Source: Bilabrum cf. latius (taxonomy: Eukaryota). From it: 64,000 bases of DNA. Both the position numbers and the translations under genes were made by a program. The stretch lies in the NCBI GenBank assembly GCA_965178125.1, contig OZ237760.1:558001-622000 (forward strand), read 5' to 3'. Below, piece after piece: positions 1 through 64,000 of this stretch. Within the stretch, counting starts at the first letter, position 1. Every line of letters starts with the position of its first letter. The notes under the pieces were generated by a model that saw nothing but the letters and a program-made list of their open reading frames with translations, was not told the origin of the DNA and ran no database searches.

Positions 1-159
1 AAACCGAAGCAGAGCCTGCAAATGGAATTCATACAATCCACAGGGAACCAAACAGTGTGCGAAGCCATCAAAATTCTCCAAGAAACGAAAGCAAAACTCC
101 GTGTGCAGTACCAACATGGCTCACCTCGATAGTATGCTCCTCAAAAAACTGCTAGACAT
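1..159 (-). CDS. Possible 5' end of a gene running off the left edge (exon 159-125, intron 124-16, exon 15-1; MSSSFLRSILSRLCFG...)
   Basis: ATG at 159, GTGAGC donor at 124 and TTTGCAG acceptor ending at 16, matching the splice signals of other introns here. Too short for a product call. Confidence 0.3.
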
Positions 160-351
160 GCACAGCTTCCTACATTCTCAATGAACACCTAATAAGAACT
201 GGAAATTTACCGCTGAAAGCAGCTATGTCGCTCAAAATGCAGGAATTTTTGTCTGGCCGAAATGCGCGGCGCCGATCGCTGCCTTCTGGTTCCGTAATGC
301 TGAGCGACAGCAAGCGCGTCGACGGGTCAGCATCTGCGCAGTGAAGCTGCG

Positions 352-1761
352 ATGGACGGCGTAGCGACTCTTGAATTGAGCTCTCGAAAACGATCTGATC
401 TTCGGTTTTCCGTCCAGGAACTCGAAGCAAAGGAGGATGCAGGGTATGTTGACGCAGAGAGCGGTATCAGGCGCAGCGACGAGCCTTGCAAGCCAGAGGG
501 GCAGGCGCTGCGCAAGAGATCTGGGTGCATCCGCAAGAGTGTTTCGGCTCGGCTGGTTCACGTCGACAAGACCCCGCCTTGGTACAAGGCACGAGACCAC
601 GTCCTATCTGGGTATCGCATCGGACATAGCCCCCGCGACTGCGTGGTTGGGCTACTTGAGTGGCATGGGGAGACAGTCAACATCTGGACGCATGTAGTAG
701 CACTGCCAATTACTCTGATTGCGATCATGGACCTGCTGCAGCACCCTTTGGCAGAACAGGTACACCCGTGGGTGAAGGTGGGTGGAGTTTTGTGCTGCTC
801 CACTGCCGTGAATTTGTTGGCATGGAGCATATTGGCCCACGTGTTCCACTGCCTTTCCCCGTGGCATCAAAACTAGCTTTGGTGTATCGATATTGTGAGC
901 ATTAAGTTCGTCTGGCTGGCACGGGCAGTCATGGAAATGTACTTTGTACTATTCCACTGGGAGCTCGTGGTGTTGCCAGCTATTCTTCTTGCCGTCGCAT
1001 TTGCCTTTCTGATGCCACTGGCTGTTAACTTTGGCGAGGTGACAAAGAAGCGGCCAAGGCACGAGCTGTTTGCAGTACTGGCTCTGCTCGGGCAACTGCC
1101 CACCATCCTCCACGGCACACTCGCATTCAGGCCAAGGCTCGTAGCAGCTGCCTGTTCCTGCTTGCTCTGGGCTAGCAAAGCAATGGGCGCGATCAGTAGT
1201 CCAGAACACGCCATGGATCGGTAGCTCTCGCCCTGGCTGAGCCCCAGTGCGGCGAATGGGGCCGGGGAGCAGCCCGCAGGGCTTGTAGGGGAAACAGGGG
1301 CTGGGACGGCACACGAAACAAAAAGTACGGTGGTGCACGGTAGGAGTGGAGGTGGTGCATTGGGTGGCGGCACCGCCACGGAAGCCGGCGCAGGACTTTC
1401 TGAGCCGGTGGGCAGCGAGAGCATTGTGTGGCATGTGTACGGCTGGTTCACAGAGCCCACGATGGGGAGGGAGGACTGGCAGCATGTGGCGTAGGTGCTG
1501 GGCCCAGCGGCTGTAGACGGCGTGCAGGGGGTGCACTCCAGGACAGCCGTGCAGTACGCGCTGATTAGCACCGCGATTGGGTTCCTTGCCATGGTGATTT
1601 TTGCCAGCAGAGTGCCCGAGCGATGGTACCCCGGCAGGTTTGACCTGGTGGGGCAGAGTCACAACATCTGGCACGTGCTTGGGGCGCTTAGCCCGCTCGT
1701 GTGGATGTGGTACGTGGCACCGGCTTGCCTGGAGTGGAGGTACGGTGGGGGCGCGGCGTGA
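352..1761 (+). CDS. PAQR / hemolysin-III (adiponectin-receptor-like) membrane protein, copy 1, 469 aa with TAG=Gln
   Basis: ORFs 352-876, 895-1224 and 1495-1761 share one frame and are separated only by TAG at 874, 1222 and 1492; ends TGA. Motifs GYR, HGETVNIWTH, AHVFHC, VPERWYPGRFDLVGQSHNIWH. Confidence 0.9.
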
Positions 1762-2002
1762 TGGTGCCAGCGTGATGACTCATGGGGCTTTCAGCATGGA
1801 TGATTGTTGTATGGAAGTATTCGCCGGTGAATACTTAATGCGCGAGAAACTGCCTTGCGTCTGCTTCGTTTTCGCTACGTATCGCAGGCCGCTGGCGATG
1901 TCTTGAGTGTGCCCCGGTTCCGCCCGGCCGTGGCAACTTGGGCTTCCGTCTAGCAGAGACCGTCCGCATCTCGCGATCAAGGACGCGCAACAGCGCGCGT
2001 CA

Positions 2003-3319
2003 ATGCAACGATAGGCTGCAACAAGTCCACTAGACAGCATTGACACGGCGCAGAATGACCTCTCTGTTGGCAGAGAGTAGTAGACTAGCTTGGGTGAATC
2101 GACAGGTGGAAGCGGTAGCGATAGCGATACTGCTGTCCGACACGGCTCTGGCTGCATCCGAAAGAGCACATCTGCACGAATCGTTCACATAAAAAAGGCA
2201 CCTGGCTGGTACAAGCCGAGGGACCACGTTTGGACCGGCTACAGGGTTGATCACAGCGCCATCGACTGCGTGGTCGGGCTCTTTGAGTGGCATGGGGAGA
2301 CCGTAAACATATGGAGCCACGTAGTAGCTATGCTAGTTACCATTGTCTCTCTGGTGTGGCTTGCGACCTGCAAGGAGTCGTAGCAGGCACCGGTTTATGT
2401 TGTGTTAAGCGGCTGCGTGCTCCTGTCTAGCGTTTTGAACATGTTTGGCTGGTCTGTGGTGGCCCACGTGTTCCACTGTATTTCGCCATGGCATTAGAAT
2501 CATCTATGGTGCGTAGATATTCTCAGCATCAAGTTCGTCTGGCTGGCTCGTGCGATCATGGAGCTCTTTTTCCTTGTTCACAGGGAGGAACTCATCGTCG
2601 CCCCGGTTGCATTGCTTGCGGTCGTTTACGCGTTGGTAATGCCGGTTGCTGTAAATTTTGGCGAGGTTACCAAGAAGATGCCAAGGTTCGAGCTATTCAC
2701 CTTGCTTGCCTTGCTAGCGCACGGTCCGACGCTATTGCACTATCTTCTAGCGTTCAGGCCCAGAGTGGTTGCAGCCGGATGCTCTGTGCTTCTTGAAATA
2801 GCCTGGCGTGCTGGATCACCGCTAGGTTCGAGTTATCAGGGGTCTGCCGGAAGTTGGTAGCTGTCCTCATCGATTCGGCCAGACACTGATCACGGCCCCG
2901 CCGGCGCGTCGGAGCTAGCAGCTGCTTCCCACGCCCCGGGCGCACTGAGGTCAAGTGAAAATATCGATGAGTTCTCACATGGCGCAAGTGACGTATACAG
3001 TTGGTTCACAGAGCCCACGATGGGTCACGAGCGCTGGGCGCTCGTCGCCAAGGTGCTGGGCCCAGCGGCTGTAGACGGCGTGCAGGGGGTGCACTCCAGG
3101 ACAGCCGTGTAGTACGCGCTGATTAGCACCGCGATTGGGTTTCTTGCCATGGTTATTTACGTCTCAAAGGTGCCCGAGCGATGGTACCCCGGCAGGTTTG
3201 ACCTGGTGGGGCAGAGTCACAACATCTGGCATGTGCTTGGGGCGCTTAGCCCGCTCGTGTGGATGTGGTACGTGGCACCGGCTTGCCTGGAGTGGAGGTA
3301 CGGTGGGGGCGCGGCGTGA
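2003..3319 (+). CDS. PAQR / hemolysin-III membrane protein, copy 2, 438 aa with TAG=Gln
   Basis: ATG 2003, in-frame TAG at 2012, 2078, 2081, 2381, 2495, 2858 and 3110, TGA at 3317-3319. Motifs HGETVNIWSH and VPERWYPGRFDLVGQSHNIWH. Collinear paralog of 352-1761. Confidence 0.88.
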
Positions 3320-3533
3320 GATGCGACTCTCAGGCAGCAATTATATGCAGTGGCCGCCCGGCAGCTTTTCACGGAGGCAGTGCGTTCATGTGTCTTGCAA
3401 GGCCAACATGTACAGTGTAGAGTGGTATTGATAGTATTGAGGGCCAATTTGAGGCCAGAGGCAACGATGACTACCCATTTAAGATACTAAACTGCTAGCA
3501 CATTCAATCAAACACGTCACCATTCGGCTTGGT

Positions 3534-4841
3534 TCAACTGATATCGAACAAATCCTTCGGCAGATCGCTCGCAGCTGGGTAGCTCGTCTACGTCCCATGC
3601 TTTCCCACGGATGTGCTCGCTACATACCCCGCAGCCTGAGCCGCCTTGCACAACGCGTCAATGTCCTTGACAGCGGCCCTGGCGCTCGACCGCATCGCAG
3701 TCCCGGTGCCCGACTCGCCCCCTGCCCCGCTACCGCCCAGTCCACTGTTCCCCCCTCCGCACAGCGCGTGCACGAGTGCTCCATTGAACGCGTCCCCGGC
3801 TCCGGTGGTGTCCACCACGTCCCATGCTCCGCCCTCTGCAGCCCCAGCACCCTCGCCCTCACCCCCTTGCGCTGCACTGCCATGCGATGCACCTTTGAGC
3901 TGCTTTCCCCGTGGAGGCAGGAGCCCCACCCTCCTGGTCTCTACGCGCCCCCCCTCCCCTCGCACAGCCACGAGGCTCCCTGCGGAACCAAGAGTTACCA
4001 CCGCGGCGCCGACTCCATACACCTCCAGAATATCGGCGACATCGCGCTCTGGACTGCTGTCCTCTTCCTGCCTGCCTTCTCCACCTGCAGCTGGAGGCAT
4101 TCCCTCTCTGCTGGTCTTGCTGGCCCCTGTGGCTGCACCGCTGCCTTCAGAAGCAGCAGAGCCAGCCTTAGGCGCAGCTTCTATCTTGGCGCGTCTGGCA
4201 GCCTTTGCTAGTAGCGCACACTCGCTCTGGTTCGGTGTGACGAGATCGACCGTGCCGCAGAGGTCCGCTGGGAGCCCGCCCTCGGGGGCAGGGGCGGGAT
4301 TCAGAACGACGAGCGGCCGGTCCGTGCCCTTGCTGGCACCCATGTCGCCGATAGATGCATCTGCATCTGATGCTGGAGCATGCGCTACCTGGGCTGCCGC
4401 TGCGGCCGTATCCAACGGGACTTCGAGTTGCAGCAGGACCACTGCCGCGTTCCTAATATCCTCATGGCACGATCGAACGTGAGAGGGGCTAAGCATGCCG
4501 TTTGCCCCCGGAACAACAATAATAGAATTGTCACCGCTTGACGAGGAAACCATTATCATTGCTATTCCGGTTGGCGCGCCGCTAGTCCTTGCGATGCTTG
4601 AAGGATCGACTCCGATTCGTTCAAAGTGTCGAATATATTCTTCGCCATCCGTGTCATTGCCTGCCATACCAATGAATTTACATTGGGCCCCTAGCATTGA
4701 AACGATTACCGCTTGGTTGGCACCTTTGCCGCCGAAACTCCTGCTGAACATGGATCCAAGAATCGTCTCTCCGTCTGTCGGAATGCGTGGAGCGACAGCC
4801 GTTAGATCTCTAGACATAGATCCAACAATGACAACACTCAT
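3534..4841 (-). CDS. RBKS: Ribokinase (PfkB family), 435 aa
   Basis: VIVGS, FGGKGANQA, PTGIAMI, LNPAPA, TPNQSE, VDTTGAGDAFNGAL. The TAG at 3590-3588 reads through to GT(Q)TSYP...DLPKDLF, matching the ribokinase C-terminal GxQxSxP motif. TGA at 3536-3534. Confidence 0.92.
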
Positions 4842-5558
4842 GTCGGAAATGGGCTACCGTTGCCTTGTTGGTACTGATTTGTGAATTCCTTTTCTTGGTC
4901 ATGTTGTTCCGGTTTGTGGTCCATAAGCTGCCGACCTCGCGTCGCGCCACGGGGTACTGTAACGGGTTGCACGAGGCACTTGTTGGATTTTGTGCGTATT
5001 TTGACCAGACCGGCTGGCTCAAAAATAAAATAAGCAAGAACAATCTTTGTTTGATTGGGATCCAGGTGAGACATACATGCCAAAAGAGACCCATGGGCCT
5101 TCCTCCCCGGCGATCTTTGGGAATTCCTTGGGTGCTTTGCATTCAAACAGCCAACGAACGTACTATTTGGGATTTATTTATTATGTTACACCATGTCGTC
5201 GTGTTCAATCAGTTTTGGCTTCGGCAATGACGTTATAAACGGCAGAGTTGTCGACAGCTGGTGCTGCAGCGATTCCAGCCGACCGCAATATGCTTTCTTT
5301 CCAAGACTTTTGACAATGAGACTCAACAGTGATGTAGTGACGACTTGGCCTGCTCGTGTGTTTACCTTGGCTTGTTCGCTTTTTCGCATCACCGGGAGAT
5401 ATAGGCATGATGCCAAACCCGAGAACAGGGAATAGCTAGCCCACGAGGCTTTGGTGCAATGCCCCTCCTGCACTCACAACAGCTTCATTTTGGCCAATCG
5501 GCCCCAAATTCGCATTGTTCATCGCAGCTAAATAGAAGTACTGCAAGGGTAAAGCAGT

Positions 5559-8500
5559 ATGGCGTCGAAAGCGCCAGACTTGAAAGAGAGCAATGAGAGA
5601 ATCACTCAGGCCACCAAGTGGCTTACGCAGAGGTTGCATTCATTCCTAAAAGATGAAACAGCCCTATCAGAAGCTTCCAAGAAGCTACCGAGCGTGCCTC
5701 TTCTGGAGGCGTGGTCGAAAACGGAGGCCGCGGACACAGCCCGATCCATGGCCGAAGATGAGGTCGCTCTCGCAGCCACCTCGCTGCACCACCCGACACG
5801 CACAGATCGCCACTCCGCCGTGAGCGACTTCAAAGAACTTTCGCTGAAGGTGCCTGCCGCTGTGCGCGAAGACACGCACCGTCAGCGCGTGGCCTCGGTT
5901 CTCCTCGAAATGGCCAGGAGGCTCAACCCCACCGCGGTGCGCGAGGCCATGGAGGTCATCCTCGGCGAGGACGAGGACAGCAGCGACGACGCTGTTGCAG
6001 CGCAAGGCGAGGCCGGCGATGCTGCGGGTCTTTCCGGCGACGCCGGACTGGGGCTGGAGGATGAGGACGGTGCTGCGGCGGCCGGTTCCGGCTCCCTCGT
6101 GCTGCAGGGAGCAGACTCCGCTAGCCTGAAGAAATCCAAGGAGATCTCCGGCGCGGAGTTCCAGACCCTTTCTGCGACCTCCATGTCACTGGCTATCATC
6201 AGGGTGCTCCACAAGAAGGAGCCTGCCCTGTTCGCAGCGGCAGCCGAGGGGCTCGTCAAGCTGCTGCTGAGGGCACAACTGGGATCGGAGGCGTCAGGGC
6301 AGCTGCTGACCGAGCTCATGGCCACGGCCGATTCGGTCCTCGGGGACGGCCTAAAGGAGCCATCCTATGAGGGAACAGGGGCCGTGGTGGTTGCCTCGGC
6401 TAAAGAGGATGGCCTCCGCTGGGCCCCGACCGAGCAGCAGCTGCACGCTGCGGTGCTGAGGCTAGCAGCTTCCGTGTCTCGGGGTAACCTCGCAGAGACG
6501 CTGCAGATCCTCACTCGGCTGCGGCACTCCAAGGCTACTGGAGTGAGTATGCCAGGCACAGCAAGGATGGTCATGGAAAAGCTCTGCGCCCCCCTGCGGA
6601 TCAGCTCGGAGAGTGCACGGGCGCAGGCCCTCGCGGAGGCTGGACTGCTGTGCACGGCAGGCGGCGGAGGCGGAGGTGCCATTAAGGAGTACTACTTCAA
6701 CCGCCTGAACCCTTCCAGCGATGGAAACTCGCAGAACTCAACGTGGGGCATGGGCCCGTCCTCCCGCGATGCAGTCAAGCTCAAGGTCAGCAAGCCTGTC
6801 GTCGTGCTTGGCGTGGGGTCGTACGGCGGCAACCACGGGACGTACAAGCCGCTTTGCGAGCTACACAAAGGCAGCGGGAGCACGAGCTCGAGCACCAAGC
6901 TGACGGAGGGCCAGTCAGAGTACACCGGCATGACGCATCAGGAGGTGATGCGGGTGCACTACAAGTAGGCCGTGTACCTGAAGGCGGACGAAGACTACAC
7001 GTTCATCCAGTACATGAAGAACGGAAGCTGTAGCGGTTATTACGGCAGCAGCGGGTAGAGCAGAAAGCACGAGGCGACGGACATTCGATTCGACTGGTCC
7101 AGCGCCAGCGGTGGCACTAACGGCACCGACAGCAACACTGGGTAGGTGCCCAGAGTCTACTTTATCCCCGCCCCGGCGGACGAGAAGGCGGGTGAGAAGC
7201 TGGCCAAGCGTGCCACAAAGTGGATGGAGTCTCAGATCAAGAAGGGGTACAAGAAAGGTGCCCTCAAGGAGGACGGCTCCGAGATCGGCCCGCCCAAGCA
7301 CAAGGTCAAGGACTGCTTCCGGGAGGTCGAGGTCGGCGGCGATGGAACCGGCTCCCGGAGATCGGGCGGTGGAGGGGCTGGAGCGGTGAGTGGCGGCTCC
7401 GACATGTCCTTCGTCAGCGGCTCCGAGATCCCGGAGGATGACGAGAGCGGCAAGACCCTCCTGGCCACCGGGCTGTCCCCCGGGGCCGTGAGCGGGTCCT
7501 TCATGGCGGGGGTGGACTCTGCGCCGATCCTGCCCGAGGGCACGCTCCGGACGGACGGGTCTGCGTACGCTGACGTCACCGCAGGCGTGTCTTTGCAGGG
7601 CACGCAGGCTGCAGTCCTGTCCGCGGACGGCCGCACCGTGCAGTTCCTGCCCGTGCGAGCCATCGGCGCGGGCTCCAAGTCGTTCACCAGCGAGCAGTGG
7701 TCTGCCGAGAACGAGGGCGAGGACCCGGAACCGGAATCCGAGGCGACGCGTGCGGCCGTGGAGGCCGCGGGTGCCCAGGCTCGCGCGGCCCAGTCCGCTC
7801 TGGAGATAGGGGAGCAGGAAGTTGGCGTGGGCGTAGCTGCTATCGCCGACCGCGTCTTCGTGCGCGTGGTGGAAGCCAGCGCCGGTGCTGCGGCGGGGTC
7901 TAGTTCCGTCGGCGCCGCGATTGCAGAGGCTGCCGGCGCGCCGGTGCGGGTCGCGGTGTTCGACAAGGCAACTCGCGCTCGCGTCGGTACCATCACGCTG
8001 AAGAACGCTGACGGCACTCCCCAGCTCGGGGGCGGGTTCGGGCTCGTCACCAACGGCGAGAGCCTGTTCATCCCGACGGTACAGCTGATGGCCTCGGGTG
8101 CTGCCAGCAGCGCAGCAGGTGCTGCGGCCGACGAGCAGGAGGCCACTCGCAAAGGCCTGGGCCTCCCAGTGCTGGCGGCTGTGGACCCCTTCGCTCCCGC
8201 AATGGATGGGGGCACAGGTGCCAAGACGGCGGTCGCCTCCGTGGCGCATGTGCTTGCCCGCGCGCAGCACCTGGTTATCCAGGAAGGCATCACTGCCCAC
8301 GAGGCGCTCTGCAGGCTGACGCACCTGACCGACGGGCGACTGGTGCTGGCGGCCGACAGGATTCTCAGCAGCTTCGCGCCGCCGTCGGACGAGGATGACG
8401 AGGAGGAGGAGCCCAAGATGATGGATGGGTACCAGGTCTACGGCGAGCGCGTCAGGATGGTCGAAGCTTCCTAGACGGCGGAGGCCAGCACGGCCTCGGA

Positions 8501-11500
8501 CGGTGCCCAACTGGTGTCGTGCCTGGCAGCCAAGGGCAAGACAGAGGACTACGCCCTGCCCAGCTTCCGGCCTGATGCCCTCGCCTTCAACGCGGCGACG
8601 AGTGTGATCGTCGGCGTGGATGCCTCGAACGGCGCGATCGGCGTGATGCTCAACCCAGCCACGCCGCGGTCTACCCCCGCAGTGGCAGGGATGGCCCCTC
8701 ACGGCTTCAAGCACGTCGAGTCTGCCGTTGGTAGGAGCGGCAAGGGCTCCAGGGACGTGGATCCCTCCGAATTCGCGCTGCAGGCCATCATGGCACTGGA
8801 GGAAAGGGCGGCATCGCTGGCCAGGCCCCTAGAGACGCAGGAGTACCCGGCCCGGCTCGCAGGTGCCGGAGAACAGGCCTACAGCGGTGCCATCGGCGAC
8901 GCCGGCGTGGCGCTGCAGGTGAGCACCAAGACGATGGTAGCTATCGTGGGTGCGATGGAGCGCGCCATTCGCCGTGGGGATGCAGTGCTTGTCCGCATGC
9001 TGATCGGGCTGGCCCATGCCCACCTGCAGTCGGCCAAGTCTGCTGGCGCTAAATCGGTGCGAGCCATCACCTTGCGCCCAATGCGGCAGGGCGAGGCCGA
9101 TGCCTCCAAGCCCAAACTCGGGGCAGACATGCTGCTGAGTCGCGCCTCGTGCCCGCAGTAGTGGCAGAAGAAGACCGTGTGGTTCTCCTCTATGGTGTCC
9201 AAGAAGGGCTCAGCCAAGAGCAAGAGCGGCGCCGGCACCAAGGTCCCGGTCAAGGTCCAGGAGTGGGTCACCAAGCTGCGCAGCCTGGCTCAGGTCTTCA
9301 TGGACGACCGTGAGGCGCTGCAGCTGACTAAAGCAGCGGGATGCCTGAGTCCCCCGAGGGCAGCTCGTGCTCTAGGCACTTGCGCGGCTGCCATGCTATT
9401 CCAGGCCGTTGACGTGTTCTACCCTCTACCCAGCGACCAGGCCACTCAGCTGGCCATGCTGCTCGGCAAGGTGGCCGGGCAGAGCGACGACGGCGGCCCG
9501 GCGTCCGGTGCCGGCAGCGACGGGGGCGCTGCGTCGGGAGGTGCCACTTCTGGCAGCGCGGCCACGTCTCTCAGCAGCCTCCTGGGCAGGAACCAGGATC
9601 TGCAGTTCATCATGAACATCGCGGAGGGCGCTGGCCTGCTGCCTGCCACTGGCGATAGCGAGCTGCTCCTAGTCGGCGACGGCGAGGAGGCGGACGACGA
9701 CGGCGAGGGCAAGACTGAGGAGGCGGCGGAATCCAAGACGTCCGACGGCCCCGCTGCATCTGGCGCCGGCGCTTCGGAATCCAAGGGCGGCGAGGGTGCG
9801 GACTCCAGCGAGGAGCAGGAACACCACGAAGAAGAGCAGGACCCGGCGGCTATCCTCGCGGCGCCGCTGCCGTCACTGCTCGCGGACCTGCTCGGCCTTG
9901 TCAAGAACGGGGCTGCCGCCGCGATCCGATCCTCGCACGACGCAGCCTCGGGCAGCGGCAGTGGGTTCTCGAGCCTTCACAAGCAGGCACTGGACTTCTT
10001 TTTGTCGCTGGCTCAGGTCGCTGCCGCAGGAGAGACCAGGTTCCAGGTGGCCGGGTCGGCCAAGGGCGCCCCAAAGACCATCCGCGTGTTCCCATCGCTT
10101 GTTATGGCAATGCTTCGCACGGGTGTGCAGCTGCAAAAGCAGGTGTCGGAGGCCGTCACTGCGAGCCTCAGGCCCGGCGCCGTCGTGTCCACCGGCAACC
10201 CCGGGGACCTCACCCCCGGCCAGGAGTCCGCTCTGAAGCAGGCCATCCTCCCTCTTCTGGGCTTTGCCGCTCAGGCAATCGATTCCATGTCGGCGGCGTT
10301 TCAGCCGTTCGGCTCCCTCGTTGGGGCTCCTGCCCTGATTGAGCTTCGTGAGAGCGCCGGGCTGTCGCTGGCGCTGCTTCGCTCCAGCCCCAACCTCGGC
10401 GGCGCTACTGCGGCAGAGGCGGTCAAGGCGGCAGAGGCCGTGGGGCTTGATCACACCGAGCTTCTGCGATCCGTGTCCACTGCCCCAGGCGCCGCGAGCC
10501 GAGGCACAACCGTTGTGGTCGAGGCGGCAAGCGACGAGGAGGACAGCGACGACGGAGATCTGGGCCTGACCAGGCTCTTCCGAAGACAGTCCTCGGCTGC
10601 ATCCTCTGTGGTGGCCCCTGAGCCCATGGTCAAGATGGACTCCGCTGCCATTCGGCAGAAGGAGGCGCAGGCGGCGCAGCGCGAGCTGCTGGCGCTCGGC
10701 GCATCCCTGCGAGCCCTCAGGCAGCGCGCCCTGTCCGGTGTGACTGTGCTGCTGGGCCAGCTGGCGGGGGCTGTGGCCCACGGCAAGCCTGCGGGACAGG
10801 TGGCCGAGGCCATGAAGCTGTCCGTCCTTGGCGGTGGCATCGTGAGCAGCGACAGCGACGAGATCGTGCGTGCTGCATCTGGCACTACCGACGGGTCTCC
10901 GGCCTTCCTGGACTCGCTCGTGCCGCCGCAGCCCACCCCCGCTGCACGCCAAGTGCTTCACGCCGTGGCCACCGGCTCGAAGCAGCACGGTGGCGTTGCC
11001 CTGGCAAAGAGGCTCGACAAGATCGCTAGGGTGCGCGGCCGAGACGCCCACATCCGCAAGGCAGGGCGTGCCGCGGGTGCTGCCGCCATCCTCCACAGCG
11101 GCCTGGCTGAGGAGGCCGTGCACCTGGCCAGAGTGGCACGAGCCGCGGTAAAGAACTCCGAAGAGGAGAAGCACTTCACTCCATCCAAGGAGATGCAAGA
11201 AGCCTGGAGGCAGGCGCAAGAAATCCGCTCGTGGATCTCGCTGCAGGCGGCTCGTGACCAGAGCGAGGTGCGTGCTGTCGTTGAGGCGTAGCAGCACGAC
11301 GGGCAGGAGATGCCGCTGGGCAAGGAGCCTCAGGACCTGCAGAGCCTGACCGAGACCCGTCTGGCAAAGGCTGCGCAGCAGAGGGCGCTGCTGCTCCTGG
11401 ACTTTGCCGTGCTGACTGCCTCACCGACCAGCGATGAGGTGCGCGCGGGCTGGGCCGAGACAAGCGAGAGCTTGCCCCGTGATATCTCGAGCAGGACGTA

Positions 11501-14500
11501 TGATTCGTCAGAGCGCGCAGATTCGCCGCTCCCGCAGACGCCCACGACCCCTGGCGACGAGATCGCCCACGCAGAGTCCGCCGCTGCCGTTGGCTCTTTG
11601 CTCGCATTTGAGCGCGCCATGGCCGCAGTTCGTAGCCGCGCCGCACAGGGACAGAGCGGACGCGTGGCGTCGCCTGCTGAGCAGGTTGTGACCTTCATGC
11701 GGTACGCGTTCGGCACCGTCGCCGCGGAGAGCGGAGCCGCCGACCCGCTCGTGACCGGTGTGAAGCAGCTTTGCAAAGAGAGGGACTTTGCTGCGCAGAT
11801 GCGTGCCACCGGCTTTGCCCACGTGGCCGACACTCTGGAGCAGGCAAGGGCCAGCGGAGATGAAGGCGCGATTTCCCGGGCTCTCCTCATCCTCGCGGTG
11901 GCGATGCGCTCCGCAAGGGCAAATTCGCTGCTGGCGCAAGCAGGTGGCGAAAAGTCTGAGAGCACCGGTCCTGTCATCACGGCTGTGCACGCGCTTGCCG
12001 GCCTCGAGGGCTGCTCCCCAGAGGCCCGGAGGGCCATGTACTCTGCCCAGCTCAGGTGCCTTCGCGTGGCCATCGAGATCCTGAGAGGAGGCATCCTGCA
12101 GGACGGCAAGGCGAACGCCGGCCGCAAGATGAACGCTCGCAGGGTGGCGCTGATGGTCCTTGCCCAGGACTACAACATTGGAGACATCCCGCTGATCCAC
12201 GAGATTCGGCTGCTGCCCACCGTACGAGGCCTTCTGAAGGCTGCTGATGCAGCAGGGGAAGGAGAGGAGCAGGCCCCCAACAACTCCGCCGGCGCAGAAG
12301 AGAGCAAGGAGTCGTCTCCCGAGGAGGATGGGAGTGCTGTTGGCAAGGTGTAGGAGGCAGAGAGGCTGGCACCGCAAGCTGCTGCCTTACTGCGTGTTTT
12401 GACGGCCCGTCTGGTTGGTCTGGATCAGCAGACGCTTCCTGCCGCTGTTGCAAGTGCCGCTGCCACCCCCGCGGAGCTTACCATCGGCATGCAGCGCGAC
12501 CTTCTGGCCGAGACTCATGCCCGTCTGGCCCACGCCTGCGACCTCCTGGCTGTGAAGGTGGCCAAGATAGGGATGGCTGCCTCGCGAGCGGGCAGCAGCG
12601 GCGGGGCTGTGGCTCTGCGTGCGACGTCCGCCCAGCCGTCAATGCCCGCCCATTTGTGCCCTGCAGTGACTTACATTGACGGCACCGAAGCAGTGCCCAT
12701 TTTTGCAGACGCCTCCACCCGCGTATTGCCGGGTGCTGGCGTCGGTCGGGTCTTTTCTATGGGCATGTGGGTGTACGCACCAATCGCTGCACCTGCGCTG
12801 CAGGAGCCGCTGGCAACTGCCAGCAAGGGCATGGTTCTGGCTGACCAGGGGGCCATGCAGTCGGGCCAATTCCCGCTTACGATGACAGCGGTTGCCACTG
12901 GCGGCGGCGATGAGGACGAAGACACGGGAGGGGTGGTGGTCAAGCCGCACTGGACCCACAATGGCTCAGTGAGCGTGAGCTCGAGCCAGCTCTCCGATGG
13001 GAACCGCTCGATCAAGTTCAGTAGCAGTGAGGCGGCCCGCTTCGTGACCGGCATCAAGTCCGGTCTGCTGGAGTGGGAGCTCGACTACACTGACGACTCA
13101 ATGAATGACGAGGGCGGATGCATCGGCGTGGGGCCAGAGTCTCTGACCGGAACCTACAGCTCGAGCAGCAAGAACTACTGGTGCGTGCGGTGCTACAACG
13201 GCCAGAGCTACCACCCTGGAGGGAGTGGAAGCTCGGAGAACAGCCGCAGAATGCACCCCGATAACGGTCCGATCAAGTTCCAGCTGGAAATGTTCGACGG
13301 CAAGAAGCCCGGCGTGTTCCGCATGCACGGCCAGGAGACGACTGGCGCATGGGACGAGGTGTTCACCGACTTGCCCAAAGGACAGACGCTCTATCCCCTG
13401 GCTGCTTCCTACTCGAGCCCCAAGTTCACCATCAAGTCCATCAAGTACACCCCGTTCGGTGGCGGCGGCGGGGGAGGTATGTCCCAGGCCAAGGCCGCGC
13501 TGCTCGAGCAGCTCGAGCAGGGCGAACAGAGTGTGGACGATTTCTTCTCCTCGCAGTTCCTTGGCGCGCTGGCGGGACCGCCAACTCCGGATGAGGAAGA
13601 GGAGTTCCTGTTCAGGCGCGCGGAGCAGATGGGTCTACTGGACCCCCCTGCCGCCAGCCTGGCTGGCAAGACCGTTGCGGCTGTGCCACAGGGCGGGCTG
13701 ACGGAGTCTGAGGAAACTGCGCTCGACGCCAAAGCTGTCAGTATTTCATCGACCCCGTTCCGCTGGCTTGCTCCAACGGCTGATGCGGCCGAGAAGGTGC
13801 TGCAGTGCCAGCGTGGATACAGGGGACACAGGGCCCCGTCAGCTGCAGCTGTTGCCCCAGCGACAGCCAGCGGCTCACGCTTGAGGTCTGGGTCAACATC
13901 CTCTTCTGACTCCAGCTCATCCGAAGACTCGGCATCAGAGGCCTCCGAATCGATGGACAGCGGGTCGACTTCTGGCGACAGCTCGTCCGAGTATGCGGAA
14001 ATGCGGCGGATTAGAGCGAGAAGGAGGCAAAGCAGGAGCACCGCGCGACGTGCGACTTCCAGTCCTGCGGACACGCCACAGACGCAAGCACCCGGGGCTG
14101 GCGCCGCGACTGGAGGCGCCGCCGCCAGTGGCACCGCGCTGTCCACAGTCACGGACCCCGACTGGCGCAAGGCCTCTGACATCTACGAGAAAGAGACCGA
14201 CCCGGAGACCAAGGAAAGGACCAAGGCTCTCCGGAGGGACCCGCACTTCGTATGCCTGGAGGACGGCGGGTCAGTCAGGCTAAGCCGGGGCATCAAGGAC
14301 GGGAAGCTTCGTCTGGTCTTCAAGATCGGCGAGGTCTCCTCCTCGTCCCACTCGTCCGGCTCCAAGCTGTGCAAGGTCGGCGTAACCACCAGGACGGAGG
14401 ACCCTGTGGGGAACACGTGCCTGATGGAGGCGCACTCCGGCAAAGTGCAGGAGGGTGGTCGCACTCACAGCGGCACAGTCGGCGGAGTGGATTCGCGCGA

Positions 14501-17500
14501 GCGTCAGTTTGGGGTGAATGACCGTGTGGAGCTGACCCTGGACATGGCTGACGGTAAATAGAACGGCACCCTTAGGGTTAAGACCCCCACGGGCAGCGAG
14601 TGCGTGATTCTGTCCGACGTGCCCAACGGCAAGCGGTACTACCCCGTGATTGTCGCCCAGACCGAATGCATGTGTGAGCTGCTCGAGGTGGAGCACACGC
14701 AACCAGTGCTGTCGACCGGAGAGAAGCTGGAGAGGCGCATGGCGATGATGAGGAAGCGCTTTGAGGACGTGGCAGGGAAGAAATTCCTTGCGCAGCTCCG
14801 AGCGAGGTCCTCGATTAAACCCGTGGCACACGCAGCCTTGGATGAGGTGGCCGGTGTAGCAGAAGCCGCAGTCAAGTGGGACCCTGACAACAAGTACGGC
14901 ACCGTGCGTCTCGAGTCAGACGACTCCAAGGCCATCCTTGGTAGGGCCAGCGCCGTGCTGGCTGTTGCCGGCATCTCCAAGGGCAAGATCACGTACAAGG
15001 CCAAGGCCACCAACTCGGGCGGCGGGACGCCCGTGTTCTGCCTGGGGTTCGCTCAGTCCCCCATCACCGCCGGCAGGTACGACCAGGGTGCAGCCAAGGC
15101 CATCGTGATTCGCGCATTCAATGGAAAGGTGTACAAGCGAGGTCGCAGCGGGGACGCCAAGGACGGCACAAGCAGCTCCAAGCTCAAGTTCGAGGACAAC
15201 GACGAGGTTGAGTTCACCATGGATCTCAACGACGGCACGGACAAGGGTGTTCTTTCCTGCAAGATCAAGGGGACGGAGGCATTGCTGGCGGACGACATCG
15301 AGCCTGGACAGTACCACCCTGCTTTGTTTTGCTACGGCTCTGGCATTTCAGGTGAGCTACTCTCGATCGAATTAGAGGGGCAGACCGGCAAGGACCTCGA
15401 GACGATGGCAGCAGCGGCAGTCGCCGCAGGAGGAGACTCCACGAGCAGCTCGGGGAAGCTGGACGGCGGACCGTTCAAGGAGTCACTTGCAACGAAGCTT
15501 GACACCAAGTGGAGCGACAAGACCACCAAGGGCTCTGTCGCGATCGAGGGCGACGGCCAGCGAGCCATGGCGCGCGGCGGTCGCTCCAGCACCATCAGTG
15601 AGGCCAAGATCTCAGACGGCCGCGCTCGGATCTAGATCCGCACCTGGGGCTACCCAAGGACAGACCAGTCTGCCCTCATCGGTGTGGCTCGCGGCGGCAA
15701 CAAGAGCAAGGACTACGACAGCTCCGACTGCAAGGCATACATGGTCCGCGCGTTCAACGGGGCCATCTATGTCGATGGGTCGCGCAAGTCGAGCAAGGCA
15801 GACCATAAGTTCTTCCCTAACGACACCATCGAGCTTGACCTCCGCCTGGGCGACGGCAAGGGCAAGGGCGAGCTGTGGTGCAAGAACACAAGCACGACGT
15901 TCAAGATCGCAGAGGTCGAGCCCGGTAGCGACGCCCCGTATTACGTCTGCTTTTAGGCGTATTCGGCCGCCCGCGCGCAGATCGAGAGCTTCGAGCACAT
16001 CCCGTTTGGTGCCGAAGAGGCGAAGGGCGACGCCGCCGAAGGCTCCTCCGCTGCGGCGGCGGTTGCGCTTGACCCGTTCAAGGCAGGCCCCGACTCTTGG
16101 TGCGCAGTAGAGGACAAGGGCTCCGCCTGGGATGTTGCCAGCGCAAAGGCTGAGACTCGCAGCGCGCTGACCCTCGAGTCGTCTAAGATGGCGTTCGTGA
16201 AGATGCGCTCCGGGCTACGGACCGGTGGGACTGGGTTGTCCGCGGGGGTGCACAAGTGGACCATCCGTACCTCTGGGTTTGACGCCAGCAGCAAGACCAT
16301 GCTGCTTGGTATCTGCAAGGCTGACCTGGGCTCCGGCATCTACTCCGAGTCCAAGTGCAGCGGGCTGCTCGTCCGCGGCCACAACGGCGGCATCTACAAG
16401 GCTGGCCACATGGGCAAAGTCAATTCCAAGCTGATGTTTGGCCCCAATGAGGACGTGCAATTCTATCTCAACTTGAGCAAGGACTCGGGCAAGGGCGAGC
16501 TGCAGATGTCCTGCACTGCATCTGCAGGCAAGCTAGTGATGGTAGCGGAAGACCTTCCCCAGGATGGCAGCACCGCCTGGTTCCCGTGCGTGTACACGTA
16601 CGGCAGCGGTGGACGCGCTGAGATCAAGTCGGTGCACACGTTCGATCCAGTGGGCGGTCTTGAGGCCGCTCGCCTGCGCCGCAAGCGCAAGGAGCACCAC
16701 ATGAAGGGCGGCTTGGTGGAGCGTCTGGTTCATAGCAGCAGCACCAAGGGAGTTTCATATGGCTCCTCCATCCCCGTCAAGCCAACTTTTTCTGCCGACA
16801 CGGCTGCCCGCAAGGACGCCATCGACTGCAAGGACGGCATGGTGACGGCGCGAGGCCGCGCTCTCACCGGCGCAAGGACCAAGCAGGGCATCCGCGCTGG
16901 CAGGCTGACGTGGCAGATCGACTCCTCGCTCCACCCACGTGGCGGCGAGAGGGTGCACCTTGGCATCTGGGCCGACGATAACCGCACCGTGGACCACGAG
17001 TCCACGGAGAGCAAGGCATTCATGCTGAGGGCGTACACGGGCGCGTTGTACGGGATGGGAGGTCTCATCATGCCGGTCCCGGGAGGGGGTGCTGCGGACG
17101 AGCGGTCATTCCACCCCAACGAGACGCTGGCGTTCTCGCTCGAGCTGGGCAGCGGTACTTCTCCGGGTCGGTTCACGGTGAAGACACCTCGCGGCGATTT
17201 CGTGCTCAGCACTGACGTGCCCGCCGGCAAGACGTGGTATCCTGCATTCTCGGCTAACCACAACGGAAGCAAGTCTGAGATCATGTCCATGCGATTCGAG
17301 CCCGCGTCCGGGGACGCCAGCGCCGTGAAGCTGGGCGGTGCTGTGGGGATGCCCGAGGTGGCGGCTTCGATTGGCGGTAAGGAAGCAGAGGTGGCCATGG
17401 CTAGCACCTCTATGGGTGCCGTTGGGGCACAACCCAAGGACATCCGCCCACGCTGGAACCTGCCCGCCTCTCGAGGCGAGCTGGAGCTGTACCACGGCGA

Positions 17501-20500
17501 CAGCGGTGTGCAGTGCGAGGGCAAGGCAGGAGTCATCCTGCACCAAGGAATCACCCGTGGTGTCCTGCAGTGGTCCGTCACCACCAGCGGGCACGCCCGT
17601 GGCACGGAGCACAGCCTGCTAGGCATCGCTCCTGGTCAGCTGGGCTCTGGCGACTTTGCAGATGCCGGTCGCTGCGCCGCTATCCTGATCCGCTCCTTCG
17701 ACGGCAGGTTGTGGCTGGACGGAAGGGAGGGTTCTCCCGAGTCGGACCGCGACCCGTTCCTGGCCAATCACCCCGGGGATATCGTCAAATTCGAGCTGGA
17801 TTTGAACAATGGGACGCTGCCCGGCATACTTGCCATGGAGACGCGCGACGGTGCCGCTATTGTCCGCGGGGATATCCCCCCAGGCGTGTGGCACCCGTGC
17901 TTCTTTGCGTTCGGCGGCGGCGCTTCCTGCAGAGTAACCCAGCTCAAGTTCTTCGATCCGATGTGGAACAGCGAGGCGGCGCGCAGGCGCGACGAGGCTT
18001 TGCTCCTGGCTGGCAAGAGTCCCGCCGACAGAGCCGCAGCTCTTCAGGCGCGTATTCCCCGCGGCCTCATGAACCCAACTTGGGTCGATGCCGGCCTGCA
18101 GCCTGCGTCCGAGGGCGTGGCAGCAGGTGCGATCGAAGCGTACGATAGGGAGCGTGAAGCTGCTCTGAAGGAAGAAGAGGAAGACCGAATGGCCGCCAGG
18201 CACGCGCAGCAGCTCAAGGTGCCGGAGCGCGCGGCACCGGAGGAGGCGGGCGGTTTCCTTAGCGGAATTGCCTCGGTGTTCGGCTTCAGCAGCGGAGCAT
18301 CCTCCGGCGAAAAGACAGACGATGCGGTGGCGACAGCTGCTAGTTCTGGCTTGGACAAGCCTGACCTGTCCAAGATGCAGTCTGTGGCTGCTGCTGCGCA
18401 GCCGATCCGCCTCCAGGCAGTCAAGCAGGTGCTGCCGGTCTCCGAGGGTATGCCGCCCGTGCATGCAGCTGCCCATCACCCCTTCCTTGGCGGGGTCAGT
18501 TTCTGGGAGACTATTGTCAGTGGCGATGCGGGCATCGACACGACCATCCACGGTGTGGTGTCTGACGTGGACAACGTCGTTACGGCGATCCGGTTGTCCG
18601 ACGGCGCTATCCTCCGAGGACCGCTGGGAACGCCCGTCAGCATGTACGAGACGATCGGGAAGGTCCCAGCGCCGCCGCCAGCTCGCCCGCGCAGAGGCGC
18701 TCTGTGGAGACGAGCCCGCTTTGTGCTGGATGATGGCAGCAGGATCGGCCAGCCGTCCACAGGCGCCGGCGACAGCTCTGGCCCTGGGCAGGTATTGGCT
18801 TTGAGTGCCATCGTGGACGGCATGGAATACGGGACCATCGCGTCCGATATCGCCATCCCTGCCCGACCGGTGGTTCTGTTCACGTCATCCGACCCGGCGC
18901 ACCTGCCGGCGGCAAGCATCCTTGGGGCTCTGCGCGCTGACGCGTGCGAAGATGCCATCCGAGGCGGAGCTGCGGCACCCGCGCCCGAGGGCGCCCTGTC
19001 TCACGGTGGCCTGCTGTGGAGCAAGACATACCCTACTCCTCTGCTCTCTCGTGCGAATCGCCTAAGGCCCTTGCAGCAGCTGGCGGCCCGCATGCTGCAC
19101 AACAGGCAGGTTGTACTGTCGGCCACCACGGGTGCTCGCGTCCCTGTGGTGGGAGCCGTGGACAAGTCTGGCAAGGCGAAGATCTCGAAGAGAACCGAGG
19201 CAGAGGTCCTCCGGGTCGTCTCGCAGCGGGCCCTGCCTCCGAATAGGTGGTCACACCTCGCCTTCGTGATGGATGGCCAGAACGCGAAGATCTACATCAA
19301 TGGCGAGGTGGTCGCGAACCGCACCGTACCTGCTGGGCTGCAGCTCATGACTGATGGCGCACCGGATGCGCCTGCGCTGGAGGTTGGGCCGTCGTCCGGT
19401 GCCGGTGCGGATGATGACGCCGGTGACAGCTCCTATGGTGGTCTGGTTGGCGTCGCCGCCGACGACTTTGAGGCGGAGCATGAAGTGTCCGAGGCGGAGG
19501 CAGCCCGGATGCCCCCCATGGATCTCGAATCGCCGCACCCGTACCCCGACAACTCGAACACCGTGCAGCAGCTGTCATTCCCCGGCGCTGAGAGTATCGT
19601 GATCCGCTTCGATGAGCGCAGCCGCACCGAGGACGCGCTTGACTACGTCCGCGTGCTCCGAGGGTCAGGCGCATCGCCACTGGACTACTGGGGCGAGCCC
19701 AAGTACTTTGGCGGGCACGAGGGCACGCCGAGGAACTTCCCAGGCACGGACGGGCGCGCTCCCCTGATCGTTCCATCCGACTCGTGCGCTGTCATGTTCC
19801 GCTCGAACCCCGATGGGTCCGACTGGGGCTACAAGCTGACTGCGTCACCCGTGTACCCTGAGGTCACCGTTAAGCCAACCAAGCAGCCTGGTGCCAGCCA
19901 TTCCACGGCCAGGGCGGAGCAGGAGCTGGTCCTCGGTGGGGTTCACCCGCTGACGCTGGTCGTGCCCTGCAAGAAGCACAGTTTCTCTGTCGACTACAAA
20001 GACTTCACGGTCCGGCCTACCAAGGAAGTAACCTTTGGCACGTTTACAATGCCTGGGTTGATGGTGTCGGAAGGCAAGTGGTACTTTGAGTACGAGTACT
20101 TTGGCGGGTCTAGCGACTATGTGTAGATCGGTGTGGCTGACACGAGCTTCGAGCCTGCTGGGGCCTATGACGGTGTCGGTGACGACCAGCACTCGTGGGG
20201 TTTCGATGGCGGTAGGCGTTGTCTGTGGCACGATGGCAGCAAGGACTGGGGCCGGAGGCACAACAACGGGTCCATCTACCAGATCTGCCTCGACCTCGAC
20301 GCGAAGATCATCCGATTTGGACTGGACGGCAGCTACGACCAGATGGGAGATGCCTACACCGGGATAACCTTCAAGGACGGCCTGTTCCCCGCAGCGACGC
20401 CGGCCACACAGTACCTACGAGTGCGGATCGGCGGGCAGCACGGACTCCCACTCAAGCACGGGCCCCCGGCCGGATACAAAGCCCTCGGTGAGCGCGCCAC

Positions 20501-23500
20501 CATGCCAGGCCAGGCAGCGGTGGCCGCCGCGCTGCAGGCACACACGGAGGAGGGTGACCCCCTGGCCGCACTCAAGTCGGCCAGGGCCACCGTCATTGCG
20601 CAAGCGGCAGCCTCTGCCAAACCGGCGCTCGCGATGGGCTCGGGTGCGATCCTTCCCAGCCCCGTCCTCGTGATTGGCGGGAAGAACCCGAGCGGCACTG
20701 CGGCTGCGTCCACGGAGGTGTGGCAGTTTGATCCCACGCCAAATGACGAGGCCACCGCAGGCACGTGGACACAGCGCGCGCATCTGCCTACGCCGCGATT
20801 TGCCGCGTCTGCTGCCATGCTCAAGGATGGGCGCGTGCTCGTAGTTGGTGGCAAATCATCCAAGGGCAAGATGGACAACCTCACCACCTGCGCGATGTAC
20901 GATCCTGCCAAGGACACGTGGGAAGTCTCGCCGGCCACCATGAGCACTGGCCGGTCGTACCCTGTGGCTGTGCCGCTGCCGAACGGCACCGTGCTGGTCT
21001 GCGGTGGGCATTCGGGCAAGTCTGCCCTTGCCTCTGCCGAGATTTTCACGCCCGCTTCTCTTAGTTCAGATGGGCAGGATAGCTGGAAGCTTGCAGCCGA
21101 TATGCCGGGCCCGCTGTCCGGCTCTGGTGGGTGCGTGTTGCCTGACGGCAGGGTGGTTGTGGCTGGTGGCACCGACGGCAAGGCGCGCGTGAGGACTGCC
21201 TACCAGTACATCCCTGTTCTGAACGCCTGGAGCCTCTTCCCGAGAGAAGGCGTGCTGTCCTCTTTGGGCAGGAGCACCCCAGGCCTCGCCGTGACGGATG
21301 CCTCTAGCAGCCGACTGATGCTTGTGGGCGGCTTTGACCAGAACAAGGTGGTGCTCAGCAAGTGCGAGAGCATATCTGCCTCTGGTGCCACCGAGGAGGG
21401 TGAGGACGCTCCCGCTTGGGAGTCTTCTGTGTCCATGCCACAGGCCCGACGAGGGCACTGCACGGTGGGTCTGGGCGCTGGCAAGGTGCTGGTCCTCGCC
21501 GGATTCGAGGACGTGGACTCGAGGCCCAAGTCCCAGGCCTTCCTCTTCGACTCAAATGGTGGGTCTGGCCAGGCTCCTGTGTGGAGCCCCATGGCTGTGG
21601 CTCCCATGCCGCAGCCCAGATCGTCCTCTGCAGCGGTAGCCATCGCACCCATGCAGAGCGGCAGGATCGAGGAGGGCGCTCCCACGTGGATGGCAGCGGG
21701 AGACAAGGCAGGCGCTCTCACTCGCGAGCTCTTGCGATCTGTTGTACCCGGGACTCCGTCGAGCTGGCTGGACGACGTCAAGGCCCAGGCAGCCACCCTG
21801 GCTGCCCGAGTGGCAAGGGCCGGATACAACGGCCCCGAGAAATCCTTCTTGCGCGTGAGGTCGACAGGCGGCACGTTCTCCGCGCTTGCAGGCGGCGACG
21901 CTTGCGCACTGCATGACAAGGTGCCTGTGGCTACCACTGGAGGCGTGCGTCTGCACGGTGCCCTGTCGGACAAGCACTACTTTGAGGCAAAGGTGGAGCT
22001 CGGGACTGGCGCTCGTGTCGGGGTCGCCAACGGCAGGTGCGTCTTTGCAGGCGCGGGGGAAAAGCTGCAACTGGGCGAGGCGGAAGGTTCATGGGCCCTG
22101 GATCTCGACGAGAAGAAGCTGCTGGTCGGCGGCCAGCCCGAAAGGGCCGTCGAGTTCGGCCTCGAGGCGGGTGAGACGATCGTGAACGTTGGCGTGATGC
22201 TCGACCTCGAAAAGGACACACTCGGCTTCCTGGTAAACGGCCATGCCGTGGCATTCGGGGCTGCGTCTGGTGCCGGTGCTGCTGATGGGGCCGGTCAGCT
22301 GGTGCAAGGCAAGCTGCTCGCTGCTGCCGTGATCGGCGGCGGCCTCAGGCCGGCTGTTGCGGTCAAGGCGCCGCACTGTGTTGGCGTGAGCCTGGGCAAC
22401 GGGCACGGAGACAAGTTCTCTCAGCCCGCCCCTGCAGGTTACAGGGCCTTCGGGCTGCAGTACAGGCCCGGCCTGGCCGCTCTCGTCAGGACGGCTGAAG
22501 CAGTTGCTTCGCAGGCCTTGGGCGCCGCCGCGGGAGCCAGTGACAGCGGCAGCCTGTCGCCCGTACCGACCGTGCGCCAGTCCAGCGACGACATGGCTTC
22601 GCCTGTCCAGCAGATGGCAGGCGGGAGCGATGCGCTGTCCAAGGACGTGGCTAGGCACACGATCTCTGCCGGCGCTCAGCCTCTCAACGAGGCGCCCCTT
22701 TACCTCGGTGCTCCATCCATATTCGCGGGTGGTAGCGCCCTCGGAGATTTGGAAGGCGTGGACTCGTCCGCGAAAGAACTGCTGAAGAGGACGAGCGAGT
22801 GCAGGCCGAGGGACGCGGCTCGCGTATTCGTGTCCGGTGTGCAGCTGGTGCCCCGCGCCGGCCTGGGCACTGAAGCAGTGCGCTTCATCGCGCGCAGCTC
22901 TCACGCCCTGTCGCCCCTCCGTGGTGATAACCTTGAGTTCGACCCGGAAGATGCTCAGAGGAGCACGGGGATGTTGCTGGGCGAGAAGGCGGCCATGGAG
23001 GCGATTTGCGTGGCCGATTCCGTGGCCAAGTCGGACCTGGGAGCACAGGGTCTCGCTGGCTCATTCGAAGGCGAGGCCGCGTCGAGCGGCGATGACGGTC
23101 GCTTCAACGGGCTTGGGGCGCTGCTGCGTCTATTCCTTGGCGGGCAGAGCAGGGTCTCGCTGCAGGCGGGTGCCGTGCTCGCTCGGGTCATGCCGAAGAT
23201 CGATCCGTCTGTGGCTGATGCTGCCGTCCTTCGCACTGTGAGAGGTGGCCTCTTCGGAACTGTGCGAAGCGTGGAAGGCGGCGAGATGGAAGCGCAGCAG
23301 CTTGTGGAGTCAGTTGGCGGGCCTGGATGCAACCCGGGCGCGGTGACCGTGCGCTTGCTGCTGACCTTGGCGGGCTGGCCGCAGGTGCAGGGACTCACAC
23401 AGGCTGCTGGAATCTCGCAGTCTGCGGCCAACAGGACCTCCGCAGGCTCTGCGCCGGTGTTCGGCGCCCTGCAGCGCGCGCAGTCCTCGCCCTTCGTGGC

Positions 23501-26500
23501 GCAGGGCATCGCAAGCCGCGCGCAGGCGCTCCTCTAGGTCATCCTTGCCAGCCGCACCGTGGACCAGGACGAGAGCGAATTCGAAGAGAAGAAGATGGAG
23601 ATGGAGATGTCCGGGCAGGAGGAAGGCGGACCGACTGACGGACAGCCGGCAGTTCTGTCGGTGGACTCGCTTGGCCGGCAGCTGTACGTCCCTGACGGGT
23701 GGCGAGCGGCAGTCGTCGAGGGAGTTGCCGGCGCCCTGCAGGCGGGAGCCGCTGCTGTGGGTGGCGTAGAGCGGGCGTTCCAGAGCGGGTCGGGCCCGGC
23801 CGCTCCGTAGCAGGCGGACGTGTGCTTGCTGGCCGGCGCGCTTGGCGTGCTGGGTGGCAGCATCAACTCATTCCGTGCCGGTTCGCGGGCGGAGTTCGGC
23901 CAGGCTGCCAGCGGGGTCTCTGCCGGAGAAGAGGGTACCGTGCTCGATGCCGGCGTGGAGTTTGTCAAGGAGGGCCTGGAGACGGTGATGCAGCAGGTCG
24001 TGCAGGTCCTGCTCCCGCTCGAGCAGAGGCACTCTCATGCGGAGGATGACGCGGAATCGGAGGAGTCCAAGCATGATGATATGCCGTGGGATCCCGTGAA
24101 GGTTGCAGCTGACAAGCTGATTGCCCTCCCGGCGCCCGCTGTGAGCCTGTCGAATGCCCTCTCGGCTGCCCAGCGACTGGCGGTGCCTTCGAGCATCGGC
24201 AGCTCACACCAGGAGCCCAGCGCCCTGCTAGATGTTGTGCTGAACGTCATCCCTTCCGTGCTGAAGACGAGAGCATCGGCGCCAAAGGTCCCCGACGCGG
24301 TCAGGCACGGAATCGCCAAGGCGACTCTGCGCACTGAAGTGATGCAGAAGACCGAAACCATCGCAACCAGCCACCCGCCGAAAAGCAGCGAGCTGAAGGT
24401 GTACTCGATCGAGATCCCCGACGCAGAATCCCTGGTGCTGACCATTGACCGGCGCAGCCGCCTGCCCCGCGGCAGGGAAATCGTGGCGTGGGATGCAGCA
24501 GGCGAGAAGGTGTTGGAGCTGCGCCTTACGGAAGAGCTGCCGCAGGACCGCACTACGTACGTGTTCCGCGGCGAACGGATGCGTGTGGGAATAGATGACG
24601 CTGACAGCAGTGACTCGAGTGACTCTGACGACGACGTGAAGGAGTGGGGTTTCGAGCTCAAGGTGACTGGAATTGGCACCACCACCACGGAGATTCAGCC
24701 GACTGTCACTGCCTCAGAGACGGGCGAGGACGCTCGGGAAGGCGTGTCACCGGCTTGCGTCATGCTTGCCGCAGTGCGTGCGCAGGGCTCTAAGATGATG
24801 GACTCGCTTCTACAGTCGCTTTCGGTGGGCTCCTCAGTAGACCCAGCCAAGGTGCGGCAGCTACTGCCCGCGCTCATGTCTGCGGCTGGTTCGCTCGATG
24901 AGGTGATCGAAGGGACGGATGCCGCTGCTGCCGCTGCTGCAGCGGGTGGCGCGGCCGACTCGCCCATGTCAGCTCTGAAGGGCTTGTCCGCTCATGAGAT
25001 CGAGGAGCGGCTCGGCCTGCTGCAGCTGCTTGCCGCTGAAGGCCCGGTGTCACCTGCGGTAACTAGCCCGCCGAGGACCATTGCAGTGGACGCTGCAGAC
25101 GTGGCTGAGCTGGCCGGAAGCGGCCCTAGCCCCGGCCCAGCGTCGGGAGCCGGAACGGCTGCGGCCGGGCCTTCCTCTGCCGCCGTGCCTGCCAGCCGTG
25201 CTGCCGCGGCGCCGGGTAGCGGCACTGGCAGGAGCGCAGACCCTGCCGTTGTCGCGTGGTACACTGGGTATGACGAGGACGACGAGGATGCTGCCAGCGG
25301 CGCGATGCTCGATGGAGACGACGACGAGGCGAGCACGAGCCACGTGCCCAACAAGACCAAGGGAGGGTCCAAGACCGGCAAGCTCATTAGCACTTAGGAC
25401 CACCCTGCGTTCTCCGTGCTGGACAAGGTGGAGGGCGGAGGTGAAGGATCGGAGGGCGATGACGGTGACGGCGCGGAGGCGCCTGCCAAGCCCTCCGGCG
25501 CAGAGGGCTTCGGTGGCCGGCTGGCAGGATCGCTGCTGTACGGCCATTTGCTGGCCCTCGAAAGCCTCAACGCGCAGAATTCCATGCTGGGTCTCCTGCG
25601 AGCGGGGGCTGCAGCAGCTTTGGCTGCTGATCAGTCCGAGGGCGGACTTGGTCGCAAGGCCCCCCAGACGCTTTACAGCTTCGTGCAGGCGTCGTACGCT
25701 AGGATTGCAGAGAAGGACAGTACCGGAAGCGGGCTCGCCGTGCTGCAGGGTCACCTGCGAGAGATCGTGATGATTCCAGGCAGCGCCAGCGGGCCGTCAA
25801 TGTCCTTCCAGATCTGCGCCTATGCCCTCGAGGCTATCCGGGGCGCGATCGCAGGCCAGATTTCCCTGCGCGACAGCAAGCTGTCCGGCTCGTGCTGGAT
25901 GCTTGGAGCCATGGCCGACGTGGCTCTCTCTATGCGCAAGGAGGCGGAGGAGCTAGGAGCCGGTGCCACCTCCGCGCTGGCGGCGCAGTCGGACGAGATC
26001 ACTGCGGCGCTGCTGGGCGTCAGGACGCTCTCTAGGGTGAGGCGGCTGCTGCAGAAGGAGTCGTCCGCGTCGGAGGGTGGCAGCTCCAGCAGCTCGGCGG
26101 ATGAGGTCACCCATGGAAGGCTACTCTCGCAGAAGCTCCTGGTCCTGCTCGACTCGCTGGCGAGGAGCTCCACTGTGGAGGACGCGCCGACTGCCCTGCA
26201 GGGCTCCCGCACGCTGCAGCTAGCGGCCGAGCTGAGCAGGTACGTAAAGATCGTCGCCAAGAGGCTGTCGAGCGAAGCTGCGGGTGACTCCTCGTGGGAC
26301 ATGGACAGGGCCATCAGCGAGGTTCGCTCGCCCGCGCTGCAGGCCTTGTCCTCCCTGGCTGTGGCCCTTGCAGGTGCCACTCGCGCCATCGAGCCCTTTG
26401 TCCTCATCGCGAGGTTCGGACAGGCGGTTGCTCGCATCCGGCGCGGAAGCGCCCGGGCCGGAACGATCAGCGGGAGCGCCTCGCCTGCCCGGCGCGCGAG

Positions 26501-29500
26501 CAGTGTCTCGAGCGTGCCAGGTGACAGGCGCGTGCGCACGGGCTTCACTGCAGCCACAGTCCCGAAGGATGTGAAGCTGCTTGACGACGACACCACTGCT
26601 GTGGTTGCCAACGACAGCATCCACCTGCCAGAGCTCCCACTCGACCCTGTCACCGGCATCTCGCTTGCTGTGCCGCCCTCTGCCGGGGCCCGCGCGCCGC
26701 TTCTTTGGGGCGTGGGTGCCGCGTGCATCGGCAAGGGTCTTGTTGCCGGACCCCCGCCTGCGCAGCAGGCTGGTGATGGAGTCGAAGATGCCGCGGCGCA
26801 CTCCGCAGCGACGGATCGCGCGCGTTCTGCGTCTGGCTTTGACACGTACGTGTTCAAGGCAGGACCGGCGCCCCTTGCCGTTGGTCTCGTGACCCCCAAC
26901 CCAGACGCGAAGGCAGATTCGTCCCAACCGCCGTTCCTGCCTGTGGTCGTCTGGCGGGACCACGTCGTTCAGGTGCATCGACCTCCGGTTGGCACTGGTG
27001 CCGTGGCAGCCTCAAGCGGCGGCGAGGGTCTCTCGATGCCGCCCATGGTGCGCAGAGAGAGCACATCTGGAGCGGCCGAGCACAAGGTGGCGACCGCGGC
27101 ACTGCCCCTGGGCCACGGTCTCAAGACCAACAGCATCGTGCGCGTGGTCGTGGACCCGACGTCCCGCCAGGTGCGCATCTCGGCCGACGGCGCCGGTAAG
27201 CCCGTGGTGGCTGTCAGCCAGTCGAAGCCGAGCGACGGCACCAAGGCTTCCATCATCGATGCCGGCCACTGGCTGTTCGACAAGGCTGGCGACGTTCAGT
27301 GCGAGCTGATTCCCGCTGTTTGGCTGCCGTCGAGTATGGATTCTGTGTTCATCCGGGGCTCCAAGAGCACTACAACCGCGCCTGGAGTGTCTGACAGCGC
27401 GGTATCCGGGGGGGACAGCTCCGCTGGCAACCGGTTCTTGCCTAGCACCTCTGTCGCTGGCAAGGTGCTCAAGCCGCTGCGGGACCTGCCCTGGTTCGAC
27501 GAGTTGTGCCAGCTGAGCGAGCTGGCCCGCGAGATGGGCGAGGGGGAGGCACCGCACGCCGTGCTGCGCGGCATGCTGCCTGCTTACGCAGCCTCTAGCA
27601 TGTCGGTGCTGGTGGAATCCAAGCACCCTGTATCGTCGGGCAGTGCAGTCTGGCAGCGTGACGTGAACGTCCCCGGGGCCTCTGCGCTCCGCGTGATCTT
27701 CGACCGCGAGACGAAGCTGGCGGACGGTGAGATGCTGCAGGTCAAGCGATCCGACCTGGGGGCGGCCGCTGCCCCGCTCGGCATGTCTACGGGCGCTGCT
27801 CTGCCCGGCTCCCAGCTGAAGCGTGATGTTGCAGAGTTCAAGGGCGGCAAGTCCGTACCTGCGCAGTACGTGAGCACGCGCAGCCTAGAGCAGGAGATGC
27901 TCAACTTGACTCCTGGTGAGATCACCTCGTCGATCGTCAAGTCCGTGGGCGGTCAGTTCGACCTGGCCCGCCGAGGCACGGGCGCCTCTGCGAGCCGACC
28001 CGAGCTGAAAGTCGGCAGCGAGGTGGTCCGCGATGAGCTGGGGTGGTGCAAGGGCAACGAGGACGGAGGCCCGGGCTCCAAGGGCAAGGTGCAAGAAAAG
28101 ACCTCGAGCGGCAAGTGGAAGGTCCGGTGGAGCAACGGCACAGTGGCCAAGTACGCCTACCCGGATGCCTCGGGCGAATATCCCATCCGCCTTGCCTCGG
28201 CTCCCAAGTCTGGCTCGGCCACTCTGATCTCAGCGGTCAGCAAGGGACTGCTCGTGCGCGGAGACCGCGCTCGCCTCCGTGCCATCTTCGGGCATGCGAC
28301 TCCTGCCGACCTGCAAAAGATGCGGGCTGCCGATGCCGCGGAGAGCGGGGAGGGCCCCGCTGCGGGTGCTGCCGATGGAGGGGCTGCGTCCGCTGGCGCC
28401 GCTGATGCCGAGGCCGGCTCATCGGTCAGCGCGCCGGCAGGACCGCCCACCGTGTCTGATATCCTCGAGTCGGAGGCATACCTAACGTGGCCACCGGAGG
28501 CGGGCAAACCGTTTTCGTTCGTGTACTTCCGGAGTCGGCCCAAGGCTGACGCCAAGGCCGGTGCAGCCGCTGCCGCTGTCAGCTCCGAGGCCGGCTGGAG
28601 CGAGTGGTCCCTGGCAGGTGCCGTCAAGGGCACTCAGGCCGAGATGGTGGATTTGAAGCCCTCCAGCGAGTACGAGGTGAAGGTGGCCGCGGGCACCGGT
28701 AAGAACGCGAGCGACGCCCCCGCTTCCGAAGCCGCCGATCCCGTCTCGTTCACCACGCCACCGGCTCTGCTATGCGGCCAGATCCACTTGGAGGGCGACA
28801 AGACCAAGCGGGTGGCGGAGAAGGGTACTGGCTTTGAGGTGCGCGGGCTGCCTGCCAGCACGACCAGGCTGGTGCACGCCGTCCTGGGCGTGCGGCAAGG
28901 CAAGGCCACCTGGCAGTTCGAGGTGAAATAGGTTGGTTCGGGCGATGACGCCAAGCTCGCCTTTGGGGCTATCACGGTTCCTCGCGGGGCCAGCAGGAGC
29001 AGGGGCTCCTCCTCGTCTACTACAGCCGTGTTTTCGGGGCTGCAGACCGACGGGCAGATGCGCAATGGGTCCACAGTGCGCGCTGCCGATGGCGAGATCG
29101 CCATTGCCCCCGGCTCGGTGATCGAGGTGCAGGCAGATGCAGAGGCCAGAACTATCGCCGTGTCGGTGGACGGCAAGTCAGCCGGCAAGATTGAAGGCGT
29201 GGTTGCAGGCACCATGCACCCAGCCGTCAAGATCGAGGGTGGCGTGAGCGGCATGCGTTCCGCCGCGCTGACTAGCTTCACTGCTGGCGAGCCCGAGGCC
29301 TTGGAGGCACCGCCCGCCGCCAGCGAGGCGTGCAGCGGTATCGAGGGCGTGCCTGCCTACCGCAGTCAGATCCTGCGCGCCATGGCTGTGAACGAGTCCA
29401 GGCTAGCCAAGGTGAACCCCAGGGGCATGCAGGTGGCCTTCGCGGCGCAGGTAGCGGGAGCCAAGCACGGGCGCAAGTCTGGTGAGGCGGCTTCTGGCGG

Positions 29501-31502
29501 CAGCGCATCTGCCGCCGCTGGTTCGGCTGCTGGTCCTGCCCGGCGGGTTGGAGGGTCGGGGTCATGGGGCGTGCGCGCCGCCATCCTGCCCGAATTCGAC
29601 GGCGACGTGCTAGCGCTCGCTCTTTCTGACACGTACGTCAACAGCCTGGAGCACAAGCGGGCTTTGGCCCGTGCGAATGTGCACGCCGTGTCTGCGGCCG
29701 CAGGGCGCTCGTTCGGGGCGTCTACCCGGGGCGGTCCCGCCTCTGGAGCGGGCGCTGATGACGACGGGCTCGCTGCACCTCCGATGCTTCGGAGGGTCAC
29801 CACCTCGGGCGGGGCCGGCGCAGCCGGGCGCTCCAGCAAGGACCGCGCGAAGCTCGGTGTGGAGGTGCTGCGGGACTGCTACGAGCGTCTCGTGGACTAC
29901 GTGGACGGCGGGTTCGAGGGCTCTCGCGCGGACGAGGAGCTCGTGGAGTACGTGAATGAGGCAGCTCGCGCGAAGGACTGGAAGACGTCCAAACTGCTCG
30001 GAGTGACGTGGGACGAGGTGGTGCAGGTGCACCCGGTGGCTAAGGACAAGGGCGAGGAGGCAAGCCTCAAGTCGTACCCGCACCTCAGGCGCCTGCCAGA
30101 GGCCGACAGGCGCGGCCGCCTGGCGGCGCGCTTCAAGCTGCTGCAGACACTCAACCGGATGGTTGCCAAGGCCCTCCCGTGGATCGATTTCAGCCGTTCC
30201 CTGGAGCCTGCCAGCCTCGCGTCTAGGATCTCCTCCATTGCACGGCTTGTCTTCGAGCCCGTGAAGCTGCCCCTGTTCTGGGCCGCAATGGAGAGGACCA
30301 AGAACTCCTCCGGCGGGGAGTCCAGCATCAACGTGGATCGTCTGCGGCCGACCGCCAGGCTGGGAGGGGGCCTCAAGGACACAGAGGGCAGGCACACGGT
30401 GTTCTCTCAGGTCTTCCGCAAGTTCCACTCCAAGCCTCCCAAGGAGCTGAGGAAGAGCGGCAAGTTCCTTGACGTGAGCTTCAAGGGCGAAGGCGCCATC
30501 GACGCGGGTGGCCCTTATAGGGAGCTTATCGGTGCCATCATGCCCGAGGACCTGATGAGCGACAGAATGGACCTGTTCTTGCCCGTGCCCAACGCGGCCG
30601 CGCACGTGGGGTCCAACTGGGACTTGATGCTGCCCAACCCGGGAGCGAGGTCCAAGACCTCCCTTGCCCTGTTCACCTTCGTGGGCAAGTTCTTCGGGCT
30701 GATCATGCGGCAGAAGATCTACATCCCCATGCGTCTCTCCTCGATTGTCTGGAAGGCCTTGTGCAACCAGGAGGCGGACGAGGCTGATCTGTGGGACGTG
30801 GATGAGCCCACCATGACCTTCGTGCAGAAGATCAGGCAGCTGGGTGCAGGGGACGGTAGCGCGGCCGCGGGAGGCGCGGCTGCCGGCGGCATGTCGGACG
30901 ACGTGTTCCGCCAAAAGTTCGAGCTGACGTACTCTACAAGCACGCTGGACGGGCGTCAGGTGGAGCTGAGGTCGGGCGGGAAGCGCCGGCCGGTGACGTT
31001 TGACGGCAGGCATGATTGGTGTGCTGCACGGGTCAGGCACAGGCTTAGGGAGGAGTTCGCGCCTCAGCTTGCAGCCATGCGCGCCGGGCTGGCCACCGTC
31101 ATCCCCTAGCGCGTGCTGAGTCTCTTCAGTTGGAGAGAGGTGGAGCGCCTCGTGTGCGGTGCCCGCACCGTGGACGTCAAGGTGCTCAAGGAGATGTGCG
31201 AGCTGAGCGGGTACTCCAAGACGGACAAGACGATCGAGCTGTTCTGGGAGGTCATGGAGGAGATGAGCCAGGAGGACAGGTGCAAGTTCATCCGGTTCGC
31301 GTGGGGCCGGTCGACGCTACCCATCAGCAAGAAGGACTGGGGTGACAAGTTCAAGATCTCCAAGTACAGTGGTAGCCCTGGCAGCCTCCCTCTGGCGCAC
31401 ACGTGCTTCTTCCAGATCGAGCTGCCGCCGTACGAGACGAAGAAAGACATGGAGGACAAGCTGCAGCTCGCTATCAACACTCTCAGCATGATGAACGGCT
31501 GA
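5559..31502 (+). CDS. Giant single-exon HECT E3 ubiquitin ligase, 8,647 aa (PHR, multiple SPRY-like, LamG-like, CUB-like, Kelch, MIB/HERC2, FN3, HECT)
   Basis: All long + ORFs from 5559 to 31502 share one frame, joined by 16 TAGs (6966, 7056, 7143, 8472, 9159, 11289, 12351, 14559, 15633, 15954, 20124, 23535, 23808, 25395, 28929, 31107) with no internal TAA or TGA. HECT motifs FKGEGAIDAGGPYRE and LPLAHTCFFQIELPPY (catalytic Cys). Ends TGA. Confidence 0.92.
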
Positions 31503-31881
31503 GCAATCGATTAGTTTACAGTGACATGACAGGAATATATCCACTTTTTCAGTTCTGTTCCGAGTAAGTTGCTGGGGGTCCAAGAACCCGAGTGGATACG
31601 AGCAGGCGGCATGCCGGATCCGATCCCAGTGGCACAAAGTTCCCGCACAGTCAGGTATTTTATTATCCGTCCGAAGTACGCGCCATTCCTACGCCTACCC
31701 TGCCAAAAGCTTGCTAAACCATATCCTAACTCAACCTATAAATCTAGCCCCTGCAGCTTCCAGTGCAAACATTTTCTTGGGGTGCCATCGGATCGTCTTC
31801 TATCACTACACAATACTTATTGTTTGAATTAGGGTATAATACCGGGTACGTTCAACTGGGGCAACGTTTGCTAAAAGCAGC

Positions 31882-32994
31882 ATGCGATCTTTACTTGGTC
31901 TAGCCCAAAACTAGTGGGTTGGGGCACTTGTGCAAGCAGCCATCGTCGCAGCTGCATCCAGTGCACCACCTGGAGAATCAGTCTTTATCAGCGGCGAAGG
32001 AGGCTATGCTTGCTACCGCATCCCTGCGCTGATAAGCTTGCCCGGGGGTGACGCGCTTGCTTTTGCAGAAGGCAGGAAGTTCTCGTGCGCAGACCACGAC
32101 TGGAACGACATCGTGATGCGGCGGTACAGCAAGAGCCAGAACAAGTGGGGCAACCTCATGGTGGTGTACGGCGAAAGCCACGGAAGCACGCACATTACGA
32201 TCGGAAACCCCGCCCCGGCTCTGGACCTTGATGGGTCGACTGTTCACCTCCTCATGTGCAGGAACAACAAGCAGGTTCTGTACATGTCATCTACAGACGG
32301 TGGGCAATCGTGGCCGTCAAGCGTAACTGACCTTTCTTCTCAGGTGGTTCCGTCTTCTTGGTCCTGGGTTGCCACGGGCCCCCCAGGCAGCTTGGTAACG
32401 TCGAATGGGACCATACTAGTGGCAGCCGATCATATCAGCAACCAAAACAAAGGATCCCACACATTTCACAGCGACGATGGAGGCGCCACCTGGAGGCTGG
32501 GGGGCCTCCTTGACCAGGGCAACGAGTGCCAGGCGGCCGAGCTGCAGAGCCCCGACGGCACGCGCTCCCTGCTGCTGGACATGCGGTCTGCGAACGACTC
32601 CCAGTTCACGCGCCTGCTGGGAAGCTCGAGCGATTTCGGCGCCAGCTGGAGCGTGCGGCAGGCTCGCGACATGCCGGACCCGCACTGCGAGGGATCTTTG
32701 GTCGCTGGGGCCAGCCGCGCCGGAGCCTTCACTCCGCTGTACGCGTGCAACGCCGCGAGCTCGAAGCACAGGGAGAACATGACGGTGTACCAGTCGCTGG
32801 ATGGGGGCCAGAGCTGGCATGTGCGCAGGAACGTGTTCAGCGGCATGAGCGCGTACAGCAGCCTGCAGGTGCTGCCGGCAGCAGCAGGGTCCGTGGGCGG
32901 TGGGCTCGGCGCATCCGACCGATTGGGTCTGCTTTGGGAGACGGCAGGCGATGGCGAGCCGTCGTATCACAGGATCAACTTCCTGGAGGTTTGA
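31882..32994 (+). CDS. Sialidase/neuraminidase (GH33, Asp-box repeats), copy 1, 370 aa, probable signal peptide
   Basis: ATG 31882 is in frame via TAG 31912. YRIP motif, AEGR, Asp-boxes SSTDGGQSW, SDDGGATW, SSDFGASW, SLDGGQSW, plus NECQ and SAYS. Ends TGA. Confidence 0.9.
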
Positions 32995-33178
32995 TGCGGT
33001 CACGGTGGCGCAATGAAGTTGCCCTTTACTCCGGATCTCACCAGTCAGTTCGTGGAGTAGGTGCGCTCACCACGATTATTTGTAGCAAATATTTGGTTGG
33101 GACAACTTAATTAGATTACTTCTTTCCATTACGCGTGCAGGTGACAGCACATACATAGCAGCAACAGAGTATTGCACG

Positions 33179-34285
33179 ATGCGAGCTGGGTCTGTTGTAC
33201 TTTTCTTCGCGTAGTCTCTTGCAGTCTCGAGCTATGCCGCAGCTGCATCCAGTGCACCACCTGGAGAATCAGTCTTTATCAGCGGCGAAGGAGGCTATGC
33301 TTGCTACCGCATCCCTGCGCTGATAAGCTTGCCCGGGGGTGACGCGCTTGCTTTTGCAGAGGGCAGGAAGTTCTCATGCGCAGACCATGACTGGAACGAC
33401 ATTGTGATGCGGCGGTACAGCAAGAGCCAGAACAAGTGGGGCAACCTCACGGTGGTGTACGGCGAAAGCCACGGAAGCACGCACATTACGATCGGAAACC
33501 CCGCCCCGGCTCTGGACCTTGATGGGTCGACTGTTCACCTCCTCATGTGCAGGAACAACAAGCAGGTTCTGTACATGTCATCTACAGACGGTGGGCAATC
33601 GTGGCCATCAAGCGTAACTGACCTTTCTTCTCAGGTGGTTCCGTCTTCCTGGTCCTGGGTTGCCACGGGCCCCCCCGGCAGCTTGGTGACGTCGAATGGG
33701 ACCATACTAGTGGCCGCCGATCATAATGTGGGCAAGGCACACGGATCCCACACATTTCGCAGCGACGATGGAGGCGCCACCTGGAGGCTGGGGGGCCTCC
33801 TTGACCAGGGCAACGAGTGCCAGGCGGCCGAGCTGCAGAGCCCCGACGGCACGCGCTCCCTGCTGCTGGACATGCGGTCTGCGAACGACTCCCAGTTCAC
33901 GCGCCTGCTGGGAAGCTCGAGCGATTTCGGCGCCAGCTGGAGCGTGCGGCAGGCTCGCGACATGCCGGACCCGCACTGCGAGGGATCCTTGGTCGCTGGG
34001 GCCAGCCGCGCCGGAGCCTTCACTCCGCTGTACGCGTGCAACGCCGCGAGCTCGAAGCACAGGGAGAACATGACGGTGTATCAGTCGCTGGATGGGGGCC
34101 AGAGCTGGCATGTGCGCAGGAACGTGTTCAGCGGCATGAGCGCGTACAGCAGCCTGCAGGTGCTGCCGGCAGCGGCAGGGTCCGTGGGCGGTGGGCTCGG
34201 CGCATCCGACCGTTTGGGTCTGCTTTGGGAGACGGCAGGCGATGGCGAGCCGTCGTATCACAGGATCAACTTCCTGGAAGTATGA
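33179..34285 (+). CDS. Sialidase/neuraminidase (GH33), copy 2, 368 aa, probable signal peptide
   Basis: ATG 33179 is in frame via TAG 33212. Near-identical to copy 1 from GCAGCTGCATCCAGTGCA to the stop. Ends TGA. Confidence 0.9.
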
Positions 34286-34445
34286 CTGATATCAGTACAT
34301 ACGAGTGCTCTGTGATCCTCTGTGACGCATGTAGAAGTAATAGCAAAGTGTTCCGTGCAGTGCATGGCACTGCTGCGCAACCAGCGCGGTTATCGCTGGA
34401 ACTATTCTGGGCCTAGTTTTACGTACAGGCTGTACCGAAGACATC

Positions 34446-37400
34446 ATGCACCTCTCATTCAGTCTCGGCATTCTTGCTTTCCATTTACTGACTAGAAGCA
34501 GTGACGCCGCATCTGAGGGGTCAGATTCGTTCTGCCCGTTTTTTAACAACCGATCACCGGCTCCACTCGCATCAGGAAATTGCTCCCGCTGGTATTCCGA
34601 CAACGCCTGCTGCAACACCAACGAAATGGACGTTTTCTTGCCGACAGGCTCGTCACCAGTAAGTGGTTATCTTTGCCTGTTGCCGTGCCGTTCCAGAGCC
34701 ATGCGCACCTTCACTCTGGATGGTGTAACAGCACCAGAAAACGTCGTGTGCGGTTGCATGTTATCGCCACATTATATTAATATGATCAGAATCGTGCATG
34801 TGATTGCTTGCATCGATCATGATTCCCTGCCAGGGTTGCTTGCTATCGCAGTTGAAGACGACAAGTAGTGACTGCCTTCGGGTTCTGAACTACATGTACT
34901 GCTGGCCATGCTCACCCGACAGCCAGTATTTCTACGATTTGAAACGGAGACAGATGGCTGTATGCAGATCGATGTGCGATGCCATCTACGATTTCTGCGG
35001 CAGCGCAGACTGGAAAGGCGCCACATTGCGAGACTCTTTCTCATCTGGGACGCAGATGTGCACCCAGCAAGGGTACCAGATCGTCGATGATACGACCAGT
35101 GGTGGCTCTGAAGACAGCAGTAGTGCTACTACTCCCGGGCAGGAGTTCGGCTGCTTCGGGATTAGGCCCGGCGACAGCGTGCTACCTCACAGACCAGACG
35201 GTCCCTCCTCGTCCAGCATCCCAGTAGCTACTTGCAAGCTATGGTCTACCCTGTCTATGGTCTCTGCTGCTGCTGGCTTGATTGCCGTGGGTGGCAGCAG
35301 GGGAGGCGGAGGCGCACAGGGAGCGTCTGTGTCGACCCCCGTCACGCTCGTCACACTCTCCACTCTCCTCGTCCTGCTGCGTGCCCCTACCATCTCGGCC
35401 GAGCAGCCTGTGCAGGCTGCCTACGAAACCAAGCAGATCGACGCGGCAGGCCTATCCACGGAAGGGAACGGGGGCCGGTAGCTCGCCAGCCGCACTTGCC
35501 CCTACATCGGCGGCGGGAGGCTTTCCGCCCCGAATTACCAGCTCAGCGGATGCACCCTGTTCCAAGAGAATGCGTGCTGCACCAATCCCGAGGTGGTGGC
35601 CATGACAGAGGCCCCTCCGCGCCTGCTGCAAGCTGGTCGGGACTGCGCAGCCGCATTCAGCTACCTGACATGCTCCCCCTGCTCCTCGCGACAGGCCGAC
35701 TTCTTCCTTGGGCACGAGGTCGAGCAGCAGCAGGTGCGCGTGTGCGAGGGATACTGCAACGTGATGTACCGCGCGTGCGAGAATGCCGTGGTGCCAGGGC
35801 CGCTGGCCGACACGGTAGCGCTGCGCTTCGGCAACGGCACCGCCTTGTGCGAGGCCTTGGGCTTCTCTCCTGTCGAGATTCACGACGAGCCCCCTACATC
35901 AGGCTACAACAACAACAACAACCTGGAAGCGCGCGCGAAACCCACTTGCTTTGGGGTGGAAGTGAACCATGCGGTGTTTTCAGGCAACGTGCCCGACGCT
36001 GACGGCGCGACCAGGCATGCCCGGGGGGTTGGTGCGGGCGTACAAGCCGCCGCACTTGCAGCGGGTGTGCTCGCTGCTACGATGCTGTTCTCATCAAGAG
36101 CGGACTCAAGCATTGGGGCGAACTCTGGCCAGAATAGTGCGACTCGGTGCGCTACTCGGGGCTCTGCTGTGTTCCTTCCGTTGGCCCTAGTGTTCGTGCT
36201 CGTATCCAGCTTCACGCAAGGGGCCAAGGCGGTCTTCACTGCTGGCCTTGCAAGCAGCCTGGCGTCAGCCATCGATAGCGGGCTTCAGGGCGTGGCAGAT
36301 GCTCAGCTGCGGAGAGACGAGCTGCAGGAAGTCTACGACTCGGCCAACTACACCACATAGCAAAGGGACGGCGAGCAGCTGGTGCAGTCGGTGCGGGACA
36401 GTCTCGCCACGTTCTTCAGGGGCAAGATCCAGCTTGCGGAGACACTCGCAACCAACGTTGCAGCCAAACTGCAAGCGACTGCGCAGAGCAACATGGCATC
36501 GCGTCCCTCTTTCTACGACACTGACACCGTGCTGGAGGTCCCCGGCGAGCGGTTCGATGCTCGCTACCAGCAGCACGTCAGCTTTGACCACTCCACGATC
36601 AAGATCCCCAACTTCGCGGACCGAAACCCCAACAGTCAAACAGCCACAAGTCCAAGTAGCGGAGCACTAGCTGCAGCCTGGGCCACCAACAGCATTGACG
36701 AGGAACTTCGTGGCCCGCAGCTGGCTGATTCGACCGTGCGCTGGGTGTACATGGGTCACCGGACCGGCACCTTCCGCTCGCTGCCTGGTCGTCGCAGGGC
36801 TAGAAACTACTTCGGGTTTACGGATGACTACAACCCGCTGACGCGCCCCTGGTACGTCGGGTCGTCTTCTTCGCAGAAAGACCTCGTGATATTGCTGGAC
36901 TGCTCCACCAGCATGCGAAGCCGCAGCGGTCCGGCGCTCGAGGCAGCCCGTGCAGTGATCGATTCCCTGACGCCTGAGGACAGGTTTAATGTCGTGTGCA
37001 TGAAGAGTTCTTACTATGCCGCCGGATGTGGCAGTTCGATCTGCGCCTCGCGATGGGTCAGCTATAGGTCCAGGAGGACCAGTCTGCTAGGCTGCGGCGG
37101 AGAGACCGTGCAGTTCGCGACGCCGGCCAACAAGAAGCAAGTTCTAGACAAGCTGACTCCAAGCATTTTTGATGGCAAGCAGAGCTGGGAGTCGGCCATT
37201 GAACTCACTCAGCGCCTGCTGAGAAGCAGCAGCCGGGCCTGCGACACTCTAGTAGTTCTCATCACGGATTCGGAAGACAGGGACACTAACAGTGTGCAGG
37301 CTTACTCGCACACGGACTGTAGAACCGTCACCAGCTGCTACACGAACATCGATGGCGAGGAAATCTGCACAGATCGCGAAGAGTGCACGGACTATTACGC

Positions 37401-39753
37401 GAGCAAGAACGCCGGACTTGACCCAAGCGAAATGAGGGAGGTGGCGCAGCAGCTCGGCCAGATTGGCTACCGGATCTTCGCCGTGAATCTGCAAGATTCC
37501 CGCGGTCCAACCGTGATTGCTGATGCTGCTTGCGATACACAGGGCAAGGTGATGCCACTCAACTCAGAGACTACTGCTTTCGATGCGCTCCGGCCCTACT
37601 TTGATTACTTGCGGGAGTCCATCGCAACGGGTGCTGCGATACTGAGCCGCCCGTACATTGACACGTCTGGTCTCGGACTCATTATGACTGCATCTGCACC
37701 AGTGTACGTTGGATTGGTGTTTGAGGGCATTGTGGGAATTGACGCCACCCTGCAGGAGGCGGAAAACGCGCTGATCAGCCAGAAGTGGGGCACCGTGTAC
37801 GCCTTCTTGATCAACGGCGAGGGCAGGGCGATCGTGCACCCGCTGCTGAGACCTTCAAACGAGCTTACATCTGACCCAATCTACCCTGACGTGGCGGAAC
37901 TGGAAGCGGAAGTAGGCACGGCCCAATACGACTCCTTCGTGCAGCAGGTTTGGACGCCAATGCTGGCTGGCAGCACCGGTCAAGTCACCATCCGGAACAT
38001 GAGGAGGAGGCTTCCGAAGGGCGACAAGCTGGACGGGGAAACGGTCATCACTCGCGATCAGACGTACTATTTCAGCGACATTCCCGGCACGGAGTTCTCG
38101 TTTGCGTACGTTTTCGGCCCCGAGGATAGCGAGTTTCGGGTTGCAGTCGGCTCCGGGGCAGGCAACGCAGCAAGGGTGGCCGCCGCAGGTGACGAGTTCT
38201 ACCATCGCCTGGACAAATATCAGGACCCTGCCAGCAACATACCGTAGGCACGCATCGACGACCTTCACATCGAGAGTAAGGGCAGCGACGACCGGCTCTA
38301 CCCTGGGCTGCAGATCAGCACCCGTCACTCGACCTACAAGCTAGCCCCGTCAGCCTTCTGCAAGTCAGAGGAGTACATCGCGGACGTGACGGCCGACGGC
38401 TCTTTCTCTTTTGTGGATGATTTCATGCGCGCGAGCTACGCGAACGCCTCTGGCTTGTTCCCCAATCCAGGGTGCGATCTTGCCGATGCCTCGGTCGAAC
38501 CCACTGGAGCTGGGTCAGAGCACGCGAACGAGACATTCCGCACGCAGCTGCAAGTTCGTCCGGACGTGGAATTGACTCACGCCGTCGAGCCAGCCTGGGT
38601 CGCTGCGGCTGCATCAAGTGGTGCGCTCAGCAACATACTGTGGAGGTACACGTCTACCGTGCAGGGAGTGTTCCGGATCTACCCAGGCACGCGCATGCCC
38701 CATGCATTCGATCCAACGACGAGGCAATGGTACCGCCGGGGGCTGGCAAGTCGGGGCAAGCTCGGTCTCACGACGCCATACTTGGATGCCGCTGCAGGAC
38801 TCCGGATCAGCACGATCGCCGCTCCGGTGTTTGCAGGAAGGACGAACCACTCCTTGGTGGCATGCAGCACCAGCGCGGAGTGTCCTCTCGGCCGCTGCTA
38901 CGGCGGGTACTGCTCTTCGACACAGATGGAAGGCGTTGCCGGGATCGATCTCACGTACGAAGACTTCCAGTCGCTGGTGACGCAGACGATGATCCGCTGG
39001 TCGAGCAGCAACGACGACGTCGGCGACAAGGGGTGCTTCCGCGCGTACGACTGCCCGGCCGGGTGGCTGAACGGGGTCGATCGGTGCGAAACGAGGTGCT
39101 TTCTGGTGGACAGCGCTGGGCTTCTCCAACTAGACCCAGCCTTTGACAACCAAGATGCCGCTGCTGAAGCCACCTATACCAGCGTGAGCCTGGGCGAGAG
39201 GGCCGGGCCGGTGATGCTGGATCTGCTGCGGCGCGGGTTTGCAAGGCGAGTGGACTCGATCGACTACCAGGGTACTTGCACCGTGACGAGCGAGGAGGAT
39301 CGCATTGCGGTGACTCTTGATGGCCTCACGCAGACTGCAGCCGAAGCGGATGCTTTTGCTCGGACGCGCGGCGACTTTGATCCGTTCGACAACACGTTCG
39401 GCTGCGTGCAGCAGGTCCGGTCCCTTGATTTCCTGCCCTCGGCCATTGAAGCTGCCGGCGGTGTGGTGGAGGGAACTGTGAGGACCAGCTGCTTCCGCGC
39501 GTCGTATTTCCTGGCCCCCCTGCCGGGGGTGGACTCGTACCTCCTCGTGATCGAGGATGCCGCTGAAGCGACCTCAGATGTTCCGCTTGCGTGCCACCTG
39601 GACAACCGGCTGGCCGTGGCTCGACTCACTCAGGTGGTCAACTAGACATGCACCGACGAAGGGGCGGTGCTGCCAGGCGGAGGCGGGTCTGGCAGCAGCT
39701 TCCAACCGACCTGTCCGGCACGAACATCCTACAGCATGGTATGCCTTCCGTGA
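34446..39753 (+). CDS. Two folate-receptor-like Cys-rich domains fused to an alpha2delta/CACHD1-like Cache-VWA-Cache protein, about 1,700 aa (exons 34446-34658, 34852-39753)
   Basis: Signal peptide, phase-0 intron GTAAGT...TCGCAG, TAG read-through at 35479, 36358, 38245 and 39643. Repeated CPxxxxRxxxP...C...NACC...CxPCS...C domains, MIDAS DCSTS, Cache motifs YNPLTRPWY, PYIDTSGLG, FDPTTRQWY, PYLDA. The 3' end is uncertain (possible GTATGC donor at 39739). Confidence 0.8.
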
Positions 39754-39963
39754 GCCTTCGGGGGCCTTGACAATTGATCTGCTTGCTCAATATAGATTTC
39801 GCTTGTTATTTGCTGCGGCGCATACCTCCCTACCATCGTCTCCGCCGGCTACTACAACACCGATGACCTCCGGGTGACACGTACCCGGAACCGGAATGCT
39901 CGATTTTTGACTAGGCTAATCTAGTGCACTGTGCACAGTCTTTAGCCGCTCTCACCTGGCTGC

Positions 39964-41490
39964 ATGGCACTGGTTGATGCTCATTGTCATGCGCAGCTCC
40001 TGCGATCGAACGAGCTTCGCTAGCTATGCACGAAAGCGCCTAGCTTCTGCCGTCTTGCTACGTGCTCAACTGCAACCGCAGATTGGTCGGCTACAGTCTA
40101 CACCGCACAGCGTATTATAAGGTCAACGGAGTAGTCCGAATGCCATACAAACAAACTTCGAATCGTAGTCGCGCTTGGAATACACCCGTACAGGTGTTCA
40201 GAAGCTTCTGACAGCTACGCTTCAAACCTTCGAGACGTGCTTGAACTCTGTCCGGGCGTCATTGTCGGAGAAATAGGCTTAGACAAGAGTAAAAAGGGAT
40301 TAAATGCATGTCCCTTTGACCTGCAGACTCGCCTATGTCGAGGACAACTTGAGATTGCAGCGCAATTAGGTCGGCCAGTTGTGCTTCACTGCGTGAGGGC
40401 CACAGGGCCTCTGGCAGAGCTCCTTAAAGAAGCGCAAGGCAATGCAAAGCACAATTGCTGGCAGGGTATCCCATCTGTTATGGTACACTCGTATGGTGGA
40501 AGTCCAGATGGCATCATCCAGATTCAAAAGGCTGCCCAGAAACCCGGAGGGAAAGGTACGCAAGTAAAAGTAGCTTTTGGATTCACAGCGGGTATGCTCG
40601 CAAATAAAATGGCCAAGAAGGCACGCTTAAGCGTGCAGCATTGCGCAATGGACCAGATTCTCTTGGAGACGGACTCACCGGACCAGCGGCCGCCGCAAGA
40701 TGCCATCGAGGCCGCATCGGCCGAGTGGGCGAAGGCGTGCGCCGCTGGTAATTACAGTAGAAGAGATAGAGCGAGCGGAAAGTGCACCACGGCTGCATCC
40801 CCTGCTGCAGGTGAAGCAACCAGGGACGGCTCCTCGACACCGGCGAGCGGGACACCAGTGGCAGGAAGGGCCGGCCCGGGTGCTTCATCCATCGCTTGTT
40901 GCGAGCCGTCCCGGGCTGCCGCATCAGCGGGCGGACCTGCCAAATGCGCAGCCGCGTCCGGAGATACAAGCATAGACAGAAATATCCCTATGAATGTGGT
41001 TGTTGCTTTGCATGAGGCATCCAAGCTCAAGTCTGTGGGGATGCTGGACCTCCTGGAAGCGGTGCGCGGCAACTTTGACGAGCTGTTCAGCGGGTACTGC
41101 ATACGCGACGCGGCCACGCTCGAGGAATACGAAGGCCACATTAAAGGCATTCTAGGTGCTGCGTGTGCGACTGGTGACCCTGATGAGAGAACAAAGGTCG
41201 AGTGCGAAGATCGTGATACCGACCGCGAGACACCGTCGTGCTGCGGGACCACTGCAAGCGCGGAGCCATCTGCTGGTCTAGAGGAAATATCAAAGCCAGA
41301 GGAAGGTGCCTCTGGGTCAACCATGAAGTCAAGCTCTTCGCCACCTGAAACATCAGAAGCGGCTGAATTGGAATCTCCCTCATTGCCAAGGTAGGCTACG
41401 GGCGAACCGCACGGAGCAAGACCAAGCACCGGCGCGGCGGGTGAGAGCAAATCCAAAGCAGAGGCGGCAGTGCCGCACAAAAGCAGCTAA
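39964..41490 (+). CDS. TATD: TatD-family metal-dependent DNase with C-terminal low-complexity extension, 508 aa
   Basis: VDAHCH, LGIHPY, VGEIGLD, PVVLHCV, HSYGG, ILLETDSPD. TAG at 40021, 40132 and 41392. First TAA at 41488-41490, followed by an AT-richer spacer. Confidence 0.88.
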
Positions 41491-41562
41491 AACCATCGCT
41501 TCTTGTTGCAATCAAGTGATACGAAAATACCATAAAGAGAGATTCCCCGAAGCAGGAACGAA

Positions 41563-44500
41563 TCATAGGTCAACGTCGTCTTCAGGCGAGAGACCATCTA
41601 GGTCATCCCCGCTGTCCACGCCCCCGGGCGTCGTGGCGCCAACCACGCCCTCATATACCCCACCGCCGCGCCCCGCGATTCCAAGGCTGAGGGGTCCTCC
41701 GTCAAACGACAGAGATGCCGCCCCGGAGAAACCACCGGACTGGATATCAAACCCGTCTTCCTCCATCGTGAGCATCCTCCGCTTGTCCACGTCGTCCAGC
41801 AGCGAGTACATGTGCGACAGCCAGGCACGGCGGTCCACGCCGGCCCGCTCCAGCTCGTCAGCCCACGCCTGCCCGTGCCTGGTCCGCAGCGAATCGAGGA
41901 TGAACCGCACGGACGCGTCGAAGCCTTGTCGCAGCCCCTCCCTCCTGGCTTGCGCCATCATGGCCTCAGCCGCCGTCGCACCGCCGCCTCCAGAGCCGAC
42001 CTCTGCCAGCAGCGCGGGCGTTGCCACGCTGACATGCGACGACGCGCGCAGTCTTTGAAGCTTGCCCCTGTTTGATTCGTCTGACATGATGCCGCCAGTG
42101 CCGGCCGAGGACGCTGCCCCACCAGCGCCGACATGCGACATGGCTGAACCCCGGCGAGCCCGGACCGCCGTGGCCGCAGAATTCGCACCCTCCCCTGCCA
42201 CTCCGCCCCCGTCCCGCGTGGCTTCCGCGGCGGCGTCCTCAAGCTCCTCTTGGAGAGACACCTCTCCGCGGGCGACGCGCTCGAGGAACGCTGCGTTTGC
42301 TGGGCCAGTCTCGTCGACCAGGGACCGGAAGATACCGTCGGGGTTTTGCAGGAGCTCAGAGGGAGGGCCGTACTCGGCCACCTGGCCCTTGTCCAGCACG
42401 AGAATGAGGTCGGAATCAATCACAGTGTTGAGACGATGGGCGATCGTTAGGCGCGTGATGCCTTTGAATTCCCTGCGCAGTGTGGCCTGCAGGATCGTGT
42501 CGGTCTCCGTGTCGAGGTTGGCGCTGGCCTCGTCGAGGCAGAGGATGTTGCTCTTCTTCAGCAATGCACGGGCGAGGCACAGCAGCTGCCTCTGTCCCAC
42601 CGACAGGTTGTTGCCGCCCTCAGCTACTGGATACTGCAGCTTCTTCGGGTGGCTCTCCACCAGCGGCGCGAGCTGCGCCTTCGTCAGCGCCTTCCACAGC
42701 GCCGTGTCGTCGTGCCGGTTGAAGGGGTCGAGGTTGTACTTGATGGTGCCTGCAAAGAGCACGGGGTCCTGCGGGATAATGGAGATGGCCTGCCTCACGT
42801 CGCGGAGACCGTACTGCGCGATGGTCTCGCCGTCAAACTCGATGCTGCCATCCTTGAGCTCGATCAGGCGATACAGAGCCTGCATGATGGAGCTTTTCCC
42901 CGCCCCCGTGCGGCCGCACAGTCCCACAGATTTTCCAGCTGGGATGGTGACGGTGAGCCCGTTCAGGACGGGAGGCAGGTCGGGCCTGTAGCTCATGACC
43001 ACGTCCTTCATCACAATCTTTCCCGTTGTGGGCCAGTGCTTGGGAGGCTTCGGCAGGTCGGAAGCTTCCAGAGGCTTTTCCGGCTTCACGTCGCACATCT
43101 CAAGCACTCGTTCCACCGAATTGAATGCGTTCTCCGCCTCAGCGAGCATCCGCAGGCACATATTGAAGCTGACCGTGATGGTGAGCGAATAGGACACTGC
43201 CAGCCCGACGTTCTCTGGACCGATCGCATCGCGGGACACGATACCAAAGACGGCGGTGGCGACAAGCATGAGCCCGCCGATCACCTCGAGCCGGATGGAA
43301 AGCCAGCGGTTGGCCGCGTTGGACATGTAGACCATCTTGATGTTGTTGTCCAGCTTGTTGGCCGCCTCGACCGTCTCCCTCTCCTCCGCGTCATGGGCCC
43401 GGATGATCGACATGCCGTCGAGCGTCTCCGTGAAATGGTTGTAGACTGGCGACCTCGAAACGGCGTCGAGTCTCTTGAGCTCCCTGCTGGAAGTCCTGAA
43501 CCACCTCTGCAGGAAGTAGAAGATCGTCATCAAGGGCACGTAGGCAACCAGTGAGTACGGCGTGGCCGTGCCAACGATGACCACGGTCCCCAGCAGCTGA
43601 ACAGCCGACGACATGAGAAGCTGCACGTTGAACATCAGCGCGGTGTCCATCGTGGAAACATCCTTCGCGAAACGATTCAGCAGTCTCCCCACCGGAGTCG
43701 CATCGAAGAAGGACATCGGAGCTCGGAGGATGCTCCACAGCAGCCTGGCATGGAGCACAGAGGACGCCTACACGCTTGCATTGGCTGCCATCACGGAGAT
43801 GAGCGCCTCCATGACGATGTTGAAGAACGACAGGGCGAAGTACACTCCCATGTACAGCTGAATCGTGCCGCCTTCGACGGCGTCCGTCGACCACACGCCC
43901 AGCCAGAAGCTGCTGCCCACGCGAGCGGCCTCTCCGAATAGCAGGGAGAACGCCACCGTAAGGAAGAAGCATAGTCCGCCAGCAGCCTCCACGTATCCCC
44001 AATAGACCTTGAAAGAGATGCCACCGACAGCTCGCTTCTCTTCCTGGATCAGCTTGGCTCTCTTCTTCCTCTCCTGCTTCTTCTTGTCCTTCTGGTCCTT
44101 CTCAATGCCCTCGACCTGGCTGCCTTCAGCCACGATGGCAGCGCTGGCCGCGCCGTCCTTGGGTTCTGGGGTGCCCAAAGCACCGCCAGCGGCATCCGCT
44201 GAGACCGATGTCCCGCCAGAAGCAGGAACCACTGCGGGACCGGAAGGGGCTGCAGCGCCGCCCCCGGCCTGCAGCTGCACATCATCAGCGGACGCAGCCG
44301 CCCCACCGCCACCTGCCTCGGCAGCAGCCGTGCCTTTCTCTTCCTCTTCTTGACCTCCCTCATCAGGCCCGCTCCTGCCTACAGTGGCAGCTCGGGCGTC
44401 GCGGCGCTTGGCCTCTTCTTCCGCCTGCTTCTCGCTGGCGAGGTGCTCGTGCATGAGGGCACCAAAGGCGGAGCCTTCCTGGTGCATGAGCTCGTTGGGC

Positions 44501-47500
44501 TTGCCAAACTCAACCACCTCTCCGCCGGCAACGACTAGCACCTTGTCGCAGTCAGGCACAAAATGCAGCTGGTTGGTCGCGACGATCCTCGTCTTGCCGC
44601 TGAGGTGCCCCCGCACGCACTCGTGGAACACCTTGGCGCTGACCTTGGCATCCAGTGCGCTGAGAATGTCGTCCAGAATCATGACGTCGGCATCGGAGTA
44701 GATGGAACGAGCCAGCGCCACGCGCTGCTTCTGTCCACCGCTGAGAGTGCCGCCCCGCGAGGCGAGCTCGGTGCTGTCTCCGGCACCGAACTGCTCGAAA
44801 TCGCTCTCAAGGTTGCAGGCCTTGACCACGCTGTCGTAGCGCTCCTGGTCAAAGGGCATGCCAAACACAATGTTGTTCTTCACGGTCTCCTGGAAGATCC
44901 ATGCCTGCTGCGGGGCATACGCGACGCTCCCGGACACGTACACTTCTCCCCTGCTGCAGTGCATGTCGCCGATGACCGCTGCGAGAAGACTCGATTTTCC
45001 ACCGCCAGTGGGGCCCACGATTGCGACCAGTTCCCCGGGCTGCACCTCAAAGTTGATCTTGCGCAGGGTGGGCTGGTCACCCCACTAAAACCACCCGCCT
45101 CTGACAGCCACAGAGCCGATCGGGCCGCGGACGGACTCGTTGTCCTTGCCGGCTCCCGAGCTGGACCCCTCCTTCCCGGTAATATCGTCGTCCTCATCGT
45201 CATCATCATCGTCATCGTCATCAGCAGCAGCCTCCTTGCCGGCATGCTTTCCAGTCGCCCGTGCCCCACCCCTGTAGACCGGGGTGCCGGGCAGGCCGTG
45301 GGTAGTGGCATCGAGTTCCTCTTCCCTCAGGAAATCCTGGATCCTGTTGATGCTCACCATGGTCTCGAGCAGCATGGCGGCAGTGCGCGGGAGCAGGAGC
45401 AGGGGCCAGAACGCGAGCTGGAACAGGGACAGGGAGTAGAAAGCCACGGCGGGAGTGAGCTCGCCGCCCGTCGCGGCAAAGGCTCCAAAGCTGCCAAGAG
45501 CCAGCAGGATGGGGTTGAAGCGGATCAGCAGCAGGCTGAACGAGCGAAACCAGGAAATCCACCGGATCCATCCGAGCTCCTCCTCTCTGTGGCTCTCGAT
45601 CTGCTCCTTCATGGGCTGCTCCCAGCTGTAATACTTGACCACGCGCGCGCCGGAGACGACTTCGCTCACTGCCTTCACCCTCGAGTCGGTGTGCTTCAGG
45701 TACTGCTTGGTCCACACGGCTACCGTGTTCATCACCCACAGCTGGAGGGGCAGTACTATAAACAGCGCCAGGAAACCAGCAAAGACAGATGCGCCGAGAC
45801 CGTCGTAAAGCAGGTACATGGCCACGGCCAGACGAACGGGTGCCGACCAGACGTTGTGTGCCATCTGGGCCGCCATCGCGATCTTCTCTGCGTCGCTCGA
45901 AATGAGGGAAGAGATCTGTCCGATGGACCTGCTCTGCCGGGCCTCGTGCGACATGCGGAGGCTCTTGCGGTACACCGCCTGGGTGAGGGCTGCTCTGGTG
46001 TTGAGACCGGCGTTGGTGACCTCGTGGAAGTACCTGCACAAGGGGGAAGCAAGCGAGGAGCGACGTGGGTGGGCGTGCTAGGGAATATTGACGCGACGCT
46101 GGGGAGGAACAAAGAAGGTTCCTCGGGAATAGCCGAGGCCAACCGATGATCCGATCCGATCCGATCCGATCCTGCTCACTTGTTCTCCGAGATGGTCATG
46201 ATCATGAGCGCGACGAACATGCCGGCCACCAGCGCGAAGGCGTACCCATTCCCGAACTCGGGGTCGTCGTCCTGCACCCAGTCGATGAGCTGCCTCAAGA
46301 GAATGCTGGGAGCGAACTGCGCACCGTTCTGGAAGGCAAGATACAGGCCCGCTGTGCCGAACTGGCAGCCGAAGGCGTACCGCATGGCCTGCAGCACCGA
46401 TGCCTCCTGCCCGTCTTGCTTGAACAGGTCCGTCCAATGCGCTGCAAAGCGCGAGTACACCGGCACGGACCGGTTGTGCCTGGGCAGCGGCTCGATGTCT
46501 TTCTGCAGCAGGGGTCGCTTGATCCCCAACGAGATGAGAGCGTCCACCCAGCTGAACACCATGGCGCTCAGGCAGGAAGCCTGCATTTCAGGGTGGTTGT
46601 CCGGCTCCGACTCCTGCCCAGGCTTTGCCCCGCGCACTCTGATCCCAGCCGCAAGTAGATCGTCTCGACCGATCCCGTAGTCCGAGGCAGCCACTAGACC
46701 GTCGTCGTCGAGCGACCCGCCTGGAGCACCGTCCGCGCCCGTTGCGTCTCTCAGCAGCTCCTCTGCCGTGACGAGTCTCCCAGTTGAGCGGTACTCCTCG
46801 TCCTGGTCGTGTGCTCGCAGCAGCTCGTCCTGCTCGGCAGAGGTGCCGACACCTTGCTCACCCCTGCGGATCCGCTCCCGGAGTGCCCGAACGTGCTCCT
46901 GCCTCCGCCTCAGCGCCCGGATGAGATCCAGGTCCGATTCCCTGAAGAGATAGGTCACGAGAACGCCCAGGACCTGGGAGCAGAAGGCCACGAGGTACAG
47001 CGCGAAAAAATAGGAACGGCCGTCGAGGCCGCTCAACACGATTTGGCTTCGCATGCGCACGCCCTCTGCCGCCACAGCGAACAGCAGAAGGAAGGGCACG
47101 ATGAAGCGGCCACGGGGCCGGTATCGCTTCCATTCGAAGAAGTACACTCCGAACATGGCGATCCAAGCCGCCATGTTCAGCGGCTCGGTGACAAGCTCGT
47201 ATGTTGCGAACGAGTCTGTGGCAATGAGGCCATTGAGCATCAACAGGCTAACGACTACTTGCGCTACCATTGCAAACGATACTATCGCCGATGGAATCAA
47301 TCCTACCGTGGCAAGCGGATCGGGCAGAGGAGCCACGCCGCTCAGCTGCCACGCCCGCACCACGAGCAGAATCAAGAACGCAAGCTGCACCACTCCTCGC
47401 AGGACAATATCTTCGAAGCACGGAGAGCTCCCAGTCAGCGACAAGTTGTCCAAATCGACCTCAGAGGACCATCCATTGTTCTGCAAGACGATCATTGAGA

Positions 47501-47644
47501 CTTCAGAAGATGCAACAAATCAAACGGGTCAAGCGCAACGACATTCAGCGGCTCCTAGCTCAAAATGGAATACTTTTGCAGTTGCCTGCATCCGAGCAAC
47601 CATACTCAACTCACTTGACAGAAACCTTCGATTGAAGAGCCCAT
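41563..47644 (-). CDS. ABCC: ABCC/MRP transporter (TMD0-TMD1-NBD1-TMD2-NBD2), about 1,933 aa; exons 47644-47615, 47480-46180, 46033-41563
   Basis: Walker A GPTGGGKS and GRTGAGKS, signatures LSGGQKQR and LSVGQRQL, FFDATPVGRLLNRF, RELKRLDAVSRSP. Introns GTGAGT...TTGCAG and GTGAGC...GTGCAG restore the frame. TAG at 45087 and 43770. Ends TGA. Confidence 0.92.
46148..46172. repeat. (GATCC)5 pentanucleotide microsatellite in ABCC intron 2
   Basis: gatccgatccgatccgatccgatcc read directly, next to the intron donor. Confidence 0.85.
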
Positions 47645-47831
47645 TTGGCGCAATTGCGCCGGAAAATAGTGTGTCCACGTCCCATGTCTCGGATCCTGGA
47701 TTTCGATCGGAGCTCCGGAGAAACAATCGTTAAATGCCTCACTTCGTGGTCACACCAAAGAATTAAGAAGCACTAGACCTATTCAAGAGGCTACAGGCCG
47801 TTGACTTCGTAAATATAGCATGAATTAAAGC

Positions 47832-50081
47832 ATGATTCGAAGTAGCGGCACCTGTTGGCGAAGTGCGCTTAAAAACTACGCAAGGCTGGCTTGTAGACAT
47901 TTTTCATCGAGCACGGGCAGCAACCGCCCTGCATACGACGCTATTGTAATTGGAAGTGGATCTGGAGGCATATCCTTTGCAAGAGAAGCAAAGCGATTCG
48001 GTGCGGATGTCGCATTGCTGAACTATGTGCAGCCATCCGCGCACAGCGTTCAGTACGGCCTCGGTGGCACCTGCGTGAACGTGGGCTGCATCCCAAAGAA
48101 AATAATGCATCACGCAGCTGGTCTGAAGACCGGTTTCAATGAGATGAGCCACTTTGGCTGGAATGCGGAACACACGATGAGCCTCGACTGGAGCGCTCTG
48201 GTTGGTTGCGTCCAAGACTACATTCGGGGGCAAAACTTTGGGTACAAAACTGCTTTGCGCGACGAAGGCACTCACCTGATTGAGAAATGGGGCAGGGTCG
48301 GGGGAAGAGCAGTCGACGGCTCATTGCTGGTAGAGTGCCTTGCGCCACCAGGAGTTCCAGAGCTGTATCCGCAGGGCGGCAGCAGCGACAGCCACAGTGG
48401 CCATCATGAATCGGCAAGGGACACTGCATCCATTGAGAAAATCCATGCAAAGCACGTCATTGTGGCCGTGGGTGGTCGCCCAACGTACCCCGAGCAGCTG
48501 CCCGGTGCTCGCCTCGCCATCACCTCCGATGAGCTATTCTCCCTCCAGCGCCCCCCCGGCCGCACACTCGTCGTCGGGGGCGGCTACGTGGCCCTCGAAA
48601 CCGCCGGCCTGCTGAACGGACTGGGATTTGAGACAACTCTGGCTGTTCGCTCGATCCCCCTCCGTGGGTTTGACTCTGAGATGGCGGAGCGGGTGCTCCT
48701 CTCTCTCGAGGCGGAAGGGGTGCGCGTGCTGAGAGGCGCATCGCCGGCGGCCATCCGACGTGCGTCCGGAGAGGACCCCCCTCCTGTTTTTGATTCCGGG
48801 TAGAACTAGGAACCGCTTCGAGTGTCTTTGCAGGCAGATACCAGCCAGGGACAGGGAAGTCACTGTCGTGATGGCCATCTCGACCTTGAGGTAGACACGG
48901 TCGTGATGGCCACTGGCAGGCACGTGCTCACCGGGGGACTCGGTCTAGAATCCTTGGGGGTGCAGCTGGAGCCCGGCACAGGCAAGGTCGTTTGCTACGG
49001 TGACGATGATCCTGAGGGAAGGACAGAGACAGCCGTCGGCGTGGAAGGGGGCGGCATCCACGCGGTGGGAGACGTGGTGGCGGGTCGTCCGGAGCTCACG
49101 CCGGTGGCTGCCCGAGCGGGCAAGCTGCTTGCCCGCCGGCTCTTTGCGCAGCTCTCGAAGGGTCAAGTGGGGAGCAGTGCGGCATCGGGCGCCAGCGATG
49201 TGCTTTCCTTGGATCCCTCGACCAAGAGTAGCGGCGATGCTGACCCGTTCGGATCCCTTGACCTCGGTGCATTGGGTGCTGCACCAAGCCTCGGCCTCGC
49301 TGCAGGCAGTACCGGGTCTAGCTCTGGAGGTGGTGGTATCTTGGGCGGGCTGGACCTTACTCCCCTGGTGCCTTCGTCATAGGGGGTGAAAGCGGGCGAG
49401 TCGACTGCGTCGGCTGGCTTGCCCGCGGCCTCGTGGCACGATGGTACCGAACGAATGGACTATAGCTGCGTGCCAACAGCTGTGTTCACCCCAGTCGAGT
49501 ACGCCTGCGTGGGATTGTCAGAGGATAAGGCGGTTGATAAACACGGGGCGGATCGCGTGAAGGTGTATTGCCTTGAGTACGACACGCTCGAGATGTCGGC
49601 TGGGCACAGGAGGGAGGCGCAGGAGGCAGAAGCCAGGGAGAGAGCCAGCCGGAAGGAGGGGGGCCCAATGCCGCCCCCCATGCCTCGCTGCATGCTTAAA
49701 ATCGTGTGCAGGGCGCATGGGCGGGATGGTTTGGTTGACGGGGCTGCGGGCAGAGCGGATGCTGGCTCATGCGCGCATAGTGCAGACGCGTCGCCTGAAG
49801 TCGAGGAGGAAGAGGTCCTCGGTCTGCATGTGTTTGGACCAGGTGCCAGCGAGGTCATGCAAGGGTATGCCGCGGCCATGTCGGTCGCAAAGCAGGTGTC
49901 TGCTCGCTTAGCAGGGCGCGGTGGCGGCAGATCGGATGCTTCTGGCATGGTTCTTGGCATGACCAAGCGGGAGCTCGAGGCATGCATCGGGATCCACCCC
50001 ACGCATGCCGAGGAGGTCGTGGGGGCCGACCGGTGGAAGGGGAGTGGCGTGTCGATGGTGAAGTCGTCTTGCTGAGGCTAA
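47832..50081 (+). CDS. TXNRD: High-Mr selenoprotein thioredoxin reductase, mitochondrial type, 749 aa, C-terminus ...KSSC-U-G-stop
   Basis: GSGSGG, GGTCVNVGCIPKK, GGGYVALE, RPELTPVA, PTAVFTPVEY, GIHPTHAEE. TAG at 48801, 48807 and 49380. Ends TGC TGA GGC TAA (50070-50081). The Arg/Ser-rich, acid-free N-terminus resembles a mitochondrial presequence. Confidence 0.92.
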
Positions 50082-50141
50082 GCGGCAGTGCGTGTGCATA
50101 CGCGTGGTAGAGCTACGCGTATTTTACATCGTGCTGCCGCT
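50081..50141 (+). promoter_or_regulatory. Long stem-loop immediately 3' of the Sec codon (candidate Sec redefinition element)
   Basis: AGCGGCAG 50081-50088 pairs with CTGCCGCT 50134-50141. ATACGCGT 50098-50105 pairs with ACGCGTAT 50115-50122. Most intervening bases also pair, some as G-U. Confidence 0.5.
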
Positions 50142-50204
50142 GAGAATAGGACAGGCTCAACAGGCAATAAGCTGCGGGGTGCAGAGTGGGTGTGTCCCAC
50201 TCGT

Positions 50205-50262
50205 GACTGGATGATGGCAGGGTGACCAACGGCCGCAGGGCCGCTCACCCAGCCTAACAGGT
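50205..50262 (+). promoter_or_regulatory. Candidate form-2 SECIS element in the TrxR 3' UTR (non-canonical 3' core)
   Basis: ATGA 50211-50214; helix GGC-A-GGGTGA / TCACCC-A-GCC; unpaired AA at 50228-50229; ministem CGGCC-GCAG-GGCCG. The 3' core reads TAAC instead of TGAN. Confidence 0.65.
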
Positions 50263-50672
50263 GCCGCTCAGCATTGAAATGTTGAGACAAAGAAGGATTG
50301 AACAGAAGTGCATCGCAAAGTGTCCACTCACGCTGTCTCCCGCCCGTCCTTTGGCTCAGGATCGGATCACCCTGTCCAAGCCGGAATCTCGTCGCGCTGC
50401 AGCGCCGCTGCATTTACGTGCGAGTAATACGTTATCTGTCGCTATTTACAGCACTATTACAGCGATTTAATTGAGCCTGCGTCGGACGAACGATCGTCCG
50501 TATCACATCAATGGTGTTGCGTGAGATGGACCACCGAAGGTGCATGCTACGAGTGGAAGGGGATTGGCGAGTGCTACACAATGCTGCTTATCCAGTCTAG
50601 TCTCGTCCAATTCAGCTCTTTAGAAACACGAACAAGTTGCTGTGTTCAAAGCAGCCGCGAAGCGACTGCGAC

Positions 50673-53600
50673 ATGGCTGGTTCTGCCGGACACGCGAGTA
50701 TTTCTTGTATACTAGATCCAAAGTCAGCATGTGTAATCAGAATGCCTCAAGACGTCCACATCTTGAACGGCGTTTCAGTATCTACCGCGGAGGGTGGCGG
50801 TGGCGTTCGATGGGTTTTGGATGGCTGCACAAAGCATCCTTTTTTAGATCCACTTTTGGATGCCACGGGAACGTCAAGTGCAGGCCCTGGCCCCCTCGGC
50901 ACATGTTTCGTCCGCGATTCAGGCGGCGTTTCAAGTTCAATGTGGCATGCAATTGCGAACGGGGTGGTATCTTCATCCGCAGATGGACCGCAGGAAGCCG
51001 TCAGTGATCAGTCCGCTCGCTTGGCAGCATGGAGCCAGCTGAGAGTGCGATTACTCACGGACGGTACCGAAAAAGCAAAGCCTACAACTGTCACGTTGCA
51101 CCTCGTGTACCGGACATTCCCGCCAAAAGCTGCAGTGGACACCTCACTGCGACCAGCCGGTGCCCTGCACGCACTAGCAGAAAGCGGCATTTCATGGGGC
51201 TTGATCGCTGGTGGGGGGCACGGCGGCCTGCACCTGTGGGCCTTGGACGGCATCGCAAGCCGCTCGCTTGCCTCTAGCAACTTGCACAGACCACTGCCAG
51301 GCAATGATCTCAAAGAAATGGAAAACACGGGTAGCAGTGCTTCCACGCCCAGTCATGGAGGTGGGGCCGCTGCCGATGCATCTCACGGGGTAATAGCTGG
51401 GGCCGCCTCTGAGCCCACATGTCGCAGAATGCCGCCACGAATGCGCGGAGCTGATATGTTTGATGCATTACAGCGCGGTGGGTGCAAGGTCACAATTGCA
51501 GGCGAATGGGTGGGACCGTACACTGTACAGGTATCAGTCGGCTTGATGCCGGGTGCAGGCACACAGCCAGCGAATCCAAGCGCAGTAAGCCAGGGCGCCA
51601 AAGGTGACGCACCCCCTGCCAAGCTTTCTATGGTGATTCCAGCTTTCGTGCTTCCGAACAAACCGGATGTAGCGGCATAGGCAGCGAAACAGGTACCGGT
51701 TGAATCATCCGTGCCTGGGCCGGGCCACCTACGAGGACACCGACCTGCCCGTGCTGATAGAGGGATGGTGCAGACAGGTGAATTCGAGCCCGCGCACAGT
51801 GAGGTTGAAAGGACAGAACAGGCGGACCAGTTCGACTTCGAAGCCCAGCCCGACTGCGAGACCTTGCCAGCACTGCTTGATGTAGAGGCCATCGGGTTCG
51901 GGCCAAGTCCACGACCAGACAGCTGCCCTCCACCAAGGATCCAAGCTACCAAGCCCCGTGTGGTCATGTCGCCGTGTTTACCGCCCAAACAAGGCAGCCA
52001 AGTCATGGTATCTGACGATCGGCCTGTTGTGGACTCAGCTGGCAGTTTTGCGGAGGAGTGGCCTCCAGAGAAACGGCCGAATGCTCCAATTCGAAGCATT
52101 GCAGACCTGCTAGCTGTGGCAAGCGCCCTAGAAGCCCCCACGAAAATAAGCGAAGCCATGCCAACAGCCGCCCCGTCAGTTTCATTCTGTAGACCCGCCG
52201 CGGCAGATCGGCCGCTTGTTCTTGTGTGCCACGACTGCGGCCCGTCGGTTTATAACGATGACTGCGGCTGGCCCTGCAGCGGCGTTCGTCCTAGTGCTAC
52301 AGGCTCTACTGGTCGTAGTCTGGACGGTGATGATAATGACACGCCTGCCATCAACGGGGCCCCGAAGCTGCCATACGTTTTCACTCAGTGGAGACACTGT
52401 GACGTGTTTGTGTACTTCTCTCACGAGCGAGTGTCCGTGCCTCCGGACGGAGTGATTGCTGCGAGCCACCGCAACGGCTGCAAGTGCCTTGGGACGGTGA
52501 TCTTCGAATGGGCAAAAGGGAGGTCTGACTTGGGGCGGCTGGGAAGCTGCGCAAGAGAGGCTGCCCGGGCTTTGGCAGTGCTTGCCGACAGAATGGATTT
52601 CGACGGGTGGCTGATAAATATCGAGTCGGATGCTGATGCTGAGCCTGGGTGGATGCCAGAGGCGGTCGATGTGAAGGTGCGCGGCGATGGCGTTGCACAG
52701 GGTTGGGAGCCCGGGACGGACTAGATGCACGCATTCACGTACTGGCTGAGGTACGAGTGCAGGCAGCTTGCAGCACAGACCAATAAAGCTGATCCTCTAG
52801 TGATTTGGTACGATGCGATGAGCCTCTCAACTGGGAAGGTGAAGTGGGAGTGCTAGCTCAGCAAGGAGCACAACGCTGCGATGCTGCTGCCAGTCTCAAG
52901 CTCCTTTTTTGACGCCAGTGCGAGCACCAGTGCCAGCGATGCTGATGGCAGCAGTCAGACCGATGATAGGCAATGGATCCAGAAGCAAAGCAGTGATGCG
53001 ATCTTCATGGATTATCACTGGCAAAAAGAATGGCCAGCCAACTCTGTCGACTTGCTGCGTGAGCTTCAAGCACAGAGTACTGCGCTGCATGCATCAGATA
53101 GTGCCAAACAACTCGCAGCCTTTGCTCCTGCGCATTCATTGTGTTCCTCAAACTCGCTTCTATTTGGGATAGATGTGTGGGGCCGAGGAACGTGGGGAGG
53201 TGGAGAATTCCAGTCTGGGGTAGCGGTCGACTTGTGCCGAAGAGCTGGTACAGGTGTGGCGATTTTTGGCCAAGCATGGGCGTGGGAGAAAGCGCAGTCA
53301 GACGCTACTATCGTTGCAAAGCAAGTCATGAAGCTCTTACGGGCGGGGACTAGCAGGGGGATCACACCAGAGGCGCTCGCCGGCATTGATGTGCGTGGGA
53401 TTGCAGCTTGGTTCTCGAGTCTGCATCCAGAGGGAAAACAGCGAGTAGTTGAAAGCTTGCTCTGGGATGGTGGCGTTTTTCCAAGGCAGCTGAAACCCAA
53501 CGTGCTTCTGCATGTCCTGGATGCAATCGGAGGCACGAGCGATGCGGGCATTCAGTTCCACTGTAAGAGAGCTGCATAGAGCTCTCGCCGAATCGGGGAA

Positions 53601-55700
53601 GTAGTGCGGAAGATTATTCAGTCTGAAGGATCCGCAGCTGGCAATCATGCCATTCTTTGCCATTCTCCTTGGCACTGGCTTGCAGCCGGTGGAAGAAGCA
53701 GCGCAGATTTGGGTACCGAGGATGAAGCTGCGGTTGCTAGCAAGTTGGAGCGGCTGGCTGAAGCTGTATCTAATAGCAGCGCATCTAGGCAAACAGGTGA
53801 CACTCTCTGCCGTGATGACTAGCTCTAGACTGCTATTAGGAGCTGTACACACGTTTTGAAAGGGTGTCCAGACGGAATGGTGTTACAGCTTGCAGGGCTG
53901 TGCATAACTGGCCAGTCTAGCATAGACTGCGCGGGTCAGCCACACCTTAGTGTTGGGATCAAGTATAGGAGCAGCTCAGTACTTCATGGAGGTGATGGCT
54001 GGAAAATGATGGCGATTTCAAACGAGCGAGCCCCTTCCGAGTGGGCAGGCAGGCTGCCCTGTTTTTGCTTGCGTTCCTCCCACGCCTGGAGCGATCTGCA
54101 GTGGACCCTAGGAATATCCTCTAGAGATCATCAGGCAAAAGAAGCCGTGGACTGTGGCGAAGAAGCTGGCTAGCTGCCGCTGACTAGCTTGCGTAGGTCT
54201 GGTTCGTCATCTGCGCAGGTGTGCTTCTCTGTCTGGATTGCAGGTGTACCATCCGACATGCGAGACCCGTACAGTCTCTCTCTGCAGGTCGTCGATGGCC
54301 ACGGGGTTGTGCTGCATGAATCAACCGCAAAAGGAGTCGCAGAAGAATCTAGAGACGGCTCGCCTTTCTGGACCAAAGTCACCGTGTCTGCGCCTCTGCC
54401 GAAGAGCTTGCTGTCAGGTGCCTCCAACAACTTCACGTTGCAAGCCCGGGTGCAGGCCAAGGACGCGGAGCACTGGGCAGGGCACTTTGGGTGCGACGTA
54501 GCGTTACCTAGCATTGCATTCATTGGTTGTTGCGTCGATAAAATCGGCTTTCAGGCCTACGGTTTGGCAGGGCATGCCGCAGACCAGAGCGATGCAACCT
54601 CAACGGCGAGCACGCATGTGCCAATTGATGGTGGGCCAGAGTCTGAATAGATACATCCGAGCTCCGGTTTGGGTAATACCACTGGTCATATGTGTCATGC
54701 AGTGGGTCCAACTATAGGGAATGCGCTTGGGAGTCTCGCTGTCAGCTCCGAGTCGGGCTCGCATTTGGAACCAGCTTGTGCTGCCCACGCTACTTCCTCG
54801 CCTAGCTCCAAGCCCTTCATGGTTGGCTACCCTAGACGATTAATTGATCTAAGCGGCGGAGGCTACTTTGAGTCTAGTTTTAACGTGGGAAGGGGTCGAT
54901 GTCTAAGCCTGCAAAGTGCAAGCGCAGCTGCGCCAACAGGGCCAGCGAGCGGAGCTGGAAGCTTAGCCAGCCTTCAAATAGCAGAACCCTATGAAACAGC
55001 AAGGTGGTGGTCTGATTGGAGCCTTCAAAGCACCTTGCCGCATTGGCTTGGTCTGGAAGGTAGCATCCATCCTGACCAGGTGGACCAACACAGCTTGTTC
55101 TCCGCAGTTTGCTACGGTATGCCCGGGGGTGAGCATGGCGATGCAGCCCACTGTGTAAGCAGCACTAGCAGCGCACACCACGTACCAATGATGGCTATGA
55201 TTTTGGACCAATACAGTAGGTCTGCTGAGCGAATTGCCCTTCGTCTATCGTTGCTGCCTCCACCTGATGGTGCGAGCTCCAAGCGGCGTGTGGGCGTGAC
55301 TGCGCTGTACGGTCTGTGCCTCCCTACGCACCGATGCAAAGTAGAAGTGTCGATCGCATACCAATATCATACGAGCGCAATCATTGGTGCAAGTCCTGAA
55401 ACAGCTGGTAGTAGCGGGCAGCGGGATGTTCCGGAGCAACCATGGGTCGTTCCTGTGCTGATAGCATGGACGGATCCGTCCAACTCCGTATGTTTGCCGA
55501 GGCAAGGCATAAAGTCATCGCAAGATACTGAATTGATCACATGTATTGTAGATTTTGAGTTGGAACGATAGGAAATGGACAGCTCTCCGTTTCCACGAGG
55601 CAAGCGGCAGGTGTGGCTCGGTGTAGCAGCTGCAAGCTCAGGAACAAGCGAGTTTCCGCTTGCAGTATCCAAATTGGGGGTAAATGTAGACACTGTTTGA
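50673..55700 (+). CDS. ENGASE: Endo-beta-N-acetylglucosaminidase (GH85) with long N-terminal extension and FBA-like domain, 1,675 aa
   Basis: One frame through 9 TAGs (51678, 52722, 52854, 53577, 53820, 53826, 54171, 54648, 55569), ending TGA 55698-55700. Motifs LVCHD, DVFVYFSH, HRNG..LGT.IFEW, FDGWLINIE (catalytic N-x-E), VIWYD, FGIDVWGRG. Start codon uncertain. Confidence 0.85.
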
Positions 55701-55869
55701 TAGTAAAAATCTTTCGGACTGTTATTGTGACCTTAGTGAACTAAGTCGTGTAAGAAAATGAGAAATCACTGCCGACGGTTTCATTGGAGCAAGTGCTCCG
55801 GCGTGTTCCGATCCTTGCAGAGAGTGCTCGCACTCAGCCGAGCGGTCACACAATTAACGTTTGCTTGCA

Positions 55870-58857
55870 ATGGCAGCCGCATCTGCAGGGATAACCCAGC
55901 AACTTAAGCACATCGTACAGCTTGAAAAGCGTAAAGAAGAAGCAACTGATTTCCAAAAGGATGCACTAAAACTTGATGCTGAAACAAGGAGGATGAGCAA
56001 CACGGCCTCGATCATACAGCGGGACCTGACAAGCGCTTCAGCTGGCCTTCAAGACTTATCTTCAAGTCATGATCAAGTTAAGAGTCTTATGGCTGCTGTT
56101 CGAAAGGTCAGTGCACAGAACATTGAGCAGAGGCAGGCCGCTCTGCATCACCTTCCTACGAGCCTAGCGCAGCTGGCCAGCGTGGAACGCAGACTAGCCC
56201 AGCTTCTCATGCGAGCTGCTACTGCGCATGATTCTGACAAGTGGATGACTGGTACCTTTCAGCCGGAGAAATCGTCTACCTTCGCTGAAGATGGGCAGCT
56301 CAGCGATATGTGGGCTAGCCCATTGATGGCGTCTACATGCCTGCAACCCGGTAGCCTTCACTCGTCTGTCACAAAGGCCATTGCCGCAGCAGAGCAGCAT
56401 GAAAACGTTGCTGCTAAAATTCGTTCTGATGCCTTCATGCAGCAAGCAATTTCACCGGATGAAGACGCCGTCAGCCACTCTTCGTCGTCTTCTGGCAGCG
56501 ATGATTCTTCGGACAGTGATGACGATGAATCGGCGGAGATCACCTCGTTGATTGGATCAGGGACAGGTTCGAAAGGTCCAAGCCCATCATCAGGCCCTGC
56601 CAGCAGCAAGGACTCTTCTACGTCGTCTTCACAAGACGAAAAGGCTGCATCGGTGACTGAGGTGCTATCTACCATGCGGCCGGGCCTGACTCTCCGTCGT
56701 GGCGGCATCTCCTTTCCATCGGGTGATGAGCCCAACTCGTTGCCATGGTTCAGCAAAGAGCCTTTACTTACCTAGTTGATCGAGCCCACGGGCCACAGCC
56801 TCGCACAGTTCTCCATCGATGTCCAGGACAACATCGCGCTGGCAGCTGCTCGCCTGTGGCACCCGGCGAGCAGGATGACCAAGTGTGTCGGCGAGATGCT
56901 GCCATTCCTGCCAGGCTTCCCATCGGACGGCTGGGTAGATGCGAGTCGGCAGGAGGCCTCGCTCGAGGCTAAGGCCAGCCTGCATGTCGCGCTCTTCCAG
57001 CGGAACACTACGTTGAACATACCGAGCCCGGCACTGACAGCCACTACAACAGCCAGAGGCGAGCCTGTGGCATCGATTGAGGCAGAACTTCATAGGAAGA
57101 GGCTAGCAGTGGCAAGAGCCTTTTCGACGGTGCTTACGGCAACGGACAGATCTCGCGAAGCAACGAAGTCTGCGGAGGAGCTACTTGCCAAAGCATGTGA
57201 GCTCTGGCATGCTTTACCATGCACGACACGCGTTGCGTACCAATGCTTTCGCCGTATACTTTCAAATTTCACACTTAAATTCAATTCTATTCGCAGCTAC
57301 TATCTCATCTATGGCTGCTTATATCAGCGATGTCGGGGGGGCAGAGTCTGATATCGCAGAAGAGGCTTCCATGGCCAGGGACGACATCCAGCAAGCCGCC
57401 AAGGTCGCAGCTGGGCAGACGGCTGTACTCATGCCGGTCCGTACCGAGCTGCAGCAGCTCGATGAAGCAATTTCTGCGAAGCAGATCGAGATCAAGAAGT
57501 TCCAGGGCCGCATCCAGTTGGTTAAGGAGCAGCTTGAGCACAACGCAGAGACCCGTGGAGTCGACGTTCACTTCTAGAGACCCGGTCCGCTGGCCAAGCA
57601 CGAGGACAGCCTCCAAGCGCTCAACGGAAAAGCTATGAGAATGGAAGAAGATGGGATGAAGCTCCATGAGTCGGGCATGAGCGTCATTTCGCAATCCATG
57701 GGGCAGGTCACCAAGGAGATGGAACAGCTGCGCGGATGGATCACGGATGCAGCCGCAGCAAGCGCGACCATGGCTCGCACCGTGCAGAGCAGCCCCACAA
57801 CTACAGCTTCACTTTTTGCTGATGCATACAACACAAGCAGTGGTACCATTGCACATGTTAGCGAAACCCTAAAGCAGATGCAGGCATGCCTCGACCAGGT
57901 CGCGTTCGGGCTGAACAGTTGTACCTCGGACGCAGTCGCACAGGCCGCCAGCGTTTACTGCGGAAAGACTGCAGAACTTGCTACGGCATGCAATCAATGC
58001 TTGGATGCTACTTCGAAGGCAATCGCACAGCTTGCAGATGCTTGCATGCAGAAGGCGAAGCAAGTCGAGACGCAGCGCGCATCCATGGCAGACGAGGTGA
58101 CCACGCTCAAGTAGTCTGTCGCTGAGTGGATGTCCGCACTGCTGGAGGAGCACTTCAACGTGTTATCCGAAGACTGTCTTAAATTTAAGACGGGTACTGT
58201 CGGATTCGTGGAGATCGCGACAAAGCTCCGATCCTAGCTGCAGCAAGCGAGCTCTGTTGCAGAGGTCGAGGAGGTGCTGCTGGAGTTCAAGCAGCGACTA
58301 GCTGATGCCAGCGAAGCAGAGACAGATGCAGCAGCTCTGGAGCAGAAGGAATCGGAGACCATCCGCAAAGAAGCAGCTGCTATTGACTAGAGGGTACAGG
58401 CCTTGCGCGCCAAGGCTGGATCGGTTCACCGCAACCTGCTCGAGAGCGGCGCGGCCATCGCCCGTGTGGCCCAGCAACGTCTCATCGCGAGCGACGGTGC
58501 GTAGCAGAAGCTTGCAGCAGCACTTGAAGCTGCCGCTGCGTGCACTGAAGGGCCAGCCGAAGTCCCGCTCCACGCATCGACCAAGAGCCTCCGTCAGCTC
58601 TCCCAGACTCTCCGCGAGGTGCTGCTCGACAGCATCCGAGACGAGACTGTAAGACTTATTAGCTCGATAAACATAGGGATAAGTATAATTGATCTTGCAT
58701 GCATTCAGGAAAATGGCTCAATCCAAAGCATACTTGCCCCTCGCAGACTGCCAACGACCTGATCGACCACCTTGAGGAACATGGCGACACAGCAGCTGCA
58801 AGCGGTGCTCGGGTCAAGACCGCGTTGGCAAGCCTGCAATAGATTAGTGCGAAGTAA
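55870..58857 (+). CDS. Uncharacterised coiled-coil-rich protein, about 929 aa; exons 55870-57196, 57297-58648, 58747-58857
   Basis: Heptad-like A/E/Q/L/K-rich sequence. Introns GTGAGC...TCGCAG (100 nt) and GTAAGA...TCGCAG (98 nt) are AT-richer and restore the frame. 7 TAGs. Ends TAA 58855-58857. Confidence 0.7.
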
Positions 58858-58971
58858 GATCCCGTAGTCCCCACTAAAGTCATATTGCGCTCAACTCCAA
58901 AGCGAATCGAAATTACGCTAACCTTGATCCCATGTATCGACGCAGGCACGACACGGCTCTGCTCACGAAAC

Positions 58972-61900
58972 TCAGCCAAGGGCTCGCAGCGCAGCAATAA
59001 GGCTCCTTGCCGAAGCTGATGTCGCTTTAAGCAGCCGCTAAAGACCCAGTGTGCCCTTTTCCATGAATTGAATCCGGCTAGTATACACTTCCACGATATC
59101 CATGAGCTCTTCAGCTTGTTCCTGTGAACACACAATTGATCCAGACTGCACCAACAGCTCGAGCCGTTGCATGATAAGATTTGGCATTCCTCTTGCCCAG
59201 CAACCGCCCAGCAAAGCATCAGCGACCGAAACTTCCATCGCACTGCCGAGCTTCCCAACAAGCCCAAAGCGCTGGATGATCGGCAGGAGCGCGAGCATGG
59301 TGGCTGGCGCTTGATACGAATCAACCCGCCCAATCTCCATGATTCGCGTGCACAGACTCGTGCTTGCAATGAGGTCTACTACACCTCTGCTGCCAAGTTC
59401 CACACTATGTGACCTGCCTTCGGCCGGGCTGTTTGCACTTGAGAGCACGGCAGATCGCAACAGCAGGTCGAGCAGAAGCATCTGCTCTCGGCTTTGCATC
59501 GCAACTTGGCATGCTGAGCTCGAACCTATCCCCGCCGAAGCAGCCGCGATAACTCCATCGCCCCCAGGCGTTAACTTCCCCGCCAGTCGTTTCTTCATGG
59601 CAACCATGCCGCGCATCCAGACCATCATGGCCTCTTGGCAGCCGCTTGAGCTTGTCCCGGCATCCGCTCTCTTGGCTGTGCCGCCATCAACACCAGCTGC
59701 TGCAGTTGTAGCCAAGTCGGGCTCATCAAACGGGCGCTAGTACAACAGAGATACGGGAAGTTTCTTTGCTACTAGCGGGTAGACTTCGGCGGGCGTCCAC
59801 ACCATGGTCGATTCCGATTCACAAACTGGCACGGTTGCACTGCCGTCAGCCGTAGCAGCAGCACCAGCCACACAGGTCTAGTCCGGAATCGAAGTGCCAT
59901 CTTCTTCTGCCAGCGATCGTAGCAATGCAAACATCTAGTTTGGATTCAGCTCTAGCAAGCTCTATGCACTCAGCAAAGGATCCAGTGCAGCCTAACACAC
60001 CTCAACGGCAGCCTGCCTTGCTCTCCTCCTCCTGTCGCTGATTATTCCTTCACTCGCTGCTTCAGCAGACGTCGCAAACATTGAGACCCGCTCGTCGGCA
60101 AACGATTTCTCCTAGCTTGCTGCTCCGAATAAATCATTGGCTGCGGAAATCTGCAGCTGGATCTGCGCCAACTCAGCTGCAACGAGTCGACCCATGGTTG
60201 GCACTCTCGATGTCCGCCGGCCTCCTTCAGCAGCACAGAGCAGGTGCATAGCTGCAAGGAATGGGTGCTTTTCGTCCGGTGGTGTTGCTATTCTGTGAGC
60301 TATCGAAGCCAATGGTGCATAACTCAGCTGAACCTGGCTCGGGAGATAGGTATCCCCGGCTGCTGTCAATCCAGGCGAGCCAAGCTGCGATTGGTGGTTT
60401 CGCATGTCTCGCAGGAGCGGCTTGCATACCCTTCTGTAGGTATCTGCCGACCAAGGTGCTTTGTACACCGCCTGAAGTATCACACGAGAGCAAATGCACA
60501 GTAATGACTCGGCTGGTACCGATAAGCTTGACAGCTTGTGCGCGTGACTGCTAGCCGGGCTCGATCCATGCGTCCAGCACGCACACCTGAACGCCTTCTA
60601 GACCGCACATTCCACGCGTCTGCTTCCAGGACTCACGACATACTGTAAGCTTCCTTTGGATGCCACTGATGGAGCTCGCGCTCCCCGAGCCTAGCTAGCG
60701 CGAACAGCACCCAAGCACAACGTGAGCAACCTCACTGGCATAACTCTGTTCTGTCGAGGCTGCACCCCGCTGCTGGCAAGTGACAAGCAGGCGTTTACAC
60801 ACGATCCTCCAAGTAATGCTAGCCTCGATAGCAATAATGCATCATCTTCCAATAGGTCTCTCGGCTTCAAAAGAAGCCTGGGTCGGTTGGGCTGCATTGG
60901 TCCGGGCAAAGCTTCCAGAAAAGCAGCCAGTCCGGCGACTTTTGCGTCCGGTTCTGTTAGCGACAAAAGGCAAGCGTAGATCTAAATTGTCCCAGCGGGT
61001 TGTCCATATAGCAATAGGCTTCTGGATGCATCGTCGATGCAGTGCTTCGCAAAATCGTACGAGAACGGCGAAAGAGCGCTGGCCGCTGAACGACTCGGAG
61101 GTACCACCCAGCGCTGGAGAATCTGCTCTGTGAGCAAAGATAAGATCACGCAGGAGGGAGCAGCATGAGCTAACACCCACTGCTTCTGGCCCACTTTCTG
61201 CGCTTTGCTGCAGCGCGCTGCAGAAGTCCTCGAAGAAGGCCCTCCTCCTCCCTTGGCTCTTGCTCGTCTTGATCGCCGAGACTTCGAGCTAGCAGCCCCA
61301 GGGCTGCCTCCGCTGGCACTGCCAGCCCGATCTTCTTTGCCTGAAGCAATTGAAACATGCAGTGGCATGGATTGGTGCAGCAGCGCCCAGCCTTGTATCT
61401 GGCTAAGCGGGACTTGCCTGCTGTCGCACATACGCTAATACAAAGCCGGCAGCCTGTGCTACAGCGCGGCGCGAGTGCTCGGAAGCATGCAGACCAGCGC
61501 ACCAGATTCATGCCCTTCTTCCACAAGAACCCTCTGTGTTGACATACTTGTGGTAAGCGGTCTCAGTGTCGGCAACAATACGACGTCTGACAGCTTGCGC
61601 TACCCTCCGTCCAGAATGTGCCCGGACGGTACGATTGGAATCGACATAATGCCGGATCCACAGGGAACCTAAAGAGGAGAAATGATGCAACTTGCTAACT
61701 GGAGCATACGAACATGCTCATCTGTGAGTTCACTTGCATCGCCATGGCCTACAGAAGCCTCTGGTCTAGTCCCGGTCCCCATGATTCTAGCATAACACAT
61801 GGCTCCCACATGCACCAGGGCGGATGGGATGCTGTGCACGGCGCCTTCCAGCTGAGCTGTTCCTACAGCCCGCTCCACGGCCTCTTGTATCTGCTTGGCG

Positions 61901-63999
61901 CACTCGAGCAGCTCGGAACCGATTCCGACGGAACCAAGATCAGCTCCAATCTTACGTGGATAGGTCTGACCGGGAGACGCATCGACAACACAGACCAACT
62001 CCGCAATTGCACTTCGCACCTATGGCGTGTCGTGTTGGTCTACGGCGGCGCATACTGCGGCCAGTGCACTAATGAGGCTTTCGATCAGGTTCGCCATGTT
62101 GTGCTTAGTGCTGCGGCACCCAGATACACCGAGTGCCCTGACTGATCCAGTCGTGCAGCGGATGGCCTTGACGACGATATCGCAGATGACATCAACCTGG
62201 AAACGTATCAAGCCTTGATCTTGTTTCTCCTGCGTTGTAGCGCTGCCACCGGAGCTGCTTGCGGCTGATAGTACCTAACAAATGCCGTCCAACTGCACCT
62301 GGAGTGTCTTCATCGTGAACAGTAGCTACGAGCATAGCGATTGCTCGAGGTGCTCGTGAACAAGCCGCAGGTCGTGACTGCAACCTTTACCGGTCACTGG
62401 TGCATCATCTTCGATCTCAAACTCACTGCCATGCGTGTGGCAATGCTGCCAGCAATCAGATCCGCCACTCGTTGCACCTAGGGCCCCCTCCCCTAGCTAG
62501 CTTTCTCTTGCAGTAGCAGCGAGTTTCATGGCGTGGCCGAATTCAATGGCGCTGCATGTTTCAGCGACAGTGCTCAGCCAACCTTGCATCGCACTACCAT
62601 CACGATACGGTTCAGATCTGCTCGCTGCGCGAACCATGGACCCAAATGAGCTGGAGCCACTCGCCTGTCCGTGCGACTCTCGGTCGCTAAATGAGATACC
62701 AGCTGAGTCAATTTCGGGTGCAAGTATCTCACTTGCCCGCCGTAGCATGCGCACTGCAAGGTCAACCGAGTCGCAACTGGTGTGAAACGAATCGCTCCAA
62801 CAGACGCCACGACCCGATGCACCCCCCGTATCGCGGCCGAGTTCGGCTGCACGTCCTTCTCTCAACATCTGCTGGTCTGCAGCTGCAGCTCCCAGCAGCT
62901 TCCTCGCATTCCTGACGCAGAGGGTTGCCAACCGGTCTCGAAAGAGCGGCGGGGCCTGCTTGCTTGTAGCTGAAGGGGAATGATGCATGCCTGGAAGTGC
63001 CGGCAGGGGTGCCTCTCTTATTTCAACCGGTGAGTCTGAATACGAGGCCCGGAATGCTCCCTCCTTCTCTATGGACACTGCGTGCGCACCACTCGCACGA
63101 AACAGCTCAAAGATAGCTCCAAGTGGCATGGCAGACAAAGATTCCGCTGGAACCGAATCAAGCTGCCGGCGGAGTTCTGCGGATCGATCCGGCGATGACT
63201 GCGGTGTTTCCACAGCTGATTCCGCACGCTGTAGAATCCACTCGTGGCTGCTGTCCAGGTCGAGCAAGCCTACCAAGCTTAGAGTCACACCACGTGGATG
63301 AGATGCTTGATTGGTGTCGTCTGCGTACTGCTGCTTGGCTGTCTTTCGGTCTGATTTGAGGCTGTCGGGGTCGCTGATTCCGTCGTGGCTGCGTTGCAAG
63401 CTGAACACCCTCACAATCTAGCTGCCAGGCCGCCGAACAACAAAGTAGCTCTTGGATGCGTCGGTGCAAGCTCGGTGCAGAAACGCAGAAACATGGCCAG
63501 GGGTATCAGCACCGCTACCTCCACTGTGGTCCGCTCCTTCCTTGCCAATGCTATGCACCGCAGATCTGCGTGGTATCCCATCCTGTTCACGAGGCACGAT
63601 CGAACATTCGTCTTCGCATGTGCCCGCCGGCTCATCCACTGTCGATTCCACAGATGCGCTGGAGGGCAACGCCAGTGCAGGCAAGCCGTACGATCCACTC
63701 GAGGGCATTGCTTCCACGACTGGCGAGCTCCCGGCAAACTGGAGATCTAGATCAACGCCGACTGATGCAAACCTACCGCTTGGGTGATCGTTTAGCCATG
63801 CATCTAGCTAGCGCATGGCTCCGGCTGCGTTACTGGTGGAAGCCATGTGCCTCGAATCTAGGCTCCCGCGGAGGACCGCCGCGTGCTGCATCGAATGGTA
63901 TGCTAGCTGTGCTCGTCTTACCAACCTGCTTTGATCCCCTGGCACGCTGCCCTTCCGGGTACGCTGCGATGACCCCGTCCTAGTAGGATGCTACCCCGT
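58972..63999 (-). CDS. 3' part (1,675 aa or more) of a large uncharacterised protein entering from the right edge
   Basis: Manual translation gives a single frame from 63999 to TGA at 58974-58972 with 21 TAGs and no TAA or internal TGA. No family recognised. Confidence 0.78.
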
Positions 64000-64000
64000 T

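Follow-up and report, generated by a model that had tools for sequence, protein, structure and literature searches.

A probable nuclear code with UAG as glutamine and UAA and UGA as terminators in a GC-rich eukaryotic DNA window

Can UAG serve as a sense codon in a nuclear genome in which UAA remains a terminator? This question is raised by the last gene, g15, of a 64-kb stretch of DNA, the whole of which was analysed and is called the window below.

58972..63999, minus strand: g15, open at the window end, with 1675 sense codons and a TGA stop at 58972-58974

A sequence-only reading of this DNA had counted 21 TAG and no TAA codons between 58972 and 63999, and our recount agreed exactly; the frame also holds 46 CAG and 21 CAA codons. 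The GC and GC3 contents of g15 are both 0.56; the corresponding values for the giant HECT ligase gene of the same window are 0.65 and 0.77. The two off-frames of g15 contain 8 and 5 TAA and 21 and 38 TGA triplets, that is 72 of these triplets against none in frame in 1675 codons, and TAG is about as frequent in frame (21) as in the off-frames (22 and 15). The earlier reading had also held that, with CAA in free use, TAA should have appeared if it too encoded glutamine. This argument is sound, as 9.6 TAA codons would be expected in g15 alone and none was observed (P = 3.7e-4). The absence of in-frame TAA from g15 is greater than expected by chance.

The 13 gene models of the window comprise 19,884 codons, with 79 in-frame TAG, no TAA and a single TGA, which is the selenocysteine codon of a thioredoxin reductase (TrxR). 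Every one of the 13 has in-frame TAG, and in-frame TAA is absent from all of them, in agreement with the claim that TAA is missing from the other 12 genes as well; the off-frames of these genes hold 62 and 61 TAA. The expected number of TAA codons was calculated by setting the TAA:TAG ratio equal to the CAA:CAG ratio, gene by gene. This gave 28.1 codons across the 13 genes (P = 7e-11 for the observed zero), and using the A:G ratios of glutamine, glutamate and lysine codons together gave P = 5e-14. Codons ending in A are common for these three residues in genes where in-frame TAA is zero. Ten of the 13 genes end at TGA, three at TAA and none at TAG. Of the glutamine-type codons, TAG accounted for 5% in the HECT gene, where GC3 is high, for 24% in g15 and for 54% in one of the PAQR genes. 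TAG behaves like a non-preferred glutamine codon, a pattern that fits a steady C-to-T input from CAG under weak selection. In-frame TAGs fall inside the Pfam domains PHR, HECT, PfkB, ABC, TatD and HlyIII, and NCBI table 15 (TAG = Gln) yields open frames in the window.

As TAA was taken as a stop in defining the open reading frames, the absence of in-frame TAA is partly built into these counts. The answer to this bias lies in the frames themselves, which tile most of the window and singly cover whole domain architectures. A codon-score scan of all 363 TAA triplets found nine that were coding on both sides, all antisense to annotated genes; the score cannot tell sense from antisense frames of GC-rich genes, and the scan therefore adds little.

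The following features bear on the residue encoded by TAG.

3534-4841, minus strand: ribokinase gene, with an in-frame TAG (3588..3590) at an invariant glutamine column
5559-31502, plus strand: HECT ligase gene of 8647 codons, with a PHR domain and a HECT domain
7143..7145, plus strand: PHR-domain TAG of the HECT gene, at the Q position of the conserved GQIP motif
31107..31109, plus strand: TAG in the HECT domain, where the best-matching chain (HECTD3) has Q and the next three have S, D and K
352-1761 and 2003-3319 (together 352..3319), plus strand: tandem PAQR/HlyIII paralogues g1 and g2, with a nearly identical 3' stretch
41563..47644, minus strand: ABCC transporter gene, with two in-frame TAG, a TGA stop (41563-41565) and two GT..AG introns of 146 and 134 nt
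59737..59739, minus strand: TAG in g15, facing Q in the database relative P0121 (82% identical)
59038..59040, minus strand: TAG in g15, facing K in P0121 and Q in the distant P0122 (30% identity)

The ribokinase TAG column is occupied by Q in 119 of 120 homologues, the other having a gap, and by Q in P0001, a protein 89% identical to the ribokinase. In the two solved ribokinases with a printed alignment over this column, the residue is Q (5zwy) and S (6whj). All three solved PHR chains carry Q in the GQIP motif. The C-terminus of the ribokinase is common to its relatives, and the HECT domain extends to the final residues before the TGA stop. No Pfam family matched g15, and none of 8000 scored candidates similar to it in length was a homologue; an exhaustive search with its last 1200 residues returned only two matches, P0121 and P0122, both of them fragments. 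The sequence after the TAG at 59038..59040 is still conserved, through to a C-terminus common to g15 and its relatives. An AlphaFold prediction for the last 352 residues of g15, made with three sequences, had a mean pLDDT of 40.8 and was unusable as a model.

Across the PAQR paralogues the residues opposite TAG are Q, Q, K, H and E; one further TAG is present in both copies, and another lies opposite G in the badly aligned N-terminus. Within the nearly identical 3' stretch, CAG (1552-1554) stands opposite TAG (3110-3112) and TAG (1492-1494) opposite AAG (3050-3052), and one Q/TAG pair is a single C/T change. In orthologues on L002, a metagenome contig described below, and at sites with six or more of 10 flanking residues identical, the codons opposite TAG are CAA, CAG, AAG and CGC. 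The two ABCC columns are variable and not rich in Gln: S is the commonest residue at the TAG in NBD1 (74 of 120 homologues; Q in 2), and R, F, N and Y lead at that in TMD2 (Q in 4 of 120). At one of these ABCC columns the aligned residue is Leu in 7 of 120 homologues; Leu is never the codon partner of TAG in well-flanked paralogue or orthologue pairs. UAG is an ordinary sense codon, found in every one of the 13 genes and retained in transcript-like contigs, and it occupies glutamine positions.

Three genes of the window were read as ending at TAA.

39964..41490, plus strand: TatD-like gene, with three in-frame TAG, ending at TAA 41488-41490
47832..50081, plus strand: TrxR, a large thioredoxin reductase, with three in-frame TAG, ending TGC TGA (Sec, 50073-50075) GGC TAA (50079-50081)
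55870..58857, plus strand: three-exon gene (exons 55870-57196, 57297-58648 and 58747-58857, both introns putative), with seven in-frame TAG, ending at TAA 58855-58857

All three had been claimed as natural ends. Those of TatD and TrxR are read directly, but the TAA at 58855-58857 is a gene end only if a putative 98-nt GT..AG intron (58649-58746) is removed. Coding-frame scores led to the proposal of this intron, as did its resemblance to the two ABCC introns with RNA support, whose splice ends it matches; a TAG lies four codons before the resulting end. The convergent ABCC gene has its stop 72 nt beyond the TatD TAA, and the TatD orthologue in L002 also terminates at TAA. The Cys-Sec-Gly-TAA end of TrxR has the same nine bases in L001-L004, and the window and L002 proteins are 58% identical across 673 aligned residues. 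Nucleotide conservation of the locus collapses about 8 nt past the TrxR TAA. UAA ends genes at conserved ends, and it is never in frame in the sample.

Of the contigs of the sequencing run X5, one (39944-41487) lies over TatD with no differing letters, and intron-skipping contigs over TatD, ABCC and TrxR likewise showed no differing letters. The ABCC contig skips both introns yet retains both TAGs, and ends 58 nt past the stop; a loose end with a run of A lies 59 nt past the stop of a gene ending at 39753. The run is labelled 'RNA? (probably DNA)', and we take it as RNA-derived because introns are skipped and because of this one A-run end. The in-frame TAGs are neither edited nor spliced out. 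A 6527-nt transcript-like contig of X5 spans 58783-59499 of the g15 region and then continues beyond. All words sampled from a 10-kb section (41000-50999) are present in four runs of one sample. Three further runs, which belong to two other studies, gave contigs over 39500-59499 that for the most part match the window at 99% or more. A fraction of only 0.05 of the sampled words was present in the two runs that carry the labels algae and protist metagenome, and no RNA run was among those listed as containing the sequence.

The metagenome contigs L001-L004 are syntenic relatives of the window and, with identical 3' ends, may represent one relative. In 2306 aligned codons it has 8 TAG and no TAA, where 5.5 TAA would be expected (P = 0.01), and each of four orthologue pairs ends at the same stop codon in the window and in the relative. 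The sample for the code is thus one 64-kb window and about 2.3k codons from one relative, a size at which a rare sense TAA elsewhere in the genome is possible. One search with ABCC gave named matches at only 34-48% identity, spread across animals, plants, fungi and Thecamonas, and this equidistance leaves the lineage unplaced. Among genome_contigs the related loci were bacterial ABC genes only (32-39% identity), and none was found among viral_contigs. The window is a contiguous multi-gene stretch of 64 kb with GT..AG introns of 98-146 nt and a GC content near 60%, an architecture that we take to be unlike that of a ciliate macronuclear genome. Tentatively, and at somewhat less than even odds, the window and its relatives (L001-L004, P0001 and P0121) may form an undescribed protist clade, not near any named group, with its own UAG-to-Gln reassignment, a GC-rich genome, and UGA as both main terminator and selenocysteine codon. 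If so, here would be a UAG-only reassignment that is not readily explained by AT-driven codon capture, and the existing genome assembly would allow its tRNA(CUA) and eRF1 to be read off directly.

Taken as a whole, the data are best explained, with a probability of roughly 0.85, by a eukaryote, GC-rich and poor in introns, with a nuclear code that has UAG as glutamine and UAA and UGA as terminators, UGA also specifying selenocysteine in thioredoxin reductase. Support for the genetic reading comes from independent tests of several kinds, namely codon ratios, decoding at conserved glutamine columns, the codons of paralogues and orthologues, and the Cys-Sec-Gly-TAA end in two species; on these the central claim of the sequence-only reading, TAG as sense and TAA as stop, has held. 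A dedicated tRNA-Gln with anticodon CUA would read UAG. Its C34 would be unable to pair with the A of UAA, so that UAA would stay free for eRF1, which may have lost or weakened its recognition of a third-position G while still reading UAA and UGA. A tRNA scan of the window and L001-L004 found no genes, and eRF1 is not among the genes of the window. Rfam searches returned no SECIS element and no other credible family, either in the window at gathering scores or in 50000-50600 at E values up to 10. The sequence at about 50207-50260 forms a well-folding hairpin (z = -2.95) with AUGA and an AA bulge; as it lacks a clear 3' GA, we did not call it a SECIS.

We considered whether UAG might encode a residue other than glutamine, for example Ser (the Scotinosphaera code), Leu (that of the rhizarian exLh), Lys or Glu. 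Serine is indeed most frequent at one of the ABCC TAG columns and is found in one solved ribokinase, and K lies opposite TAG in three close comparisons. The invariant glutamine columns of the ribokinase and of the PHR motif nevertheless make such a code very unlikely, as do the Q residues that relatives 82-89% identical carry at TAG positions; the well-flanked partner codons are CAG, CAA, AAG, GAG, CGC and a His codon, and never Ser or Leu. Lower again in probability is a context-dependent code of the Condylostoma/Blastocrithidia type, in which UAA (or UAG) is sense or stop depending on its closeness to the mRNA 3' end. The very short 3' UTRs suggested by the 59-nt A-run end and the 58-nt end of the ABCC contig would suit such a code, as would the TAG four codons before the TAA at 58855. 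Set against this are the zero in-frame TAA among 19,884 codons, the lack of any gene ending at TAG among the 13, and the conserved sequence that follows TAGs 18 and 21 codons before a stop. Neither triplet is both in frame and a terminator in the 13 genes, a small sample in which rare dual use would be possible.

It is more improbable still that UAA and UAG both encode glutamine (NCBI table 6), with TAA missing through GC richness and small sample size. GC in the window is 0.54-0.68; TAA is the rarest of the three stop triplets on its plus strand (185, with 384 TAG and 829 TGA), and genes of high GC3 use few codons ending in A, the HECT gene having 24 CAA to 257 CAG. However, the expectation of about 28 TAA was derived from gene-specific CAA:CAG ratios, g15 contributing 9.6, and none was seen; the off-frames are not short of TAA, and in two species TAA stands immediately after Cys-Sec-Gly in TrxR. 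We give almost no credence to the TAGs being artefacts of assembly error, splicing or RNA editing, or to g15 being a decaying pseudogene. The lack of a Pfam family for g15, and its near lack of homologues, would favour decay, but g15 has no TAA or TGA in frame against 72 off-frame, and relatives of the window have the same trait. The agreement of the four runs of one sample and of the three further runs, and the intron-skipping contigs that retain TAGs without a differing letter, also stand against artefact.

Reassignment of UAG alone to glutamine is already known from Iotanema and some ciliates, and the present case is a further example. In the nuclear code reported for the fornicate Iotanema spirale, UAG is glutamine and UAA and UGA are stops (Panek et al., 2017; PMC5304391), and the mechanism set out there, a predicted tRNA-Gln(CUA) unable to read UAA together with an altered eRF1 (T32G in the GTS motif), is the one predicted here, so that the proposal of an eRF1 rejecting UAG and a C34 tRNA-Gln is not new. 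The window resembles Iotanema in giving UAG alone to glutamine and retaining UAA, but UAA is the primary stop in Iotanema, whereas the window has TGA at 10 of 13 ends and TAA at three; Iotanema is, moreover, described from a transcriptome only (PMC5304391). The window organism also differs in being GC-rich (0.54-0.68) and in its Sec-UGA. Among ciliates, the phyllopharyngeans Hartmannula sinica and Trochilia petrani, and Protocruzia tuzeti, read UAG as glutamine and keep UAA as a stop (McGowan et al., 2024; PMC11687900). In-frame UAG is present in 78-91% of their genes and in 13 of 13 here, but UAA makes up 87-98% of their stops and UGA is the rarest, an order reversed in the window (PMC11687900).

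UAG alone has been given to other residues in the rhizarian exLh and TARA ciliates (Leu) and in Scotinosphaera (Ser) (PMC11687900). These share with the window the decoupling of UAG from UAA and differ in the residue, glutamine being supported here and Leu and Ser not. Both UAA and UAG are glutamine (table 6) in many ciliates, hexamitin diplomonads, some ulvophytes, Streblomastix and Amoeboaphelidium (PMC5304391; PMC11687900). UAG has the same meaning in those codes and in the window, but UAA here serves to end genes and is absent from the reading frames. NCBI table 15 is used for some crAss-like phages, where the table is formally the same but translation is by bacterial ribosomes with termination by RF1/RF2 and not eRF1 (PMC9523058). 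Lineages in which UAG and UAA differ in meaning are few, about half a dozen being named in these sources (PMC5304391; PMC11687900). A search of titles and abstract openings in open-access PMC and bioRxiv found no description of a GC-rich protist with UAG as glutamine.

Such splits are natural experiments indicating that the eukaryotic translation machinery can distinguish the two codons, and a GC-rich case that uses selenoprotein and has TGA as its main stop broadens the conditions under which the split is seen. It bears on the debate between codon capture and an ambiguous intermediate, and on why UGA rather than UAG was kept. Annotation of this genome, or of environmental relatives, with the standard code would cut nearly every gene to pieces, and the relatives in the databases are such fragments: the first residue of P0121 directly follows a TAG position, and 58 residues are missing from the start of P0001.

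The sequence-only reading had reported 21 TAG and no TAA codons in the frame at 58972-63999 on the minus strand (g15, which is open at the end of the window). Our recount gave exactly these numbers, together with 46 CAG and 21 CAA codons among 1675 sense codons (stop TGA 58972-58974, GC3 0.56). The frame is clearly coding, since the two off-frames of g15 together hold 13 TAA and 59 TGA triplets against none in frame, and TAG occurs at a similar frequency in frame (21) and off frame (22 and 15). No Pfam family matched g15, no homologue of similar length was present among 8000 scored candidates, and an exhaustive homologue search returned only two matches, both fragments. Structure prediction for the last 352 residues gave a pLDDT of 40.8 and was unusable.

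The GC content of the window is 0.54-0.68. Reading TAG through increased the total length of frames with at least 300 codons between stops from 59 kb under the standard code to 105 kb (six frames), with a longest frame of 8650 codons, and reading TAA through instead left the total almost unchanged. Most long frames were identified through Pfam as ordinary eukaryotic genes. With splice sites considered, 13 gene models were counted, in agreement with the g15 and 12 other genes proposed earlier. The features assigned by Pfam are as follows.

352-1761 and 2003-3319, plus strand: two PAQR/HlyIII paralogues
Ribokinase
5559-31502, plus strand: giant HECT ubiquitin ligase, 8647 codons, with PHR, SPRY and Kelch domains
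31882-32994 and 33179-34285, plus strand: two BNR sialidase-like paralogues
34819-39753, plus strand: folate-receptor/VWA/Cache protein, 1644 codons
TatD, stop TAA 41488-41490
ABCC transporter
Large thioredoxin reductase (TrxR), plus strand, 3' end TGC TGA GGC TAA at 50070-50081
GH85 enzyme

The giant HECT ligase is one unbroken frame with 16 in-frame TAG codons. Its PHR domain is N-terminal and its HECT domain C-terminal, and the protein also has several SPRY-like repeats and a Kelch propeller. The protein at 34819-39753 combines two folate-receptor-like Cys-rich regions with a VWA domain and Cache-like domains, an arrangement that we take to be reminiscent of calcium-channel alpha2delta subunits. 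Two tandem gene pairs are present. The BNR sialidase-like genes share 96.6% DNA identity, and the PAQR/HlyIII genes are 59% identical overall with a nearly identical 3' part (3 positions differ in the last 75 residues, and 14 nucleotides from 1488 to the stop), which suggests gene conversion. TatD and ABCC are convergent, with 72 nt separating their stop codons (41487-41565). ABCC apparently starts at ATG 47642-47644 on the minus strand, with a short first exon of 10 codons ahead of a 134-nt intron, within which the ATG at 47495 from the ORF list falls.

The 13 gene models comprise 19,884 codons, among which we found 79 in-frame TAG, no TAA and a single TGA, the selenocysteine codon of TrxR; every gene contains at least one TAG. 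Gene-by-gene CAA:CAG ratios, applied to TAA and TAG, predict 28.1 TAA codons, and the probability of all 79 being TAG is 7e-11 (5e-14 with A:G ratios taken from Gln, Glu and Lys codons together). The argument that TAA should appear in g15, as CAA is used freely there, also stood, with 9.6 TAA expected and none seen (P = 3.7e-4). As a control independent of codon ratios, the off-frames of the 13 genes contain 62 and 61 TAA triplets. The zero is partly built in, because TAA was treated as a stop in defining the frames; this caveat is weakened, as some 28 sense TAAs would have fragmented the frames, which tile most of the window and hold whole domain architectures within single frames. When codon scores were scanned on either side of each of the 363 TAA triplets, 9 sites were coding-like on both sides, all antisense to annotated genes, and the scan was too unspecific to add much.

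What TAG encodes was judged from aligned homologues. The strongest single column is that of the ribokinase TAG at 3588-3590, where 119 of 120 homologues carry Q and the remaining one has a gap; a ribokinase relative 89% identical (P0001) also has Q there, and one solved ribokinase has S, which does not point to Gln. In PHR, the TAG at 7143-7145 matches the conserved GQIP motif at its Q, which is present in 3 of 3 solved PHR domains, and the other two PHR TAGs fall in variable columns (E/K/E and M/M/Q). In the HECT domain, the chain that matches best has Q opposite the TAG, and the three chains ranked after it have S, D and K. For g15, the TAG at 59737-59739 is Q in P0121, a protein fragment 82% identical, and that at 59038-59040 is K in P0121 and Q in the distant fragment P0122. 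Residues facing TAG between the tandem PAQR paralogues are Q, Q, K, H and E; one TAG is common to both, another pairs with G where the N-termini align poorly, and CAG 1552 differs from TAG 3110 by a single C/T change within a nearly identical stretch. In orthologues on L002, a metagenome contig from a relative, TAG faces CAA, CAG, AAG and CGC, counting sites with 6 or more identical residues among the 10 flanking ones. Two ABCC columns do not point to Gln, since S is commonest in NBD1 (74/120; Q 2/120) and R, F, N and Y lead in TMD2 (Q 4/120). As the Gln columns are invariant and the non-Gln columns variable, these alignments indicate that TAG is read as Gln. It looks like a non-preferred Gln codon, with a share of TAG+CAG+CAA of 5% in the HECT gene (GC3 0.77), 24% in g15 and 54% in the second PAQR gene.

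The 13 genes end with TGA (10) or TAA (3), and none with TAG. Three TAA ends had been claimed, of which those of TatD (41488) and TrxR (50079) were borne out, and the third holds only under an inferred gene model. For TAA 58855-58857 to be a gene end, the frames 55870-57196, 57297-58648 and 58747-58857 must be joined across putative introns of 100 nt (GTGAGC..CGCAG) and 98 nt (GTAAGA..CGCAG); the coding-frame score switches at these junctions, and the introns are similar to two ABCC introns described below. TrxR ends Cys-Sec-Gly-stop, the usual C-terminus of the family, and TrxR in each of four metagenome contigs (L001-L004) ends with identical bases. The four contigs are identical to one another at the 3' end, and may represent one species.

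L002 (1-12151) is syntenic with the window at 31.9-50.1 kb (ABCC, TatD, BNR and TrxR), and each of the four orthologue pairs has the same stop codon (TGA, TAA, TGA, TAA). Protein identity between the window and the relative contigs ranges from 44% (TatD) to 77% (ABCC tail), with 58% over 673 aligned residues for the L002 TrxR. The L002 frames are open only with TAG read through, and TAG as a sense codon is common to L001-L004 and the window. Counts for the relative over 2306 aligned codons are 8 TAG, 0 TAA, 41 CAG and 28 CAA, with 5.5 TAA expected (P = 0.01). Conservation of the TrxR 3' end stops about 8 nt past the TAA; these 8 nt (50082-50089) are identical in L002, and the remaining 3' UTR has diverged. 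A stable hairpin (about 50207-50260, plus strand, AUGA and AA bulge, z = -2.95) lies 130 nt downstream of the TrxR TAA; none of the SECIS models in Rfam gave a match.

Contigs of four public sequencing runs were compared with window positions 39500-59499. Those of one run (X5) are gene-sized, covering TatD (39944-41487), ABCC (41505-47615) and TrxR (47767-50076), with no letter differences from the window. The ABCC contig joins 41505-46031 to 46178-47480 and continues to 47615, skipping two GT..AG introns, and we therefore take X5 to be RNA-derived, although the tool labelled it 'RNA? (probably DNA)'. If so, the in-frame TAGs of TatD, ABCC and TrxR are neither edited nor spliced out. A 6527-nt X5 contig covers the 3' end of g15 from 58783 and continues beyond the compared stretch. 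A loose end with an A-run lies at 39812, 59 nt past a TGA stop, and 3' UTRs are apparently very short (58-59 nt where seen). The TatD contig stops at 41487, the base preceding the TAA, and the ABCC contig at 41505. In a minor X5 contig, with depth 5.1 where the main form has 22, position 50070 is followed directly by 50139. The 68 nt missing between them have non-canonical GC..CC ends, with a 6-nt repeat at the joint, and their loss would take away the Gly-TAA end of TrxR; an assembly artefact or template switching may account for this contig.

Within this sample, a code with UAG as Gln and UAA and UGA as stops is well supported, and the counts, the Gln columns and the conserved TAA ends support the genetic reading proposed from sequence alone. 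With UAG sense and UAA a stop, the simple decoder left would be a tRNA-Gln with anticodon CUA, whose C34 would be unable to pair with the A of UAA, and eRF1 would no longer compete at UAG. No tRNA genes were found in the window or in L001-L004. That one gene can hold as many as 21 TAGs, as g15 does, suggests near-complete decoding rather than leaky read-through.

The decoupling of UAG from UAA is already known from published UAG-only cases, and the mechanism proposed here is the published one. In Panek et al. (2017; PMC5304391), UAG-only reassignment is first shown, to Leu in the rhizarian exLh and to Gln in Iotanema spirale, for which, as here, a CUA tRNA-Gln and an altered eRF1 are invoked. 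The paper by McGowan et al. (2024; PMC11687900) repeats this argument and lists UAG as Gln, as in the window, in Hartmannula, Trochilia and Protocruzia, as Leu in TARA ciliates and as Ser in Scotinosphaera; UAA ends 87-98% of genes in the ciliate Gln cases, whereas TGA is the main stop in the window. The window organism adds another case, which differs from the known ones in its GC-rich genome, TGA as main stop and UGA also encoding Sec. No description of such a GC-rich organism with UAG as Gln was found among open-access PMC and bioRxiv titles and abstract beginnings. In a search with one gene, ABCC, named matches were 34-48% identical and came alike from animals, plants, fungi and Thecamonas, and unnamed environmental proteins reached 50-53%.
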